Below the pieces are notes generated by a model. The model had not been told where the DNA came from. It did not search any database and saw only the letters and a list, made by a program, of their open reading frames with translations. Shown piece after piece: positions 1 through 64,000 of a DNA stretch of 64,000 bases (its first letter is position 1; each line of letters begins with the position of its first letter). This DNA is from Candidatus Shapirobacteria bacterium (GTDB taxonomy: Bacteria; Patescibacteriota; Microgenomatia; UBA12405), in assembly GCA_017991615.1 (NCBI GenBank), contig JAGOQF010000003.1:285-64284 (forward strand), in the 5' to 3' direction. Position numbers and translations under genes: made by a program.

Positions 1-531
1 TCTTCACCGCCAAGTTATAGTTTTACCTGCACTGACGCCAGACCACTATTTAAGTCTGATTTATTTCAAATAAATACTACCTATAATTCAGCCAAACTGT
101 TCTTTACTCCACTGCCTGACACCAATCAATATTTCATTAGTTTTTCCACTAACCCCAATGCTGAGGAACATGGAGAACAAGTTACTCTTCTTAGAGAGGG
201 AGTTCAAAGTCATAGTATTTATTTCTTAAAACCAAATACCACTTACTATGTTAAAGTCAGAGGTCAAAATGGCTGTGCCACTGGGGATTGGAGTAATATT
301 ATGAAATTTAAAACTAATCATCAGATTTATTACAAAAATTTCCCCGCAGTCAGTACCACAAATACCTCATTGTCTTCTAATTTAGTTACCAAACAATCGA
401 AAACATTGTTTACTACTATTACCACTCCAACACCCACTGTGGCTGCTCCAAAAGCTACTGCTGTTCCCACACCTCCACCAATTAAAGATCAACCGAAACC
501 CAAGAAATGTTTCCTCTGGTGGTGTTGGTAG
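1..531 (+). CDS. C-terminal fragment of a larger protein (5' partial). It has an FN3/Ig-like beta-rich segment, then a Thr/Pro-rich linker, and ends in CFLWWCW.
   Basis: Frame 1 is open from base 1 to the stop at 531. The 301 Met of the ORF track is internal. The stretch YYVKVRGQNGCATGDW resembles a fibronectin-III strand. The tail is low-complexity and P/T-rich. Confidence 0.4.
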   Translation, partial: SSPPSYSFTCTDARPLFKSDLFQINTTYNSAKLFFTPLPDTNQYFISFSTNPNAEEHGEQVTLLREGVQSHSIYFLKPNTTYYVKVRGQNGCATGDWSNIMKFKTNHQIYYKNFPAVSTTNTSLSSNLVTKQSKTLFTTITTPTPTVAAPKATAVPTPPPIKDQPKPKKCFLWWCW

Positions 532-535
532 AGTG

Positions 536-586
536 TAACGCATTCAAGTAATTATTTTTTGTAACATTTTGTGTTACAATGCGTTA
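536..586. promoter_or_regulatory. Nested inverted repeats just upstream of the antitoxin gene, likely the operator/promoter of the toxin-antitoxin operon. Outer pair: TAACGCATT...AATGCGTTA. Inner pair: TTGTAACA-tttt-g-TGTTACAA.
   Basis: Perfect 9-bp outer arms at 536-544 and 578-586. 8-bp inner arms at 559-566 and 572-579. A TACAAT -10-like hexamer lies inside. Type II antitoxins typically autoregulate at palindromes of this kind. Confidence 0.4.
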
Positions 587-807
587 TGAGACAAATTATT
601 AACATCTCCTTACCCAAATCAATGGCCGACTACGTCAACCGTTCAGTCAAAAAAGGTGGTTTTGCTAGCAAAAGCGAATTTTTTAGGAGTCTTCTAAGAG
701 AAAAATCTGAGTCAGAGATTATAAAATCTCTCAAAACCAGTCGCAAAGAAATGCAAAAAGGGAATAAGTTCTTGCTTAAATCTTTCAAAGACCTAAAAAA
801 ACTATAA
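586..807 (+). CDS. Ribbon-helix-helix antitoxin (ParD/CopG-like).
   Basis: The motif ISLPKSMADYVNRSVKKGGFASKSEFFRSLLRE is typical of RHH antitoxins. The ATG at 586 (MRQIINISLP) is preferred over the GTG at 571 listed in the ORF track. A toxin gene lies 11 nt downstream. Confidence 0.6.
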   Translation: MRQIINISLPKSMADYVNRSVKKGGFASKSEFFRSLLREKSESEIIKSLKTSRKEMQKGNKFLLKSFKDLKKL

Positions 808-818
808 AATAAATTGTA

Positions 819-1076
819 GTGAAAATATATCTTTCTTCAAATTTTCTTAAAGAATATAAAAAAGTTTCAAAATTAATTAAAAATAAGCTAGAAGTTAAGG
901 AAAAAATTTTCCGAACCAACCCGTTTGATCCTTGTCTTAAAACTCATCCACTTACAGGAAAATTAAAGGGCTTTTATTCTTTCTCAATAGATTACCATTA
1001 TAGAATTGTTTTTTCTTTTGAAAATGAAAATGAAATTTGGTTTCATTCCATCGGCACCCATGCTATATATAAATAA
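819..1076 (+). CDS. RelE/ParE-family toxin (mRNA interferase fold).
   Basis: 85 aa with a GTG start. HPLTGKLKGFYSFSIDYHYRIVF...IGTHAIY matches the RelE/YoeB-like core. Its stop overlaps the dut start as TAATG. Confidence 0.6.
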   Translation: MKIYLSSNFLKEYKKVSKLIKNKLEVKEKIFRTNPFDPCLKTHPLTGKLKGFYSFSIDYHYRIVFSFENENEIWFHSIGTHAIYK

Positions 1077-1507
1077 TGAAACTTAATCTTAAACGTTTTG
1101 ATAAAACTCTGCCCTTACCGGTTCACAAAACTGCCGGCGCTGTCGCTGTCGATCTTTGCGCTCGCCTTGATGTTGATATCGACCCTAAACAAATTGCTTA
1201 CATTCCCTTAAATGTCGCCATCAAAATCCCCGACGGTTACTTTATTTTAATGGTTCCTCGTAGTTCAACTCACAAACTCGGTCTGATGTCTGCCAACAGT
1301 GTTGGTGTTTTTGATCGCGATTTTTGCGGTAACGACGATGAATATCTTTTTGCCGCTTACAATTTTACTGATCAACCGGTTCATATTGACAAAGGGACTC
1401 GTCTTTGTCAGTTACTTTTAATCAAGTGTGAAAATTTTGAGTTTAACGAAGTTGATGATATGTCTCATCCTTCCCGCGGCGGTCTCGGTACTACTGGAAT
1501 AAAGTAA
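1076..1507 (+). CDS. dut: dUTP diphosphatase.
   Basis: The dUTPase motifs are present: GAVAVDL, PRSS, GVFDRDFCGND and a C-terminal RGGLGTTG. Confidence 0.85.
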   Translation: MKLNLKRFDKTLPLPVHKTAGAVAVDLCARLDVDIDPKQIAYIPLNVAIKIPDGYFILMVPRSSTHKLGLMSANSVGVFDRDFCGNDDEYLFAAYNFTDQPVHIDKGTRLCQLLLIKCENFEFNEVDDMSHPSRGGLGTTGIK

Positions 1508-1546
1508 TTTCAAATCCCCCCTTGTTAAAGAGGAGATTAGATTTAG

Positions 1547-2650
1547 GTGATAAAATCTTTTATGACCTACATTTATATTCTCTTAGTTTTAATTCTCTTA
1601 GCCTTGGTTTTTTTGATTCTCAAGAACAAGAAAAATACTGCTGCTGACATCAGTTCCGAATTTTTTAACCAATTCAATCAAAAATTTCCCGAAATTTTAA
1701 ATCAAGCTAATACTAATTTAATCAATCTTGCCAACGAAAAAGTTAGCACCGATTTATCTAACAAAAAACAAGCCATTGAGGAATTGGTTAACCGAGCTTT
1801 AACAGAAATTGACAAAAATAACAAAAAATTGGAGGAGGTTGAAAAGGGGAGAATCGGCAGTTTTTCCAGTTTAGCCGAAAAATTGGAAGAGCAAAAAACC
1901 CTTACTCAACAACTTAAAATTACCACTGAAGGTCTCAAAAACGTTCTCAGTAACAATCAACTGCGGGGGCAATTTGGCGAACAAGTTGCCGAAGATTTAC
2001 TCAAAATGTCCGGCTTTGTTGCCGGTGTTAACTACGACAAGCAGGTGGCCGGCGATGTCTCTCGTCCTGACTTTACCGTCTATCTTCCCGACGGTGTCAA
2101 AATCAACATTGATGCCAAATTCCCTTATCAACATTTGGTCAAAATGAGTGAAGCCGAGACTAAATCTCAAAAAGAAGAGTACAAAAAATTGTTTGAACAA
2201 AGCATCAAAGCTAAAATCAAAGAAGTTACTACCAGAGAGTATATTAATCCCGAAAAAAATACCGTTGATTTTGTGATTCTTTTTATTCCCAATGAAATGA
2301 TTTTCAGTTTTATCTATGATCGTTTCCCTGAGATTTGGCAGGAAGCTATGACCAAAAAAGTTATTTTAGCCGGTCCTTTCAGTTTTACTGCCATCCTTCG
2401 TATGGTTCATCAGTCTTACGATAATTTCCGTTACCAGAAAAACGTTGCCAATATCATTGGTTATATTAGAAAATTTGCCGAGGAATTTGATACTTACAAT
2501 CAAGCTTTCAAAGAAATCGGCACTAAAATTGAAACTCTTCAAAAACATTATCACAAGGTTGATTCCACCAGAACCAATCAGTTAGTCAAAATTGTCAATA
2601 AAATCAAGACTGAAGGCGAAGATCCTATCAAACAACTCAATGAATCATAA
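1547..2650 (+). CDS. rmuC: DNA recombination protein RmuC.
   Basis: N-terminal TM helix, a long coiled coil, then the RmuC nuclease-like core (GQFGEQVAEDLLKMSGF, PDFTVYLPDG, KINIDAKFP). The RBS AAAGAGGAG lies upstream of the GTG/ATG start. Confidence 0.8.
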   Translation: MIKSFMTYIYILLVLILLALVFLILKNKKNTAADISSEFFNQFNQKFPEILNQANTNLINLANEKVSTDLSNKKQAIEELVNRALTEIDKNNKKLEEVEKGRIGSFSSLAEKLEEQKTLTQQLKITTEGLKNVLSNNQLRGQFGEQVAEDLLKMSGFVAGVNYDKQVAGDVSRPDFTVYLPDGVKINIDAKFPYQHLVKMSEAETKSQKEEYKKLFEQSIKAKIKEVTTREYINPEKNTVDFVILFIPNEMIFSFIYDRFPEIWQEAMTKKVILAGPFSFTAILRMVHQSYDNFRYQKNVANIIGYIRKFAEEFDTYNQAFKEIGTKIETLQKHYHKVDSTRTNQLVKIVNKIKTEGEDPIKQLNES

Positions 2651-2930
2651 ATTTTTCTACTTTTCTCTTTTGATTTGGTCAGTTTTTTTGTTGTTTATCA
2701 ACTATGTTTCCCCTCAATTTCTCTGGGCTAGAATTATGTTTTTTGTAATAATCTTTGCCGGATTTTTGTCCTTAAATTTTATCTTTTCCAAAAATTATTT
2801 TCTTTCTTTTTTGATTTCTTTTTATCTTACCTCTATTTTTTTGCTCCAATCTTTCCGTCAATTATCTATTATTAACCTAGTTATTATTGCTCTACTTTTT
2901 GGTCTGATTTTTTTCATATTCAAAAAGTAA
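2640..2930 (+). CDS. Small polytopic membrane protein, hypothetical.
   Basis: Highly hydrophobic ORF. The start was trimmed to the in-frame ATG at 2640, which overlaps the rmuC stop. The composition is low-complexity (F/L/I-rich), so it could be spurious. Confidence 0.3.
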   Translation: MNHKFFYFSLLIWSVFLLFINYVSPQFLWARIMFFVIIFAGFLSLNFIFSKNYFLSFLISFYLTSIFLLQSFRQLSIINLVIIALLFGLIFFIFKK

Positions 2931-2944
2931 ATTATCCATCCCTC

Positions 2945-2981
2945 TTGACAACTGTTAGCAGTCAGTCTATTATATTGCTAA
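2945..2981 (+). promoter_or_regulatory. Sigma70-type promoter (TTGACA-17-TATTAT) overlapped by a degenerate CIRCE element (TTAGCAGTC-N9-TATTGCTAA), directly upstream of hrcA.
   Basis: The -35 TTGACA is at 2945-2950 and the -10 TATTAT at 2968-2973. The left CIRCE arm at 2955-2963 matches the TTAGCACTC consensus at 8 of 9 positions. The right arm at 2973-2981 matches GAGTGCTAA at 6 of 9. HrcA-CIRCE regulation of hrcA-grpE-dnaK operons is well established. Confidence 0.5.
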
Positions 2982-2982
2982 T

Positions 2983-3720
2983 ATGGCAGATCTAACTCAA
3001 CGACAAATAAAAATTCTCAAGTGTATTACTGAGGAATTTATCGAAACCGCCTCTCCGGTTGGTTCTGAAACCCTGGAAAAAAAGTATTCTTTGGGGATTT
3101 CTTCAGCCACCATTAGAAACGAAATGGCGACTCTAACTCAGATGGGCTTTCTTAAGAAAGGTCATCTTTCCGCCGGTCGTTCACCGACTTCAATGGGTCT
3201 CAAATATTATGTCCGAAATTTGATGACGCCTAAAAATCTTTCCGCCAGTGAAGAAATTGGTGTTAAAGAAAAAGTCTGGGATTATCGCAACGAGTTTGAT
3301 TCACTCCTTCGCGAGACTACCAAAGAATTAGCTAACCGCACCCGATCTATGGCTATCGCCACCACCGATCACGGTATTATTTACAGTCACGGCGCCTCTA
3401 ATTTATTGGAAGAACCCGAATTTTATAACATCGATGTTACCAAAACTGTTTTGTCTTTGTTGGATAATTACAATTTTTGGTTTGACATTATCAACAAAGC
3501 TTCTGCTGTCGCCGACAATGATGATGATTTTGTCCATCTTTTAATCGGTGAAGATTTGGGTATTGAACATCTCGAACCCTGTGGTTTTGTTTACCAGAAA
3601 TATGAAGCTGGTCCCCATCGGGGTGTTGTTGGTGTTGTTGGTCCAGCCCGATTTCATTATACGCACGTTGTTCCTACTGTTGACTACTTTGCCAATCTTA
3701 TCTCCAAAATTACTCGTTAA
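2983..3720 (+). CDS. hrcA: Heat-inducible transcription repressor HrcA (short form, 245 aa).
   Basis: The N-terminal winged helix (QRQIKILKCITEEFIETASPVGSETL, SSATIRNEMATLTQMGFL) is canonical for HrcA. The protein is about 100 aa shorter than typical HrcA. Confidence 0.8.
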   Translation: MADLTQRQIKILKCITEEFIETASPVGSETLEKKYSLGISSATIRNEMATLTQMGFLKKGHLSAGRSPTSMGLKYYVRNLMTPKNLSASEEIGVKEKVWDYRNEFDSLLRETTKELANRTRSMAIATTDHGIIYSHGASNLLEEPEFYNIDVTKTVLSLLDNYNFWFDIINKASAVADNDDDFVHLLIGEDLGIEHLEPCGFVYQKYEAGPHRGVVGVVGPARFHYTHVVPTVDYFANLISKITR

Positions 3721-3726
3721 TTATCT

Positions 3727-4173
3727 ATGACCAAAACTAAAAAATCTAAAACTGATTCCGCCGAATCTCAAAAAATCTCTGAGTTGGAAAATAGACTCAA
3801 ACGGTCCTTGGCTGACTATGCCAATCTTGAAAAAAGAATTGAGTCCCAACGTCAACTTTTTGTGACTCTAGCTACTACTGCCATGGTTACCAAAATGATT
3901 GAAGTCTTAGATGATTTTAATCTTACTTACCAACATCTCCAAGATGCCGGTCTCAAAATCGCTATCGACAAATTTATATCAGTTCTCAAAACCGAGGGTG
4001 TTGAAGAAATTGAGGCTCTCAATCATAAATTTAATCCCGAAACTATGGAATGTGTCGAAGCTGTTCCCGGTCAAGACAATTTAGTTATTTCTGTCAAAAA
4101 ACCCGGTTATAAATTAAATGGTCACGTTATCCGACCGGCTCATGTCGTTGTTGGTAAATCTGACCTAAATTAA
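3727..4173 (+). CDS. grpE: Nucleotide exchange factor GrpE.
   Basis: Coiled-coil N-terminus (ELENRLKRSLADYANLEKRIESQRQ) and a GrpE C-terminal beta domain. It sits between hrcA and dnaK. Confidence 0.8.
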   Translation: MTKTKKSKTDSAESQKISELENRLKRSLADYANLEKRIESQRQLFVTLATTAMVTKMIEVLDDFNLTYQHLQDAGLKIAIDKFISVLKTEGVEEIEALNHKFNPETMECVEAVPGQDNLVISVKKPGYKLNGHVIRPAHVVVGKSDLN

Positions 4174-4237
4174 TATTAATTAATAATTATTTTTTAAATT
4201 AAGCTCAAACGTCTCAACGTTCTAAAGCTATATATAT

Positions 4238-6163
4238 ATGTCAAACAAAATCATTGGAATCGATCTTGGAACTACCAATTCTTGTGTCGCTGTTATGGAA
4301 GGCGGCACTCCCAAAATTATTGTTAGCGCCGAAGGTCGAAATACTATCCCTTCAGTTGTTGAACCAGTCAAAAAACTGGTTGGTGATCTTGCCAAACGGC
4401 AGATGGTTCTCAATTCTGAAAATACTGTTTACAGTGTCAAGCGTCTTATGGGTCGTCGAATTGATGATCCTGAAGTTAAAAAAACTCAATCAGTGGCTCC
4501 ATTCAAAATTGTCGCTGGCAAAGATAAAACCGCCGCTGTCGAAATTGGTGGCAAAACTTATACTCCTCAAGAAATTTCGGCTATGATCCTGCAAAAATGT
4601 AAAACCGATGCCGAAAAATACTTAGGTGAAAAAGTCACTGATGCCGTTATTACTGTTCCGGCCTATTTTGATGATTCTCAGCGACAAGCTACCAAACAAG
4701 CCGGTGAAATCGCCGGTCTCAATGTCCAACGGATTGTCAACGAACCTACCGCTGCCGCTCTTGCCTATGGTATGGACAAAAAACAAAATGAACTTATTGC
4801 TGTCTATGATTTGGGTGGTGGTACCTTCGATATTTCTATTTTGGAAATCGGCGACGGTATTTTTGAAGTCAAATCCACCAACGGTGATACCTTCCTTGGT
4901 GGTGATGATTTTGATCAAAAGGTCATTACCTGGATCATTGATGACTTCCAAAAACAAAATGGTGTTGATTTAGGTAAAGATCCTCAAGCTCTCCAACGGG
5001 TTCGTGAAGCCGCTGAAAAAGCCAAAATTGAGCTTTCTAGCGCCGCTGAAACCGAAATTAACCTACCTTTTATCACTCAAAAAGACGGTCAACCGCTTCA
5101 TTTAACCAAGAAAATGACTCGTTCTGAACTGGAAAAATTGGTTGATGATCTTATTCAAAAAACTATCGTTCCGGTTGAAAAAGCTCTTAAAGATGCCGGT
5201 GTTTCCAAATCTGATATCAAAGAAGTCATTATGGTTGGTGGTATGACCCGTATGCCTAAAGTTCAAGAAGTTGTTAAAAACTTTTTTGGTAAAGATCTCA
5301 ACAACAACGTCAATCCCGACGAAGTTGTTGCCATTGGTGCCGCTGTCCAAGGAGCAGTTTTGACCGGCGAAGTCAAAGATATTGTTCTGTTAGATGTGAC
5401 TCCATTGACCTTAGGCATCGAAACTGCTGGTGGTGTTCGCACTCCTCTCATCGATCGCAATACTACCGTGCCTACCAAGAAATCTCAGATTTTCACCACT
5501 TATTCTGATAACCAACCTCAGGTGGAAATCAATGTTCTCCAAGGCGAACGACCTATGGCCGCTGATAACAAATCCCTCGGTCGGTTTATTTTGGACGGTA
5601 TTGCTCCGGCGCCTCGCGGTATGCCTCAAATCGAGGTTACCTTTGATATCGATAGCAACGGTATTCTCTCCGTTTCTGCCAAAGACAAGGGTACCAACAA
5701 AGAACAGCGGATTACTATTCAAAATGCTACTAATCTCAAAGAAGAAGAAGTTGAGCAGATGAAGCGCGATGCCGAAGCTCATGCCCGCGAAGATGAAGAC
5801 AAACGTCTTTTAGCTGAAGCCAAAAATAGGCTTGATGGCACTATTTTCTCTGGCGAAAAAACTCTCAAAGACTTGGGTGACAAGATCAAGTCTGAAGACA
5901 AAGAAAAAATTGAAACCAAAATCAAAGAGTCGAAAGATGTTCTTACCAAGGCTGATGTTCAAATTGATGAGTTAAACAAAGCTAGCGAAGAACTCAGTCA
6001 GATTCTTCAAACTGTCGGCGCTGCTATCTATCAACAACAGCATCAACAACAAACTCCGCCCACCGACGGTCCCGAAGCTCAAGCTCAAGGTCAACCATCT
6101 GAAGAAGCATCTTCCGGTTCTGAAGACACCAAAGATGCCGAAGAAGGCGAAGTTGTTGAATAA
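4238..6163 (+). CDS. dnaK: Molecular chaperone DnaK (Hsp70).
   Basis: [24 protein letters not shown] and VEIT/IDANGIL-type motifs are present. Full length is 641 aa with an acidic C-terminus. Confidence 0.97.
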
Positions 6164-6170
6164 ACTTTTA

Positions 6171-6204
6171 ACACAGGGGCGCGTCAGTAGACGCGCCCCT
6201 GTGT
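6171..6204 (+). terminator. Stem-loop immediately after dnaK: ACACAGGGGCGCGTC-agtag-GACGCGCCCCTGTGT.
   Basis: Perfect 15-bp GC-rich inverted repeat starting 8 nt after the dnaK stop. The 3' flank is A/T-rich but has no long U-tract. Confidence 0.55.
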
Positions 6205-6219
6205 ATTTAACAATCAAAA

Positions 6220-6489
6220 ATGATTATTAAAAAAAAGGCTTGGCCTGAATTGTTTGAAAAAGTAATTTCTGGTGATAAAACATTCGATCTTCGTTTAGCC
6301 GACTGGCAATATCGTGTCGGCGACACTTTAGTTTTGCAGGAATTTGACCCTAAAACCAAGCAATTTACTGGTCGTGAAATCAAAAAACAAATTACTTTTG
6401 TTCTAAAAACCAAAGATATTGAAGCCAGCGGGATGTGGTCCAAAAAAGAAATTGACCGCTATGGTTTTCAAATTATTTCGCTAAAATAA
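6220..6489 (+). CDS. DUF3850/ASCH-like small protein inserted between dnaK and dnaJ.
   Basis: WPELFEKVISGDKTFDLRL..VGDTLVLQEFDPKTKQFTGREI matches the DUF3850 (ASCH-fold) consensus. Confidence 0.55.
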   Translation: MIIKKKAWPELFEKVISGDKTFDLRLADWQYRVGDTLVLQEFDPKTKQFTGREIKKQITFVLKTKDIEASGMWSKKEIDRYGFQIISLK

Positions 6490-6494
6490 CTTCT

Positions 6495-7349
6495 ATGAAA
6501 AAAGATTTTTATGAAGTTTTGGGTGTCTCCAAAAACGCCACCAAAAGTGATATCAAAAGCGCTTATCGTAAATCGGCTCTTAAGTATCATCCTGATCACA
6601 ACAAAGCTGCCGACGCCGAAGAAAAATTCAAAGAAATCAACGAAGCTTACGAAGTTTTAAGTAACGACCAAAAAAGAGCCGCTTATGATCAATTTGGTCA
6701 CGCCGCTTTTGACCCCAACGCTGGACCGGCTGGTGGTCGAACTTACACTCAACAAAGTGGTCCTTTTAACTTTACTTATACCCAAAGCAGTGGTAACGTC
6801 GGTGGTGCCGACTTTGATTTTGGCGGTTTTAGCAACCCTTTTGATATTTTTGAACAATTTTTTGGGGCTGGTTTTACCGGACGCAGTCAAGGCAAACGCC
6901 TAGAGACTTACAAAATCAGCATTTCTTTTTTGGAAGCCGCCAAAGGAGTAGAAAAGGAATTCAATATTGATGGTAAACGTCGTAAAATTAAAATTCCTGC
7001 CGGTGTTGATGATGGTCAAAGAATCAGATTTAAAGATTTTATTTTATATATTGATGTTCTTCCCGATAAAGTTTTCAAACGTGAAGGTAACGACATTTTT
7101 GTCACTATCAACCTTACTTTTTCTCAAGCAGTTTTGGGTACTGAAATTGAAGTGCCAACTCTCACCGAACCGGTTAAAGTCAGAGTCAAAGCCGGCACTC
7201 AACCCAACACTCTTATCCGTCTTCGTGGTCGTGGTATCAAGCAAGTTTCTGGCTTTGGTATTGGCGATCTTTATATTCGTCTTATGGTTGAAATTCCCAC
7301 TCGTCTCACTCCTCGTCAAAAGGATCTTGTCCGCCAGCTTGGTTTATAA
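6495..7349 (+). CDS. dnaJ: DnaJ-class co-chaperone lacking the Cys-rich zinc-finger domain (CbpA/type II-like).
   Basis: J-domain with HPD (YHPDHNK). A G/F-rich region follows, then C-terminal substrate-binding domains. No CxxCxGxG repeats are present. Confidence 0.8.
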   Translation: MKKDFYEVLGVSKNATKSDIKSAYRKSALKYHPDHNKAADAEEKFKEINEAYEVLSNDQKRAAYDQFGHAAFDPNAGPAGGRTYTQQSGPFNFTYTQSSGNVGGADFDFGGFSNPFDIFEQFFGAGFTGRSQGKRLETYKISISFLEAAKGVEKEFNIDGKRRKIKIPAGVDDGQRIRFKDFILYIDVLPDKVFKREGNDIFVTINLTFSQAVLGTEIEVPTLTEPVKVRVKAGTQPNTLIRLRGRGIKQVSGFGIGDLYIRLMVEIPTRLTPRQKDLVRQLGL

Positions 7350-7357
7350 TAGAACCA

Positions 7358-7966
7358 ATGAAATTGGAAACTCTAGTTATCGGCACTCACAATCCCGCTA
7401 AACTTGATTATTATCAAAATTTATTAACCCCTCTTTCCAAAAAAATAGTTGGCCTAAAAGATATTGGAATTGATCAAAAACCTACCGAAACTGGTGATAC
7501 TGCGGAAGAAAATTCTCAAATTAAAGCCAAGTTTTATTCTCAAAGAACAAATTTGCCTGTCTTCTGTGAGGATGAGTCCTTATTTGTTGATTTTCTCCCG
7601 CCATCAGAACAACCCGGAGTTAATGTCAGACGGATTAATCATAATTTAGACGCCACCGATAGTGAATTATTTGATTATTGGGAAAACGTAATTAAAAATG
7701 TTCCCGAAGCTAAACGCACCGGTTATTGGCGGATTGCTTATACCTTAATGTTAAACAATAAACTAAATACTGTTTCTTTTGATCGTCAAATTAAGTTTTT
7801 TTATCCCGCTTCAGATACAAAAATTTCTGGTTGGCCTTTGAATAGCCTTCAAGGTCCGGCCAAGTTCAATAAACCATTTATTGAAATGACTTCAGATGAA
7901 AAAAATCTTATTCAAAAAGAAGAAAATCAATTGATTATCAAAAAACTAATCAGCCTGTTCAAATAA
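7358..7966 (+). CDS. Ham1/RdgB-family non-canonical purine NTP pyrophosphatase (divergent).
   Basis: VIGTHNPAKL corresponds to ATGNxxK. ETGDTAEENSQIKA corresponds to ExGxTFxENAxxKA. CEDESLFV corresponds to DDSGLxV. QPGVNVRR corresponds to the GxPGVYSAR region. Confidence 0.55.
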   Translation: MKLETLVIGTHNPAKLDYYQNLLTPLSKKIVGLKDIGIDQKPTETGDTAEENSQIKAKFYSQRTNLPVFCEDESLFVDFLPPSEQPGVNVRRINHNLDATDSELFDYWENVIKNVPEAKRTGYWRIAYTLMLNNKLNTVSFDRQIKFFYPASDTKISGWPLNSLQGPAKFNKPFIEMTSDEKNLIQKEENQLIIKKLISLFK

Positions 7967-8046
7967 TCAACTTTTTGTCGTATCAATTCCATTGATAAAT
8001 TTAAATCACTACTATTTAGCCTGTAGTTACTAATTTATTGATTATT

Positions 8047-8057
8047 TGTGCTATAAT
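8047..8057 (+). promoter_or_regulatory. Extended -10 promoter TGTGCTATAAT for the orphan gene at 8114.
   Basis: TGnTATAAT consensus, 57 nt upstream of the ATG. The same 11-mer core recurs at 8779-8787 and 13901-13911. Confidence 0.45.
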
Positions 8058-8113
8058 CCATCCGAACCCAAAAGCGGGTGCACTTGAACAATTTATTTAA
8101 GGAGGGGAATACT

Positions 8114-8662
8114 ATGAATTCAGAGGTAGGTATAAGAGGTGTCGCCATCACTCAGATCCAAAAATCTATTGCCGAAAATGCCGAAAAAGAAAGGAAAAGA
8201 CAAGAAGCAATTCAAAAAAAAGCTGAAGAAGAAGCCAAAGAAGAAGCCAAAGAAAGACAAGTTTATGAGAAAGAACTTCAAAAGCAATTTCCTCACGACC
8301 AAAAACTGTTGGCTGGCTGCTTAAATATTTTGAGATTTATAGCAGCAAGTCTTGAAGAAGATCCAGCCTTTTTCCCTTTAAGGAGGAAAATTATCAACAT
8401 CATCACTGACAACCCTCACAACGAAATCCTAAACCAACAAAATGTTCACTTTTCTGTTTCTCCCACCATAAAACCGCCCTACCGTATCTTTTTCAAGGTT
8501 TCTTGGAGTTCTTACCAATATATTATCCTGTTTGTAATCCGTAATCGTGATGGAAAGGCAAACCTTTACATGAACTTATTTCAACACGAAGGCAACATCG
8601 ACGTCCCTCTTGAGGAAAATGAAGCAGTCACGGAAATCATAAAATTCTTGATGACTGTTTGA
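8114..8662 (+). CDS. Hypothetical protein with an N-terminal KEE-rich coiled coil. The C-terminal half has a beta-strand pattern reminiscent of the RelE/ParE fold.
   Basis: Strong SD (GGAGGGG) 7 nt upstream of the ATG at 8114. It has its own promoter and a downstream hairpin. YRIFFKV...YIILFVIRNRDGKANLY resembles RelE/ParE core strands. This is pattern-level only. Confidence 0.45.
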   Translation: MNSEVGIRGVAITQIQKSIAENAEKERKRQEAIQKKAEEEAKEEAKERQVYEKELQKQFPHDQKLLAGCLNILRFIAASLEEDPAFFPLRRKIINIITDNPHNEILNQQNVHFSVSPTIKPPYRIFFKVSWSSYQYIILFVIRNRDGKANLYMNLFQHEGNIDVPLEENEAVTEIIKFLMTV

Positions 8663-8720
8663 TTTATCTACAGCGCCAAAAAATTTCTAGAACTCAATCC
8701 CTCCCACACTAAACTGCCAC

Positions 8721-8769
8721 AGCGCCTGTAAGGTTTGCAAAAACAACCAAACGGGCGCTTTTTCTTTGC
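8721..8769 (+). terminator. Weak terminator-like inverted repeat AGCGCC...GGCGCT followed by TTTTTCTTT.
   Basis: 6-bp arms at 8721-26 and 8754-59 with a 27-nt loop and a U-rich 3' flank. It lies downstream of the orphan gene. Confidence 0.3.
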
Positions 8770-8778
8770 TCAATTTTC

Positions 8779-8787
8779 TGCTATAAT
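8779..8787 (+). promoter_or_regulatory. Extended -10 promoter TGCTATAAT upstream of nusA.
   Basis: TGnTATAAT, 83 nt upstream of the nusA ATG. Confidence 0.4.
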
Positions 8788-8821
8788 ATTCCACTAATAT
8801 AATTTTTTGCGATTTGAATTT

Positions 8822-8846
8822 GGGGCTGGCAAGGCCCCTTTTTTTG
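8822..8846 (+). terminator. Intrinsic-terminator-like hairpin (GGGGCT-ggcaa-GGCCCC plus T7) in the nusA 5' leader. It lies between the promoter and the RBS.
   Basis: 6-bp GC stem, 5-nt loop, then 7 consecutive T. The RBS AAAAAAGGAG follows 10 nt later, then the ATG at 8870. Confidence 0.55.
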
Positions 8847-8869
8847 TAAATCGCCAAAAAAGGAGATTT

Positions 8870-9859
8870 ATGGATCTAAGAAAACTACCAAAAACTGAAT
8901 TCGCCGCCGCCGTGGCCCAAATTGCCGGCGAACGCAACATCGATGTCCAATCTATTTTGGATTCTATCGAACTTGGACTGATTTCTGCCTACAAACGCGA
9001 CCAAAAAGAACGTGGTCAAGAAGTTTCTGAAGATGATCAATTCGAAGTTGAACTTTCCGCTGACAGTGGTTCTTTCAAAGTTTTTAAACTCGAAGGTAAT
9101 AAAAAAATCGAAGTTACTCCACCCGGATTCGGTCGTATTGCCGCTCAAACCGCCAAGCAGGTTATTGATCAAAAAATTCACGAAATCGAAAAAGAAACCG
9201 TTATTAGTGAATTCCAAAAGAAAGTCGGTCAATTAGTTCCCGGTATTGTTTTGCGATCTGATCCTTACAAGTTAGTCGTCGGCGTTGGTAAAACTGAAGG
9301 TATTTGCCCCAAAGACGAACAAATTCGCGGTGAAGTCATTCAATTGGGTAGTCGTAAATGGTTTTTACTCAAATCGATTGTCAAAGACGAAGAAACCGGC
9401 AAAAGCGAAGTTATCCTTTCCCGCCGCGATCCTGAATTTATCAAACAATTATTTGTTCGCGAAGTTCCCGAAGTCGGCAACAAATCTGTCACTATCGAAA
9501 AAATAGCCAGATCAGCTGGCGAAAGAACCAAAGTAGCTGTTTCCTCCACTCAAGCTGGTGTTGATCCAGTCGGTTCTTGTATTGGTCAAAAAGGTTCTCG
9601 AATTCAAGCCATTCTCAACGAATTGCCACCTTCTGAAAAAGTCGATGTGGTTCCCTTTTCTAAAAATATCAATAATTTTGTAGTTCAGGCTTTATCTCCA
9701 GCCGAGGACATCAAAGTTGTTTCTATTGACCAAAATGTGGCCACTGTCTCTGTTCCTGAAAATCAATTAGCTTTAGCTATCGGTGGTGGCGGTGAAAACG
9801 TCCGTTTGGCCGGTCAGCTAGTTGGATTGGAAATTAAAATAACTCAAAATCAGGAATAA
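8870..9859 (+). CDS. nusA: Transcription termination/antitermination factor NusA (short form without the C-terminal AR domains).
   Basis: Start trimmed to MDLRKLPK, which has a strong SD. NusA N-terminal domain, S1 domain and KH domains (GQKGSRIQAI..., LAIGGGGENVRLA) are present. Confidence 0.85.
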   Translation: MDLRKLPKTEFAAAVAQIAGERNIDVQSILDSIELGLISAYKRDQKERGQEVSEDDQFEVELSADSGSFKVFKLEGNKKIEVTPPGFGRIAAQTAKQVIDQKIHEIEKETVISEFQKKVGQLVPGIVLRSDPYKLVVGVGKTEGICPKDEQIRGEVIQLGSRKWFLLKSIVKDEETGKSEVILSRRDPEFIKQLFVREVPEVGNKSVTIEKIARSAGERTKVAVSSTQAGVDPVGSCIGQKGSRIQAILNELPPSEKVDVVPFSKNINNFVVQALSPAEDIKVVSIDQNVATVSVPENQLALAIGGGGENVRLAGQLVGLEIKITQNQE

Positions 9860-9885
9860 ATTCATAGTTTCTGGTTTTCTAAAAT

Positions 9886-11298
9886 ATGACATTAACTCAA
9901 TCTAATACCTTTCGTCCGCCCATTGTTACTGTTATGGGTCATATTGATCATGGTAAAACCAGTCTTTTGGATAAAATCAGATCTACCGATGTTATCCGTC
10001 GCGAAGCCGGTGGTATTACTCAACATATCGGCGCTTATCAAGTTCAAGGAATTACTTTTATTGACACCCCCGGTCATGCCGCATTTTGTGACATGCGCAC
10101 CCGTGGCGCCAGTATTACCGATATTGCCGTTTTAGTTGTTGCTGCCACCGAAGGGATTATGCCTCAGACCAAAGAATGTATTGAACATATCAAAAAAAAT
10201 GATATTCCTTTTATTGTTGCCATGAACAAAATGGATCTTGAAGGCGCTTCTCCCGACAAGGTCAAAGGTCAATTGGTTGAAGCTGGTTTTACTCCTGAAG
10301 AATACGGCGGTCAAACTGCCGTTGTCCCTGTTTCCGCCAAAACCGGTCAAGGAATTGATAAACTATTAGAGCTTATTAAGCTTAACGCTGAAATTTTAGA
10401 GCTGAAATCTTACCCTGATCGTCCTCTTCAAGCTTTTATTATTGAGTCTAAACTTGATAAATCCCGCGGTCCAGTGGCTTCCTTGATTGTCCAAGAAGGT
10501 ACTCTCAATCTTGGCGATCAAGTTTATGCCGACGATATTTTATGCAAAGTCAAAGCCATTGTTGACGACAAAGGTCAATCTCTTAAATCTGCCGGTCCTA
10601 GCACTCCGGTTAAAGTTTTAGGTTTCGAATTAGTTCCTTGTGTTGGCAGTTTGGTTACTCCTGAAAAACGTCTGCCTTCTCCTACTTCTCAATGTAAAGT
10701 CAAGTATGAATACGACGAAGACAATCCCAAATTGAAAATCATTCTCAAAGCCGATGTTGAAGGCACTCTTGAGGCTCTCAAACGCAGTTTTTCCGATGAT
10801 GTTTACATTTTATCCGAAGGTGTCGGCGCCATTACTGACAATGATGTTTTTATGGCTGAAACCGGCAATGCTCAAATTTTTGCTTTCAATGTCAACACTC
10901 CCAAACAAATCCTCAAATTAGCGGAAAAAAATCAAGTCAAAGTCTTTCAGTCCAAAATTATTTACGAAATTATCGAAAATATTCAATCTCAAGTTCTCAA
11001 AATGTTGGAACCTACCATTGATGAAACTATTTTAGGCGAGGGGATCATCAAAGCTGAATTCAAAATTGACAAAGTCAGAATTGCCGGTATTCAGTGTACC
11101 AAAGGCGAAATTACTAAAGGTGATCAAATTCACCTCAAAAGAGACGGCAAAATTATCAAAGACACCAAGGTTGAGGGTATTCGTCACGGTAAAGATATTA
11201 TTGACAAAGTCAAGTCTGGTTCCGATTGTGGTATGACTTTTAAGCCTTATATTGACTTTAAGTTAAACGATGTTATAATATCCTATAACAAGACGTAA
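9886..11298 (+). CDS. infB: Translation initiation factor IF-2 lacking the N-terminal domains.
   Basis: Begins directly with the G domain (IVTVMGHIDHGKTSLLD, DTPGH, NKMD). The C-terminal beta-barrels are present. Length is 470 aa. Confidence 0.85.
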   Translation: MTLTQSNTFRPPIVTVMGHIDHGKTSLLDKIRSTDVIRREAGGITQHIGAYQVQGITFIDTPGHAAFCDMRTRGASITDIAVLVVAATEGIMPQTKECIEHIKKNDIPFIVAMNKMDLEGASPDKVKGQLVEAGFTPEEYGGQTAVVPVSAKTGQGIDKLLELIKLNAEILELKSYPDRPLQAFIIESKLDKSRGPVASLIVQEGTLNLGDQVYADDILCKVKAIVDDKGQSLKSAGPSTPVKVLGFELVPCVGSLVTPEKRLPSPTSQCKVKYEYDEDNPKLKIILKADVEGTLEALKRSFSDDVYILSEGVGAITDNDVFMAETGNAQIFAFNVNTPKQILKLAEKNQVKVFQSKIIYEIIENIQSQVLKMLEPTIDETILGEGIIKAEFKIDKVRIAGIQCTKGEITKGDQIHLKRDGKIIKDTKVEGIRHGKDIIDKVKSGSDCGMTFKPYIDFKLNDVIISYNKT

Positions 11299-11402
11299 AT
11301 GGCACTTAATTAGCTTGCCGTTTAGTTTTAATTAAAAAATAATAAGAATTAAAGCAGGCTTTCTGATAATTGCCAAATTGTCTTATCAGAAATGAATTTC
11401 TT

Positions 11403-12158
11403 ATGAAAAACTACAAAGTCGATGACATCAAAAATTTGCTTCAAACTGCCAAGACAGCTTTGGTTGTCGTCCCTCAGTTAAGTATCGATAGTTTATCTGC
11501 CGGTTTAGCTTTGGCTTTGTCTCTTAAAAACAATAATCTTGATACCAAGCTTTTTTGCCCCCAAAAACCCGACGCTAACTATTCTAAACTTAGTGGTTTA
11601 GAAATGGTTACCGACACTCACAATCAAAATGATTTAGTCATTACTCTTGACTATCCTCTTGATCAAATTGAAACCGTCAACTACAACCAAGATAACGGCA
11701 AATTAAACTTAGTAGTTCAAACCAAAGACGGTTCTCCAAAAGTCTCTCAAAATCAAATTTTGGTTACCAATCAGTCCGGTAGCGCTGACGTTAACTTTAT
11801 TCTGGGTGATGAAACCAGTTTAGGGGTCAATTCCAATATAGTTAATTCTGGCACTTGGGTGCAGATTTCTCCTCAAAACAATCTCAAACCTTGGGCTAAA
11901 ACTGGTTTAGTTGATCAAGATGCCCCTTATTCCGAAATGTTCACTTTTTTACTGCCTATGCTCAATTTAAATCTTACTCATGACATTGCCAAAAACTTGC
12001 TTATCGGTTTGCGTGTTGCCACCCAATCATTTTCCATCAATGTTTCTCCGGAAACTTTCGAAGCCGGTGCTATTTGTCTCAGAGCCACTCAAATCCCCGC
12101 CAGTCAAGAATCTCAACCTCAGCCAACCAATAATCCCAATTTCACCCCCACCGCCTAA
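11403..12158 (+). CDS. Hypothetical protein, possibly a degenerate DHH/DHHA1 (NrnA-like) phosphoesterase homolog lacking the catalytic DHH residues.
   Basis: ALVVVPQLSIDSLSAGLALALSL and LVITLDYPLDQI mimic the NrnA motifs (VRPDPDAYGS and VIVCDT respectively). DHH itself is absent. The position after infB is where rbfA/nrnA usually sit. Confidence 0.3.
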   Translation: MKNYKVDDIKNLLQTAKTALVVVPQLSIDSLSAGLALALSLKNNNLDTKLFCPQKPDANYSKLSGLEMVTDTHNQNDLVITLDYPLDQIETVNYNQDNGKLNLVVQTKDGSPKVSQNQILVTNQSGSADVNFILGDETSLGVNSNIVNSGTWVQISPQNNLKPWAKTGLVDQDAPYSEMFTFLLPMLNLNLTHDIAKNLLIGLRVATQSFSINVSPETFEAGAICLRATQIPASQESQPQPTNNPNFTPTA

Positions 12159-12218
12159 GTAAAACATAGAATACCAACTTATCTTGAAAACACTCATCAA
12201 TACTGATATAACTCTTTT

Positions 12219-13043
12219 ATGAAAGAGAAAAAGTTATCGATATCCAAAAAAGTTTTATATTTACTCTTGGTGCTTAGTTTAGGTCTTGGTTTGTTTTTTA
12301 TTTTTAATAAACCTGTCTCCAAATTAGAGTCATACAACGATCTGGAAATTTTATTCAATCAAATTAGTAATCAATTGACTACCGATAATCGGGTTACTGA
12401 GTTTGATTCTTCCCGCGAAGCTTGGTGGATTGACACCGACAATCTAGACTTAGCTATCCCCACTCAATTATCCATAGGATTTATCATCAAAAATGACTCC
12501 AATAATCCTAACAGAAACAAAGATCTAGACCAAATTTTTGATAATCTGAATAAAATTGTCAAAAATAATTTATCTCGTCACGGTTTCAAAATAAATACTC
12601 GAAATTCTTCCAAAAACAAGGATGATAACCAATTTTATGACTACATTCAGGCTTATGAATCGGGACAATTTATTTGTCTAGCCGAATCCCCGATCATAGA
12701 AGAAATGGGGAATTGGTTCCATTTTTATTGTTTTACTTCAGACCAAGTTAAAGCCGCTCGGGAACGGCAGTTACCTTTTATAAAAATTCTTCAGTCTAAA
12801 AATTCTATAATTTATGATTTAGAAATTATTGATAACTATGCCAAGGGTAATCATCACGCCAGAAGAGTTGGTTCCACCGCATATTTTTATAAAAATAATA
12901 ATCAATGGGAATTACTTTGGGACTATCAAGATCTCCCTATGTGTACCGAATTTTCTGAAAAAAATATTCCAACCAAATACTGGACTGATTGTTATGACCA
13001 ACAAATGAATATTCATAAAGGTAGTGACGTTTGGTCAAATTAA
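12219..13043 (+). CDS. Hypothetical membrane-anchored/secreted protein.
   Basis: N-terminal TM/signal anchor (LYLLLVLSLGLGLFFIF). No recognisable domains. Confidence 0.5.
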   Translation: MKEKKLSISKKVLYLLLVLSLGLGLFFIFNKPVSKLESYNDLEILFNQISNQLTTDNRVTEFDSSREAWWIDTDNLDLAIPTQLSIGFIIKNDSNNPNRNKDLDQIFDNLNKIVKNNLSRHGFKINTRNSSKNKDDNQFYDYIQAYESGQFICLAESPIIEEMGNWFHFYCFTSDQVKAARERQLPFIKILQSKNSIIYDLEIIDNYAKGNHHARRVGSTAYFYKNNNQWELLWDYQDLPMCTEFSEKNIPTKYWTDCYDQQMNIHKGSDVWSN

Positions 13044-13093
13044 CTTTTTTATAATCAATTGTCACATCATTAAATTAAAGGTATACTGTTTGT

Positions 13094-13900
13094 ATGAAAG
13101 ATACTACCTTAATTCAGGAATCTCAACCAGTCCAAGTTAATCAGTCTAGTTCAACTAACAATCCCTATAAATATTTATTTTTTACTACCATTGCTATTTT
13201 ATTAGCTGCTGTTGGTGTCTTTTATTTTGTTTTAAATAATAAAGCGAATCAATTAAAGACTGACAAAATAAATAGCAAAGTTTCTTCAGAAATTGTCCTT
13301 CAAGCACCAACTATAACCACCCAACCGACTCCAAACAAGCAGGAATCAACTTTAACAGAGTCTGACTCAAATTATAATCTTTATACTAACTATAAATTTG
13401 GTTTTTCTCTGATTGTTTCCAAATTTTTAACCAATCAAATTGATTGTGGGGACAAAAATTTACCAATAACATTTTTTGAAAACGGAGATACTATTTATCT
13501 GGCCTCCAAATCCTTTTACACTCCCAATTCTTGTCAAAAAAATACTACCACTTGGGAAGATTTTAAAAGCACTAATTACTCATTATCTAGGCTAAAAATA
13601 TATGCAGCTAACGTTAAAGACGACAGTTCTCTTGAGAATTATTTAAAATCAAAATACGGTTCGGGTTGTAAATTAGGCCAAAAAACTCAATCTCCCACAG
13701 CAGATATTTATAATGTCAAAATTTTAGGCGACGGTAAAGATCTTTCCGAAAGCGATTGTCCTATCAATTTTATGGTCGACGTCAAATATAATCCCACAAA
13801 AAGTACCGTTGTTATTTTCGAATTAGGTCAAGCCTGCAATCTTTACCAAGGCCAAAATTGTGCCGATTCAAAAGTTGTCAGTAGCCTTAAGTTTCTTTAA
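13094..13900 (+). CDS. Hypothetical membrane-anchored Cys-containing extracytoplasmic protein.
   Basis: N-terminal TM segment. Eight Cys residues are spread across the ectodomain. Confidence 0.5.
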   Translation: MKDTTLIQESQPVQVNQSSSTNNPYKYLFFTTIAILLAAVGVFYFVLNNKANQLKTDKINSKVSSEIVLQAPTITTQPTPNKQESTLTESDSNYNLYTNYKFGFSLIVSKFLTNQIDCGDKNLPITFFENGDTIYLASKSFYTPNSCQKNTTTWEDFKSTNYSLSRLKIYAANVKDDSSLENYLKSKYGSGCKLGQKTQSPTADIYNVKILGDGKDLSESDCPINFMVDVKYNPTKSTVVIFELGQACNLYQGQNCADSKVVSSLKFL

Positions 13901-13911
13901 TGTGCTATAAT
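13901..13911 (+). promoter_or_regulatory. Extended -10 promoter TGTGCTATAAT upstream of rpsO.
   Basis: Third copy of the same 11-mer core, 77 nt upstream of the rpsO ATG. It is followed by a CTCCC...GGGAG hairpin at 13912-13942. Confidence 0.45.
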
Positions 13912-13987
13912 CTCCCCTAGACTAAATTCGGTTTTTTGGGAGCCATTCCAAAATATTATATTTTTACCGGACTTAGCCGAATAACAT

Positions 13988-14257
13988 ATGGCGTTAACCA
14001 AAGAAGAAAAGCAGGAAATTATTACTAAACACGCTCAAGCCAAGGGTGATACCGGTTCTCCGGAAATTCAAATTGCTATTCTTACCAAAGAAGTCGAAAA
14101 ACTCCAAGGTCATTTAGCTGAAAACAAACACGATTCTCCGGCCAAACGCGGCATTTTAACCAAAATTGCCAAACGTCGCCGTCTGCTTCGTTATCTGTCT
14201 ATTCACAAACCTGATCGATACACTGCTATCACTAAGTCTCTTGGATTGAAGAAATAA
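13988..14257 (+). CDS. rpsO: 30S ribosomal protein S15.
   Basis: KEEKQEIITKH...GDTGSPEIQIAILT...RRRLLRYL is canonical S15. Confidence 0.93.
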   Translation: MALTKEEKQEIITKHAQAKGDTGSPEIQIAILTKEVEKLQGHLAENKHDSPAKRGILTKIAKRRRLLRYLSIHKPDRYTAITKSLGLKK

Positions 14258-14278
14258 CCAGCTAAAATTAATTAATTT

Positions 14279-16465
14279 ATGAAAATGTATACACAAGATA
14301 TTTTGGTGGGTGACAAAAAAATCAGTCTTTCCACTGGTAAACTCGCTCCTCAAACCAACGCTTCAGTTGTCGCTCAATTTGGCGATACCGTGGTTCTAGC
14401 CACTGTTTTAATGGGAAAACTAGACGAAACTAAAGATTATTTTCCTTTGTCTGTTGAATTTATTGACAAACTTTATGCCGGTGGCATTATCAAAGGTGGT
14501 AAATGGATCAAACGCGACGGCGCCCCTTCCGATACTGCCATTCTTTTTGGCCGAATTATCGACCGTTCCCTTCGACCTCTGTTTCCACAAGGGTTTTTAA
14601 ACGAGATTCAAATCATTACTACCGTCCTTAGCAATGACAAAAATCACGATGTTGTTATTCCCGCCTTTACCGCTGCCGCCGCAGCTTTGGCAATTTCTGA
14701 TATTCCCTTCAACGGTCCCGTTTCTGCCGTCAGAGTTGGCTATGTTGACGATAAATTAGTTGTCAATCCAACCTTAGATCAGTTGAAATCATCTTTATTC
14801 GATCTTTTGGTTTGCACCAGTCCCAAAGGTGTTAATATGATCGAAGCCGACGGTAATATCGTCAAAAACGATTTAATGCTTTCTGCTATTGAATTGGCTA
14901 AAACTACCGGCGATCAAATCAATGCTCAAATTAATGAGTTTGTCGCCAAAGCCGGCAAAACCAAAATTATTTTTGAACCTGCCGGACCTTCTGTCGATCT
15001 TATCAAAGATGTTGAATCCAAAATCAAAACTGATATTAAAAAATTCTTTGACGATGGTGTCGATGGCGCTCATATGATTGGACAGGAGACCATTATTGAA
15101 AAAGTCAAGCAAATTTATCAGGACAAAATTGATTCCGAAGAAGTTTCTTTAAACCATCTTATTGCTGCCGTCGATACTATTCTTAAAGCTCATGTTCGCC
15201 AACAAACTCTTTCTGGTCATCGTTATGATCGTCGAAAATTAGACGAGATTCGACCTCTAAACGTGGAAGTCGGTGTTTTGCCTACCACCCACGGTTCGGC
15301 CTTGTTTGAACGGGGACTAACCCAAGCTATCACTGTTACCACTCTAGCTCCTTTGGCTGAAAAACAATATCTTCAAGATAGTAATGGTGAAGCTACCAAA
15401 CGCTATATCCACTATTACTCGGCTATGCCTTTCTCCACCGGTCAAACCGGTCGTGTCGGTCGTCCTGGTCGTCGGGAAATCGGTCATGGAGCCTTGGCTG
15501 AAAAAGCCTTGGTTCCGGTCATTCCTAGCGAATCTGAATTCCCTTACACTATTGTTTTAACTTCCGAAGTTTTGTCTCAAAATGGTTCTTCTTCCATGGC
15601 CTCTACTTGTGGCTCCACTATGTCTCTTATGGACGCTGGTGTTCCCATCAAAGACAAAGTTGCCGGTATTTCCATTGGTCTTATGGCTGAAACCGACGAC
15701 AAATATATTTTGTTAACTGATATTGCCGGTATTGAGGATCATTTTGGTGATATGGATTTTAAAATCACTGGGACTCGCGATGGTATCACTGCTATCCAAT
15801 TGGATATCAAACGTGAAGGTCTGACTTTACAAATGATTCGTGATACTTTTATCGCTTCCACTAAAGCTCGACTTCAGATTTTGGATAAAATGGATTCAGT
15901 TCTCGCCGCGCCCAGGTCCGAATTATCACCCTTAGCTCCAAAAGTAAAATTAGTCCAATTACCTGAAGACAAAATTGGTGATGTTATTGGTAGTGGCGGT
16001 AAAACTATCAAAGCTCTAATGGATAAATATCAGGTTCAAATTGATATTGACGATTTTGGTGCCGCTTCTATTTCTTCCCAAAACCAACAATCAATTGAAG
16101 ATGCCGTCTATGAGATTGAATCTATGATTAAAGAGGTTCAGATTGGTGAAGAATATTCAGGCATCGTTACCAGAGTTGAAAACTATGGTGCTTTTGTGGA
16201 ATTCTTACCCGGTCGCGAAGCTTTACTTCATGTCTCCGAAATGTCTGGTGGCTTTTTATCCGATCCTTCAACCATCATTAAAGTTGGTGATAAATTAAAT
16301 GTCAAAATTGCCGGCTTCAACGACAATCATCAGATTAAATTATCTTCTCCTGAGTTCAAAGCCGCTCACCCCGGTCAACCTCGAGAAAATAACAACCGAG
16401 CTCAGTTTGCTTCCAAACCGGAATTTCGCAAATTCAACCCTAACTTTTCCAAGCGACCCAAATAA
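14279..16465 (+). CDS. pnp: Polynucleotide phosphorylase.
   Basis: Two RNase PH domains, plus KH and S1 domains. The FSTGQTGRVGRPGRREIGHG motif is present. Confidence 0.95.
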   Translation: MKMYTQDILVGDKKISLSTGKLAPQTNASVVAQFGDTVVLATVLMGKLDETKDYFPLSVEFIDKLYAGGIIKGGKWIKRDGAPSDTAILFGRIIDRSLRPLFPQGFLNEIQIITTVLSNDKNHDVVIPAFTAAAAALAISDIPFNGPVSAVRVGYVDDKLVVNPTLDQLKSSLFDLLVCTSPKGVNMIEADGNIVKNDLMLSAIELAKTTGDQINAQINEFVAKAGKTKIIFEPAGPSVDLIKDVESKIKTDIKKFFDDGVDGAHMIGQETIIEKVKQIYQDKIDSEEVSLNHLIAAVDTILKAHVRQQTLSGHRYDRRKLDEIRPLNVEVGVLPTTHGSALFERGLTQAITVTTLAPLAEKQYLQDSNGEATKRYIHYYSAMPFSTGQTGRVGRPGRREIGHGALAEKALVPVIPSESEFPYTIVLTSEVLSQNGSSSMASTCGSTMSLMDAGVPIKDKVAGISIGLMAETDDKYILLTDIAGIEDHFGDMDFKITGTRDGITAIQLDIKREGLTLQMIRDTFIASTKARLQILDKMDSVLAAPRSELSPLAPKVKLVQLPEDKIGDVIGSGGKTIKALMDKYQVQIDIDDFGAASISSQNQQSIEDAVYEIESMIKEVQIGEEYSGIVTRVENYGAFVEFLPGREALLHVSEMSGGFLSDPSTIIKVGDKLNVKIAGFNDNHQIKLSSPEFKAAHPGQPRENNNRAQFASKPEFRKFNPNFSKRPK

Positions 16466-16493
16466 ATAATAAATAAATAATGTATAATTAGTT

Positions 16494-17000
16494 ATGAAAG
16501 CTAAATTAAACTTAGAAAATAAGAATCTTTTTAATGTTGTTATTGTATTATTCCTCTTGATAGTCATTGTTGTTTTGGTGGTAACTAAATATCAAACTTT
16601 GCCCAACACTCAAAGCTTAGATCAAGAAAATCTAAAAAAATTAGCTTCCCGAGAAATTGACAAAGCCCTTCATTTTCATTTTCACTTTACCGCTGACACA
16701 GATAAACCATATCAATATAAACCTAGTGATCTTGACTACGAAACTCAAATCATAAAAATCTCACCAGATCATAATGCCGTTATTGGTAAATATAGGACTA
16801 GCGATTCTTGGTTTTGGTTAGGCTGGAAAGAAGATAATGGATCTTGGAAAATATTAGTTGATCTCGACGGATATGATTGCAAGGATTTAGATACTATTCC
16901 TCAAAAATACTCTGATTTCTTTTATGAACAAGTCCACCCATATTCTCCATTAGATAGAAAATGTTTTGATTGGGATAAACATTATAAACAGAGAAAATAG
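16494..17000 (+). CDS. Hypothetical membrane-anchored protein.
   Basis: N-terminal TM segment (VVIVLFLLIVIVVLVV). W/Y-rich ectodomain. No recognisable domain. Confidence 0.45.
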   Translation: MKAKLNLENKNLFNVVIVLFLLIVIVVLVVTKYQTLPNTQSLDQENLKKLASREIDKALHFHFHFTADTDKPYQYKPSDLDYETQIIKISPDHNAVIGKYRTSDSWFWLGWKEDNGSWKILVDLDGYDCKDLDTIPQKYSDFFYEQVHPYSPLDRKCFDWDKHYKQRK

Positions 17001-17047
17001 TTTTCTAAGACTAAGATATTATCTCTAAAATAGATTATACTTTTCAT

Positions 17048-18109
17048 ATGGATTCTAGTGTTTTGACTACTCAACAAGCTATCAAGACTCTTCGTCAAAA
17101 GGTTAATTCTGTCAAGCTACCGGAAAATTTACTTACCAACTTAGAAGAACTTTTTTCTCAGCTAGTCATCAATTCTCGTAATGAGGAATCCTTTTGGCAA
17201 AATTATCAATCTGCATCAAAATACATCAGTTATCTTATCAGTGTTCCTTGGTTTGCTCAGACTCAAGATATTCTTGACCTCCAGTTTGCTAGAGAAAAAC
17301 TCAACGAGCAACACTATGGCTTAGACGCTGTCAAGGAACGTCTGTTAGAATATATTTCCGTTCTTGCCCTCCAAAAAAATCGTCATCCAGACAATCCTAT
17401 CAAAGCTCCAGTTTTATTGTTTGTCGGTTTGGTTGGCACCGGCAAAACTACTATGGCCAAATCTATTGCCAACGTTTTAGGTCGACAGTTAATCCGAATT
17501 CCTTTTGGTGGCTTAGGTGACCCGCTTTATCTCCGTGGTCAGTCTCGAATTCACCCTGAAGCCGAACCTGGACAAATTATCAAAGGTCTAATCAATTCTA
17601 AAAGTATCAATCCGGTAATTCTTTTAGATGAAATCGACAGAGTTGCCGACGATGCTCTCAACACCATTATGGGTGTTTTAGTAGAGTTGCTTGACCCAGA
17701 GCAAAATAATCACTTTGTTGACCATTACATTGATTATCCAGTCGATCTGTCTCGAGCCATTTTTTGTGCCACTTGCAACAACACTTCTCGAATTGCCACC
17801 GCTGTCATGGATCGACTTGAGGTTATTCAAATGCCCTCTTATACTGACGAAGAAAAAATAGTTATCGGCCGTGACTATATTTTCCCCAAAGTTATCAAAG
17901 AAGCCGGCCTCCGCCCCGAAGAAATCAAAATTGACAATTCAGTTTGGGATCAAATTGTCCGTCCTTTGGGTTTTGACGCCGGAGTTCGGACTCTTCAACG
18001 CAATATCGAAGGTTTATGCCGCAAAGTTGCCAAAATGATTTTTGAAGGCAAAACCAAACAGGTTGTGGTTGACGAGTCCAATGTTAAACACTATCTGCCC
18101 CAATGGTAG
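17048..18109 (+). CDS. Lon-family AAA+ ATPase module without a protease domain.
   Basis: VKERLLEYISV, LLFVGLVGTGKTTMAKSIANVLGRQLIRIPFGG, VILLDEIDRV, LVELLDPEQNNHFVDHYIDYPVDLSRAIFCATCN and AGVRTLQRNIEGLCRKVA align with the Lon ATPase core. The ORF ends where the Lon S16 protease domain would begin. Confidence 0.65.
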   Translation: MDSSVLTTQQAIKTLRQKVNSVKLPENLLTNLEELFSQLVINSRNEESFWQNYQSASKYISYLISVPWFAQTQDILDLQFAREKLNEQHYGLDAVKERLLEYISVLALQKNRHPDNPIKAPVLLFVGLVGTGKTTMAKSIANVLGRQLIRIPFGGLGDPLYLRGQSRIHPEAEPGQIIKGLINSKSINPVILLDEIDRVADDALNTIMGVLVELLDPEQNNHFVDHYIDYPVDLSRAIFCATCNNTSRIATAVMDRLEVIQMPSYTDEEKIVIGRDYIFPKVIKEAGLRPEEIKIDNSVWDQIVRPLGFDAGVRTLQRNIEGLCRKVAKMIFEGKTKQVVVDESNVKHYLPQW

Positions 18110-19884
18110 ATACAAATCAAAAAATTATGATTAAAAATAACAAAAATTTTAAACCGAGAACCAGCTTTGCTGGCGCTCAAAACCAGGTTAGAGAATTCAA
18201 ATCTAACCAAGATTCTGTCAGAATTAGTTCCCTGGGAGGTTTTGGTGATGTCACTCAAAACATGTTCGTTTACGAATTTATCCCCAACGGCGACACTTCC
18301 AAAAGTCAAATAATTATTGTTGACTGTGGTGTTGGTTTTCCTGAAGAAGATATTTTCGGCGTTGACATGCAAATCCCCGACACTCATTATTTAGAAGACA
18401 AAAAAGATCGTATTTTAGGTATCTTTATTACCCACGGTCATGAAGATCATATTGGTGCCGTTAAATTTGTTCTACCAGTTTTAGGTGAAAAAATTCCTAT
18501 TTTTGCTCCCAAACTTGCCGCCGCCTTTATCGAATCGCGTCTTAGTGAAGTCAATCAGCGAGCCATTATCAACGTTTACGAAGATGGTATTCCTATTCAA
18601 AAAGGAGTTTTTAATGTCGATCCGATTCGGGTGACCCATTCCATCCCTGATACTTTTCATTTCGCTATTACTACTCCTATTGGTATTTTTTACCACGGTT
18701 CCGATTTTAAGTTTGATGTCTTCCCGCTTGACGGTAAACAAGCCGATCTCAGTCATATCGCCCGCATTGGTGAAAAAAAAGTTGTGGCTCTTATGTCTGA
18801 CAGTCTTGGTTCCGATCACGAAGGTTATTCTCCTTCCGAAAGTTCCATTGCCGAAAATTTTAAATATGAGATTACCTTTGCCAAAGGTCGAGTCTTTGTT
18901 ACCTCAATTTCTAGTAATATTATTCGTTGGTCTCAAGCGATTGAATATGCCAAAAGTGTCGGCCGTAAAATTGTTATTGTTGGTTTTTCTGTTGACAAGG
19001 CTATTGGTATTGCCAAAGATCTCAATTATCTTAGCCTCAATGATTCTGACATTGTTCCCCCTGAACGAGCCAAAAATTTCCCCGACAACAAACTGATTTT
19101 TCTGGTTGCTGGTTTTGCTGGTCAGCCAGATTCTGCTCTCAGCAAAATGGTTATGGGTAAACATCGTATCAAAATTAGATCTGGTGATAAAGTCATCTTT
19201 TCTTCACCCGATTATATTCCCGGCACTACCTCAAATATCTACACCATGATTGACACTCTTTCCAAACTTGGTGCTGAGGTTGTTTATGGTGAGAAAGAAG
19301 AACTTCATGTCTCCGGTCACGGTTATCAAAAAGAACACGCTCTTCTTATTAGTCTGGTCAAACCCAAATATTTACTGCCTATTGGTGGTAATTTCCGTCA
19401 TATCAAGCAATATCAATCTATGGCCAAAAAACTTGGTTATGCCGAAGAAAATGTTATTTTGCCTGATTTCGATGCCACTGTTACTTTTTATAGCAACGGC
19501 AAATTTGATACTAATTTTCATATTCCCATCCGCAAAGTTCTCATTGATGGTTTTGGTATTGGCGATGTCGGTACCACTGTTCTCCGCGATCGCAGACTTC
19601 TGGCCGGAGATGGTATGTTTTCTGTAGTCATTCTGATCAACAAAGCCACCGGTCAAATGGAAAAGGAACCGGTTGTCTTAAGTCGCGGATTTGTCTTTGT
19701 CAAAGAAAATACCGACCTTATCAACTATCTCAAGCAAGAAACTGTTAAAAAATTCAACGAGGCCACCAGTAGTCCGGCCAATCTTGATTATATCCGCGAA
19801 GAAATTCAAGCTCATATCGAAGAAATTATTCACCAAAAAACCGGCCGCCAACCCATGGTCTTACCCTTAGTCATCGAAGTCTAA
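18103..19884 (+). CDS. rnj: Ribonuclease J (metallo-beta-lactamase/beta-CASP RNase).
   Basis: HGHEDHIG motif, beta-CASP region and the RNase J C-terminal domain are present. The true start may be a few codons downstream of 18103. Confidence 0.85.
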   Translation: MVDTNQKIMIKNNKNFKPRTSFAGAQNQVREFKSNQDSVRISSLGGFGDVTQNMFVYEFIPNGDTSKSQIIIVDCGVGFPEEDIFGVDMQIPDTHYLEDKKDRILGIFITHGHEDHIGAVKFVLPVLGEKIPIFAPKLAAAFIESRLSEVNQRAIINVYEDGIPIQKGVFNVDPIRVTHSIPDTFHFAITTPIGIFYHGSDFKFDVFPLDGKQADLSHIARIGEKKVVALMSDSLGSDHEGYSPSESSIAENFKYEITFAKGRVFVTSISSNIIRWSQAIEYAKSVGRKIVIVGFSVDKAIGIAKDLNYLSLNDSDIVPPERAKNFPDNKLIFLVAGFAGQPDSALSKMVMGKHRIKIRSGDKVIFSSPDYIPGTTSNIYTMIDTLSKLGAEVVYGEKEELHVSGHGYQKEHALLISLVKPKYLLPIGGNFRHIKQYQSMAKKLGYAEENVILPDFDATVTFYSNGKFDTNFHIPIRKVLIDGFGIGDVGTTVLRDRRLLAGDGMFSVVILINKATGQMEKEPVVLSRGFVFVKENTDLINYLKQETVKKFNEATSSPANLDYIREEIQAHIEEIIHQKTGRQPMVLPLVIEV

Positions 19885-19970
19885 TCATTATTTTTAGACT
19901 ATCTCTAACAACCCTGACTGTTTAATTATTTTTCACTCACAATAGTAATTGTAGTTTTTAGTAAATTAAA

Positions 19971-20495
19971 TTAATCAGCATCTGCATAAAAACAATATTT
20001 TTTGCAGTGAAGACAGCGAAAAAGATATCCAGCAATGTAACCACCTATTTTTAAACTTTGTTTGACATCTTCAAAATCACACTCTTCTGGGTAATTTTTT
20101 TTATAATATTCTTCTATTTCTTTTTCTATTCCTAATTCTACGATATCATCCCAAGAAACTTCTCCCAAAAAATCGCAGAAATCGTTACAATGACTTAACC
20201 AATGACTCTCTTGTATTGAATTGAAACCCGGAGTTCGATATAACAATTCATTTTTACTTTCATCACTATCAACTTCACATTCATAATCATAAACAATTGT
20301 AAATTCACCATCGTATTTTTTGGCGGCGAAACCACTAGCAATGCAGTTTGGACAAATATTTTCCAATGTATCCTGACTATGAAAAGGTCCTATGTAGGAG
20401 TAATCTGAATGTTTACCACAAACATCACAAATAATTTTCTTTGATATTATTGATCCAGTTTTTAATGGCGTTAGTGCATTTAATATTTCAGTCAC
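19971..20495 (-). CDS. CbrC-family (UPF0167) protein.
   Basis: ICDVCGKHSDYSYIGPF and CPNCIASG match the CbrC N-terminal zinc-binding pattern. The gene is low-GC relative to its flanks and starts with GTG. Confidence 0.6.
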   Translation of the reverse strand: MTEILNALTPLKTGSIISKKIICDVCGKHSDYSYIGPFHSQDTLENICPNCIASGFAAKKYDGEFTIVYDYECEVDSDESKNELLYRTPGFNSIQESHWLSHCNDFCDFLGEVSWDDIVELGIEKEIEEYYKKNYPEECDFEDVKQSLKIGGYIAGYLFRCLHCKKYCFYADAD

Positions 20496-20596
20496 TTTTC
20501 ATTATTGTTTCTTCTTTTTTTTCTTATATTTTCTCACTTTTATTTATTCTTTTTCACTCTTCTTAATATCATGAAAAGTGAAGATAAGTGATAAAT

Positions 20597-20640
20597 AGTG
20601 AGAAAAAGATACCAAAAGGTATCTAATAAGGTATCTAAAT
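20597..20640. promoter_or_regulatory. Operator-like module: AGTGAGAAAAAG, then palindrome AGATACC-aaaa-GGTATCT, then a direct repeat GGTATCTAA 12 nt later.
   Basis: Seen directly in sequence. AGATACC is at 20607-13. GGTATCTAA is at 20618-26 and 20630-38. The module lies upstream of cbrC-like on the minus strand and downstream of the methyltransferase gene. Confidence 0.5.
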
Positions 20641-20646
20641 TTTATA

Positions 20647-21453
20647 TTATTTTTTATATCCAATATACATTGCATGACCACAAGTATCTATGATTGATGG
20701 ATTTTCTGATGTTTCGTTAATTAAATCAACAACTTTATTAAACATATTCTTATCCTCTATATTATATAGTGAATCTTCTTTTTCATATCCAAATCCACGA
20801 ATTGATCTAATTGTGATTTTTTCAAATCCACTATTACTGAATAAATTTTCTATTTCATTTATTGTTGGATAATATCCTTCTTGGAATCCTTTATCTGATG
20901 AATTATTAAATTTACCAGATTTAAATACTTCGGATAAATTATTTATATCTACTTGTTCAGGATGTCTAAAATATCTATCTACTATTGCAATACTACCAGA
21001 AAGATATGGAATAAAACTTGCAAATATTTTTCCTCCTGGTTTTAATACTCTGCTTATTTCTTTTATACATTGTTCTCTTTCTGATTTTTCAAGCAAGTGA
21101 TATAAAGGTCCAAATAATAATACAACATCAAATTGATTGTTTTCATACATACTAAGATTTGTAGCATTAACTACATCACAAGATATAATGTTTTGATTAT
21201 TTTGTTTCTTAGCTTGATTAATCAAATCTTCGGATAAATCAGCTAAGTATACTTTATAACCTTTATCTGCTAATGGAAATGAATAAACACCTGCTCCACC
21301 ACCTAAATCTAAAATTACTCCGTTTGCTGGTAAATTATTTCCCAATATATTCATTGTCATATCATATTCTAACTTTCCACTATTATCATTTTGCAATCTA
21401 TTCTTTTCATCAAAATTTTTATAATAATTTTTTACTTTATTAAAATCTGTCAT
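20647..21453 (-). CDS. Class I SAM-dependent methyltransferase.
   Basis: VILDLGGGAGVYSFPLA is motif I (GxGxG). An acidic motif II (KVYLADLSEDL) and motif III (VVLLFGPLYHL) follow. The gene is very AT-rich (roughly 28% GC) with a strong SD (AGGAGTG). Confidence 0.8.
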   Translation of the reverse strand: MTDFNKVKNYYKNFDEKNRLQNDNSGKLEYDMTMNILGNNLPANGVILDLGGGAGVYSFPLADKGYKVYLADLSEDLINQAKKQNNQNIISCDVVNATNLSMYENNQFDVVLLFGPLYHLLEKSEREQCIKEISRVLKPGGKIFASFIPYLSGSIAIVDRYFRHPEQVDINNLSEVFKSGKFNNSSDKGFQEGYYPTINEIENLFSNSGFEKITIRSIRGFGYEKEDSLYNIEDKNMFNKVVDLINETSENPSIIDTCGHAMYIGYKK

Positions 21454-21479
21454 ATTATCACTCCTATATTAATTATATC

Positions 21480-21505
21480 AAAAAAAGACCAATTTTGGTC
21501 TTTTT
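21480..21505 (-). terminator. Bidirectional A/U-flanked hairpin AAAAAGACC-aatttt-GGTCTTTTT downstream of the HIT gene.
   Basis: 9-bp stem with A-run and T-run flanks. On the minus strand the stem is followed by T7. Confidence 0.45.
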
Positions 21506-21518
21506 AATCATTTTTCAG

Positions 21519-21564
21519 GGTATCTAAAAGGTATCTAATTCACGATTTTTCACTTTTTCTCACT
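21519..21564. promoter_or_regulatory. Second copy of the operator-like module: GGTATCTAA-aa-GGTATCTAA, then TTTTTCACT and TTTTTCTCACT.
   Basis: GGTATCTAA is at 21519-27 and 21530-38. TTTTTCACT motifs are at 21546-54 and 21554-64. The module is upstream of the methyltransferase gene on the minus strand. Confidence 0.5.
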
Positions 21565-21593
21565 TTGTAATCTTCTAAAACCCTTGATTTTAC

Positions 21594-21692
21594 TTATTTT
21601 CCGCAACACTGCTTATATTTGCGTCCAGAGCCACATGGATCTGAATGATATTTAAATATAGGCAAACTTGTCTCTTTTTTATTATTTTTCAT
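21594..21692 (-). CDS. Unannotated 32-aa ORF encoding a SEC-C zinc-binding motif peptide: MKNNKKETSLPIFKYHSDPCGSGRKYKQCCGK.
   Basis: I translated the minus strand by hand. It is too short for the provided ORF track. DPCGSGRKYKQCCGK matches the SEC-C consensus CPCGSGKKYKxCCG found at the SecA C-terminus and in YecA/YchJ. No obvious SD is present. Confidence 0.4.
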   Translation of the reverse strand: MKNNKKETSLPIFKYHSDPCGSGRKYKQCCGK

Positions 21693-21740
21693 TTTTTATT
21701 AAATTTATAAAATGTACTATTGCTGAGTAATTGTAGCAAA

Positions 21741-22187
21741 TTATAACTGTAAATTTTTTAATAACATTTTCTTCATTTTTTTTAAACCTTTTTCTGTCGG
21801 CTTATATTTTTCATTACACCTGATTTCTTTTTCAATCGCCCAAATTGCTGTTTCCGGTTTTGGGTCAGTTTTATATCTTGGAATCAAATGCCAATGTAAA
21901 TGTGAGTCTGAATTACCCAACAACTCATAATTCAGTTTTTTAGGTTTAAAAGTTTTTATTACCGCTTCAGCCACTTTTGCCATTTCTTCTAAAAATAATT
22001 TTTGTTTATCTCCTAATTTATATAATTCATCAGTATGAATTTTGGAAATAAAAATAGTGTAGCCGTAGAAATATTGATAATCCGCCAACACTACGTATCC
22101 ACTTTTTAATTCTTTTACAAAATAAATATTTTTATTTTGTTTAATTAGTTCGATTCTCTGACAAACTGGACAATTATCGTTAATCAT
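21741..22187 (-). CDS. HIT-family (histidine triad) nucleotide hydrolase/transferase.
   Basis: HLHWHLIPR is the HxHxHxx triad. A CxxC lies near the N-terminus. The gene is AT-rich. Confidence 0.8.
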   Translation of the reverse strand: MINDNCPVCQRIELIKQNKNIYFVKELKSGYVVLADYQYFYGYTIFISKIHTDELYKLGDKQKLFLEEMAKVAEAVIKTFKPKKLNYELLGNSDSHLHWHLIPRYKTDPKPETAIWAIEKEIRCNEKYKPTEKGLKKMKKMLLKNLQL

Positions 22188-22224
22188 AATTAATATTTTA
22201 TCTCTTTATTCAGTATAATAAGCC

Positions 22225-23646
22225 ATGACTAAAAAATTTATCAAACTCAAGTCAGAGGACTTGTCAGAATGGTACAACGACGTTGTTGTCAAATCCGGTT
22301 TGGCTGATTATGCCCCTGTCAAAGGTTGTATGGTTATCCGTCCCTACGGTTACGCTATTTGGGAAAGAATCCATAATTTTATGGATCCTTTTATCAAAGA
22401 AAAAGGTGTTCAAAATGCCTATTTTCCCATTTTTATTCCCGAAAATTTTTTAAAAAAAGAAAAAGAACATGTTGAAGGTTTCGCTCCTGAATTAGCCGTT
22501 GTCACCCATGGTGGTGGGGAAGAGCTCACCGAAAAGTTGGTTATTCGTCCCACTTCGGAAACCATTATGTATGAAATGTACAAAAAATGGACTCAAAGCT
22601 GGCGCGATTTGCCGGTTATGATGAATCAATGGTGCAACGTCGTTCGTTGGGAAAAACGCACTTATCTGTTTTTGCGAACTTCCGAATTTTTGTGGCAGGA
22701 AGGCCATTGCGCTCACACTACCGAATCAGAAAACCAAGACATGGTCAAATGGGCTCTTGATCTTTACAAAAAAACTTATCGTGATTTGTTATCGATTTAC
22801 GGCATCACCGGTGTCAAAAGTGATTCTGAAAAGTTTGCCGGTGCTGGCAAAACTTACACTATCGAAGCACTTATGCCCAACGGCAAGTCGCTTCAAGCCG
22901 CCACTTCTCACGATTTATCCCAAAATTTTTCAAAATCCTTTGACTGGTCGGTCCAAGATCAAAATGGTCAAAAACTTTATCCCTACCAAAACAGTTGGGG
23001 ACTTTCCACTCGCGCCATTGGCAGCTTAATTATGGTTCACGGTGACGACAATGGTTTAGTCTTTCCATCTCAAGTTGCTCCAGTTCAAATTGTTATTATT
23101 CCTATCCCTGGTCACTCCAAAGCCAAAACTCTGGCCGAAAATGTTTTTACCGATCTAAAAACTAAATATCGTTGTCAACTTGACCTTATCGACAATGAAA
23201 CTGCCGGATTTAAGTTTAATCATTGGGAAATGAAAGGAGTCCCTTTGCGAATCGAAATTGGTGACAAAGAAGCTGACAACAATGCTGTAGTTTTATGTCG
23301 TCGTGACAATCTCCAAAAACAAACCGTTTCAGTTTCTGATTTGAATAAAAATATTACTCAAATTTTGGCAGATATTCAAGCCACCCTCTTGAAAAAACAT
23401 CAAGAGTTCACTCAACAAAACACTCATACCACCGATTCTTATGATGAATTCAAAAAAATCATGTCAACCACTCGCGGTTTTGTTTTAGCTCATTGGTGTG
23501 AAAACCCTCAGTGTGAAGCCGAGATTAAACAAGATACCAAAGCCACCACCCGCTGTTTACCTGATGGTCAACCAGAAGAGAAGGGTGTTTGTATTCACTG
23601 CGGTCAACCATCAAAACATCGTTGGTTATTTGCGCAAAGCTACTAA
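22225..23646 (+). CDS. proS: Prolyl-tRNA synthetase, archaeal/eukaryotic-type (class IIa with C-terminal zinc-binding domain).
   Basis: The length (473 aa) and the C-terminal CIHCGQP motif match the archaeal-type architecture, as does the absence of a bacterial-type insertion domain. Class II motifs are present. Confidence 0.9.
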   Translation: MTKKFIKLKSEDLSEWYNDVVVKSGLADYAPVKGCMVIRPYGYAIWERIHNFMDPFIKEKGVQNAYFPIFIPENFLKKEKEHVEGFAPELAVVTHGGGEELTEKLVIRPTSETIMYEMYKKWTQSWRDLPVMMNQWCNVVRWEKRTYLFLRTSEFLWQEGHCAHTTESENQDMVKWALDLYKKTYRDLLSIYGITGVKSDSEKFAGAGKTYTIEALMPNGKSLQAATSHDLSQNFSKSFDWSVQDQNGQKLYPYQNSWGLSTRAIGSLIMVHGDDNGLVFPSQVAPVQIVIIPIPGHSKAKTLAENVFTDLKTKYRCQLDLIDNETAGFKFNHWEMKGVPLRIEIGDKEADNNAVVLCRRDNLQKQTVSVSDLNKNITQILADIQATLLKKHQEFTQQNTHTTDSYDEFKKIMSTTRGFVLAHWCENPQCEAEIKQDTKATTRCLPDGQPEEKGVCIHCGQPSKHRWLFAQSY

Positions 23647-23662
23647 AAAGGTATACTTATTT

Positions 23663-25792
23663 ATGGCTAAACGTGGTCGCAAAAAAAAGAGAATTATTCC
23701 CAGTCTGCGCTTAAAACCAGAAACAGTTCAAACTATCTTTTTTATTTTCTTTCTTATCCTGACTATTTTGACTGTTTTTTCTTTTCTCCAAACTGGTCCA
23801 ATTCCGTCTCGGATTAATCAAATCATTGTTACCTATTTTGGTTTCGGTGCCGTTTTGATTCCTTTTATTCTCTTTTTAGCCGCCTTTTTGTTTGCCAAAA
23901 TCAAAACCCCTCTCAAAGACTTAAACGTTTTTTTGGGTTTTTTGATTATGTTTATTTCCCTTATCAGTCTTTTTAATCATGGTATTGTTGGCACTTTTCT
24001 TTTTGAACAATTAGTTACTTTATTTACTCGGATTCCTACTATTCTTATTTTAATCTTTTGTTTAATCGTTGGCTTTGTCATCATGTTTGATACTTCTGTG
24101 GCTCAAGTAGTCAAATTTTTTGTCACCGTTTTTAACATTATCAAAAAATATGCTGTTGGCAATGCCAAAAAAATTGCCAAAAAAACCAAAGACAAACAAA
24201 AATCAAAGATTTTTCAATCAGAATTGCCACTTGAATCTCAATCCGATTCTAAAAAAGACAAACCTGACCCAAATGTTGTCAATGTTCCACCTGTTTTTAA
24301 ACCCAGCCCCAACATTATCACTCCCACTGCCGCCCTCAGTTCTTCTAGTCAGCAAATTTGGGAATATCCTTCTATCGATATTTTTGACAATTCTCCTGGC
24401 GCTAAAGCCGATAGGGGAGACATTCGTAAAAATGCCCAAACTATCGAACAAACTCTTGATTCATTCGGGATTACTGCTCGAGTTGCCGAAATCAACGATA
24501 GTCCTTCGGTCACTCAATATGCTCTCGAAGTTGCTTTAGGTACCAAATTAGCCAAAATTGTCAGTCTTAGCAACGACTTGGCTATGGCCTTGGCAGCCCC
24601 TGGTGGTATGATCCGGGTTGAAGCCCCCATTCCTGGTCGGGCTCTAGTTGGAATTGAGGTTCCCAACCGTTCTTTAGAAGTGGTTCCTATTAGGCGGATG
24701 CTTGAGTCAGACGCTATGAAAAATGCCAAAAACAAAATTACGGTTCCTCTGGGTTTAGATGTTTCTGGCAACCCCAAGGTGGCTGATATTAGCAAAATGC
24801 CTCACGTTCTTATTGCTGGTCAAACCGGTTCTGGAAAGTCCGTTTGTGTTAATTCTTGGATTAGCAGTATTTTATTCAAAGCTTCTCCTGACGAAGTTAA
24901 AATGATCATGGTCGATCCCAAACGAGTTGAACTTACTCCCTACAATGGCATTCCCCATCTCTTATCGCCGGTTATTGTTGAACCCGACAAAGTTCTCTCC
25001 TCTCTTAAGTGGGCTGTTGGCGAGATGGAGCGCCGTTACAAAACTTTTACTGAAGTCGGCGCCAAAAACATCGAAGCTTACAACAATCTTTCTGGTTTTC
25101 AATCTATGCCTTACATTTTGATTTTTATTGACGAATTAGCTGAAATTATGTTATTTTCTCCCTCCGAAGTTGAAGATAATATTTGTCGCATTGCTCAAAT
25201 GGCTCGGGCTGTTGGTATTCACCTTATCCTCGCCACTCAAAGACCATCTGTTAACATTATTACCGGTCTTATTAAAGCTAATATTCCGACTCGAATTTCC
25301 TTTGCTGTTGCCTCAGTTACTGATTCTCGAGTAATTCTTGATGCTCCTGGTGCCGAAAAACTTCTCGGTCGAGGAGATATGCTTTATTTGCCTCCAGATT
25401 TAGCCAAACCAGTCCGGGTGCAAGGTTGTTTTGTTTCCGACAAAGAAGTCACCAATCTCATCAATCTTCTTAAAAGTCAAAGAAATACCGAATACAACGA
25501 AGAAATATTAAATCAGCCGGTTTCTGTAGGTAAACAAATTAAAAATGCTCCTTCTACCGGTGAGACTCTTGAAGAAAGAGATCCTTTGTTTGATGATGCT
25601 GTTAAATTGGTCCAGGAGCTTGGTAAAGCCTCATCTTCTCTGATGCAACGCCGCCTCAAACTTGGTTATGCCCGTGCCGCTCGGGTTCTTGATCAACTTG
25701 AAAAAGCTGGAATTGTTGGTCCTGCCAGAGGTGCCAAGGCCAGAGATATCCTTATTCCTCACAATACTCCCAGCGACGATACTGCTGAATAA
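23663..25792 (+). CDS. ftsK: DNA translocase FtsK/SpoIIIE.
   Basis: Start trimmed to MAKRGRKKK, just after the proS stop. N-terminal TM helices are followed by a linker. The AAA motor carries GQTGSGKS (Walker A), the Walker B LIFIDELA, and a gamma domain. Confidence 0.85.
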   Translation: MAKRGRKKKRIIPSLRLKPETVQTIFFIFFLILTILTVFSFLQTGPIPSRINQIIVTYFGFGAVLIPFILFLAAFLFAKIKTPLKDLNVFLGFLIMFISLISLFNHGIVGTFLFEQLVTLFTRIPTILILIFCLIVGFVIMFDTSVAQVVKFFVTVFNIIKKYAVGNAKKIAKKTKDKQKSKIFQSELPLESQSDSKKDKPDPNVVNVPPVFKPSPNIITPTAALSSSSQQIWEYPSIDIFDNSPGAKADRGDIRKNAQTIEQTLDSFGITARVAEINDSPSVTQYALEVALGTKLAKIVSLSNDLAMALAAPGGMIRVEAPIPGRALVGIEVPNRSLEVVPIRRMLESDAMKNAKNKITVPLGLDVSGNPKVADISKMPHVLIAGQTGSGKSVCVNSWISSILFKASPDEVKMIMVDPKRVELTPYNGIPHLLSPVIVEPDKVLSSLKWAVGEMERRYKTFTEVGAKNIEAYNNLSGFQSMPYILIFIDELAEIMLFSPSEVEDNICRIAQMARAVGIHLILATQRPSVNIITGLIKANIPTRISFAVASVTDSRVILDAPGAEKLLGRGDMLYLPPDLAKPVRVQGCFVSDKEVTNLINLLKSQRNTEYNEEILNQPVSVGKQIKNAPSTGETLEERDPLFDDAVKLVQELGKASSSLMQRRLKLGYARAARVLDQLEKAGIVGPARGAKARDILIPHNTPSDDTAE

Positions 25793-25798
25793 TTTTTT

Positions 25799-26407
25799 AT
25801 GATTGCTTCTTCTTTACTCAAAAATACTCGTCTCGACAAAGAATGGGAATTGGAAGATATTTCCAAAAAAATCAAAATACCTGTTAAGTACCTTCGGGCT
25901 CTCGAAGATGAACAAATCAATTGTTTTCCTCAGGAACCTTACTGTTCTTTAATCATCAAAGATTATGCTGACTATCTTGGTCTTCAAGGCCAAGATGTTC
26001 TAGCCCTGTTCCGTCGCGATTTTGAACAGAAAAGAAAATCCAAAAATGTCGTCAATACTGGTTTTACTTTTACTCCTAAATTTACTTTTACTGTTTCTAT
26101 TTTTATCATCATTATTTTATTTTCCCTTTATCTAATTTCAGAATACTTTAAATTTCACCAACCCCCCAAACTAAAAGTCAATTGGCCACTTGAGGCAACC
26201 GTCTCCAGTTCTGTTATTGAAATCAGTGGTATTACTGATCCAGAGTCTACTATCAGAATCAACGACGACTTGATTATTGTTGATTCTACCGGTTCTTTTC
26301 AAAAGAAAATTACACTTAATTCCGGTGATAATAATATTATTGTTGAATCTACCTCTCCCAACGGCAAAATTACTACTGAGGAACGAAATATAAATTCTTC
26401 CCTCTAG
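25799..26407 (+). CDS. RodZ-like protein (XRE-type HTH, single TM, C-terminal domain).
   Basis: N-terminal HTH (LLKNTRLDKEWELEDISKKIKIPVKYLRALE). TM segment FTVSIFIIIILFSLYLI. A beta-rich C-terminal domain follows. Confidence 0.45.
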   Translation: MIASSLLKNTRLDKEWELEDISKKIKIPVKYLRALEDEQINCFPQEPYCSLIIKDYADYLGLQGQDVLALFRRDFEQKRKSKNVVNTGFTFTPKFTFTVSIFIIIILFSLYLISEYFKFHQPPKLKVNWPLEATVSSSVIEISGITDPESTIRINDDLIIVDSTGSFQKKITLNSGDNNIIVESTSPNGKITTEERNINSSL

Positions 26408-26432
26408 TTTTAAAATAGTTTATACTGGTTAT

Positions 26433-26705
26433 ATGGATACCATACAAATTGTCACCATCGTCAGTTTGATTTTAATTACCGGTATTGTGGTTGGCTCCGG
26501 TATTTGGCTGATCTTGGTTTTCAAACAACTTCGTGCCACCCTCATCAAAACCAATCAAATTCTTGAAGACACTCAGCTTATTACCAGTTCTATTGCCAAG
26601 CCAGTCTCTTCTTTTTCTGAGTTTCTCATGGGATTTAAAAATGGTTTTGGTTTTTTTAATAAATTATTTAACAAGAAAGATAAATCCGATGACTCGTCAG
26701 TCTAA
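26433..26705 (+). CDS. Small membrane protein, hypothetical.
   Basis: N-terminal TM segment (IVTIVSLILITGIVVGSGIWLILVF). Confidence 0.4.
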   Translation: MDTIQIVTIVSLILITGIVVGSGIWLILVFKQLRATLIKTNQILEDTQLITSSIAKPVSSFSEFLMGFKNGFGFFNKLFNKKDKSDDSSV

Positions 26706-27030
26706 TCAATCTGATCAAAATTGTTGTCAACACAGCTCCGGTTTTGTTTTTGGTCTTATTTGCGGCGCTGTTATTAGCGCTGTTATTGCTGTTATTATTT
26801 ACAAAAACAATCGAACTGAAATCTTCGAAAAGTTAGAACAAAAAATCAAACATTTTTTTGACCATCTTTATCCTCAAAAACCTACCTCTCGACCAAAAAC
26901 AAAACCTCGAAAATCATCTCCTTCCAAATTCATTGCTGCCACTGTCCCTAAAACCGCCACCAAAAAAGACATCACTCCTGTTTTTGTCAAAAAATCTCCC
27001 CCAAAAATGTTTGTCAAACCCAAAAAATAG
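26689..27030 (+). CDS. Small membrane protein with a Lys/Pro-rich C-terminal tail, hypothetical.
   Basis: Start trimmed to the ATG at 26689 (MTRQSNQ...), which removes the out-of-frame overlap with the previous ORF. One TM segment (FVFGLICGAVISAVIAVIIY). Confidence 0.35.
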   Translation: MTRQSNQSDQNCCQHSSGFVFGLICGAVISAVIAVIIYKNNRTEIFEKLEQKIKHFFDHLYPQKPTSRPKTKPRKSSPSKFIAATVPKTATKKDITPVFVKKSPPKMFVKPKK

Positions 27031-27047
27031 TTGGTATAATTGGCCTT

Positions 27048-28871
27048 ATGAACGCTCGTCAGCTCAAAGAAAAATTTGTCGACTTTTTTGTTGCCCGTGA
27101 TCATGTTGAAATTCCCTCCAGTAATCTTGTTCCCGAAAATGACCCGACTACTTTATTTATTTCTGCCGGTATGCATCCTTTGGTGCCCTACCTTTTAGGT
27201 CAACCACATCATTTAGGTAAACGGCTTACCAGTGTTCAAAAATGCATTCGTACCGGTGATATCGATGAGGTTGGTGATAAGTTTCATCACACTTTTTTTG
27301 AAATGTTGGGTAATTGGTCTCTGGGTGATTATTTCAAAAAAGACATGATTCCTTGGAGTTTTGAATTCTTAACTAAACATTTGGGTTATCAAGTTGATCA
27401 AATTCATGTCACTTGCTTTGAAGGTGATAAAAATGCTCCCCGCGATACCGAATCTCATGATTTATGGTTAGCTCAAGGTATTTCCAAATCTCATATCCAT
27501 TATTTACCCAAAAAAGATAATTGGTGGGGCCCTGCTGGTGCTACCGGTCCTTGTGGTCCCGATACCGAGATGTTTGTTGATCTTGATGTTAAAGCCGGAC
27601 CAATTGATTTTGTTGACGGTTGCAAATCCGAGCGGATTGTTGAAATTGGTAACGATGTTTTTATGGAATACAATCTGACTGCTTCCGGTAAATACCAACC
27701 TTTATCTCAAAAAAACGTCGACACTGGTTACGGCGTCGAACGTAATATCGCTGTTATCAACGGTTTTACCGATAATTACCTTACCGACATTTGGCAGCCG
27801 ATTATAAAAACTGTCGAAAATATTTGCGGTCAAAAATATGGTCAATCGGATGAAGTTACCCGATCTTTAAGAATTATTGTCGATCATCTCAAAGCCGCTG
27901 TTTTTATTCTTGCCGACGGAGTTGAGCCCAGTAACAAAGAAGCTGGTTATGTTCTTCGCCGTCTTATTCGCCGAGCTATCCGTCGTGGCAAGATGTTGGG
28001 TATCGAAACCAATTTTATTTCTCAAGTAGCCCTGTCAGTTCTTCAAAACCAAGACAATTATGCCGGTATTTATCCTGAACTTAATCTTCACCACGACAAA
28101 ATTTTATCTGTTTTAGATTTTGAAGAAAATAAATTTCGTAAAACTCTCAATCGGGGACTGGCTGAGCTTCAAAAAGATGAATCTAATTTTCGTCAAAACC
28201 ATCCTGATACTAAATCAGTCGACAAAAAATATCTCGGTGATAAGTCTTTTTATTATTACGAAAGTTTTGGTTTTCCATTCGAAATGTTTTATGAAGAATC
28301 AACTCTTGCCAAAGCTTTTCCCAAAGAAGAGGTTTACAAATATTTCCAAAAATCCCAACAAGATCATATCAATCAATCCCGCAACCTTTCTGCCGGTAAA
28401 TTTAAATCTGGTTTAGCCGATCACTCCGCCATTATTGTTAAATATCATACCGCCGCTCATTTGATGCACGCTTCCCTTCGTCGAGTTTTAGGTAACCATA
28501 TTCATCAAGCTGGTTCCAATATTACCGCCGACAGAATTCGTTTTGATTTCACTCACCCTGAAAAGATTACTTCCGATCAAATCCAACAAGTTGAGACCTT
28601 AGTTAATGATCAGATCAAAGCCGCTCTACCAGTAACTCATCAAATTATTCCATTTAATGAGGCCAAATCCCAAGGAGCTCTTTTTCTTGCCGGTCATACC
28701 TACCCGGAAATGGTCACTGTTTATACTGTTGGTAATCCTGATAATTTTTATTCCAAAGAAATTTGTACCGGCCCTCATGTTGACAACACCAATCAACTAA
28801 CCGAATTTAAAATCCTCAAAGAAGAATCCGCCGGCTCTGGCAAACGCCGTCTTTACGCTGTCCTTCGATAA
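27048..28871 (+). CDS. alaS: Alanyl-tRNA synthetase, short form lacking the C-terminal C-Ala domain.
   Basis: Class II AlaRS catalytic core (FTNAGM-like SAGMHPLVP, GDYFK). Editing-domain HxxxH (HTAAHLMHASL) and CTGPHV are present. The protein is 607 aa versus about 870 aa typical. Confidence 0.85.
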   Translation: MNARQLKEKFVDFFVARDHVEIPSSNLVPENDPTTLFISAGMHPLVPYLLGQPHHLGKRLTSVQKCIRTGDIDEVGDKFHHTFFEMLGNWSLGDYFKKDMIPWSFEFLTKHLGYQVDQIHVTCFEGDKNAPRDTESHDLWLAQGISKSHIHYLPKKDNWWGPAGATGPCGPDTEMFVDLDVKAGPIDFVDGCKSERIVEIGNDVFMEYNLTASGKYQPLSQKNVDTGYGVERNIAVINGFTDNYLTDIWQPIIKTVENICGQKYGQSDEVTRSLRIIVDHLKAAVFILADGVEPSNKEAGYVLRRLIRRAIRRGKMLGIETNFISQVALSVLQNQDNYAGIYPELNLHHDKILSVLDFEENKFRKTLNRGLAELQKDESNFRQNHPDTKSVDKKYLGDKSFYYYESFGFPFEMFYEESTLAKAFPKEEVYKYFQKSQQDHINQSRNLSAGKFKSGLADHSAIIVKYHTAAHLMHASLRRVLGNHIHQAGSNITADRIRFDFTHPEKITSDQIQQVETLVNDQIKAALPVTHQIIPFNEAKSQGALFLAGHTYPEMVTVYTVGNPDNFYSKEICTGPHVDNTNQLTEFKILKEESAGSGKRRLYAVLR

Positions 28872-28903
28872 CTAAAGATTCAGATTTATAGTATCCTTAT
28901 AAT

Positions 28904-31108
28904 ATGGAAGGGAACAGTTTTTGGTTGATATATATTCAAAACGATCAGGTTTCCGTTTCTCTTGTTTCCGCTTTCGACAACAAGTATCGAATTTTAGCCA
29001 CTGGGCCTAATCAAGGCTGGAACATTGATAATCCCGAAACTTTAACTACCGCTATTGATGAATCTTTATCAGCCGCCTCGCTTAACGCTAATATTACCGA
29101 AGAACAGGAACCGGGTTCAGCCGCTATTGTTGTTCCCCCTTTTTGGGTCAGTAACGACAGTAAAATTCTTCCCACCAAAATCAAAATTATCAAAGATGCT
29201 TGCAAAAGTCTTTCACTTACCCCTACTGGCTTTTTAGCCGAAGATGATGCCATTGTTGAAGATGCTAATCAATTAGACGGTTTTCCTGCCAGCTTTATTT
29301 TACTCCATCTTTCCGATAAAGATTTTTATCTCTCTTTAGTTTATCTCGGCCATATCAAAGAGAGAATCAAAAAAAATCTCACTCAAGAATTTACCAGTCA
29401 AGATTTGGAATCAGCCTTGTTAGAAATCAATTCCGAGTCAGCCTTGCCTCCGCAAATCCTTGTTTTTGGTCAGTTTGATGCCCGAATTCTCAGTTCTCTC
29501 AAAAATTATCCTTGGGTTGGCAAAAAAAATATCGAAACTTTTTTACATCTTCCTGAGATTAAGTCTTATGATCAGGATCAGGTCATCGATATTTTCACCC
29601 GAGTCATTTCCAGTCAATTAGATCCTTCCACCTTGTCCAAAACCATCCCCGACACTGATGAGTCCCAACTCTCTTCTCCTGCCGAAAATTCCGAAGTTTC
29701 AAATCCGCCACTTGAGCCAGAAACCGACCCAGATCAGGAAATCACTCCTCCTGCCCAAAAACTGACTCTTATCGAAACTGACCCTCAAGATCTTGGCTTT
29801 AGTTCATCTGAAACTCATCCTACTCCTGTCTTACCCATTATTACTCCTGCTGACATTCCCGCCCAAGTCAACCAAACTCCTGATCCTTTGTCGGTTCCAA
29901 CGCCAACAGATCCCACCCCTAAAAGACCAAAATTTTCCTTCACTTTCTTTAAAAAAATCAAATTACCCCAGTTTAAATTCAATAAAAACTTTCTTTGGTT
30001 AGGCTTGATATTTATTCCTATTTTAGCGGTTTTACCTTTTTTTCTTATCAAAACTAAAATTACTCTTTTTGTTATCCCTTATAAGTTTAATAAATCTCTT
30101 CCAGTTACTCTCAAAGTCGACGCCACTGAAAGCGATATTTCTAATTCCGTTATCCCTATTAACAAAGAAATTTTTGATATCAAAGCTGAAGTTAGTCTCA
30201 AAACCACCGGTCAAAAAACCGTCGGTGATAAATCCCAAGGCGAAATTACTATCTTTAATAAACTTGACAAACCCCAAAGTTTACCAAAAGGTTCCGTTCT
30301 TATTGATTCTGATGGCAAAAAATTTGAGCTTACCACTGCTGTTTCTGTTGCCGCCAGCAGTTCCAATCTTGAAGAAGGAGTTATTAAATTGGGTCAAATC
30401 AAAACTGTCGCCATAGCTTTGGATATCGGTTCAGAATACAATATTGTTGCTGGTTCCCAACTAAAGTTTAAAGATTTCCCCGAAACCGATTTGATCGCCA
30501 AGACAGAATCTGCCTTTTCTGGTGGCAGTCGCCAACAAATCGCCGCTGTCAGCCTTGAGGATAAGACCACCATCCAATCCCGTATCAACGAAGAAATTTC
30601 CAAAAAAGTTGAAGAAAAGATTAACCAAACTACTGGCAGTATCTCTGGTATTATCAAAGAAACCATTCAAACCAAAAAAGATAATTTAGAGCTTAGTCGA
30701 GAAGTCGGTGAAGCTGCTGAAAATCTCACCGCCACCATTACTGCCTCAGTCAGTGTTTTTGTTCTGGAGGATAACATCAAAGATAGTCTTATTCGTCAAT
30801 TTTTAGCCTCTGAAACTGATTTTTCCAACAGTCTTTTTGACTCTAAAGACTATACTTTTTCTCTCAAAGTTAATAAAATTGAAACTAATCAAGCTTCTGG
30901 CAATCTTACCGTCTCCGGTCAATCATTGCCAAAAGTTGATCAGTTAAATCTCAAAAAAGCTCTGACCTTCAAAACTGTCAAAGGTGCTGAAACAGTCATC
31001 AAAAAAATCGTTCCTCGAGCTTATAATTTTAATATTAACACTAAACTGCCCCTTATCTCCTTTACCCCCAATCATATCAATATTGAAGTTAAAACCGAGA
31101 CCAAGTGA
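28904..31108 (+). CDS. Large bitopic membrane protein, hypothetical. It has a cytoplasmic N-domain, a Pro-rich linker, one TM segment and a large extracytoplasmic C-domain.
   Basis: The TM segment LWLGLIFIPILAVLPFFLI lies mid-protein. The PT/PE-rich linker is at residues 250-330. The stop overlaps the sortase start as ATGA. Confidence 0.5.
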   Translation: MEGNSFWLIYIQNDQVSVSLVSAFDNKYRILATGPNQGWNIDNPETLTTAIDESLSAASLNANITEEQEPGSAAIVVPPFWVSNDSKILPTKIKIIKDACKSLSLTPTGFLAEDDAIVEDANQLDGFPASFILLHLSDKDFYLSLVYLGHIKERIKKNLTQEFTSQDLESALLEINSESALPPQILVFGQFDARILSSLKNYPWVGKKNIETFLHLPEIKSYDQDQVIDIFTRVISSQLDPSTLSKTIPDTDESQLSSPAENSEVSNPPLEPETDPDQEITPPAQKLTLIETDPQDLGFSSSETHPTPVLPIITPADIPAQVNQTPDPLSVPTPTDPTPKRPKFSFTFFKKIKLPQFKFNKNFLWLGLIFIPILAVLPFFLIKTKITLFVIPYKFNKSLPVTLKVDATESDISNSVIPINKEIFDIKAEVSLKTTGQKTVGDKSQGEITIFNKLDKPQSLPKGSVLIDSDGKKFELTTAVSVAASSSNLEEGVIKLGQIKTVAIALDIGSEYNIVAGSQLKFKDFPETDLIAKTESAFSGGSRQQIAAVSLEDKTTIQSRINEEISKKVEEKINQTTGSISGIIKETIQTKKDNLELSREVGEAAENLTATITASVSVFVLEDNIKDSLIRQFLASETDFSNSLFDSKDYTFSLKVNKIETNQASGNLTVSGQSLPKVDQLNLKKALTFKTVKGAETVIKKIVPRAYNFNINTKLPLISFTPNHINIEVKTETK

Positions 31109-31824
31109 GTTATATTTATCTTAAAAAAAAGTCCAAAGCCGTCCCTGCTAAAATCAAACGTCGTCGTCTTCTCGCCGCTGGCTTTGTTTTTTTAGGTCTT
31201 ACTTTTTTAAGTCTGGCCGTTTTTCCAATTGTTAAATTCCAACTTTCTTATTCCACCCGCCTCAAACAAATTATTGACCCACTATCAGCCGAATCCTATG
31301 ATCAACCCTCTATTCTAGGTCAATCCGCCACTGACTATACTCAACTATCTAATTGGTTTATTAATTCCCCTGAGCTACCCAATCTAAGTTCCCAAACCAT
31401 TGATACTTCAATTAGCAGTTACTATCTCACCATCCCCAAGCTTAAAATCAATCGAGCTTTAGTTACTTTGGGTAGCATGGATTTGGAAAAAAGTTTAATT
31501 CACTATCCTCAAACGGCTCTTCCAGGGCATTTTGGCAATACCGTTATTTTTGGTCACTCGGTTTTACCTCAATTTTTCAGTCCCAAAAACTATCTCACCA
31601 TCTTTTCCACTCTTTTCAAATTAAATCAAGGTGATGAAATTATTTTAGAGTATGACAAATCTACTTATAAATATATTGTTGAAGAAATGTTTGAAGTCAA
31701 ACCTACCAACCTTTCTGTTTTGGATCAAAGATTTGATGATAAAACCTTAACTCTTATCACTTGTAGCCCTCCTGGCACCTATCTCCGCCGCCTTATAATT
31801 AAAGCCAGTTTGGGAAATAATTAA
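31105..31824 (+). CDS. Sortase-family transpeptidase.
   Basis: N-terminal TM anchor. The catalytic His is in VIFGHSV, the Cys in TLITCSPPG (TLxTC), and the Arg in RRLIIK. Confidence 0.8.
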   Translation: MSYIYLKKKSKAVPAKIKRRRLLAAGFVFLGLTFLSLAVFPIVKFQLSYSTRLKQIIDPLSAESYDQPSILGQSATDYTQLSNWFINSPELPNLSSQTIDTSISSYYLTIPKLKINRALVTLGSMDLEKSLIHYPQTALPGHFGNTVIFGHSVLPQFFSPKNYLTIFSTLFKLNQGDEIILEYDKSTYKYIVEEMFEVKPTNLSVLDQRFDDKTLTLITCSPPGTYLRRLIIKASLGNN

Positions 31825-31826
31825 AA

Positions 31827-32090
31827 CTATTCTTTGGAATATTTCTTATAAAAATTCTCCACCTCTTCTAGATACATAGAAATGTTATCAAACACCGCCG
31901 GAGCTCTGACTGCAAAATTTAATTCACTAGCCATTAGTGTGGCTTGAAATAAATCTGATTTAGGATATTTCTTACCTGCTTCATGAAAAAATCGTCCACT
32001 AAAAGACGAAAACTCATCTAAAGTAATATCTTGATTCTTAAACTCTTTTATTTTTTTAATAAAAATTTTATTTGCCTCTTTTTCTGTCAT
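31827..32090 (-). CDS. Hypothetical small cytoplasmic protein.
   Basis: 87-aa ORF convergent with the sortase gene. No recognisable motif. Confidence 0.35.
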   Translation of the reverse strand: MTEKEANKIFIKKIKEFKNQDITLDEFSSFSGRFFHEAGKKYPKSDLFQATLMASELNFAVRAPAVFDNISMYLEEVENFYKKYSKE

Positions 32091-32338
32091 AATTATTTAT
32101 AACCAAATTTTTAAAATTAGTCATTGGAAGTTTAATTTTTAAAATTATACTTAGTCTCCTTTACTTTATTTTACAAACCCTCTATTTCCATTAACAAGGA
32201 GACTTAATTAGAAGATAAGAAAAGTTCCTTGTCAAAGGGAAAACTCTCCTATATCTACGGGAGAAAGGGGATTTAAGAATTTAATTTTTTATCATTTGTC
32301 ATTCGTAATTAGTAATTAGAAATTATATAATTACTCCT

Positions 32339-32710
32339 ATGAATTCTCTTGCCATTGACTATGGCACTAAAAGAATCGGTATTGCCATTTCTATTCAGGG
32401 AGTCATTCAACCACTGACTACTCTCAAAAATTCACCTCAGTTTTTTGAAAAACTACAACAAATCATCTCTGATTACAAAATTGACCAAATTTATGTCGGT
32501 ATTTCTCAGGGAGCTATTGCCACTCAAACTAAAAAATTTGTCAATCAGCTTCAAAATATGCTAACATTACCCATTAGCACGGTTGAAGAAGCCGTCAGCA
32601 CTGTCGAAGCTGACAACATCTTTACTGCCAATAAAAAGCATCGTAAAGATTATCAAAAAACCATCGATGCTATCGCCGCTGCTGTTATTCTCAAAAGAGT
32701 TATAAGTTAA
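32339..32710 (+). CDS. ruvX: Holliday-junction-resolvase-like / pre-16S rRNA nuclease YqgF (RuvX).
   Basis: LAIDYGTKRIGIAIS is the YqgF N-terminus with the catalytic Asp. Confidence 0.8.
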   Translation: MNSLAIDYGTKRIGIAISIQGVIQPLTTLKNSPQFFEKLQQIISDYKIDQIYVGISQGAIATQTKKFVNQLQNMLTLPISTVEEAVSTVEADNIFTANKKHRKDYQKTIDAIAAAVILKRVIS

Positions 32711-32717
32711 CAAAATT

Positions 32718-32915
32718 ATGATTAAAGATCTTATTGCCCCCATTCAAGCCTGGTTATTATCTCAAAAAAGATGTGTTGGTTGCGGCACTGCTCTTTCGAA
32801 AGGCACCCGTAAACCAGTTCGAGGTCAAATTACTGTCACTTGCCGTTGTGGTCGTATTTTTATTTACGATGAGTCCAAAAAGACTTACCGTCGCGCCCTG
32901 TTTGACGAAATTTAA
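32718..32915 (+). CDS. Small zinc-ribbon protein, hypothetical.
   Basis: CVGCG...CRCGRIF is a four-Cys zinc ribbon. Length is 65 aa. Confidence 0.45.
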   Translation: MIKDLIAPIQAWLLSQKRCVGCGTALSKGTRKPVRGQITVTCRCGRIFIYDESKKTYRRALFDEI

Positions 32916-32920
32916 TCCTG

Positions 32921-33889
32921 ATGAAAAAAATTCTCCTTATTGCCGGTGGCATTGTTCTGGTCTTAATTTTAATTCTCGGATTTTATATCAGCCTAGGTCT
33001 AGCCCCAGTTTCATCTGAAACCAAAACCACTAATTTTGTTATCAAAAAAGGCGAGGGGATTGCTGATGTCGCCCAAAAGCTCCAAGATAACCATCTGATT
33101 AAAAACAAATATTCTTTTATTGCTTATGCCGTGATCACCGGTCAAAACAAAAAAATTCCCTCCGGCACTTTTCGCCTTTCACCCTCATTATCAGTTAAAG
33201 AAATTTTTATCAATTTTGCCAGTGGCGGTATCTCTGATTATTGGCTAAAAATTATCGATGGTTTTCGTGTTGAAGAGATTGCTCCTCTTTTTCCTGAAGG
33301 GTTATCTTTCAGTCAAGCTGATTTTCTTAATCAAGCCAAAACCAAAGAAGGTTCTCTTTTTCCCGACAGTTATCTTATTCCTAAATATTACAACCTTGAC
33401 CAGGTTTTAGATTTTTTCAATCAAAATTTTATTAAAAAAATTTCTCAAGCCAAGTCTGGCAGTCAAACCACTCTTTCAGACGAAGACAATCTAATTTTAG
33501 CCTCTCTTATCGAACGGGAAGGTCGGTCTCTTGAAGCCAAAAAAATGATCGCCGGCATTCTTCTAAACCGATTGCGTCTTAATATGCCTCTTCAAGTTGA
33601 TGCCTCAGTTCAATATGCTCGCGACAGCCAAAGTCAAAATTTAACCAAATATTGGCAACTTGTTAGTCGCGATGAAATCAAACAAATTAATTCTAAATAC
33701 AATACCTATCTTTACCCTCATCTCCCGCCTGGACCTATTTGCAATCCCGGTTATGACTCTATCTATGCCGCTTACCATCCCACTGATTCTGATTATTTTT
33801 ACTACATTACCGGCAATGACCACAAAATGCACTACGCCAAAACTCTAGACGAACACAACCAAAACATTGCCAAATACTTAAAGAAATAA
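32921..33889 (+). CDS. mltG: Endolytic murein transglycosylase MltG (YceG family).
   Basis: N-terminal TM segment and YceG-like domain (FVIKKGEGIADVAQKL, the LASLIEREGRS-like region, NTYLYPHLPPGPICNPG). Confidence 0.8.
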   Translation: MKKILLIAGGIVLVLILILGFYISLGLAPVSSETKTTNFVIKKGEGIADVAQKLQDNHLIKNKYSFIAYAVITGQNKKIPSGTFRLSPSLSVKEIFINFASGGISDYWLKIIDGFRVEEIAPLFPEGLSFSQADFLNQAKTKEGSLFPDSYLIPKYYNLDQVLDFFNQNFIKKISQAKSGSQTTLSDEDNLILASLIEREGRSLEAKKMIAGILLNRLRLNMPLQVDASVQYARDSQSQNLTKYWQLVSRDEIKQINSKYNTYLYPHLPPGPICNPGYDSIYAAYHPTDSDYFYYITGNDHKMHYAKTLDEHNQNIAKYLKK

Positions 33890-34044
33890 ATTTTGTTTTA
33901 AAAATATTTTTAAAACAAAACAAAATTAAAAATAAAAACATTAAACATAAAACCTAGTAAACTTTGTTCAAACAAGTTACTAGTTGATATTGAATAAATT
34001 TATAATATTATCCTGGTAACGCTTACATATTCATAATATAAATT

Positions 34045-34383
34045 GTGAAAATTAGTGATATTCAAAAATGGGAGAGAGATTTTTCCTTAAGAAAAGGTAT
34101 TGCTCAGGATGAGGAAAAATCACTTAAAATAGCCACATTAAAGTTGTCTGAAGAAGTGGGTGAAGTTTGTAAAGCAATCTTAGAAAAAAAATGGGAAGAA
34201 GTTCCTGCTGAAATAACAGATGTGATTGTTTTTGCTTGTAAAATTGCTAATATTGCAGAGGATTTCCATAATACTAAAAAATTAGAAAAAGTCTTAAAGA
34301 AAAAGTTGGAATATAGCGAAACAAGGAAATATAACCCCCAAATTAACAAAATGAATAAACCCCCTAATAAAGATTTCAAATGA
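34045..34383 (+). CDS. MazG-like all-alpha NTP pyrophosphohydrolase domain protein.
   Basis: GTG start. LKLSEEVGEVCKAILEKKWEE...DVIVFACKIANI resembles the MazG/dCTPase EExxE core. The gene is low-GC, and its AGA/ATA codon usage is atypical for this window. Confidence 0.5.
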   Translation: MKISDIQKWERDFSLRKGIAQDEEKSLKIATLKLSEEVGEVCKAILEKKWEEVPAEITDVIVFACKIANIAEDFHNTKKLEKVLKKKLEYSETRKYNPQINKMNKPPNKDFK

Positions 34384-34397
34384 TAAAAAAAGAATTT

Positions 34398-34453
34398 AAA
34401 CTAGTTAAACAAAAAACAAAGTTCTGTTGATGAAAACTTACCCTAACTAGTTT
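34398..34453. terminator. Bidirectional terminator-like inverted repeat AAACTAGTTA...TAACTAGTTT between convergent genes.
   Basis: Perfect 10-bp arms with a 36-nt loop. T-runs follow on both strands. Confidence 0.4.
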
Positions 34454-34467
34454 ATTAATATTTTTAT

Positions 34468-35547
34468 TTAAAACAAACAATTTTTATTAATCATTTCATT
34501 CAGTCTTACCCATCTTTCTTTTTTGATTTTCATCGGCACGTCGTCAGGGTATAGTTTTTCACTCACCGTTCCCGGTCGGGGAGAGTATTTGTTCAAATAA
34601 GCTATCTCAAAGCCAACTTTTTGACAAACATCTACCGTCTCTTCAAATGCCTTATCATCTTCCCCGGGGAAACCGATAATAATATCAGTACTAAATCTAA
34701 CTTCGTTCACTTTAGACTTGATTTTTTTTACCAAATCCAAATATTCTTGTTTGGTATAGTTTCGGTTCATTTTTTGCAAAATCTTATTATCTCCTGATTG
34801 AAACGGTAAGTGAATCAATCGGTCAATATTTTTGTATTTAGCTATAACTTCAATTAAATCATCCGAAAAATCCCAGGGATTATTACTTACAAATGAGACT
34901 TGATCTACTTGTTTTTCTGCCACTTCTGCCAGTAAATTGGGAAACAGACTTTTAAATCTTTTTTTGCCCATCGACACAAAACCACAACCGCTTAAATCCG
35001 ATCCATACGAATTAACATTTTGCCCAATGAGTAAAATTTTTTTATCACCATTTCTAATTGCCTTATCCACATCCGCTAAAATTTCTCCCATTGGCCGAGA
35101 AATCTCTCTCCCTTTAGCCTGAGGCACAATACAATAAGAACACATATTGTTACAACCATAACTGATCGGCACCAATACTACTCCATTAAATTTTTTGATC
35201 GGTTCTGTATTTATGACATATTTATCAAGCGGTTTAAATTCCACTCCCGGAAAATTTTTTTTCGTTTCCATTTTTTTCTTATTATTCTTGTTCATTACTC
35301 CTACCAAACAGCCGGTAACTACCACCTTTTTTTCAAATTTTTGTACGTTTCTTAAAAATCCATAAGCCCGGTTTTCAGCTGATTGTCGGATAACACAGGT
35401 ATTAATCACCACCTCATCAGCTTCTTTCCAGTTTTTAACCTCTTCCCAACCATTTTCCCAATAATACGCTTTAATTCTTTCCGAATCAGACGTATTTTGA
35501 ATACAACCAAAAGTTTTAACAAAAAATTTCACCCTTGATTTTACCAA
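34468..35547 (-). CDS. MiaB/RimO-family radical-SAM methylthiotransferase (short, apparently without the TRAM domain).
   Basis: FVKTFGCIQN (MTTase N-domain). The radical SAM motif is CNNMCSYC (CxxxCxxC). Length is 359 aa. Confidence 0.8.
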   Translation of the reverse strand: MVKSRVKFFVKTFGCIQNTSDSERIKAYYWENGWEEVKNWKEADEVVINTCVIRQSAENRAYGFLRNVQKFEKKVVVTGCLVGVMNKNNKKKMETKKNFPGVEFKPLDKYVINTEPIKKFNGVVLVPISYGCNNMCSYCIVPQAKGREISRPMGEILADVDKAIRNGDKKILLIGQNVNSYGSDLSGCGFVSMGKKRFKSLFPNLLAEVAEKQVDQVSFVSNNPWDFSDDLIEVIAKYKNIDRLIHLPFQSGDNKILQKMNRNYTKQEYLDLVKKIKSKVNEVRFSTDIIIGFPGEDDKAFEETVDVCQKVGFEIAYLNKYSPRPGTVSEKLYPDDVPMKIKKERWVRLNEMINKNCLF

Positions 35548-35553
35548 ATCAGC

Positions 35554-36030
35554 TTATTTGATTATTTTCTTGGCCGCCATCAATAATCCCGATCCTAAAG
35601 TTGACAAAACTATCGTTGGCATTATCACTCCCACTGTCGGTAAGGTAGTTGCCCCCGCTTCGGCGTTCACCGCTTCCCAGTTTACATTTTCTGCTCCAGT
35701 CGTTAGAGTGAAATTTATTGTCGATCCATTGTTGGAAATAATTACTGTATGATCACCTCCAGCCAACGCCCCAGCTGCATAAGACCAATTATTACTATCA
35801 TTACTAATTGCCGTTCCTTCGTTATCGTCAACACTCACTGTCACCGTACTACCTGCTGGCGCTTCGCCATTAAAAACTACGTTTGTTCCAGAATACCACC
35901 AGTGTGAAATCTGCCGTCCATCGGTATTTACCGGCCCGATTGATTTCAAATTAAAACCGCTGGCCAAAACTTTACTATTAAACATCACCATCAACCCTAA
36001 AAAACACAAAAGCATCAACACTCTTTTCAT
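35554..36030 (-). CDS. Secreted surface protein with a signal peptide and a C-terminal cell-wall-sorting-signal-like tail (LPTVG, hydrophobic stretch, KKIIK).
   Basis: The signal peptide is MKRVLMLLCFLGLMVMFNSKVLASG. The C-terminus reads TTLPTVGVIMPTIVLSTLGSGLLMAAKKIIK. A sortase gene lies 3.7 kb away. Confidence 0.5.
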   Translation of the reverse strand: MKRVLMLLCFLGLMVMFNSKVLASGFNLKSIGPVNTDGRQISHWWYSGTNVVFNGEAPAGSTVTVSVDDNEGTAISNDSNNWSYAAGALAGGDHTVIISNNGSTINFTLTTGAENVNWEAVNAEAGATTLPTVGVIMPTIVLSTLGSGLLMAAKKIIK

Positions 36031-36097
36031 ACTAACTAAATACTAAAACTATTATTTTAAATTTGCAACTTTTTTAAATAAATGAGAATATTATTCT

Positions 36098-36874
36098 ATG
36101 GACGACATCAAAAATAAATCAATTGATCAACAAGATCAAGATAATTATCAAGAAATTCTTGATAAATATGCCGCTTCTGTCAAACCTGAAACCGATATTA
36201 CTCCTCCTTCATCACCAGAAACAGTCTCTTCAGAAACTATTACTACTACTACCGCTTCTGCCTCCAATGAAACCGACCCTATTATAAACGATAACCTCAC
36301 TCCTCCTCCTGAAACTGAAGTCACTCCTGTCGCTCCAGTTACTCCTCCATCTCTATCCCCAGAACCCGAATCCAAAACCAAAACCCCCGAAGAAATCAAA
36401 GCTGAAATTGACAGAATTTTAGTCGATGATCCCAATCAAACATCTTCCTCTAAATCGGAACCCATTACTTCACCTTCCGTTTCCTCGTCCAGCAAATTTC
36501 TAAAAACTCTTTTTATTATTTCTCTAATTATTTTTCTAACCATAATTGGTTTATTGGTCTATTTTGCATTTTTTAACAAACCCATCAAAAATAATTCTCC
36601 AGACGAGGGTATAGTTCCTACCTCCGTTCCTGAAGTTACTTGTGAACTTAACGGAGTCGAATATAAACTAGGTGAATCTTTTCCTTCCGCCGACGGTTGT
36701 AATACTTGTGTTTGTCAATCTCCTGATGTCATCACTTGCACTGAAATGGCCTGTGACACCAATTCTACCCCTGAGGTTGAAATTACCACTGTCACTCCTG
36801 CTCCCTCAGCCACCAAATCTGGAATCAAAACCATTACTCCCACCACTTCTACCTCGCCAACTTTAGGTCCCTAG
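36098..36874 (+). CDS. Bitopic membrane protein with a PT/S-rich N-terminal region and an extracytoplasmic Cys-rich domain resembling a VWC-like module.
   Basis: TM segment LFIISLIIFLTIIGLLVYFAFF. The Cys pattern is CELNGVEYKLGESFPSADGCNTCVCQSPDVITCTEMAC (CxxNGxxYxxGExFxxxDGCNxCxC...C...C). Confidence 0.5.
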   Translation: MDDIKNKSIDQQDQDNYQEILDKYAASVKPETDITPPSSPETVSSETITTTTASASNETDPIINDNLTPPPETEVTPVAPVTPPSLSPEPESKTKTPEEIKAEIDRILVDDPNQTSSSKSEPITSPSVSSSSKFLKTLFIISLIIFLTIIGLLVYFAFFNKPIKNNSPDEGIVPTSVPEVTCELNGVEYKLGESFPSADGCNTCVCQSPDVITCTEMACDTNSTPEVEITTVTPAPSATKSGIKTITPTTSTSPTLGP

Positions 36875-37016
36875 TTTTTGAACCAAAATCCTACCTATTG
36901 CTAACTCTTGACACTAGGTTTATAATACCCTCATTCTAGCGAGCGGTTGGTACATAACTCGCGCATCCGTTGGAGATCTTTTGTTAACGGATCATTTTTA
37001 GTAATTAAATTTATTG

Positions 37017-40000
37017 ATGCCTTCCGTAAAACGAACTTACTGGGGTAAGAAGTATCCCAATATTCCCAAGTTAGATTTAATTCAAATTCAAAAGGAATCA
37101 TGGCAAGATTTTCTTGATCGTGAGCTTAAAGAGACCATTCACGCCATCAGTCCTATTGTTGATTATACCGGCAACAACTGGCAACTTGATTTAGGCGAAC
37201 TTTCCTACGATCCTGTCACCATTACTCCCGAAACTGCCAAGAAAAAAGGCCTAAATTACACTCTTCCTGTTCGTATCAAAGCCACCCTAACCAACAAACG
37301 CACCGGTAATGTCCGCGAAGAAGATGTCTTCTTTCTTAATCTCCCTACTATGACCGATGAAGGTACCTTCATTATCAATGGTATTGAAAGGGGAATTATT
37401 AATCAGTTAGTCCGTTCTCCTGGTGTTTATTTTACCGGCGAGAGAGACCCAGCTACCGGCAAAACCCTTTATAATGCCGAACTCCGCCCCAACAAAGGTT
37501 CTTGGTTGGAATTTTTTGTCGGCAAAAAAGATGTTATCTTTGCCCGTATTGACCGAAAAAAGAAGTTTCCTGCCACCATTCTTCTCCGAGCCGCTTGTCA
37601 ATTAAATGATAAGCAACTTATCAGTGAATTTAGTGATTTTATTTCTGCCACTATTCAGGCTGATGTTTCCAAAAATCCTGATGAAGCTGTTTTGGAATTT
37701 TATCGTAAACTTCGTCCTGGTGAGCCGGTAGTTATGGAAAATGCCCAGAAATTTTTTGAAGAAAGATTTTTTGATCTTCGAACTTATGAACTTGGTCCTG
37801 TCGGCCGCTACAAAGTTAACAAAAAATTCGGTTTTAAATTTGACGATACCGACAAAGCCAATTGGGTGTTACGAAAAGAAGACTTAATTGCCACCGTCAA
37901 ATATCTAGTCCAACTTCAAAAAGGCGAAGTTACTCGTCTTGATGATATTGATAGTCTGGCCAACCGTCGTCTTCGTCGTTGTGGCGAAATTGTTTCTCAA
38001 ATCGCTATTCGTCCAGCCATGGCCAGGTTTGAAAGAATGGTTAAAGAGAGAATGAGTTTAATTTCCACCAAAGAAAAACCGGCTCCCAGTCAAATGATCA
38101 ATCCTCAACCGCTTATCTCTACTCTCAACACTTTCTTTAGATCCAACCAATTATCAGCTATTCTCGATCAAACCAATCCTTTATCTGAACTTGATTTATT
38201 GCGCCGTGTTACTGTTGTTGGTATCGGTGGTTTGACTCGTGATCGTGCCGCTTTCTCCATCCGTGACGTTCATTCTTCTCAATACGGTCGTATTTGTACT
38301 GTTCGCTCTCCTGAAGGTCCCAACATTGGTTTGGTTACTTACCTTGCTCTTTACGCCAAAGTTGATAAATACGGTTTCATTTTGGCTCCTTTTAGAAAAC
38401 TGGTCAAAGTTAAAGACGGTTATACCATCTCCGACGATTATTTTTATCTTGATGCCGATGATGAATATGATAAAAAAATCACCCATCTTGGCATTGAATT
38501 TGATGATCAAGGAGTTACTCATCAAAAGTGGGTTCCTATCCGTTATCAAGGCGAATTTATTGAAGGCCCTATCAATCAGGTGGAATACATTGATCTAGTT
38601 CCCAACCAAATTGTTGGCGCTTCTGCCTCTTTGATTCCTTTCATTGACCATGATGATGCTACCAGAGCCCTTATGGGTTCTCACATGCAGACTCAGGCAG
38701 TTCCTTTAGTTTCTCCTCAGGCTCCGATTGTTGGTACCGGTATGGAAGGTCCCGTTGCTACTTCAATGAATCGAAGTGTTTTAGCTCATCGGTCCGGCAA
38801 AGTTACCTATGTTGATGCCTCAAAAATTGTCATTACCCTAGATAAAAAAGCCTCAGTTGAATATCACGACGAAAGCGAAATCAGTTCCGACGGTAAAACC
38901 GAAACTTATTACTTATCTAAATTTGAACGTACTTCGCCTTATGGTACTTGTTACAACCAAAGAGCCGTAGTTACTACCGGGGACGTGGTCAAACAAGGTG
39001 ACCTTTTAATTGACGGTCCTTCCACTGATGGTGGTGAACTTTCAATCGGTAAAAATTTATTGGTTGCTTACGCCGAGTTGGACGGTCTCAACTACGAAGA
39101 CTCTTTTTTGATTTCCGATAGATTGGTTAAAGAGGATATTCTGACCAATATTCAAATTTATGAATATCAGGCTCAAGTGGTTGAAACCAAACTTGGCTCA
39201 GAAGAATTAACCAAAGATATCCCCAATGTTTCCGAAAATGAACTTAGCAAACTTACTGATGACGGTATTGTTATGATCGGTGCCACTGTCGGTCCTAACG
39301 ATATTTTAGTCGGTAAGGTCGAGCCTCGCGGTGAGAAAGAACTTTCTGCAGAAGAAAGACTTCTTCGTGCCATTTTTGGTGAAAAAGCCCGTGAAGTCAA
39401 AGATACTTCCCTTCGAGTCGCCAATGGTGAAGGTGGTGTCGTTATCAAAGTTGATGTCCTTGACAAAGATCAAGGTGACGAGCTTGATCCTGGTGTTAAT
39501 AAAGTTGTTAAAGTCTATGTAGCTCAAATCCGCCGGATTCAAGAAGGCGACAAAATTGCTGGCAGACATGGTAATAAAGGCGTTATTGGTCGAGTTTGGC
39601 CCGCCTATGATATGCCTCGCACCGCCGACGGTACTCCGGTTGACTTAGTTATGTCGCCGATTTCTGTAATTTCCCGTATGAATCTGGGTCAGATTTTAGA
39701 AGCTAACTTAGCTCATGCCGGTCTTCATCTCAACAAAAGATATGCTGTTCCTGTTTTTGAAAAATATCCTGAAAGCCGCATTACCGATGAACTCGAAGCT
39801 GCTGGTCTCAATAAAAATTGCAAAGTCCAACTTTACGACGGTCGTACCGGCGAAGCTTACGATCAACAAACCGTAGTTGGTGTCGCCTATATTCTTAAGT
39901 TAGTTCACATGGTCGACGATAAGGTCCACTCTCGATCCACCGGTCCTTACTCTTTAGTTACTCAGCAACCTCTCGGCGGCAAAGCTCGCATGGGTGGTCA

Positions 40001-40388
40001 AAGATTAGGAGAGATGGAAGTTTGGGCCCTAGAAGCTCATCGAGCCGCCCATACTTTACGGGAGATGTTGACTATCAAATCTGACGATATTGACGGTCGT
40101 ACCCATGCTTTCCAGTCAATTATCAAAGGTGAACCTATTCCTGAACCTGCTATCCCTGAATCGTTCAAAGTTCTTACCAAAGAACTTGCCGGTCTGGCTT
40201 TAGACATTTCACCTGTCGGCGTCAAAGAGATTGATCTTCTTCCTGAAGAAGAAACTCCCAACCCAGATTTCAAACCGGAAGATGTCGACTTAGACATCTC
40301 GACAGAAGAAAATTTTGAAGCTGAAAGCGATGGTTTAACCGTAGCTGATTCGGCTCAGTTAGAGGATGAAACAAAGGAGGAACAATAA
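37017..40388 (+). CDS. rpoB: DNA-directed RNA polymerase subunit beta.
   Basis: Canonical RpoB along its full length (GxxxRxGEMEVWALEAHRAA and others). The ATG at 37017 is preferred over the adjacent TTG at 37014. Confidence 0.97.
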   Translation: MPSVKRTYWGKKYPNIPKLDLIQIQKESWQDFLDRELKETIHAISPIVDYTGNNWQLDLGELSYDPVTITPETAKKKGLNYTLPVRIKATLTNKRTGNVREEDVFFLNLPTMTDEGTFIINGIERGIINQLVRSPGVYFTGERDPATGKTLYNAELRPNKGSWLEFFVGKKDVIFARIDRKKKFPATILLRAACQLNDKQLISEFSDFISATIQADVSKNPDEAVLEFYRKLRPGEPVVMENAQKFFEERFFDLRTYELGPVGRYKVNKKFGFKFDDTDKANWVLRKEDLIATVKYLVQLQKGEVTRLDDIDSLANRRLRRCGEIVSQIAIRPAMARFERMVKERMSLISTKEKPAPSQMINPQPLISTLNTFFRSNQLSAILDQTNPLSELDLLRRVTVVGIGGLTRDRAAFSIRDVHSSQYGRICTVRSPEGPNIGLVTYLALYAKVDKYGFILAPFRKLVKVKDGYTISDDYFYLDADDEYDKKITHLGIEFDDQGVTHQKWVPIRYQGEFIEGPINQVEYIDLVPNQIVGASASLIPFIDHDDATRALMGSHMQTQAVPLVSPQAPIVGTGMEGPVATSMNRSVLAHRSGKVTYVDASKIVITLDKKASVEYHDESEISSDGKTETYYLSKFERTSPYGTCYNQRAVVTTGDVVKQGDLLIDGPSTDGGELSIGKNLLVAYAELDGLNYEDSFLISDRLVKEDILTNIQIYEYQAQVVETKLGSEELTKDIPNVSENELSKLTDDGIVMIGATVGPNDILVGKVEPRGEKELSAEERLLRAIFGEKAREVKDTSLRVANGEGGVVIKVDVLDKDQGDELDPGVNKVVKVYVAQIRRIQEGDKIAGRHGNKGVIGRVWPAYDMPRTADGTPVDLVMSPISVISRMNLGQILEANLAHAGLHLNKRYAVPVFEKYPESRITDELEAAGLNKNCKVQLYDGRTGEAYDQQTVVGVAYILKLVHMVDDKVHSRSTGPYSLVTQQPLGGKARMGGQRLGEMEVWALEAHRAAHTLREMLTIKSDDIDGRTHAFQSIIKGEPIPEPAIPESFKVLTKELAGLALDISPVGVKEIDLLPEEETPNPDFKPEDVDLDISTEENFEAESDGLTVADSAQLEDETKEEQ

Positions 40389-43300
40389 TGTTTAAATATA
40401 AAAATATGATCGATTTTACCGGTCTTCAAATTAAATTAGCTTCTCCAGAAGAAATTCTCAGCTGGTCTCATGGTGAAGTTACTAAACCGGAAACCATTAA
40501 CTACCGTAGCTGGCGTCCCGAAAAAGATGGTCTTTTTTGTGAGAAAATTTTCGGTCCCAGCCGTGATTATGAATGTTATTGTGGTAAATACAAAAAAATT
40601 CGTTTCAAAGGTGTTATCTGCGATCGTTGTGGAGTTGAAGTTACCGTCTCCAAAGTTCGACGTGAACGTATGGGTCATATTGCTCTAGCTGCTCCAGTAA
40701 CTCACCTTTGGTATCTTCGCAATACCCCTTCACCATTGGGAGTGATTTTAGATGTTTCTCAAAAAGATCTTGAATCGGTTGTTTATTTTACTAAATATTT
40801 AGTTACTAAAATCGACGATTCCAAGCGGAAAGAAGCTCTAGACAATCTCCGTCAACATTCTCATCAGCGCCTAGAACAAATTGATATTGACACCAAAAAA
40901 GCCATTGAACAGAAAACTAAAGACATGAATAAGGAAAAAGCCGATTTGAAAAAGAAAATTAAAAATAAAGATCAACTTAACATTGCCCAAGAAGAAAGAG
41001 ATGTCCGTCTCAAACAAGAGATTCAAAAAATTGAAAATAAAGCTTTAACTGAAAAAAATCGGATTGAGGGTTTAATCAAATATCTTGAAGAAAAAATCCA
41101 AACTATTGAAGTTTTGTCCACTATTTCTGATGAAGAAAGCTTTTATCTCTCTCAATTCCGAGCCGACATTTTCTTTACTGCCAAAATGGGTGCCGAAAGT
41201 TTAGTCGAAGTCTTATCCCAAATTGATTTGGTTGAAACCGTCAAGAATCTCAAAAAAGAGCTTGCTAAAACCAGTTCCAAAATCAAGAAAAAGAAAATCA
41301 TGTATAAAATCCGGATTCTCAACGGTATGATTGACAATGATATCAAACCGACTTCTATGATTTTAACAAATGTTCCGGTAATTCCACCAGATTTACGTCC
41401 CATGGTTCAATTGACTGGTGGTCGTTTTGCTACCTCCGATCTAAACGATTTATATCGCCGTCTTATCAACCGTAATAACCGTCTCAAAAAATTACTTAAA
41501 CTTGGAGCCCCAGAAATAATTCTTCGTAACGAAAAAAGAATGCTTCAGGAGTCAGTCGATATTTTAATTGACGCTCAAAAAGCCTCCAAGAATAAACGTA
41601 AGAGTATCAAACGAGTTCCTCGATCTCTTTCTGATTTGTTACGTGGCAAAAAAGGTCGTTTCCGCCGCAATCTTTTAGGTAAGCGGGTTGATTATTCCGG
41701 CCGTTCTGTCATTGTTGTCGGCCCCGAGCTAAAACTTGATCAAGTTGGTTTACCCAAAGAAATTGCCTTGGAAATGTTCAGACCTTTCGTTTTAAGAGAA
41801 CTTATGGCTGTTGGTATTGCCCCCAACATCAAGAGTGCTAAAAATCTAATTGATCATCGAGTTACTGAGGTTTATGATATTCTCGAAAAAGTCACCCAGG
41901 ATAAATATGTCCTTCTTAACCGAGCTCCCACTCTTCACAAACTTTCAATTCAAGCTTTCAAGCCGGTTTTAACCGACGGTCTAGCCATTCGTCTTCACCC
42001 TTGTGTTTGTAAAGGTTTTAATGCCGATTTTGATGGCGACCAGATGGGTGTTCATTTGCCTTTGTCTGAGGCCTCTCAAAAGGAAGCTAAAAAATTAATG
42101 TTGCCTTCCAAAAATTTACTCAAGCCAGCGGACAGCAGTCCTATTTCTATTCCAACTCAAGGTATGGCTGTTGGTTGTTATTATATTACTTCTGTTCGTT
42201 CTCAGGATTTAGACAAAGAGGCTGCTGAAGGTTTTAAAGACCTCCCAATTTTTACCAATCGTACCGAAGCTGAGTTGGCTTATCAATCTCATCAAATTGA
42301 ACTTCGTCAACTTATTGCTGTTCGTATCAAAGGTGAAATTATCAAGACTACCTTTGGTCGAATCTGGTTTAATAAAATTCTTCCCAAAGAATTTAGTTTT
42401 GTTAACGAAGCTATGGCCGGGTCCAAAGCTCTCAATGACTTAGTTGTCAAATCTTTAAAAATTGCCGGTCGAGTCAAAACTGTTAAACTTATCGATGCTC
42501 TCAAAGATATTGGTTTTAAGGGCTTTACTTTGTCAGGTATCTCTTTGTCTATGGAAGATTGTGGTTATCTCCCTGAGAAAAATGACATTATTCACAATGC
42601 CAATAAATTAGTGGCTGAGATTGAGGAAAATTACAAAGTTGGTCTTATTAGCAACGACGAGAAAAAACGTTTAAGTCAAAATATTTGGTTGGAAAAAACC
42701 GAAGAAATTGCTGAAAAAACCTGGAATACTCTTGATATTGATTCTCCTATTAGAATTGTCTCTTCAGCTGGCATTAAGCGAGCCTCTAAAGACCAAATCA
42801 AACAAATTTCAGGTATGCGCGGACTTATGGTCGATCCCACTGGGAAAATAGTTCAATTACCTACCAAGTCTAATTTCCGCGAAGGTCTATCAGTTTTTGA
42901 GTATGTTACCGGCGCTCGCGGTACTCGCAAAGGTCTGGCTGATACTGCTCTCAAAACCGCTGATGCCGGTTATTTGACCAGGCGTCTGGTTGATGCCGCC
43001 CACATTTCTATCATCAGAATTGATGACTGTGGTACCAATAAATACATTACTATTGATGCCAACGAAAAAGGCCGTGAAAGATATTTTGCTCGCCGTATCT
43101 TAGGTCGGGTTTTAGCCAACGATGTCGTTGATCCTAAAACTAAAAAAGTCCTTCTTAAAAAAGGTGAGGTTTTAGATGACAGTGCTGTTGATCTTATCGA
43201 AAATAAACAAATTACCCTAGTTGATATCCGTTCTCCGATTACCTGTGCCGCTGAAACTGGCCTCTGTCGCCAATGCTACGGTTGGGATCTGTCTACCCGA

Positions 43301-44122
43301 AAAATGGTCGATGTTGGTGTTCCTGTTGGCGTTATTGCTGCTCAGTCTGTTGGTGAACCTGGAACTCAATTAACCCTCAGAACCAAACATACCGGTGGTG
43401 TTGTCGGTGTCGATGTTACTCAAGGTTTACCTCGGGTTCAAGAATTGTTTGAAATTCGTATGCCTAAAATTCCCTCTCCTTTAGCCGAAATTGACGGTAA
43501 AATTAAAATTAAAGAAACTATCGACGGCTACGAAGTTAAACTTACTGGCAAAGACGACAAAAAAGTTACCAAAAATATCACCTATATTTTACCCTCAAAC
43601 GCCAATTTATTAGTTGCTGATGGTGATTTAGTTGGTAAAGGGACTCAGCTATCTTCTGGATCTTTGGATGTCAGAGAAATTATGGATATCAAGGGCTTAG
43701 AAGCTGCCCAAAAATATTTAATTAACAGTATCCAAGGTGTTTATGAGTCTCAAGGGATTACTATCCATGATAAACACTTAGAAGTTATTATCAAAGAAAT
43801 GAGCGGTAAAATCAAAATTGAAGACCCGGGTGACACTAACTTCCTTTATGGTCAGATTGTTTCTTTGGCAGTTTTCAACGCCACTAATGAAAAAGTCAAA
43901 ACTAAAGAAGATGGTAACAATAAACCCGCTACTGGTCGACAAATTCTCCTCGGTCTTATCCAGTCTGCCTTGACTACTGGATCCTGGTTGTCCGCCGCTT
44001 CTTTCCAACAAACTACCAGTATTTTGACCGAAGCCTCCTTGATTGCTGAAGTCGATGACTTGATAGGCCTAAAGGAAAATGTTATTATCGGACGTCTTAT
44101 TCCTGTCAGTAAGGATCAATAA
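40388..44122 (+). CDS. rpoC: DNA-directed RNA polymerase subunit beta'.
   Basis: Zn-binding CxxC...CxxC and the NADFDGDQM catalytic motif are present. Start overlaps the rpoB stop. Confidence 0.97.
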
Positions 44123-44123
44123 T

Positions 44124-44549
44124 ATGCCAACATCAAATCAACTTATTAAACGTGGTCGTAAGGCCAGAGTCAAGAAACTTAAAACCGGCGCTCTTCGAGA
44201 TAATTTCAACACTATCAATAACCGGTTTACTAAAACTATCAACCCTATCAAAAAGGGAGTGGTTACTGTTGTCAAAACTATGACTCCCAAAAAACCCCAT
44301 TCTGCCTTGCGAAAAATTTGCAAAGTCAAACTCAGCAATCGTAATTTAGTTACTGCTTACATCCCCGGTATTGGCCATAATCTTGCTGAACACAGTATTA
44401 TTTCTATCAGAGGTGGCCGGGTTCGAGATTTGCCTGGTGTTCGTTATCATGTTATTCGGGGTAAGTTTGATGCCGCCGGAGTTACTGGACGAATGCAATC
44501 TCGCAGTAAATATGGCGCTAAAAAACCTGGTGCCAAAGCCGATTCTTAA
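44124..44549 (+). CDS. rpsL: 30S ribosomal protein S12.
   Basis: Start trimmed to [23 protein letters not shown]-type motif present. Confidence 0.95.
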
Positions 44550-44581
44550 TTTATTACTTTAATAAACCTATATAACCAATT

Positions 44582-45064
44582 ATGTCCAGAAAGGGAGCCA
44601 GTAAAATCAGACAAATAGAACCTGATGCTATCTACAACAGCGTTTTGGTTTCCAAAATTATCAACGCTATTATGAAAGATGGCAAGCGCAATGCTGCCGA
44701 AAAACAAATTTATCAAGCATTGGAACTGATTAAAAAAGATTTTCCTAAAGAATCTGAACTTGAAGTTCTGGAAAGAGCCATCGAAAACATCAAACCTAAA
44801 ATTGAAGTTCGTCCTCGTCGAATTGGTGGCGCTGTCTATCAAATTCCAACTCCAGTTCGCGGGCTTCGTCAAAATGCTCTGGCTATCCGTTGGTTAATCA
44901 GTGCTTCCCGCGCTCGCAGTAACAAACAATATCATTCTTTTGCCCAAAAAATTGTCGCCGAGTTAAATGATGCTCTTAGTAACAGCGGTGCTGCTGTCGC
45001 CAAAAGAATGGAAGTCGAACGTATGGCTGAAGCCAACAAAGCCTTTGCTCATTTGCGTTGGTAA
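44582..45064 (+). CDS. rpsG: 30S ribosomal protein S7.
   Basis: PDAIYNSVLVSKIINAIMKDGKR is canonical S7. Confidence 0.95.
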   Translation: MSRKGASKIRQIEPDAIYNSVLVSKIINAIMKDGKRNAAEKQIYQALELIKKDFPKESELEVLERAIENIKPKIEVRPRRIGGAVYQIPTPVRGLRQNALAIRWLISASRARSNKQYHSFAQKIVAELNDALSNSGAAVAKRMEVERMAEANKAFAHLRW

Positions 45065-45077
45065 TTTGATTAAAAAT

Positions 45078-45107
45078 CAAAACTCCCCGATAATGGGGAG
45101 TTTTTTG
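45078..45107 (+). terminator. Rho-independent terminator AAAACTCCCC-gataat-GGGGAGTTTT plus T-tract after rpsG.
   Basis: Perfect 10-bp stem followed by TTTTTTG, 14 nt after the rpsG stop. Confidence 0.7.
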
Positions 45108-45129
45108 TTTAAGATTAATTTTTAATCTC

Positions 45130-46560
45130 TTGATTTTATGGTCAGATTTAGTCATACTTAAACAGTATATGTCGTTATTTTCTAAGCCCAAGGTAGTCAT
45201 CTGGCCTAAAAACAAATCTGTTGAGATTTATCTTAGTCGCAAAAATGATAATTTTTTCAGTCTTGATATTAACCTTTGGGAAGATTGCAGTGATAAAGAT
45301 CTCGAAGGTTTGATTTATTTTTTTAATCAGAACAAAATTACTCAGGCTTCAGTTTTAGTTCCCGATGATGTTGTTGTCACCAAATCTTTTGTTTACGACA
45401 CCAAAATTGATACCATCGACAAAAAAGAGGTTATTGGTTTAGCCTCCGGTTTTGTTAACTTTGATATTGATCCTGATTCTATTGAACACTCCCTTATTCA
45501 GGACGGTGAAAAAACCATTATCAATGCCGTTATCTACGACAAATCAAAATTTGATTGTCTCAAATCCAATTTGCTTAAAACTAACTTGGTTATCAATTCT
45601 TACCGTCCTGTTTCTGCCGCCGTCAGCGATGTTGTTTCCAAAATTTATCTTAGTGAATTTTTCCTTATCTATCCCTTAAACGATAAAGATTACACTTTGA
45701 TGTTATCCAAAAATAATCAGGTTTATCTAACCGCCAATTTTAAAGGTCCTAGTCTTGATATTCAAAAAACTATTAATTATGCTCAATTATATTTTTCCAA
45801 TCCAGTCACCAAAATTTATTATCCTGAATCCAAAGATTTGGAGATTATCACTTCCACCGAAATGGAAAAAACTTCTTACAATGAATCTCAAATTGCTCAA
45901 AATTCGAATCATCCCCACAATATTCCTTTACCGGTCATTGGTCAGATTGATGGTATAATCAAACCATCTCAAGATATTAGTTCAAATAAACAACCAAATA
46001 TGAATAACAAGAAAAATCTCATTCCCATTATTGCTGTTATTATCTTTTCTTTTGTCATCGTCTCTTTTGTTGTCTACTTTATTATGAGCAAAAACAAGTC
46101 GAAAGAAATTATCGATGGCAGTCAAATTGATTCTGATATTGTCCCTACCACCATTATTGAAACTGTCACCCCCGAACCGACTCCAACTATCGCGGAGATT
46201 AGTAAAGATATCAAAATCCAAATTTTAAACGCTACCGATATCAACGGTCAGGCTGCTACTCTCAAGGCTAAATTGGTTTCTTTAGGTTTTGAAAATGTCG
46301 CTGTTGGTAATGCCGCTACTTCCGCTACCACCAATACTGTTCAAACCAAATCAGCCACCACTTCAGCTTATTTTGAATCAATTTTAGATCAAGACTTTCC
46401 CGCCGCCTATACTCAAGATCTCAAAACCACCTCTGCTTATGACGCTGTTTTCACTATCGGCACCGATATTTCCGGTATGAAAACCAGTGCTGTCACTATC
46501 ACTCCCACCAAAACCGCCACCCCAACTTCCACTGCCGTCACTCCTACTTTGGTTGAATAA
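45130..46560 (+). CDS. Bitopic membrane protein with a C-terminal LytR_C-like domain.
   Basis: TM segment IPIIAVIIFSFVIVSFVVYFIM. The C-terminus (IQILNATDINGQAATLKAKLVSLGFENVAVGNA) matches the LytR_C pattern. Confidence 0.5.
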   Translation: MILWSDLVILKQYMSLFSKPKVVIWPKNKSVEIYLSRKNDNFFSLDINLWEDCSDKDLEGLIYFFNQNKITQASVLVPDDVVVTKSFVYDTKIDTIDKKEVIGLASGFVNFDIDPDSIEHSLIQDGEKTIINAVIYDKSKFDCLKSNLLKTNLVINSYRPVSAAVSDVVSKIYLSEFFLIYPLNDKDYTLMLSKNNQVYLTANFKGPSLDIQKTINYAQLYFSNPVTKIYYPESKDLEIITSTEMEKTSYNESQIAQNSNHPHNIPLPVIGQIDGIIKPSQDISSNKQPNMNNKKNLIPIIAVIIFSFVIVSFVVYFIMSKNKSKEIIDGSQIDSDIVPTTIIETVTPEPTPTIAEISKDIKIQILNATDINGQAATLKAKLVSLGFENVAVGNAATSATTNTVQTKSATTSAYFESILDQDFPAAYTQDLKTTSAYDAVFTIGTDISGMKTSAVTITPTKTATPTSTAVTPTLVE

Positions 46561-46586
46561 TTTAATCAAAAACAAATAATTATTTT

Positions 46587-46607
46587 CCCCGCTTCAGCGG
46601 GGTTTTT
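46587..46607 (+). terminator. Rho-independent terminator CCCCGC-ttca-GCGGGG-TTTTT.
   Basis: Lies 27 nt after the stop of the 45130-46560 ORF. Confidence 0.65.
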
Positions 46608-46610
46608 AAC

Positions 46611-46671
46611 CAAAAAAATCCCGGTAGTGTTTTGTTGTATTTGCAATTGTTTGCAGAATACCACTACCGGG
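46611..46671 (-). terminator. Minus-strand terminator-like hairpin CCCGGTAGTG...CACTACCGGG with a U-tract (complement of CAAAAAAAT) downstream of the NUDIX gene.
   Basis: 10-bp GC-rich arms with a 32-nt loop. Together with the previous terminator it forms a convergent pair. Confidence 0.4.
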
Positions 46672-46738
46672 TAAAACTTAGACCAAGTTAAAAAAAGATA
46701 AAAAAGAAAACTATAGAAATAAAGAAATAAAACGGTTT

Positions 46739-47437
46739 TTAAAAAATTATTCCATATTGGAACGCTACCAATGTTTTGGCAAATGCCGCAATGGCAATGC
46801 CGTCACAAGTGTTGCCGATGGCATCAATCGCCGGCAGGAATACAAGCTTTGACAGCTTATCCAATTCAGCAATCGCGCCCTCTGTGGCAGGTAAGTATAG
46901 TTGACCGTCTTTCTCTGCCAAGGCAAACCACTCTACCTTGCAGGCAAAGATTGTCACCGGCCAGTTGCCTTCCGGTTGTTTAATCCAGAAAGCTCGATTC
47001 GAAGTGAATCCTCCGACCTCAGTCAAGTTGTTGATACGAACTCCAGTTTCTTCCAAAGTTTCACGTTTGGCAGTATTTTCTGGAGTCTCTTTGTTAAGTC
47101 CAAATCCACCCGGCGGTGTGAACATCAGAGTTCCATCATCCACCAGTAGGCGCTTTTCATAGCCGCCAGCCAGGAATAGTTCTCCTCCGGGAGAAACAGC
47201 GTAAGGCACCATTACAGCGCCGCCGCTTTCTTCGAAAGCCCACTGCCCATAGACACCATTGTATCCCATGGTCAGTTGACCGAACCTTGACGACAACTTG
47301 GCATACCTAGTTTCGTCGATAGAGACAATCTTTCCAGAAATCCGCTTGCCGTCGTCTGTACTGATTGTCGCCTTACCGGCAAAATCAGTAAAATTCCAAC
47401 CTAAACTTTTTCCTTCCGGAACCATACCTAGTTTCAT
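46739..47437 (-). CDS. NUDIX hydrolase.
   Basis: The Nudix box is GGFGLNKETPENTAKRETLEETGV (Gx5Ex7REUxEExGU). The gene is conspicuously GC-rich (roughly 48-50%) in a window of about 38% GC. RBS AGAAGG. Confidence 0.8.
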   Translation of the reverse strand: MKLGMVPEGKSLGWNFTDFAGKATISTDDGKRISGKIVSIDETRYAKLSSRFGQLTMGYNGVYGQWAFEESGGAVMVPYAVSPGGELFLAGGYEKRLLVDDGTLMFTPPGGFGLNKETPENTAKRETLEETGVRINNLTEVGGFTSNRAFWIKQPEGNWPVTIFACKVEWFALAEKDGQLYLPATEGAIAELDKLSKLVFLPAIDAIGNTCDGIAIAAFAKTLVAFQYGIIF

Positions 47438-47778
47438 ATTTTAACCTTCTTTCTCCCAGTTCCATCTTTTTGATGAACGGGAATCTGGCTGCATAGTACC
47501 TATCTAACCAAATTCCCATTCATCAATTTTGGTCTAATTTTAAAGTGCCAAATTATTGTCTATAAATCAGCTTCTAATTTATTTTCAATAATTCACCCAT
47601 ATTATACCCTATAATATAGAAAAAGTCAATATTATATCACCTCTAAAAAATAATCATACAACTATATTTCACTCCACCTTCTTAGATTACAATTTTTCCC
47701 CAAACTAACCATGTGTTTTAGTTTTTAAAACTGTCAAACTTGAAACCCTACCCCCAAATGCGATAGACTATAACCACT

Positions 47779-48792
47779 ATGAAACTTTTAATTACAGGTG
47801 GTTTAGGTTTTATTGGTTCTAATTTTATTCGTTATTGGCTTACTCATCACCCAGAGGATAAAATTGTCAATTTAGACAAGGTTACCTACGCCGCCAATTT
47901 TAAAAGCACAATCGATATCGAATCAAACATCAATTATAGCTTCGTTCGTGGCGATATTGTCGATAACCAATTGGTTGATAAAATTTTTTCACAAGGCATT
48001 GACACTGTTGTTCATTTCGCCGCTGAATCACATGTTGATCGTTCTATTGACGATCCTTCATTGTTTGTCAAAACCAATGTTTTAGGCACTTACACTCTTC
48101 TTAGTCTCGCCGCTAAATATGGAGTCAAAAGATTTCATCACATTTCTACAGACGAAGTCTTTGGTAGCATCGCTCTTGATTCCAAATCTCAATTTAACGA
48201 AAATACTCACTACGACCCCTCCAGTCCCTATTCCGCTTCCAAAGCTGCTTCCGATCACTTAGTTCGGTCTTTTTTCAAGACTTTTGGATTGCCAGTTACC
48301 ATCAGTAATTGTTCTAATAACTATGGTCCTTACCAACATCCCGAAAAGATGATTCCTCGCAGTATTACCAATCTCCTTTCCGGTAACAAAATTAAAGTTT
48401 ACGGTCAGGGCTTAAATTTCCGAGATTGGCTTCATGTTGAGGATCATTGTCGGGCTATCGAGTTGATCCTCCTCAAAGGTAAAATCGGCGAAACTTATTG
48501 TGTTGGTGGTCTTAAAAAAGGCACCTCCAATATGGAATTAGTTAAACTAATACTTAAGCTTATGAATAAAGATGAAAATTCGTTGGAATTTGTCGCCGAT
48601 CGACCGGCACACGACAATTATGCTGTCAACTGGGACAAAATAAACAAAGAACTTGGCTGGCAACCTCAATACGATTTGGAATCAGGACTTAAACAAACCA
48701 TTGATTGGTATACCCAAAATGAATCTTGGTGGCAGGAAACCAAAAAAGAAGCCGAAGAGTTTTATCTCAAATTAAACCAAGTCAAAAAATAA
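47779..48792 (+). CDS. rfbB: dTDP-glucose 4,6-dehydratase.
   Basis: ITGGLGFIGSNF, YSASKAASD (YxxxK) and the extended SDR architecture are present. Confidence 0.9.
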   Translation: MKLLITGGLGFIGSNFIRYWLTHHPEDKIVNLDKVTYAANFKSTIDIESNINYSFVRGDIVDNQLVDKIFSQGIDTVVHFAAESHVDRSIDDPSLFVKTNVLGTYTLLSLAAKYGVKRFHHISTDEVFGSIALDSKSQFNENTHYDPSSPYSASKAASDHLVRSFFKTFGLPVTISNCSNNYGPYQHPEKMIPRSITNLLSGNKIKVYGQGLNFRDWLHVEDHCRAIELILLKGKIGETYCVGGLKKGTSNMELVKLILKLMNKDENSLEFVADRPAHDNYAVNWDKINKELGWQPQYDLESGLKQTIDWYTQNESWWQETKKEAEEFYLKLNQVKK

Positions 48793-49340
48793 TGCCCAAA
48801 TTTATTCAAACCAAAATTGCTGGACTTGTAATTGTTGAGCCTGATGTTTTTACTGATGATAGGGGATTTTTTATGGAAAGTTACAATCAGCAAGTTTTTA
48901 CTCAAAACGGTATCGATGTTAATTTTGTTCAAGACAATCATTCTCAATCCACCAAAGGTGTTCTTCGTGGTCTTCATTTTCAAAAACCACCTTTTACTCA
49001 AGATAAATTAATTCGTTGTCCTCGTGGCGAAGTTTTTGATGTTGCTGTTGATCTTCGCCCTGGTTCAGCCACTTTCGGTCAATATGAGTCGGTTGTTTTA
49101 TCCGAAACCAACAAAACTATGTTTTTTATTCCCAAAGGTTTTGCTCACGGCTTTTTGGTTCTGTCTGATGTTGCCGATTTTCAGTATAAATGTTCCAACT
49201 TTTATCATAAAGAATCCGAAGCTGGTCTGCTTTGGAATGATCCGGATCTCAACATCAATTGGCCTCAGTTGGATAATTTAATTTTGTCTGACAAAGACAA
49301 ACTTTGGCCCACCTTAAAAGAACTTAAGCCTACCTTATAA
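48792..49340 (+). CDS. rfbC: dTDP-4-dehydrorhamnose 3,5-epimerase.
   Basis: Start trimmed to MPKFIQTKIAGL, a TAATG overlap with rfbB. RmlC cupin motifs are present (RGLHFQ, FIPKGFAHGF). Confidence 0.85.
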   Translation: MPKFIQTKIAGLVIVEPDVFTDDRGFFMESYNQQVFTQNGIDVNFVQDNHSQSTKGVLRGLHFQKPPFTQDKLIRCPRGEVFDVAVDLRPGSATFGQYESVVLSETNKTMFFIPKGFAHGFLVLSDVADFQYKCSNFYHKESEAGLLWNDPDLNINWPQLDNLILSDKDKLWPTLKELKPTL

Positions 49341-49358
49341 CTTTATAAACTTTATAAC

Positions 49359-50249
49359 TTGAAAACTAAAATTATCGGTACCGGTCTCTCCGGTTTGGTT
49401 GGTTCTCGAATTGTCGAACTTCTCGGCGATAAATTTGAGTTTGTTGATTTTTCCTTAGACAAGGGCATTAATATCTTAAACAAAGACAGTTTATCCCAGG
49501 CTTTTGGTAGTCATCAGGATGCTACTGCCGTAATTCATTTAGCCGCCTTTACCGACACCAATGCTGCTTGGGAGCAAAGAGGGGATAAATCTGGTCTTTG
49601 TTATCAGCTCAATGTTGTCGGCACCGAAAATGTCCTTAATCTGGCCAAAAAAAATCATCAATACTTTATCTATATTTCTACTGACTTCGTTTTTGATGGT
49701 ACCAAAACCACTCCTTATGTTGAAACAGATACTCCACATCCGATTGAGTGGTACGGTGAAACCAAATATATCGGCGAACAGGTAGTTTTAAACTCTCGCC
49801 ACCCCTCGGCTGTGACTCGAATTACTTATCCTTATCGAGCTAAATTTGATCAAAAACCAGATATTATTCACAAAGTTTTAAACAAACTTCAATCAGGCGA
49901 CGTTGTTAAAATGTTTGCCGATCAAATTTGCACCTATACTTTTATCGACGATATTGCCCTTGCTCTAGATCAATTTTTAGACAAAAAATATACCGGTATC
50001 TATCACCTGGTCGGTTCATCTTCTCACTCTCCCTACGATATGTCTCGATTGGTTGCTCAAACTTTCGGTTACGACCTTAAACTAGTTCAACCTTCAAGTT
50101 TGCAAGATTACATCAATTCTCAATCTGCCGGCAGCCGTCCCTGGCAACAAACCCTGATCACTTCCAATCAAAAAGTTGTCAACTTGGGTATTGATTTTAA
50201 AACTCTGACCGAAGGCCTTGCCGAAATTAAGACTCAGCTATTATCTTAG
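49359..50249 (+). CDS. rfbD: dTDP-4-dehydrorhamnose reductase.
   Basis: TTG start. GTGLSGLVGSRI Rossmann motif, YGETKYIGE (YxxxK) and RmlD-like length. Confidence 0.85.
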   Translation: MKTKIIGTGLSGLVGSRIVELLGDKFEFVDFSLDKGINILNKDSLSQAFGSHQDATAVIHLAAFTDTNAAWEQRGDKSGLCYQLNVVGTENVLNLAKKNHQYFIYISTDFVFDGTKTTPYVETDTPHPIEWYGETKYIGEQVVLNSRHPSAVTRITYPYRAKFDQKPDIIHKVLNKLQSGDVVKMFADQICTYTFIDDIALALDQFLDKKYTGIYHLVGSSSHSPYDMSRLVAQTFGYDLKLVQPSSLQDYINSQSAGSRPWQQTLITSNQKVVNLGIDFKTLTEGLAEIKTQLLS

Positions 50250-51444
50250 CTATCTTTTGAGCTTCTTTTACTGCGTAATTAATTCCTCTGTCTTCAGGGT
50301 AAATCTGAGCAAAATTCATTTGATAAATTTTGTCCGAAATTTTTATTGGCGGGATTTTTTTAGCATAACTTGTCGTCACAATATGTTGAGCATATTTAAA
50401 TCGGAATATAAACATTTTACCTACCATTTTTTTGTCAAATTCCGGGAATATTTTTTTCAGATAATCAAACCAAACCTTGATTATTTCTTTATCGCTTTTA
50501 CCAAAAAATTCATGATCTTGTGGTAAATATGAACCTAAATAATAAATTTCCTTGTTTCCATAATTCTTTTTGTCAATCAAGTTAGTCTGTTGAACTACTG
50601 CCACAAACGGGGAATTGACATCATTTATATTATGCCAATAATATTGGCTTAAATTCTGCTTGCTTTCAAACACTACATCGATTGCTCCCAAATAATCAAT
50701 TCCTTTGGCTGGTCGAGTGTCAACAATCACATCATATTCTTTTTCTAAAAATACTAAATTTTTAATTTCAGTCTTCAATTTTATTTTTCCACCGTTCTTT
50801 TTAATCAACTTGGCCAATTTTTCTATAATTTTTTCAAAACCGCCATCAATATACCCCAACACCTCTTCTCCTTTTTTATTGGTTGAATTACCTCTGGTAT
50901 GAATTCTGGCCCACAACCAAGCCATTGACACTTTTTTATAAAAATCATGAAATTTACCCTGCAATAGTGGTTGCCAGATTACTTTATAAGCTCTTTTACC
51001 TACCATTTTTCTCATCCACTTATCCGCAGTTATTGTTTCGTATTTTTGCCAATTTTTATCAAGCTTAAGCCATATTGCCACCATTCCCATTTTTAGCTTA
51101 TCCATCAAACCCAAAGGTTTAAATCTAAGCAAATCCATTGCCGTCACAAATGGATACATTTTTTTATTCCAATACAATCCCACCGAACTTTTATACCAGC
51201 TAATATCTCTAATTAAACCAATTTCTTTAATCAATTTAATCAAATCCTTATCGGTTTTAAAAAAATGATGATAAGTTTGTTCCAAATTTACTCCGTTCAT
51301 TTTAAATCCTGCCATTAGTCCGCCCAAATTTTTCTCTTTTTCCAAAATAGTTACCTTATTGCCTTTTTTTGCCAACAAATATCCCAAGGTTAGCCCGCCC
51401 ATACCTCCACCCACAATTGCTATTTTTTTCTCTTTTATATTCAT
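50227..51444 (-). CDS. FAD/NAD(P)-binding oxidoreductase (amine-oxidase / UDP-galactopyranose-mutase-like).
   Basis: The N-terminal KIAIVGGGMGGLTLGYLLAKKGNKVTILEKEKNLGG is a GxGxxG dinucleotide-binding fold. The gene is low-GC (roughly 30%). Its 3' end overlaps rfbD convergently by 23 nt. Confidence 0.55.
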   Translation of the reverse strand: MNIKEKKIAIVGGGMGGLTLGYLLAKKGNKVTILEKEKNLGGLMAGFKMNGVNLEQTYHHFFKTDKDLIKLIKEIGLIRDISWYKSSVGLYWNKKMYPFVTAMDLLRFKPLGLMDKLKMGMVAIWLKLDKNWQKYETITADKWMRKMVGKRAYKVIWQPLLQGKFHDFYKKVSMAWLWARIHTRGNSTNKKGEEVLGYIDGGFEKIIEKLAKLIKKNGGKIKLKTEIKNLVFLEKEYDVIVDTRPAKGIDYLGAIDVVFESKQNLSQYYWHNINDVNSPFVAVVQQTNLIDKKNYGNKEIYYLGSYLPQDHEFFGKSDKEIIKVWFDYLKKIFPEFDKKMVGKMFIFRFKYAQHIVTTSYAKKIPPIKISDKIYQMNFAQIYPEDRGINYAVKEAQKIAKIIAES

Positions 51445-51472
51445 TTATTCTTATGGTATCATAGAAACAGTC

Positions 51473-51510
51473 GCTGCTACCGTGACTTTAATGGTAGCAG
51501 TTTTATATTT
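51473..51510 (+). promoter_or_regulatory. Hairpin CTGCTACC-gtgactttaat-GGTAGCAG followed by a T-rich tract, in the fusA 5' leader.
   Basis: 8-bp stem with an 11-nt loop, then TTTTATATTTTTATT. The fusA ATG lies about 30 nt downstream. Confidence 0.4.
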
Positions 51511-51539
51511 TTATTAAAGAAGTACCTACAATCTAATTT

Positions 51540-53651
51540 ATGGCTGAACAAATTAAATTAACCAAAAATCGCGACGTTCCGATGGAAAAAGTCCGCAATA
51601 TTGGCATTATTGCCCACATTGACGGCGGTAAAACCACCACCACCGAACGTCTTTTATTTTATACCGGTAATATTCATAAAATCGGTTCTGTTGACGATGG
51701 CACTACCACCACCGATTCTATGGCTCAAGAAAGAGAACGGGGGATTACTATTCAATCTGCCTGTGTTACTACCTTTTGGAAAGATTTTCGTCTCAATGTT
51801 ATTGATACCCCCGGACACGTTGACTTTACTGCTGAAGTCGAACGTTCTCTGCGGGTGCTTGACGGTGCCATTATGATTTTTGATGGTAATGCCGGGGTTC
51901 AAGCTCAATCTGAAACCGTCTGGCGCCAAGCTGACAAATATGGTGTCCCACGCATTGCTTTTGTCAATAAAATGGACAAAATCGGTGCTTCATTTGAAAA
52001 CACCCTCAAAAGTATTCAAGATAAACTTCGCGCCCCAGTCGTGCCGGTAGTTATTCCTGTTGGTCAAGAACACGGTTTTATTGGCGTTATCGATCTTATG
52101 GATCAAAAAATGATTATCTACGACAAAGATGAACAAGGTATGGAGTTTACTACCAAAGATGTTACTGACGAATACAAAGATGCTGTTGCCACTGCTCGAG
52201 CTAAAATGGTCGAACAAATTGCCGGTGAAGATGAGACTCTTATGGAAAAATTCCTCAACGACGAAGAAATCTCTGTTCCCGAACTCAAAGCCGCTCTTCG
52301 AAAAGCCACTATCAGCCGTCGTCTTTTTCCTATTTATTGTGGCGCTGCTTGGCGTAATAAGGGCATCCATCCTATCCTCGATGGCATTATTGATTACCTG
52401 CCCTCACCACTTGATTTACCGCCTGTTGAAGGTTTCAATCCGGAAAACAATGAAGTTTTAACTCGTCACCCTGTCAAAACCGACCCTCTTTCTGCTCTTC
52501 TCTTCAAAGTTCAGTCAGACCCTCACGTTGGTACTTTATCTTATGTCAGGATTTATTCCGGTATTCTTAAAGCCGGTTCTGAAGTCTACAATACTACCAA
52601 AGGCAAAAACGAACGGATTGGTCGCTTACTTTTGATGCATGCTGACAAAAGAGAGGGTATCGAGGAAGGTTTTGCTGGCGAAATTGTGGCTTGTATTGGT
52701 CTCAAAGAATCCACCACTGGTGATACTTTGTGTGATTCCAATAACATCATTTCTCTCTCGCCGATTCAATTTTCTGAACCAGTTATTTCCCTTTCAATTG
52801 AACCAATGACTGCCGATGATCAGGAAAAAATGGGCGCCGCTCTCAATCGTTTGGCTATTGAAGATCCGACTTTCAAAGTCAGCTACAACCATGAAACCGG
52901 TCAAACCATCATTGGTGGTATGGGTGAACTTTATCTGGAGATTGTTGTTGATCGTCTCAAGCGTGAATTTGGTGTCGGTGTCAAAACCGGGGCTCCTCAG
53001 GTAGCCTATCGGGAAACTATTTCTGCCAACGCTGACGGTGAAGGTAAATATATTCACCAATCCGGTGGTCATGGTCAATATGGTCACTGTAAAATCAAGG
53101 TTGAACCCAAAAATCGCGGTGAAGGTTACGAATTTGTTAACGCCGTCAAAGGCGGCGCTATTCCAGCCAACTTTATTCCTGCCATTGAAAAAGGTGTCAA
53201 AGAAACCCTTCAAAAAGGTATTATTGCTGGCTATCCTTGTACTGATATCAAAGTTACCGTTTACGACGGTACCTATCACGAAGTTGACTCTTCAGAAATG
53301 GCTTTCAAATTAGCCGGATCTTACGCTATTAAGGATGCCTTTATTGCCGCCAAACCTTTGGTTTTGGAGCCGATTATGAAATTTGAAGTCAATACTCCTT
53401 CAGAATTCTTAGGTGCAGTTATCGGTGATTTATCTTCTCGCCGTGGTCAGATTAACGGTACTACCGAATCCGGCAATTTCACCACTATCAACGCCGCTGT
53501 TCCTTTGGAGGCAGTTCGTGGTTATGCTACTGTCATTAGAAGTTTAACCCAAGGTAGAGGATCATTTTATATGGAACCCAGTCATTATGATCCGGTTCCT
53601 CGAGATATCCAAGAACAATTGACCAGTAAAACCAATTCTGAATCAAAGTAA
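51540..53651 (+). CDS. fusA: Elongation factor G.
   Basis: AHIDGGKTTTTER, DTPGHVDF and NKMD are present. Full five-domain length. Confidence 0.97.
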   Translation: MAEQIKLTKNRDVPMEKVRNIGIIAHIDGGKTTTTERLLFYTGNIHKIGSVDDGTTTTDSMAQERERGITIQSACVTTFWKDFRLNVIDTPGHVDFTAEVERSLRVLDGAIMIFDGNAGVQAQSETVWRQADKYGVPRIAFVNKMDKIGASFENTLKSIQDKLRAPVVPVVIPVGQEHGFIGVIDLMDQKMIIYDKDEQGMEFTTKDVTDEYKDAVATARAKMVEQIAGEDETLMEKFLNDEEISVPELKAALRKATISRRLFPIYCGAAWRNKGIHPILDGIIDYLPSPLDLPPVEGFNPENNEVLTRHPVKTDPLSALLFKVQSDPHVGTLSYVRIYSGILKAGSEVYNTTKGKNERIGRLLLMHADKREGIEEGFAGEIVACIGLKESTTGDTLCDSNNIISLSPIQFSEPVISLSIEPMTADDQEKMGAALNRLAIEDPTFKVSYNHETGQTIIGGMGELYLEIVVDRLKREFGVGVKTGAPQVAYRETISANADGEGKYIHQSGGHGQYGHCKIKVEPKNRGEGYEFVNAVKGGAIPANFIPAIEKGVKETLQKGIIAGYPCTDIKVTVYDGTYHEVDSSEMAFKLAGSYAIKDAFIAAKPLVLEPIMKFEVNTPSEFLGAVIGDLSSRRGQINGTTESGNFTTINAAVPLEAVRGYATVIRSLTQGRGSFYMEPSHYDPVPRDIQEQLTSKTNSESK

Positions 53652-53771
53652 ACGCACAAATATATTGCAAAGCTAACAACTAGCTGATACAATTCTAAGA
53701 CGTTTTATCTTAAAATATTATTAATTAGAAATTAGTCTTAAACAAGACAATAAATTAAAAAAGGAGAAAAA

Positions 53772-54947
53772 ATGGCAGACACTTTTCAAAGGACCAAGCC
53801 GCACGTTAATGTTGGTACTATCGGTCACGTCGATCATGGTAAAACCACTTTAACTGCTGCTATTTCCAAAATTCAAGGAAGTGCCAAATCATACGCTGAT
53901 ATCGCCAAGGGCGGTACTGTGCGTGATGCTTCCAAAATCGTTACTATTGCTATCTCTCACATCGAATACGAAACCGACAAGAGACATTATGCTCACATCG
54001 ATTGTCCCGGTCACGCTGATTATGTCAAAAACATGATTACTGGTGCCGCTCAAATGGATGGTGCTATCTTAGTAGTATCTGCACCCGATGGGCCCATGCC
54101 TCAAACTCGGGAACACGTTTTGTTAGCCAAACAGGTCAACGTCCCTAAATTGGTTGTTTATCTTAACAAAGTTGATTTAGTTGAAGATCCCGAGTTTTTG
54201 GATTTAGTCGAAATGGAAATCCGTGATTTGTTAACCAAATATGAATATCCTGGTGACGAAATTCCTATTATCCGTGGTTCCGCTCTTAAAGCCCTCAACG
54301 ATGAAGCTGATGGCGTTGAATCTATTAAAAAATTAATGGAAGCTCTCGATACTTATATCCCTGAGCCTGTTCGTGAACTTGATAAACCATTTTTAATGGA
54401 AATTGAAGATGTCTTCTCTATCAAAGGTCGTGGTACCGTTGCTACTGGTAGAATTAATCGCGGTATTGTTAAAGTCAACGACGAAGTTGAAATCGTCGGT
54501 CTTCGTGATACTCGCAAGGCTGTGGTTACCGGAGTTGAGATGTTTCACAAACAACTCGACCAAGGTCAAGCTGGTGACAATGTCGGCATTTTGCTTCGCG
54601 GTGTTGAAAAAGATGATATCGAAAGAGGTCAGGTTTTAGCTAAACCAGGCACCATCACTCCTCATACCGAATTTGAAGCTGAAGTTCTTTTGCTCAAAAA
54701 AGAAGAAGGCGGTCGCCATACTCCTATCTTTACCGGTTATCGACCTCAAGTCTTCGTCGGTACTACCGATGTTACTGGAGATATTAGCTTGGCAGAAGGC
54801 ACTGAAATGATTATGCCCGGTGATAACGCCAAAGTTAATATTAAATTAATCAAACCTATTGCTATGGAAGAAGGTCAGAGGTTTGCTATTCGTGAAGGTG
54901 GTTTAACTGTCGGCGCCGGCGCGATTACTAAAATCATTAAAAAATAA
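53772..54947 (+). CDS. tuf: Elongation factor Tu.
   Basis: [18 protein letters not shown] and NKVD motifs. RBS AAAGGAG. Confidence 0.97.
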
Positions 54948-54949
54948 AT

Positions 54950-55261
54950 ATGCCCAAAGGTAACCGCATCCGCATCAGATTGAAGTCGTTCGATCATCGT
55001 ATTATCGATGAGGCGGCTCTCAAGATTGTTGAGGCGGCGGTTACCGCTGGAGCCAAGGTTGAAGGACCGATTCCTTTACCTACTGAACACAAGACAATTA
55101 CTGTTTTAACCAGTCCTCATACCGACAAGGATGCTCGTGAACATTTCGAACTCCGAACTCACAAGCGTCTGATTGATATTTCCAATACCAGTCTTCGTAC
55201 TGTCGATAGTCTCCAACACTTGGATTTACCCTCAGGAGTGGAAGTAGAAGTTAAGATGTAA
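54950..55261 (+). CDS. rpsJ: 30S ribosomal protein S10.
   Basis: [24 protein letters not shown] is canonical S10. Confidence 0.95.
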
Positions 55262-55263
55262 CT

Positions 55264-55884
55264 ATGATTTCAGGATTTTTAGTCAAAAAAGGTCATATGA
55301 CCAGTACTTACACCGAAGATGGCCGCCGAATTGCGGTCACCAAGTGTTTGGCTCTGCCGCTTAAAGTGACTCAAGTAAAAACTATCGATAAAGATGGCTA
55401 TCAGGCTGTTCAAGTTGCCTACGGTTCCAAAAAACATTTAGATCAAGCCACTGGCACCAAGTTGTCTAAACTTAAACTAGATATTAAACCTCAATTTTTC
55501 AAAGAATTTAAATTAACCTCTGACCAAGTCCCGGAAATTGGTGCCGATATCACCTTTGAGTCGGTTTTTAATCAAGGAGACGTGGTTGATGTTACCGGCA
55601 CTTCCAAAGGTCGTGGCTTTGCCGGTGTAATCAAACGCCATGGTTTCAAAAAACAACCCATTCTTGGTTCTTCCGATCGTGTCCGTCGTCCCGGATCCAT
55701 CGGCGCTCAAACACCCGGCAAAGTTGTCAAAGGTAAAAAAATGCCCGGACATATGGGCAATAAAACCGTTACTGTTACTAACCTGCAGGTTTTTTCCATC
55801 AATCCCGAAACCAAAGAAGTTTTAATCAAAGGTCCCGTTCCCGGAAGCTTCAATTCTTGGGTAATTATCAACAAGACCAATTAA
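55264..55884 (+). CDS. rplC: 50S ribosomal protein L3.
   Basis: GxxKGRGFAGVIKRHGF motif. Confidence 0.93.
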   Translation: MISGFLVKKGHMTSTYTEDGRRIAVTKCLALPLKVTQVKTIDKDGYQAVQVAYGSKKHLDQATGTKLSKLKLDIKPQFFKEFKLTSDQVPEIGADITFESVFNQGDVVDVTGTSKGRGFAGVIKRHGFKKQPILGSSDRVRRPGSIGAQTPGKVVKGKKMPGHMGNKTVTVTNLQVFSINPETKEVLIKGPVPGSFNSWVIINKTN

Positions 55885-55887
55885 TTT

Positions 55888-56520
55888 ATGAAATCTCAAC
55901 TTTACAATTTAAAATCAGAAAAAATCGGCGAAATTGCTTTGCCTAAAAATATTTTTGAAGTCAAAGCTCCCGATAGTCTCATTGCTCAGGCTATCAGGGT
56001 TACTCTTACCAATCGTCGCTCTTCTTTTGCTAAAACCAAAACCCGTTCCGAAGTTGCCGGCACTCGAAAAAAGGTTTGGTCTCAAAAAGGCACTGGTAAC
56101 GCTCGTCACGGTAACCGTACCGCTCCCATTTTTATTGGCGGCGGCATTGCTATGGGCCCCGACGGTCAACAAAACTACTCTCTAAAAATTAGCAAAAATA
56201 TGAAAAAGAAGGCTTTATATACCCTTCTTTCCAAATTTGCCGCCAGTAAAAAAATTTTGGTCATTGATAACTTCTCCAAACTTGACCCCAAAACCAAATC
56301 TGGTGTCAAATTGATAACTGGACTTAAATCCAAAGATAAAGTATTATCAAAAAGTCGTAAAATAGGGATTATTACTACCAACACTTTGACTCCTGTCAAA
56401 AGAGCTTTTGGTAATATCAAAGATATTTCCTTAATTTCCCTCAAATCTCTTAATGTTTATGACCTATCAAAACAGAATTATTTGATTTTTAGCCAGAAGG
56501 CTATCAAGCAATTTAAATAA
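55888..56520 (+). CDS. rplD: 50S ribosomal protein L4.
   Basis: KVWSQKGTGNARHG motif. Position in the S10 operon. Confidence 0.9.
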   Translation: MKSQLYNLKSEKIGEIALPKNIFEVKAPDSLIAQAIRVTLTNRRSSFAKTKTRSEVAGTRKKVWSQKGTGNARHGNRTAPIFIGGGIAMGPDGQQNYSLKISKNMKKKALYTLLSKFAASKKILVIDNFSKLDPKTKSGVKLITGLKSKDKVLSKSRKIGIITTNTLTPVKRAFGNIKDISLISLKSLNVYDLSKQNYLIFSQKAIKQFK

Positions 56521-56522
56521 CT

Positions 56523-56822
56523 ATGAATTATAAAATTATTGATTTAAAACCAATTGTCACCGAAAAGGCTCTGTCTGCTCAACAGACACAAGATAAGTAT
56601 GCCTTTTGGGTTAGTCCTAGCGCCACCAAGACCCAAATTGAAGTTGCTTTTAAATCGGTTTTTAATATCACCCCTTTGTCTATCAATACTGTCACTCTCA
56701 AAGGTAAAACCAAAACTAATTGGCAAACACGAGCTTATATCAAAAAATCTGATCGCAAAAAAGCCATTATCTCTGTCCCTAAGGGCACCAAAATCGAATT
56801 ACTTAAACTAAATACCAAATAA
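56523..56822 (+). CDS. rplW: 50S ribosomal protein L23.
   Basis: IIDLKPIVTEKA start. Operon position. Confidence 0.9.
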   Translation: MNYKIIDLKPIVTEKALSAQQTQDKYAFWVSPSATKTQIEVAFKSVFNITPLSINTVTLKGKTKTNWQTRAYIKKSDRKKAIISVPKGTKIELLKLNTK

Positions 56823-56823
56823 T

Positions 56824-57567
56824 ATGACTCATAAACCTTTATTAACTATTAAAAAGAAATGCAGTGGTCGTGATTCTCAAGGTCACATTTCTGTCCGCCA
56901 TCAAGGCGGTCAGCACAAACGTTTTCTTCGTCAAATTGAATGGAATCGCAATCGACTTGATACTCAAGCCAAAGTCGTTTCTATTGAATACGATCCCAAC
57001 CGCACTGCCGACATTGCTCTTTTGGTTTACGAAAACGGCGCCAAGTCTTACATTTTATCAACTACTAATCTTAAAGTCGGTGATACTGTTGTTTCTGCCG
57101 TTCAAGCCCCTATTAAAGACGGCAATTGTCTGCCTCTAAAAAATATCCCTATTGGTGTCCCTATTCACGCCATTAGTTTTCAAGTGGGCAAACCGGCTCA
57201 AATAGTTAAAACTGCCGGATCTGCCGCTTTCATTCAAAGTATTGATGGTGATAAAGCTACTATCAAACTGCCTTCAGGCGAAATCAGAATTTTTCACGCT
57301 GATTGTCGAGCCACTATTGGCCAGGTTAGCAATACTGATCATTCCAATCAAAAGCTAACTAAAGCCGGTCAATCCCGCCATCGCGGCATCCGCCCGGGTG
57401 TTAGAGGTGTGGCTCAAAATCCTAAGTCCCATCCCCACGGAGGTGGTGAAGGTCGCAGTTCTATTGGTATGCATCCCAAAACCAAATGGGGTCGACCTGC
57501 TTTCAAAAAGACTCGCAAACTCAAAAAGGCTTCTAATAAATTAATCGTTCAACGGAGAAAGAAATAA
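56824..57567 (+). CDS. rplB: 50S ribosomal protein L2 (short, 247 aa).
   Basis: GGGEGRSSIGMHPKTKWGRPA and HPHGGG motifs. Confidence 0.93.
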   Translation: MTHKPLLTIKKKCSGRDSQGHISVRHQGGQHKRFLRQIEWNRNRLDTQAKVVSIEYDPNRTADIALLVYENGAKSYILSTTNLKVGDTVVSAVQAPIKDGNCLPLKNIPIGVPIHAISFQVGKPAQIVKTAGSAAFIQSIDGDKATIKLPSGEIRIFHADCRATIGQVSNTDHSNQKLTKAGQSRHRGIRPGVRGVAQNPKSHPHGGGEGRSSIGMHPKTKWGRPAFKKTRKLKKASNKLIVQRRKK

Positions 57568-57584
57568 CAATTTTATAATTAATT

Positions 57585-57857
57585 ATGTCCAGAAGCTCAA
57601 AAAAAGGTCCATATATCGACCAAAATATTTTAGACAAAATCAAAAAGGGTGGCAATCAGGTTATTAAAACCTATGCTCGTATGAGTTCTATTTCTCCGGA
57701 ATTTGTTGGTCGTACCTTCGATGTTCACAACGGTAGAAAATTTATCAGTGTTTATGTTACCGAAGATATGGTTGGTCATAAACTTGGCGAATTTGCCCCC
57801 ACCAGAACCTTCAAAGGTCATGGTCGGGTTGTTAAAAGAGTTATTGAAAAAACCTAA
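57585..57857 (+). CDS. rpsS: 30S ribosomal protein S19.
   Basis: [11 protein letters not shown]...[14 protein letters not shown] is canonical S19. Confidence 0.95.
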
Positions 57858-57863
57858 ACTCCT

Positions 57864-58322
57864 ATGCCAAAGATTACTAAAAAAACTGTTTCTAAAACTG
57901 ATAAAAAAGTTGTCAAAAAGACTCCGGTTGTTAAGGCTGATAAACCGATCCAAACACCGGTCTCTCAACCAGTTTTCAAAACTGCCAAATACGTCAACAA
58001 AAATATTCAAATTTCTCCAAGAAAATTACGTTTATTGGTTGATGAAGTTAGAAAATTCTCCCCGGTCGAGGCTCTTAACCGTCTTAAATTTGTCAACACC
58101 AAATCAGCCCGAATTATGGTTAAAGCGCTTAAAAATATCATTGCTGACGCCAAAAATAATTTTAACTTAGATACAAATTCATTAAAATTTGATACTATAA
58201 AAGCCGACGAAGCCTTAAAAATCAAACGGATGGATAAATCCCATGGATCTCGTTTCCAACGTGGTCTTATCCAAAGACGTCATAGTCGGCTCGTCATTAT
58301 TGTTAAAGGAGTCCAAAAGTAA
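57864..58322 (+). CDS. rplV: 50S ribosomal protein L22 (with a Lys-rich N-terminal extension).
   Basis: ISPRKLRLLVDEVR core. Operon position. Confidence 0.9.
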   Translation: MPKITKKTVSKTDKKVVKKTPVVKADKPIQTPVSQPVFKTAKYVNKNIQISPRKLRLLVDEVRKFSPVEALNRLKFVNTKSARIMVKALKNIIADAKNNFNLDTNSLKFDTIKADEALKIKRMDKSHGSRFQRGLIQRRHSRLVIIVKGVQK

Positions 58323-58324
58323 TT

Positions 58325-58966
58325 ATGGGTCAAAAAGTTAATCCTATCGGTTTTAGACTTGAGGCTGTCAAGAACAGTCCTGAGTGGCAATCTAGTTGGT
58401 TCGCCAATTCCAAAAAATATTCTCTTTTTCTTCTCGAGGACAAGAAAATTCGTGACTTTTTGCAAAAGAGAATTTATTCTGCCGGCATTGTTGGTATTAA
58501 AATTGAAAGATCTGTTAAAAAATTAAAAATTACTATTATTGTGGCTCGTCCCGGTTTGGTTATCGGTCGCGGCGGCAAAGAATTGGAAACTCTCAAAAAA
58601 GAAATTCAAAAATTACTCAGCAAAGACGCCGGTAAACAATCCGTCGAAATTCAGGTGGAAGAGTTTAAGCATGCTGATCTTTCCGCCAAATTAGTTGCCG
58701 AAAAAATTGCTTACCAACTTACCAAAAGAATGCCGTATCGTCGGGTAGTTTTGTCCGCCATTGAAAAATCAATGTCCGCAGGCGCCAAAGGTGTCAAAGT
58801 TGTTCTTTCCGGTCGTATTAACGGCGCTGAAATCGGTCGTCGGGAAAAATTTTCTGAAGGTAAAATTCCTCTCAGCACTATTAGATCCAGAATCGATTAT
58901 TATGAATGTCCATCACTTACTCGTTCCGGATATATCGGAGTTAAAGTTTATCTTTGTTTGACTTAA
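58325..58966 (+). CDS. rpsC: 30S ribosomal protein S3.
   Basis: MGQKVNPIGFRL start, KH domain, GRINGAEIGRRE motif. Confidence 0.95.
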   Translation: MGQKVNPIGFRLEAVKNSPEWQSSWFANSKKYSLFLLEDKKIRDFLQKRIYSAGIVGIKIERSVKKLKITIIVARPGLVIGRGGKELETLKKEIQKLLSKDAGKQSVEIQVEEFKHADLSAKLVAEKIAYQLTKRMPYRRVVLSAIEKSMSAGAKGVKVVLSGRINGAEIGRREKFSEGKIPLSTIRSRIDYYECPSLTRSGYIGVKVYLCLT

Positions 58967-58998
58967 AAATTATAACTTTATAACTTTACAAACTTTTT

Positions 58999-59400
58999 AT
59001 GTTACAACCTAGCCGAACCAAATACAGAAAACAATTCCGCGGCAAAATGCGAGGCACCGCCAAAGGTAATCTAGTTGCCTTCGGTGAATATGGTCTCAAA
59101 AGTATGGAATGTGGTTGGATTACTGCCAACCAAATTGAAGCCGCTCGTCGCGCCATTTCCAACGCCACTAAAAGAAGCGGTCGTATTTGGATTAGAATTT
59201 TTCCCGACAAACCTTTTACTCAAAAAGGCACCGGTACCATGGGTGCCGGCAAAGGTGAAGTTAAAGGTTACGTGGCTGTTGTCAAACCTGGTCGAATTAT
59301 GTTTGAAATCTCTGGCATTAACGATGAAGATTCCAAGAGAGTTCTCAAGCTGGCCGCCGCCAAATTACCCGTTGTTTGCAAAATAGTTACCAAAAAATAG
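58999..59400 (+). CDS. rplP: 50S ribosomal protein L16.
   Basis: MLQPSRTKYRKQFRGKMRG is canonical L16. Confidence 0.95.
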   Translation: MLQPSRTKYRKQFRGKMRGTAKGNLVAFGEYGLKSMECGWITANQIEAARRAISNATKRSGRIWIRIFPDKPFTQKGTGTMGAGKGEVKGYVAVVKPGRIMFEISGINDEDSKRVLKLAAAKLPVVCKIVTKK

Positions 59401-59411
59401 GAGTGGAATTT

Positions 59412-59615
59412 ATGAAAAAAACTGATAAAATTGCCTACAGACAAAAGAGTCCCGAAGAACTCAAAAAAAATCTGATCGATCTTAAAAAAAGTTTAATTGA
59501 GTCGAAATCAAAGTTGGCTACTGGCAATCAGTCCGATACTTCTGTTTTCAAAAAGACCAAAAAACAAATTGCTCTGATTTTAACCCTTTTGGGGGAAACT
59601 AAAAATGAAAAATAA
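59412..59615 (+). CDS. rpmC: 50S ribosomal protein L29.
   Basis: Start trimmed to MKKTDKIAYRQKSPEELKKNLIDLKKSL, which has the SD GGAGTGG. Confidence 0.85.
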   Translation: MKKTDKIAYRQKSPEELKKNLIDLKKSLIESKSKLATGNQSDTSVFKKTKKQIALILTLLGETKNEK

Positions 59616-59865
59616 AACTAAAAATACCGGTAAGATTTTTATTGGCAATGTTGTCTCCGACAAGATGGCCAATACTATCGTTGTTTCCCTTGAATACACT
59701 CGCCGACACCCTATGTACAAAAAAATTATTCGCAAACATAAAAATATTTATGCCGACAACAATCTCTCCGCCAAAACCGGTGATATTGTCAAAGTCCGCG
59801 AAACCAAACCCATCAGTAAACTCAAGAGGTTCACTACTATAGAAATTATCAAAAAATCTATTTAA
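59605..59865 (+). CDS. rpsQ: 30S ribosomal protein S17.
   Basis: [19 protein letters not shown]...[12 protein letters not shown] is canonical S17. It overlaps the end of rpmC by 11 nt. Confidence 0.93.
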
Positions 59866-59866
59866 T

Positions 59867-60235
59867 ATGGTTCAACTTAGAAGTATTATTAAACCGGCTG
59901 ACAACTGCGGCGCCAAACGGGTCCAAGTGATTCACGTTTACAAGGGTCATTTTCACAAAAAAGCTACCATTGGTGATATTGTTTTGGCGGTGGTCAAGGA
60001 TGCCATTCCCAACGGTATGGTCAAGAAAAAAGAAAAAGTTAAAATGGTCATTGTTCGCACCAAAAAAGAATTTGGTCGCAGTGACGGTTCTTATATTCGT
60101 TTTAGCGACAATGCCGGTGTGGTTATTGATTCCCAAAACAATCCTCGAGGCACCCGTATCTTTGGTCCCATCGCCCGTGAAATTAAAGATTTAGGTTTTA
60201 ATAAAATCGCTTCTATGGCTCAGGAGGTTTACTAA
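59867..60235 (+). CDS. rplN: 50S ribosomal protein L14.
   Basis: [22 protein letters not shown] is canonical L14. Confidence 0.95.
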
Positions 60236-60236
60236 T

Positions 60237-60584
60237 ATGAAAATACTCAAAGGCGACAAAGTCAAAATTCTTATCGGCAAAGACAAAGGTCGTGAAGGTC
60301 TGGTTATAAAAAGCTTTCCCAAAAAATCCAGTCTGGTTGTCAAGGACTTAAATATCTTCAAAAAACACGTCAAACCCACTCAAGGCAAGCCTGGCAGTAT
60401 TGTCGAAAAAGAACGACCTATTTACATCTCCAAAGTCGCTCTTATCTGTCCTGAGTGCAAAAAAGTCACTCGAGTCGGTTACAAAATTGATAAATCCGGC
60501 GAAAAATACCGCATTTGTAAAAAATGTCAGTCAATTATTGTTGGTACCGCCAAAGGCGCTACTACTCCCACCAAAAAGAAATAA
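60237..60584 (+). CDS. rplX: 50S ribosomal protein L24, zinc-ribbon (C+) form.
   Basis: KOW motif (KGDKVKILIGKDKGREG). The C-terminal region reads ICPECKK...RICKKCQ, a four-Cys ribbon. Confidence 0.9.
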   Translation: MKILKGDKVKILIGKDKGREGLVIKSFPKKSSLVVKDLNIFKKHVKPTQGKPGSIVEKERPIYISKVALICPECKKVTRVGYKIDKSGEKYRICKKCQSIIVGTAKGATTPTKKK

Positions 60585-60586
60585 TT

Positions 60587-61147
60587 ATGCTCAAAGATAT
60601 TATTAACACCACTATCAAACAAGATCTGATCAATAAAATCGGTAAGAAAAGAAATATTTTTTCTTTGCCACATCTTTCCAAAGTGGTGGTTAATTATCGG
60701 GTCAGTGAAGCTCGCGAAAGTCAAGAATCTTTGGCTGCCGCTATCGAAGAAATCACCGCTATTACAGGTCAAAAACCTCAACTTTGCAAAGCCAAAAAAG
60801 CTGTTTCTGCCTTTAAACTTCGTCAAAACGACCCTTTAGCTCTCAAAGTTACTCTTCGAGGAAGTCGAATGTATGATTTTGTTGAAAAATTATTCAATCT
60901 TATTTTGCCTCGTCTCCGTGATTTCAAGGGTATGAGCGCTACTGCTTTTGATAGTGCCGGTAATTACAATCTGACTATCAAAGATCAGACTCTATTTCCT
61001 GAAGTTAACCTTGATAAGGTTAATAAAATCCGTTCCGTTCAAATAACTCTGAATATCAAAGCCGCTTCCAAAGAGGAGGCAAAAATGTTATTATCAGCTC
61101 TAGGTTTTCCTTTCGAAAAATCCGCAGATTCTGAATTACAAAAATAA
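60587..61147 (+). CDS. rplE: 50S ribosomal protein L5.
   Basis: Start trimmed to [31 protein letters not shown] and FPFEKS-type motifs are present. Confidence 0.93.
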
Positions 61148-61149
61148 TT

Positions 61150-61335
61150 ATGGCTACAACTGCAAAAAAAGTTAGAGAAACAAAAAAATTAAAATACCGC
61201 GTTCGCTATCGCAATCGCTGTTCTATTTGCGGTCGTCCTCGCGGTTATATTCGTTTATTTGGTATTTGCCGTCTTTGCTTTCGCAAGTTGGCTCACCAAG
61301 GGATGCTTCCTGGTGTTAAAAAATCCAGCTGGTAA
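61150..61335 (+). CDS. rpsN: 30S ribosomal protein S14 type Z (zinc-binding, 61 aa).
   Basis: [20 protein letters not shown] is the CxxC...CxxC pattern of type Z S14. Confidence 0.93.
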
Positions 61336-61339
61336 AAAT

Positions 61340-61729
61340 ATGTTGCAATCAACCTCAATCGATTTTTTAATTAGAATAAAAAATGCCGTCAGAGCCGGTA
61401 AGAAAAGTATGACGGCCCCGGCTTCAAATTTTTGTGTTAGTATCGCTGATCTTCTCAAAAGATATGGTTTTATCACCAACTACTCTCTTACCAGCGACAC
61501 TAAACCTTGTCTTTCTCTTGATCTGAGCTATACCGGCAATCAGCCCAAAATAACTGATATTAAAATCATTTCCAAACCGGGTTGTCGAGTTTACGAAAAA
61601 GTTTCGTCCCTTCCTTGGGGAAAAACTCCACAATCTTTGATTATTATTTCCACTTCCGCCGGGGTTATGTCCCAAAAGGAAGCTAAAACCAAAAAACTTG
61701 GTGGCGAAATTATCGCTGAAGTTTACTAA
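61340..61729 (+). CDS. rpsH: 30S ribosomal protein S8.
   Basis: Start trimmed to MLQSTSIDFLIRIKNA. The C-terminus is GGEIIAEVY. Confidence 0.93.
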   Translation: MLQSTSIDFLIRIKNAVRAGKKSMTAPASNFCVSIADLLKRYGFITNYSLTSDTKPCLSLDLSYTGNQPKITDIKIISKPGCRVYEKVSSLPWGKTPQSLIIISTSAGVMSQKEAKTKKLGGEIIAEVY

Positions 61730-61742
61730 TCAATAAATTACT

Positions 61743-62282
61743 ATGTCGCGCATTGGCAAACAACCAATTTCTATCCCCAGCGGAGTTACGGCTACTGTCG
61801 ACAAAAATGTCGTCACTGTTGCTGGACCAAAAGGGAATTTGTCTTTGGTTTTGCCTCCCAAAATCAATGCCGAGGTTAAAGACGGTCAATTGATTGTTAG
61901 TCGTCTTACTGAAGACAAAAAAACCAAAGCTAATCATGGTGCCACCAGATCACATCTTAACAATATGATCAACGGTGTCCAAAATCATTGGCAAAAAGAT
62001 TTGGAAATTCGTGGCACTGGTTACAAAGCTTCTCTTAATGGTAATAAACTTAAAATCAATGTTGGCTTCATCCACCCGGTTGAAGTTACCGCTCCTGAAG
62101 GTATTACCTTTCAAGTCCAAGAAGAAACCAAAATTACTGTTTCCGGAGCCGATCGAATGGTGGTCGGTCAAGTTGCTAGTAATATTCGTAAAATCAGACC
62201 CCCAGAACCTTACAAAGGCAAGGGTATTCGCTATGTTGATGAATTTATAAAGTTAAAAGCTGGTAAGAAAGCTAAAGCTTAA
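61743..62282 (+). CDS. rplF: 50S ribosomal protein L6.
   Basis: [16 protein letters not shown] is canonical L6. Confidence 0.95.
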
Positions 62283-62284
62283 TT

Positions 62285-62629
62285 ATGATTGAACAAAATA
62301 AAAAAACTAGAAGATTAAATCGGGTTAGAAACAAGATAGCTCAAAATCTTGGTATTCCCAGATTGTCTGTTTTTCGTAGTAACCAGCATATTTGGGCTCA
62401 AATAATTGACGATAAACATGGCAAAACTCTGGTTTCTGCCTCCACTAAAACCGTTAAAAATCTCAAAGGTACCAAATCGGAAAAAGCTACTGTTGTTGGT
62501 CAATCTTTGGCTAAACTCGCTCTTGATAAAAAAATTACTAAAGTTAGATTTGATCGGGGTAGCTACCGCTACCATGGCCGAGTCAAAGCTCTGGCTGACG
62601 GCGCCCGATCAGGAGGTTTGAAATTTTAA
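62285..62629 (+). CDS. rplR: 50S ribosomal protein L18.
   Basis: [18 protein letters not shown]...[26 protein letters not shown] is canonical L18. Confidence 0.95.
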
Positions 62630-62630
62630 T

Positions 62631-63113
62631 ATGACACCCAACCATCAAAAACCAAATCAAAAAAATGATCGACTAGAGAAACCGGTCAGTGAATTTACTG
62701 ACAAGGTTGTTCAAATCAAACGCGTTTCCAAAAAAACCAAAGGTGGCAATCAAATTCATTTTACCGCCTTGGTTGTTTCTGGTGACAAAAAATCCCGGGT
62801 CGGTGTTGGTTTGGGTAAGGCCAAAAGTGTCGCTGATGCTATTCAAAAAGGTATCAAAAGAGCTCAAAAGTCTTTGATTACTGTTCCCATTGTCGATGGT
62901 ACTATTCCCGGATCAGTTAAACTTAAATTCAAAGGTGCTGTTGTTTTGCTTCGTCCCGGCAAGGCTGGAAGTGGTATTATTGCTGGTGGTCCAGTTCGAT
63001 CCGTAGTTGAATCTGCCGGCATCAAGGATGTTGTCAGTAAAATTATCGGTTCCAAAAACAAGTCAATTAATGTTTGGGCAACTCTCAAAGCCCTCAGTTC
63101 TCTTCAAAAATAA
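62631..63113 (+). CDS. rpsE: 30S ribosomal protein S5.
   Basis: VVQIKRVSKKTKGGNQIHFTALVVSGD...GSGIIAGGPVRSVVESAGI is canonical S5. Confidence 0.95.
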   Translation: MTPNHQKPNQKNDRLEKPVSEFTDKVVQIKRVSKKTKGGNQIHFTALVVSGDKKSRVGVGLGKAKSVADAIQKGIKRAQKSLITVPIVDGTIPGSVKLKFKGAVVLLRPGKAGSGIIAGGPVRSVVESAGIKDVVSKIIGSKNKSINVWATLKALSSLQK

Positions 63114-63115
63114 TA

Positions 63116-63564
63116 TGGAAATTTTATCTCAACTTACCAAAATCACTAGTAAACCGACCCGCCGTCGCGGTCGCGGTATCGGTTCTGGACTTGGCGGTCA
63201 CACTGTCGGTCGCGGCACCAAAGGCGATAAAGCTCGAGGTAAAACCAAACTTACTTTTGATGGCACCAAGATCAAAAAATCATGGCTCAAAAGACTGCCT
63301 TTTATGCGAGGTAAAAACCGTCTCAGTAGTCGTAAAAATATCATCACTTTTAATTTAGCCCAAATTGATAAATGGTTTAAAAAAGGTGATTTAGTCGACC
63401 TCAATTCTCTAACTAAAAAAACTAAAATCTCTTTTAAGAAATTAAATGCTTCTGTCAAAATTTTATCCTCAGGCGATATTACCAAACCTCTCAAATTCAA
63501 AGGAGTTACAGTTTCCCAATCTGCTTCTCAAAAAATTATTGCTGCTGGTGGTAAGATAGAGTAA
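63116..63564 (+). CDS. rplO: 50S ribosomal protein L15 (directly after S5, with no L30 gene between).
   Basis: Start trimmed to MEILSQL. KPTRRRGRGIGSGLGGHTVGRGTKG is the L15 signature. Confidence 0.93.
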
Positions 63565-64000
63565 TGAATCGGTATACTAAGACCTTATCTCTTTATCTTG
63601 AAGGTTTAAAAACTCCAATTTTGCGAAAGAAATTACTTTATACCCTCGGTATTTTAGTTACTTTCAGATTTATTGCCCATATTCCCGTTCCTGGTGTCAA
63701 TACTGACATGTTGCGTCAATTTTTTGATCAAAATCAACTGCTCTCACTTTTGGACATATTTTCCGGCGGCACTTTAGCCAACTTTTCCATCACCGCCCTT
63801 GGTCTCAGTCCTTATATCAGTGCTTCGGTGATGATTCAACTTTTGGCTCTGGTCATTCCTCAACTGGCTGAACTCCAAAAAGAAGGGGAGTACGGTCAGT
63901 CAAAAATCAATCTCTATACTCGTATTGCCACCATTCCTTTTGCTATTATCAACGGTTTGGGTATGTATGCCATCCTTCGATCACAAAATATTATTGTTTC
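63564..64000 (+). CDS. secY: Preprotein translocase subunit SecY (3' partial, runs off the window).
   Basis: The ATG at 63564 overlaps the rplO stop as TAATG. The frame is open to the window end. LGILVTFRFIAHIPVPGV, ALGLSPYISASVMIQLL and QKEGEYGQ match SecY TM1-TM2. Confidence 0.9.
   Translation, partial: MNRYTKTLSLYLEGLKTPILRKKLLYTLGILVTFRFIAHIPVPGVNTDMLRQFFDQNQLLSLLDIFSGGTLANFSITALGLSPYISASVMIQLLALVIPQLAELQKEGEYGQSKINLYTRIATIPFAIINGLGMYAILRSQNIIV

What the first reader, a model, noticed from the sequence alone, without database searches (positions are those of the whole stretch)
45065..51539. str operon split: 6.4-kb mosaic insertion between rpsG and fusA
rpsL-rpsG end in a strong terminator (45078-45107). 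fusA-tuf resume only at 51540. In between sit a LytR_C-domain membrane protein, a minus-strand NUDIX gene with clearly elevated GC, rmlB-rmlC-rmlD (with rmlA absent from the cluster), and a minus-strand low-GC FAD oxidoreductase overlapping rmlD convergently. Opposing terminators bracket the NUDIX gene (46587-607 on plus, 46611-71 on minus). The three different compositional signatures in 6 kb argue for stepwise acquisition into a normally conserved ribosomal operon junction.
Basis: partly seen in the sequence, partly recalled or inferred. Interest (0 to 1): 0.5.

Follow-up and report, generated by a model that had tools for sequence, protein, structure and literature searches.

The report
Ancient clade-wide split of str operon
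The 6.5 kb of cell-envelope genes between rpsG and fusA are real, but they are an old, fixed gene arrangement shared by the whole Candidatus Shapirobacteria lineage, not a recent patchwork of foreign DNA; only the small NUDIX gene sits in a changeable slot.

Summary
The layout is as described: rpsL-rpsG, a terminator, a LytR_C membrane protein, NUDIX(-), rmlB-rmlC-rmlD, an FAD oxidoreductase(-), then fusA-tuf. The "recent stepwise mosaic" reading fails.

- **Shared frame.** All 42 species-level relatives with S7 identity of 59% or more carry the LytR_C gene after rpsG. All 19 of them whose contig reaches fusA keep the frame LytR_C…FAD(-)-fusA, and 18 also have all three rml genes.
- **One clade.** On an rpoC tree these loci form a single clade. 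Other Patescibacteria have rpsG and fusA 60-200 bp apart, with one exception (L050, about 2.2 kb).
- **Composition.** LytR_C and rmlBCD match the window. The FAD gene's low GC comes from its amino-acid content, and its GC3 is normal. Its odd codon usage is shared by all seven minus-strand genes, because synonymous sites are strongly strand-asymmetric.
- **NUDIX.** Only this gene is GC-enriched. It belongs to a small, sharply bounded family whose named and mapped members are all Shapirobacteria, and it sits in a variable slot. The window's lineage lost a 424-aa neighbour gene from that slot.
- **Rewiring.** The split is transcriptionally rewired, with a conserved terminator after rpsG and a conserved promoter-like box plus hairpin that always accompanies fusA.

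This is an ordinary but clean lineage synapomorphy, of modest interest.

The parts
44124..44549 (+). rpsL (ribosomal protein S12)
   Evidence: ORF. tblastn orthologues sit in the same position in all relatives.
44582..45064 (+). rpsG (ribosomal protein S7), last gene of the upstream half of the str operon
   Evidence: Pfam Ribosomal_S7, 168 bits.
45079..45110 (+). Intrinsic terminator-like hairpin plus T-run after rpsG
   Evidence: 11-bp stem; fold z -4.4. A hairpin of the same form and position, with a different sequence, occurs in about 28 of 42 relatives.
45169..46560 (+). Membrane protein: about 285-aa N-terminal domain of unknown fold, one TM helix, an extracytoplasmic LytR_C domain and a Thr/Pro-rich tail
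   Evidence: Pfam LytR_C, 34 bits (cutoff 22), found in 21 of 21 orthologues. Start codon fixed by the conserved N-terminus. Follows rpsG in 42 of 42 relatives.
46587..46607 (+). Terminator of the LytR_C gene
   Evidence: CCCCGC-UUCA-GCGGGG plus U-run.
46611..46671 (-). Terminator of the NUDIX gene (long composite hairpin followed by AUUUUUUU on the minus strand)
   Evidence: I17; z -2.9.
46739..47437 (-). NUDIX hydrolase, an accessory gene in variable slot 1
   Evidence: Pfam NUDIX, 37 bits. Canonical Nudix box G111-x5-E117-x7-R125-E-x2-E129-E130-x-G132 is invariant in the family. dN/dS 0.12 against L081. The family has 34 proteins. Present in 4 of 32 GTDB species loci that span the slot.
47438..47778 (.). 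Divergent NUDIX / rmlB control region containing a 27-nt imperfect palindrome (47470-47526)
   Evidence: I1. 92-94% identical to L081.
47779..48792 (+). rmlB, dTDP-glucose 4,6-dehydratase
   Evidence: TIGR01181, 464 bits, above the 365 cutoff.
48789..49340 (+). rmlC, dTDP-4-dehydrorhamnose 3,5-epimerase; its start overlaps the rmlB stop by 4 bp
   Evidence: TIGR01221, 262 bits, above the 156 cutoff.
49359..50249 (+). rmlD-like dTDP-4-dehydrorhamnose reductase
   Evidence: Pfam RmlD_sub_bind, 156 bits. TIGR01214, 154 bits, below the 224 cutoff.
50227..51444 (-). FAD-dependent oxidoreductase with a phytoene-desaturase / protoporphyrinogen-oxidase fold; part of the conserved core
   Evidence: NF005560, 419 bits. 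AlphaFold model pLDDT 92. Best fold match is 5mog phytoene desaturase, TM 0.83. More than 1,000 homologues; the top 120 are at least 55% identical and every named one is Shapirobacteria.
51452..51522 (+). Conserved fusA-upstream element: TGGTATCATA box, an 11-bp hairpin (51473-51501) and TTTTATATTTTTATT
   Evidence: Alignment A2. The covariance model hits once per locus, always just upstream of fusA, in 24 loci, and nowhere else in 963 kb. No Rfam match.
51540..53651 (+). fusA (EF-G), first gene of the downstream half
   Evidence: All five EF-G Pfam domains.
53772..54947 (+). tuf (EF-Tu), followed by rpsJ and the S10 operon
   Evidence: ORFs; orthologue order; gene calls.

Best explanation
The block between rpsG and fusA is a fixed, vertically inherited feature of the Candidatus Shapirobacteria clade (Patescibacteria, Microgenomates).

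**History.**
- In the clade's common ancestor a compact module entered the rpsG-fusA spacer.
- The module comprised a membrane-anchored LytR_C-domain protein, RmlB, RmlC, RmlD and an oppositely oriented PDS/PPO-fold flavoenzyme.
- It has stayed there while the host proteins diverged to about 60% (S7) and about 80% (EF-G) identity.
- Two or three flexible slots flank the core: LytR_C to rmlB, rmlD to FAD, and sometimes FAD to fusA or rpsG to LytR_C. Accessory genes come and go in these slots.
- In this genome slot 1 holds a NUDIX hydrolase from a family seen so far only in this clade.
- Slot 1 has also lost a 424-aa HD-like gene. That gene is intact in the nearest relative (L081) and broken in another (L082).

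**Transcription (inferred from conserved signals).** The former single operon now appears to run as separate units:
- rpsL-rpsG, closed by a conserved intrinsic terminator;
- LytR_C, with its own terminator;
- NUDIX and rmlBCD, which diverge from a shared control region;
- the FAD gene, on the opposite strand;
- fusA-tuf-S10, with its own conserved extended -10-like box followed by a stem-loop and U-run.

**Function (inferred, not shown).** The core probably serves the cell envelope. It would make dTDP-L-rhamnose from dTDP-glucose for a wall glycopolymer. The LytR_C protein would act in wall homeostasis or ligase recruitment, as the solo LytR_C proteins VirR and Cei do. The flavoenzyme may act on a hydrophobic, polyprenyl-type substrate.

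For: **Shared frame.**
- Using S7 as query, 80 species-representative loci were fetched and the window proteins were mapped onto them.
- All 42 loci with S7 identity of 59-96% have LytR_C downstream of rpsG.
- All 19 of these that reach fusA keep the frame LytR_C…FAD(-)-fusA, and 18 of them have all of rmlB, rmlC and rmlD. L030 lacks rmlC and a clear rmlD.
- Six further metagenomic contigs reached through NUDIX homologues show the same order.
- The minimal form is 4.9-5.4 kb with spacers under 130 bp (L008, L016, L030, L032, L035, L036).

**One clade.**
- An rpoC NJ tree puts every split locus in a single clade on a long branch. Patescibacterial outgroups L042-L049 and L069 have rpsG-fusA gaps of about 60-200 bp; L050 has about 2.2 kb.

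**Composition.**
- GC3 values: LytR_C 0.34, rmlB 0.35, rmlC 0.27, rmlD 0.35, FAD 0.30, against a window mean of 0.32 (sd 0.054). NUDIX is 0.466.
- Resampling synonymous codons shows that the seven most deviant genes are exactly the seven minus-strand genes. LytR_C and rmlBCD have z below 0.
- At 4-fold sites, plus-strand genes are 85% pyrimidine and minus-strand genes are 59% purine on their coding strand. The same pattern holds for FAD against its neighbours in 11 relatives.

**Origins.**
- FAD homologues: 1,069 with E<=1e-10. The best 120 are at least 55% identical and every named one is Shapirobacteria.
- NUDIX family: 32-34 proteins, with nothing between about 371 bits and the E<=0.001 cutoff (about 45 bits) in the word-index search. 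In an exhaustive HMMER search the next hit drops to 162 bits.

**Slot dynamics.**
- The window-L081 alignment (about 90% identity) breaks only at 46563/46600, which is exactly the 424-aa gene. L082 carries that gene in two pieces.
- NUDIX dS against L081 is 0.62, equal to its neighbours rpoC, rpsL and rpsG (0.64-0.66), so it was co-inherited since that split.

**Rewiring.**
- The terminator after rpsG is conserved in form with changed sequence.
- The fusA element is found once per locus in 24 loci. It stays with fusA when other genes separate FAD from fusA.

**Function.**
- Family scores are; the Nudix box is; the flavoenzyme fold is.
- Solo LytR_C proteins act in wall homeostasis and bind LCP ligases (PMC11832169).
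- dTDP-rhamnose feeds wall polysaccharides in Gram-positive bacteria (PMC4931226, abstract).
Against: - Sampling stops at 10 kb from rpsG. It uses one genome per species, nearly all of them metagenome-assembled, and many record titles are wrong (for example 'uncultured Gammaproteobacteria'). Clade assignment therefore rests on my rpoC NJ tree, which has no bootstraps.
- The sister lineage of the split clade was not sampled. There is a gap between EF-G identity of 81% and 57%, so the node of origin is not pinned down.
- The most divergent members vary: L030 lacks rmlC and a clear rmlD, and L041 lacks rmlB.
- The functional model is inferred from family membership only. No glycosyltransferase, LCP ligase or rmlA lies within 10 kb in the window or in any of about 50 relative loci. 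The pathway's first step and its acceptor are therefore unaccounted for.
- RmlD scores below the NCBIfam equivalog cutoff.
- The N-terminal two-thirds of the LytR_C protein has no recognisable family.
- Transcription units are inferred from sequence motifs alone.
- NUDIX keeps a GC3 excess in most hosts: +0.37 in L020, +0.27 in L087, +0.19 in L081, +0.13 here. Simple vertical descent does not explain this.
Confidence: 0.85

Rival explanations
1. One reading: the 6.4 kb is a recent mosaic built by successive horizontal acquisitions from three different donors (LytR_C/rml, NUDIX, FAD) into the rpsG-fusA junction of this genome or its close kin.
For: - Raw GC differs between genes: NUDIX 0.476, FAD 0.317, the rest 0.36-0.40.
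- Terminators separate the units.
- The slot contents do differ between relatives.
Against: - The core is present in every one of 42 species-level relatives, down to 59% S7 identity.
- The core's GC3 and codon usage equal the host's.
- The FAD codon pattern is the pattern of all minus-strand genes and of all FAD orthologues.
- The close homologues of FAD and NUDIX that carry a name or were mapped to a contig are all Shapirobacteria.
- No integrase, tRNA gene or flanking repeats were found.
Confidence: 0.03
2. The NUDIX gene alone is a horizontally exchanged allele. It would move between Shapirobacteria by homologous recombination through the conserved flanks, ultimately coming from GC-richer members of the clade. 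That would explain why it is GC3-enriched and patchily distributed.
For: - GC3 excess over host genes occurs in 9 of 11 hosts, up to +0.37.
- GC2 is also high (0.38-0.44).
- The gene is present in only 4 of 32 species loci that span the slot.
- NUDIX of L084, L086 and L087 is 68-74% identical to the window's, while their LytR_C is only 57-58% identical. The phylogenetically closer L020 has NUDIX at 63%.
- The gene's position relative to the 424-aa gene differs between L081 and L002/L020/L086-L088.
- A possible recombination tract exists in the same locus: dS falls to 0.155 in rmlC, against 0.6 in the flanks.
- NCBI taxonomy lists Shapirobacteria MAGs whose names encode 47-49% GC. The naming convention is from my own knowledge.
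Against: - The NUDIX tree is otherwise congruent with rpoC and LytR_C: the groupings WIN+L081+L002 and L021+L025 hold.
- dS of NUDIX against L081 equals that of the flanking genes, so there has been no exchange since that split.
- The trees are NJ without support values.
- No GC-rich donor allele was actually found.
Confidence: 0.4
3. The block is kept inside the str operon because it is co-expressed with, or acts on, the translation apparatus. Examples would be read-through coupling of wall synthesis to growth rate, or use of dTDP-rhamnose to modify a translation factor, as EarP does with EF-P.
For: - The position has stayed the same across a whole clade despite active gene turnover in the slots.
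- rmlBCD has no plus-strand terminator before the fusA-upstream hairpin.
- EF-P rhamnosylation by EarP is established knowledge from other bacteria, not tested here.
Against: - Conserved terminators after rpsG and after LytR_C insulate the units.
- fusA has its own conserved promoter-like box.
- No glycosyltransferase, EarP-like gene or efp lies in the 64-kb window.
- Conserved position can simply reflect the low rearrangement rate around essential operons.
Confidence: 0.05
4. The split is an assembly or binning chimera.
For: All sequences involved are metagenome-derived, and several carry wrong taxonomic titles.
Against: The same junctions occur in more than 45 independent assemblies from different studies and assemblers, with graded divergence that tracks rpoC.
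Confidence: 0.01

Closest known systems
Canonical str operon rpsL-rpsG-fusA-tufA (E. coli and most bacteria)
   Same: - The gene order rpsL, rpsG, fusA, tuf and the flanking rpoBC and S10 operons are all kept.
- The EF-G here is the sole, housekeeping-type copy in the region.
   Different: - rpsG and fusA are 6.5 kb apart, with five unrelated genes on both strands between them.
- There is a terminator after rpsG and a separate promoter-like element before fusA.
- In a survey of 305 genomes, the single-copy EF-G gene lay outside the str operon in only two cases (PMC3150367).
Multigene insertions between concatenated translation operons in Gammaproteobacteria (Brandis, Cao and Hughes 2019, PMC6735719)
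   Same: Lineage-specific insertions of unrelated genes into the ancient rpoBC-str-S10-spc supercluster, which are then inherited vertically.
   Different: - The insertions emphasised there (abstract and introduction) lie between operons. Here the insertion is inside the str operon.
- Here it is fixed across an entire candidate-phylum-level group.
dTDP-L-rhamnose (rmlABCD / rfb) clusters of rhamnose cell-wall polysaccharide loci in Gram-positive bacteria (review PMC4931226)
   Same: RmlB and RmlC meet the equivalog thresholds, an RmlD-like reductase follows, and the three genes are tightly packed in the order B-C-D.
   Different: - There is no rmlA, no glycosyltransferase, no flippase or ABC transporter and no LCP ligase within 10 kb in any relative.
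- The cluster lies in a translation operon rather than a polysaccharide locus.
Solo LytR_C-domain proteins VirR (Rv0431) and Cei (Rv2700) of Mycobacterium tuberculosis (PMC11832169)
   Same: - A LytR_C domain without the catalytic LCP domain, anchored by a membrane segment.
- Weak NCBIfam Cei hit. The family-profile search of the PDB gave only weak, non-significant matches confined to the LytR_C region: 6q10 (E 0.022) and 2m5y, 'putative tuberculin related peptide' (E 0.12).
   Different: - This protein has an extra conserved N-terminal domain of about 285 aa and unknown fold, plus a Thr/Pro-rich tail.
- Sequence similarity is limited to the roughly 70-aa LytR_C domain.
Flexible gene slots (integration or recombination hot spots) flanked by conserved core genes
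   Same: Slot 1 ranges from 2 to 2,661 bp and slot 2 from -11 to 4,718 bp. Their contents are mostly unrelated small genes that differ between species.
   Different: No integrase, tRNA, attachment repeats or phage or defence genes were seen. Turnover looks like gain, decay and deletion, not site-specific integration.

Membership tests
str operon (contiguous, co-transcribed rpsL-rpsG-fusA-tuf) | The four genes occur in this order on one strand | tested here: met
str operon (contiguous, co-transcribed rpsL-rpsG-fusA-tuf) | rpsG and fusA are adjacent (tens of bp apart) with no terminator between them | tested here: not met
   The gap is 6,475 bp, with a strong terminator 15 nt after the rpsG stop. 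Outgroups have gaps of 60-200 bp without such a hairpin.
dTDP-L-rhamnose biosynthesis cluster rmlABCD | RmlB, dTDP-glucose 4,6-dehydratase | tested here: met
   TIGR01181, 464 bits, above the 365 cutoff.
dTDP-L-rhamnose biosynthesis cluster rmlABCD | RmlC, 3,5-epimerase | tested here: met
   TIGR01221, 262 bits, above the 156 cutoff.
dTDP-L-rhamnose biosynthesis cluster rmlABCD | RmlD, 4-reductase | tested here: inconclusive
   Pfam RmlD_sub_bind, 156 bits, covers the whole protein. The equivalog TIGR01214 gives 154 bits, below its 224 cutoff.
dTDP-L-rhamnose biosynthesis cluster rmlABCD | RmlA, glucose-1-phosphate thymidylyltransferase | tested here: not met
   No NTP-transferase Pfam hit on any window ORF of 110 aa or more that was scanned. 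No G-x-G-[TSK]-R motif in an open frame in the window or in about 50 relative loci. The rest of the genome could not be searched.
LCP (LytR-CpsA-Psr) glycopolymer ligases | Catalytic LCP domain | tested here: not met
   Only the accessory LytR_C domain is detected, in 21 of 21 orthologues; no LCP domain.
NUDIX hydrolases | Nudix box G-x5-E-x7-R-E-U-x-E-E-x-G-U and a Pfam NUDIX domain | tested here: met
   G111...E117...R125 E126 ..E129 E130 .G132 V133 are invariant in 18 sequences. PF00293, 37 bits, above the 21 cutoff. The substrate is unknown; PDB matches are only weak and Ap4A-hydrolase-like.
PRK07233 / NF005560 FAD-dependent oxidoreductases (amine-oxidase / PDS / PPO fold) | Score above the family cutoff, an N-terminal FAD Rossmann motif and the PDS/PPO fold | tested here: met
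   419 bits, above the 252 cutoff. Invariant G12, G14 and G17 form the N-terminal GxGxxG motif. Model pLDDT 92; TM 0.83 to phytoene desaturase 5mog. The family itself has no assigned function.
Genomic island / mobile element | Integrase or transposase, a tRNA or att-site target, flanking direct repeats, patchy presence among close relatives | tested here: not met
   No tRNA gene in the window. No significant flanking repeats. No recombinase among the Pfam hits. The core is present in all relatives. Only the slot genes are patchy.

The most novel reading that the evidence does not exclude
The conserved element that always accompanies fusA in the split clade may be a new cis-regulatory leader that arose when fusA-tuf-S10 lost the rpsL promoter.

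- It consists of an extended -10-like TGnTATCATA box, then 8-9 nt, then a GC-rich hairpin with compensatory stem variants, then a U-run.
- It could be a promoter-proximal attenuator that meters EF-G, EF-Tu and ribosomal-protein output. Alternatively it could be a 5'-terminal stabilising stem-loop.
- A still bolder reading, essentially untested, is that the block is retained here because dTDP-rhamnose is used on a translation component (about 3%).
Probability: 0.25. Interest if true: 0.5.

Novelty: new member of a known kind. Interest (0 to 1): 0.3.

Why it matters
- **A clean gene-order marker.** A five-gene envelope module wedged inside one of the most conserved operons in bacteria is a rare genomic change. 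It can help delimit Shapirobacteria within the poorly resolved Microgenomates, and it can flag mis-binned or mis-titled contigs; several were seen here.
- **Operon repair.** The locus shows how an essential operon is rewired after interruption: a new terminator, a new promoter and a new leader.
- **Where small genomes still vary.** It shows where a streamlined genome still tolerates gene turnover.
- **A caution for composition-based scans.** In this lineage, strand orientation alone makes a native gene look foreign.
- **Limits.** None of this overturns current understanding, and the function of the module remains inferred.

Tried and rejected
- **Donor lineages for NUDIX.** I ran a single-sequence search and a profile search of 5.8 billion proteins, then an exhaustive HMMER search of 1.84 billion representatives. 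Only the same family of about 34 members was found. The next hits are distant (162 bits or less), and cluster look-ups gave no organism names. No donor could be named.
- **NUDIX as a cassette with terminal repeats.** Only short, chance-level repeats were found. Rejected.
- **AlphaFold on the LytR_C protein.** A single-sequence run gave pLDDT 36, which is unusable. The secondary-structure pattern faintly resembles an actin-like/PilM fold, but this is only a lead. Scanning 21 orthologues against Pfam found nothing for the N-terminal domain, and a PDB profile search matched only the LytR_C part, weakly.
- **Rfam over 44-54 kb.** Nothing relevant.
- **rmlA.** Not found in the window or in any fetched flank.
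- **The box TGNTATCATA as a general promoter form.** It occurs only once in the window, so it is not general.
- **An ancestral hairpin in unsplit relatives** that might have been duplicated by the insertion. None was found.
- **Literature.** No paper pairs Shapirobacteria with rhamnose. The general searches on the str operon and on CPR cell walls turned up no paper describing this split.

Full report
**What is in the sequence**

- rpoB, rpoC, rpsL (44124-44549) and rpsG (44582-45064);
- a LytR_C-domain membrane protein;
- a minus-strand NUDIX gene (46739-47437);
- rmlB (47779-48792), rmlC (48789-49340) and an rmlD-like gene (49359-50249);
- a minus-strand FAD oxidoreductase (50227-51444) that overlaps rmlD by 23 bp;
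- fusA (51540-53651), tuf, rpsJ and the S10 operon.

Family scores: RmlB and RmlC exceed their NCBIfam equivalog cutoffs. RmlD matches Pfam RmlD_sub_bind over its full length but stays below the TIGR01214 cutoff. The FAD protein is a clear member of the uncharacterised NF005560/PRK07233 family.

The three terminator-like hairpins are real and fold much better than shuffled sequence. Two details need correcting:
- The LytR_C gene starts at ATG 45169. Its N-terminus MSLFSKPKVV.WPK is conserved in 37 orthologues.
- The two 'opposing' terminators lie back to back between the convergent ends of LytR_C and NUDIX. They do not lie on either side of NUDIX.

No rmlA-type gene exists anywhere in the 64-kb window. 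The rest of the window is housekeeping: dnaK-dnaJ-grpE, nusA-infB, pnp, RNase J, ProRS, AlaRS, ftsK, sortase and mltG.

**Composition**

Per-gene statistics over 59 window genes:
- Means are GC 0.381 (sd 0.042) and GC3 0.321 (sd 0.054).
- LytR_C, rmlB, rmlC and rmlD are unremarkable (GC3 0.27-0.35).
- The FAD gene has low total GC (0.317) but normal GC3 (0.304). The deficit lies in codon positions 1 and 2, so it reflects amino-acid composition.
- NUDIX is the only high outlier (GC 0.476, GC3 0.466, z about +2.7).

A resampling test of synonymous codon choice gave an unexpected result. The seven most deviant genes of the window (z 10-37) are exactly its seven minus-strand genes, FAD and NUDIX among them. 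Every plus-strand gene has z of about 7 or less, and LytR_C and rmlBCD are below 0.

The cause is an extreme strand asymmetry at synonymous sites:
- Four-fold sites of plus-strand genes are T 0.53, C 0.32, A 0.10, G 0.05, which is 85% pyrimidine.
- Minus-strand genes are 59% purine on their own coding strand.
- The same contrast between FAD and its neighbours is seen in eleven relatives, so the FAD gene is equilibrated to its orientation.

The 'three signatures' therefore reduce to one, the NUDIX gene.

**Relatives**

With S7 as query, 80 species-representative loci with 10-kb flanks were retrieved from GTDB genomes. All window proteins were then mapped onto them.
- Every locus with S7 identity of 59-96% (42 loci: L001-L039, L041, L047, L051) has the LytR_C gene downstream of rpsG.
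- Every one of these whose contig reaches fusA (19 loci) keeps the frame rpsG, LytR_C, rml genes, FAD(-), fusA, and 18 have all three rml genes.
- Six additional metagenomic contigs found through NUDIX homologues show the same order.
- The next-nearest Patescibacteria (L042-L046, L048, L049, L069) and all other phyla sampled have rpsG and fusA 60-200 bp apart, or rpsG followed directly by tuf. L050 is the exception, with about 2.2 kb between them.
- An rpoC tree places all split loci in one clade on a long branch.

Many record titles are plainly wrong ('uncultured Gammaproteobacteria', 'Methanoperedens'). The consistent ones say Candidatus Shapirobacteria.

The most compact versions are 4.9-5.4 kb, with spacers of a few to about 120 bp. 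These compact versions include the deep branches. The ancestral insert was therefore the core alone.

**Flexible slots and the NUDIX gene**

The spacing varies widely between species:
- LytR_C to rmlB: 2 to 2,661 bp;
- rmlD to FAD: -11 to 4,718 bp;
- FAD to fusA and rpsG to LytR_C: occasionally enlarged.

The slots hold mostly unrelated small genes with no Pfam match, plus an HAD hydrolase and an MFS transporter in single lineages.

A 424-aa gene with a weak HD-domain hit commonly precedes rmlB. NUDIX commonly lies upstream of it and diverges from it (L002, L020, L086, L087, L088). In L081, the closest relative at about 90% DNA identity, the order is LytR_C, 424-aa gene, NUDIX(-), rmlB.

The window-L081 alignment breaks only at 46563/46600, which is exactly where the 424-aa gene is missing. 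In L082 the same gene is split in two. This is a decay-and-loss series within the window's own lineage.

Facts about NUDIX:
- It has a canonical, invariant Nudix box.
- It is under purifying selection (dN/dS 0.12).
- Its dS against L081 is 0.62, the same as rpoC, rpsL and rpsG (0.64-0.66), so it was inherited together with them since that divergence.
- Its family is tiny and sharply bounded: 32-34 proteins in 5.8 billion, and a single 50%-identity cluster in an exhaustive search, with the next hit at 162 bits.
- All named or mapped members are Shapirobacteria, so no outside donor can be named.

Two things suggest exchange within the clade:
- The gene carries a GC3 excess over its host in 9 of 11 genomes examined (+0.37 in L020, +0.27 in L087).
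- The L084/L086/L087 alleles are closer to the window's (68-74%) than host divergence predicts (LytR_C 57-58%). The closer host L020 has only 63%.

I regard intra-clade exchange from GC-richer Shapirobacteria as plausible (about 0.4) but unproven. The persistent GC3 excess is otherwise unexplained.

**How the split operon appears to work (inferred from conserved signals only)**

A GC-rich hairpin plus T-run lies 15-25 nt (sometimes 50-85 nt) after the rpsG stop in about 28 of 42 relatives. Its stem sequences differ between relatives. Unsplit Patescibacteria have no such hairpin between rpsG and fusA.

Immediately upstream of fusA lies a conserved element (window 51452-51522). It comprises TATGGTATCATA, then 8-9 nt, then a hairpin, then TTTTTATTATT.
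- Three stem variants preserve pairing: GCTGCTACC/GGTAGCAG; GCTGTTGC/GCAGCAG or GCAACGG; AAAGCGGG/CCCGTTTT.
- A covariance model built from 15 sequences finds one element per locus in 24 loci, plus a partial duplicate in L020. Nine of those loci were not used in building the model.
- The hit is always just upstream of fusA on its strand. There are no hits in unsplit outgroups and none elsewhere in 963 kb.
- The element stays next to fusA when other genes separate FAD from fusA (L024, L029, L037, L038). It therefore belongs to fusA and not to the FAD gene.
- It is absent in L030, L035 and L036, and Rfam has no match.

Three readings of the element remain open:
- an extended -10 promoter followed by a promoter-proximal attenuator;
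- a 5'-terminal stabilising stem-loop;
- a terminator for rmlBCD read-through, which has no other plus-strand terminator, with the true fusA -10 lying in the TATTAT run.

**Likely function (inferred)**

- RmlB, RmlC and RmlD convert dTDP-glucose to dTDP-L-rhamnose, a wall-polysaccharide precursor in Gram-positive bacteria (PMC4931226).
- LytR_C without the catalytic LCP domain is the architecture of mycobacterial VirR and Cei. These maintain wall integrity and bind LCP ligases through this domain (PMC11832169). The family profile gives only weak, non-significant PDB matches, confined to the LytR_C region.
- The flavoenzyme models confidently (pLDDT 92). It is closest in fold to phytoene desaturase (TM 0.83) and protoporphyrinogen oxidases, and by sequence to the uncharacterised Pyrococcus PF1083. 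A hydrophobic, polyprenyl-type substrate is a guess.
- The sortase and MltG genes elsewhere in the window fit a Gram-positive-type envelope.

Against a self-contained pathway: no rmlA, glycosyltransferase or LCP ligase lies within 10 kb in any relative.

**Comparison with what is known**

- The single-copy EF-G gene normally lies in the str operon. A 305-genome survey found two exceptions (PMC3150367).
- Multigene insertions into the rpoBC-str-S10-spc supercluster are known, but those emphasised lie between operons (PMC6735719).
- I found no paper that links Shapirobacteria with rhamnose, and none of the general searches turned up this split.
- The locus fails the tests for a genomic island: no integrase, no tRNA, no repeats, and a universal core.

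**Verdict**

The interpretation as recent mosaic acquisition is wrong for the core, and only weakly defensible for the NUDIX gene.

This is a new example of a known kind of event, a lineage-specific interruption of a conserved operon that is then fixed and rewired. Interest is about 0.3.

The most useful by-products are:
- the fusA-upstream element;
- the strong strand asymmetry that can mimic foreign composition;
- a gene-order marker for the clade.

Noticed in passing
window 51452-51522 (+); one copy upstream of fusA in L001, L002, L004, L008, L010, L013, L016, L020, L021, L023, L024, L026, L029, L032, L037, L038, L047, L051, L081, L082, L084, L086, L088: A conserved non-coding element lies just upstream of fusA: a TGnTATCATA box, 8-9 nt, a GC-rich hairpin with compensatory stem variants, and a U-run. 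It occurs only in front of fusA, only in the split clade, and has no Rfam match. It could be a promoter plus leader or attenuator, or a terminator for antisense rml read-through.
   Followed up: partly
whole window; 4-fold degenerate sites of 52 plus-strand genes versus 7 minus-strand genes: Synonymous sites show extreme strand asymmetry. Plus-strand genes are 85% pyrimidine at 4-fold sites (T 0.53, C 0.32, A 0.10, G 0.05). Minus-strand genes are 59% purine on their coding strand. As a result all seven minus-strand genes are the top codon-usage outliers. The pattern is shared by Shapirobacteria relatives and is weaker in other Microgenomates.
   Followed up: partly
window 19971-22187 (-): Three minus-strand genes (UPF0167, a class I methyltransferase and a HIT-domain protein) have the lowest GC3 in the window (0.18, 0.10 and 0.24). 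The methyltransferase has GC 0.254 and no G at all at 4-fold sites. These are stronger compositional outliers than anything in the finding and are candidates for real foreign origin.
   Followed up: no
window 46739-47437 and its orthologues in L020, L087, L081, L084, L034: The NUDIX gene keeps a GC3 excess over its host genes in most genomes (up to 0.61 against 0.24 in L020), even though it sits at the same locus and has mostly host-congruent phylogeny. The cause is unresolved: repeated intra-clade transfer, biased gene conversion or selection.
   Followed up: partly
window 48600-49300 versus L081 8100-8800: Synonymous divergence between the window and L081 falls from about 0.6 (rpoC to rmlB) to 0.155 in rmlC, and is 0.33-0.38 from rmlD to tuf. 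DNA identity is 95-97% in rmlC against about 89% in the flanks. This may be a recent homologous recombination tract.
   Followed up: no
L081 10849-12123; L082 6466-7664; L001 11943-13217; L002 13028-14302: A conserved 424-aa protein with only a weak HD-domain hit usually sits immediately upstream of rmlB in crown Shapirobacteria. It is intact in L081, split in two in L082 and absent from the window. Its function is unknown, and it may belong to the rml transcription unit.
   Followed up: partly
window 1076-1507, 7358-7966, 21741-22187, 34045-34383, 46739-47437: The window holds an unusual concentration of nucleotide house-cleaning enzymes in 64 kb: dUTPase, Ham1/ITPase, a HIT protein, MazG and NUDIX.
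   Followed up: no
loci L001, L003, L005-L007, L009, L011-L015, L017, L019, L020, L022, L024, L027, L032, L034, L036, L037, L047: Many public records carrying this Patescibacterial locus are titled 'uncultured Gammaproteobacteria' or 'Candidatus Methanoperedens'. The rpsG-LytR_C-rml-FAD-fusA order would flag such mislabelling.
   Followed up: no
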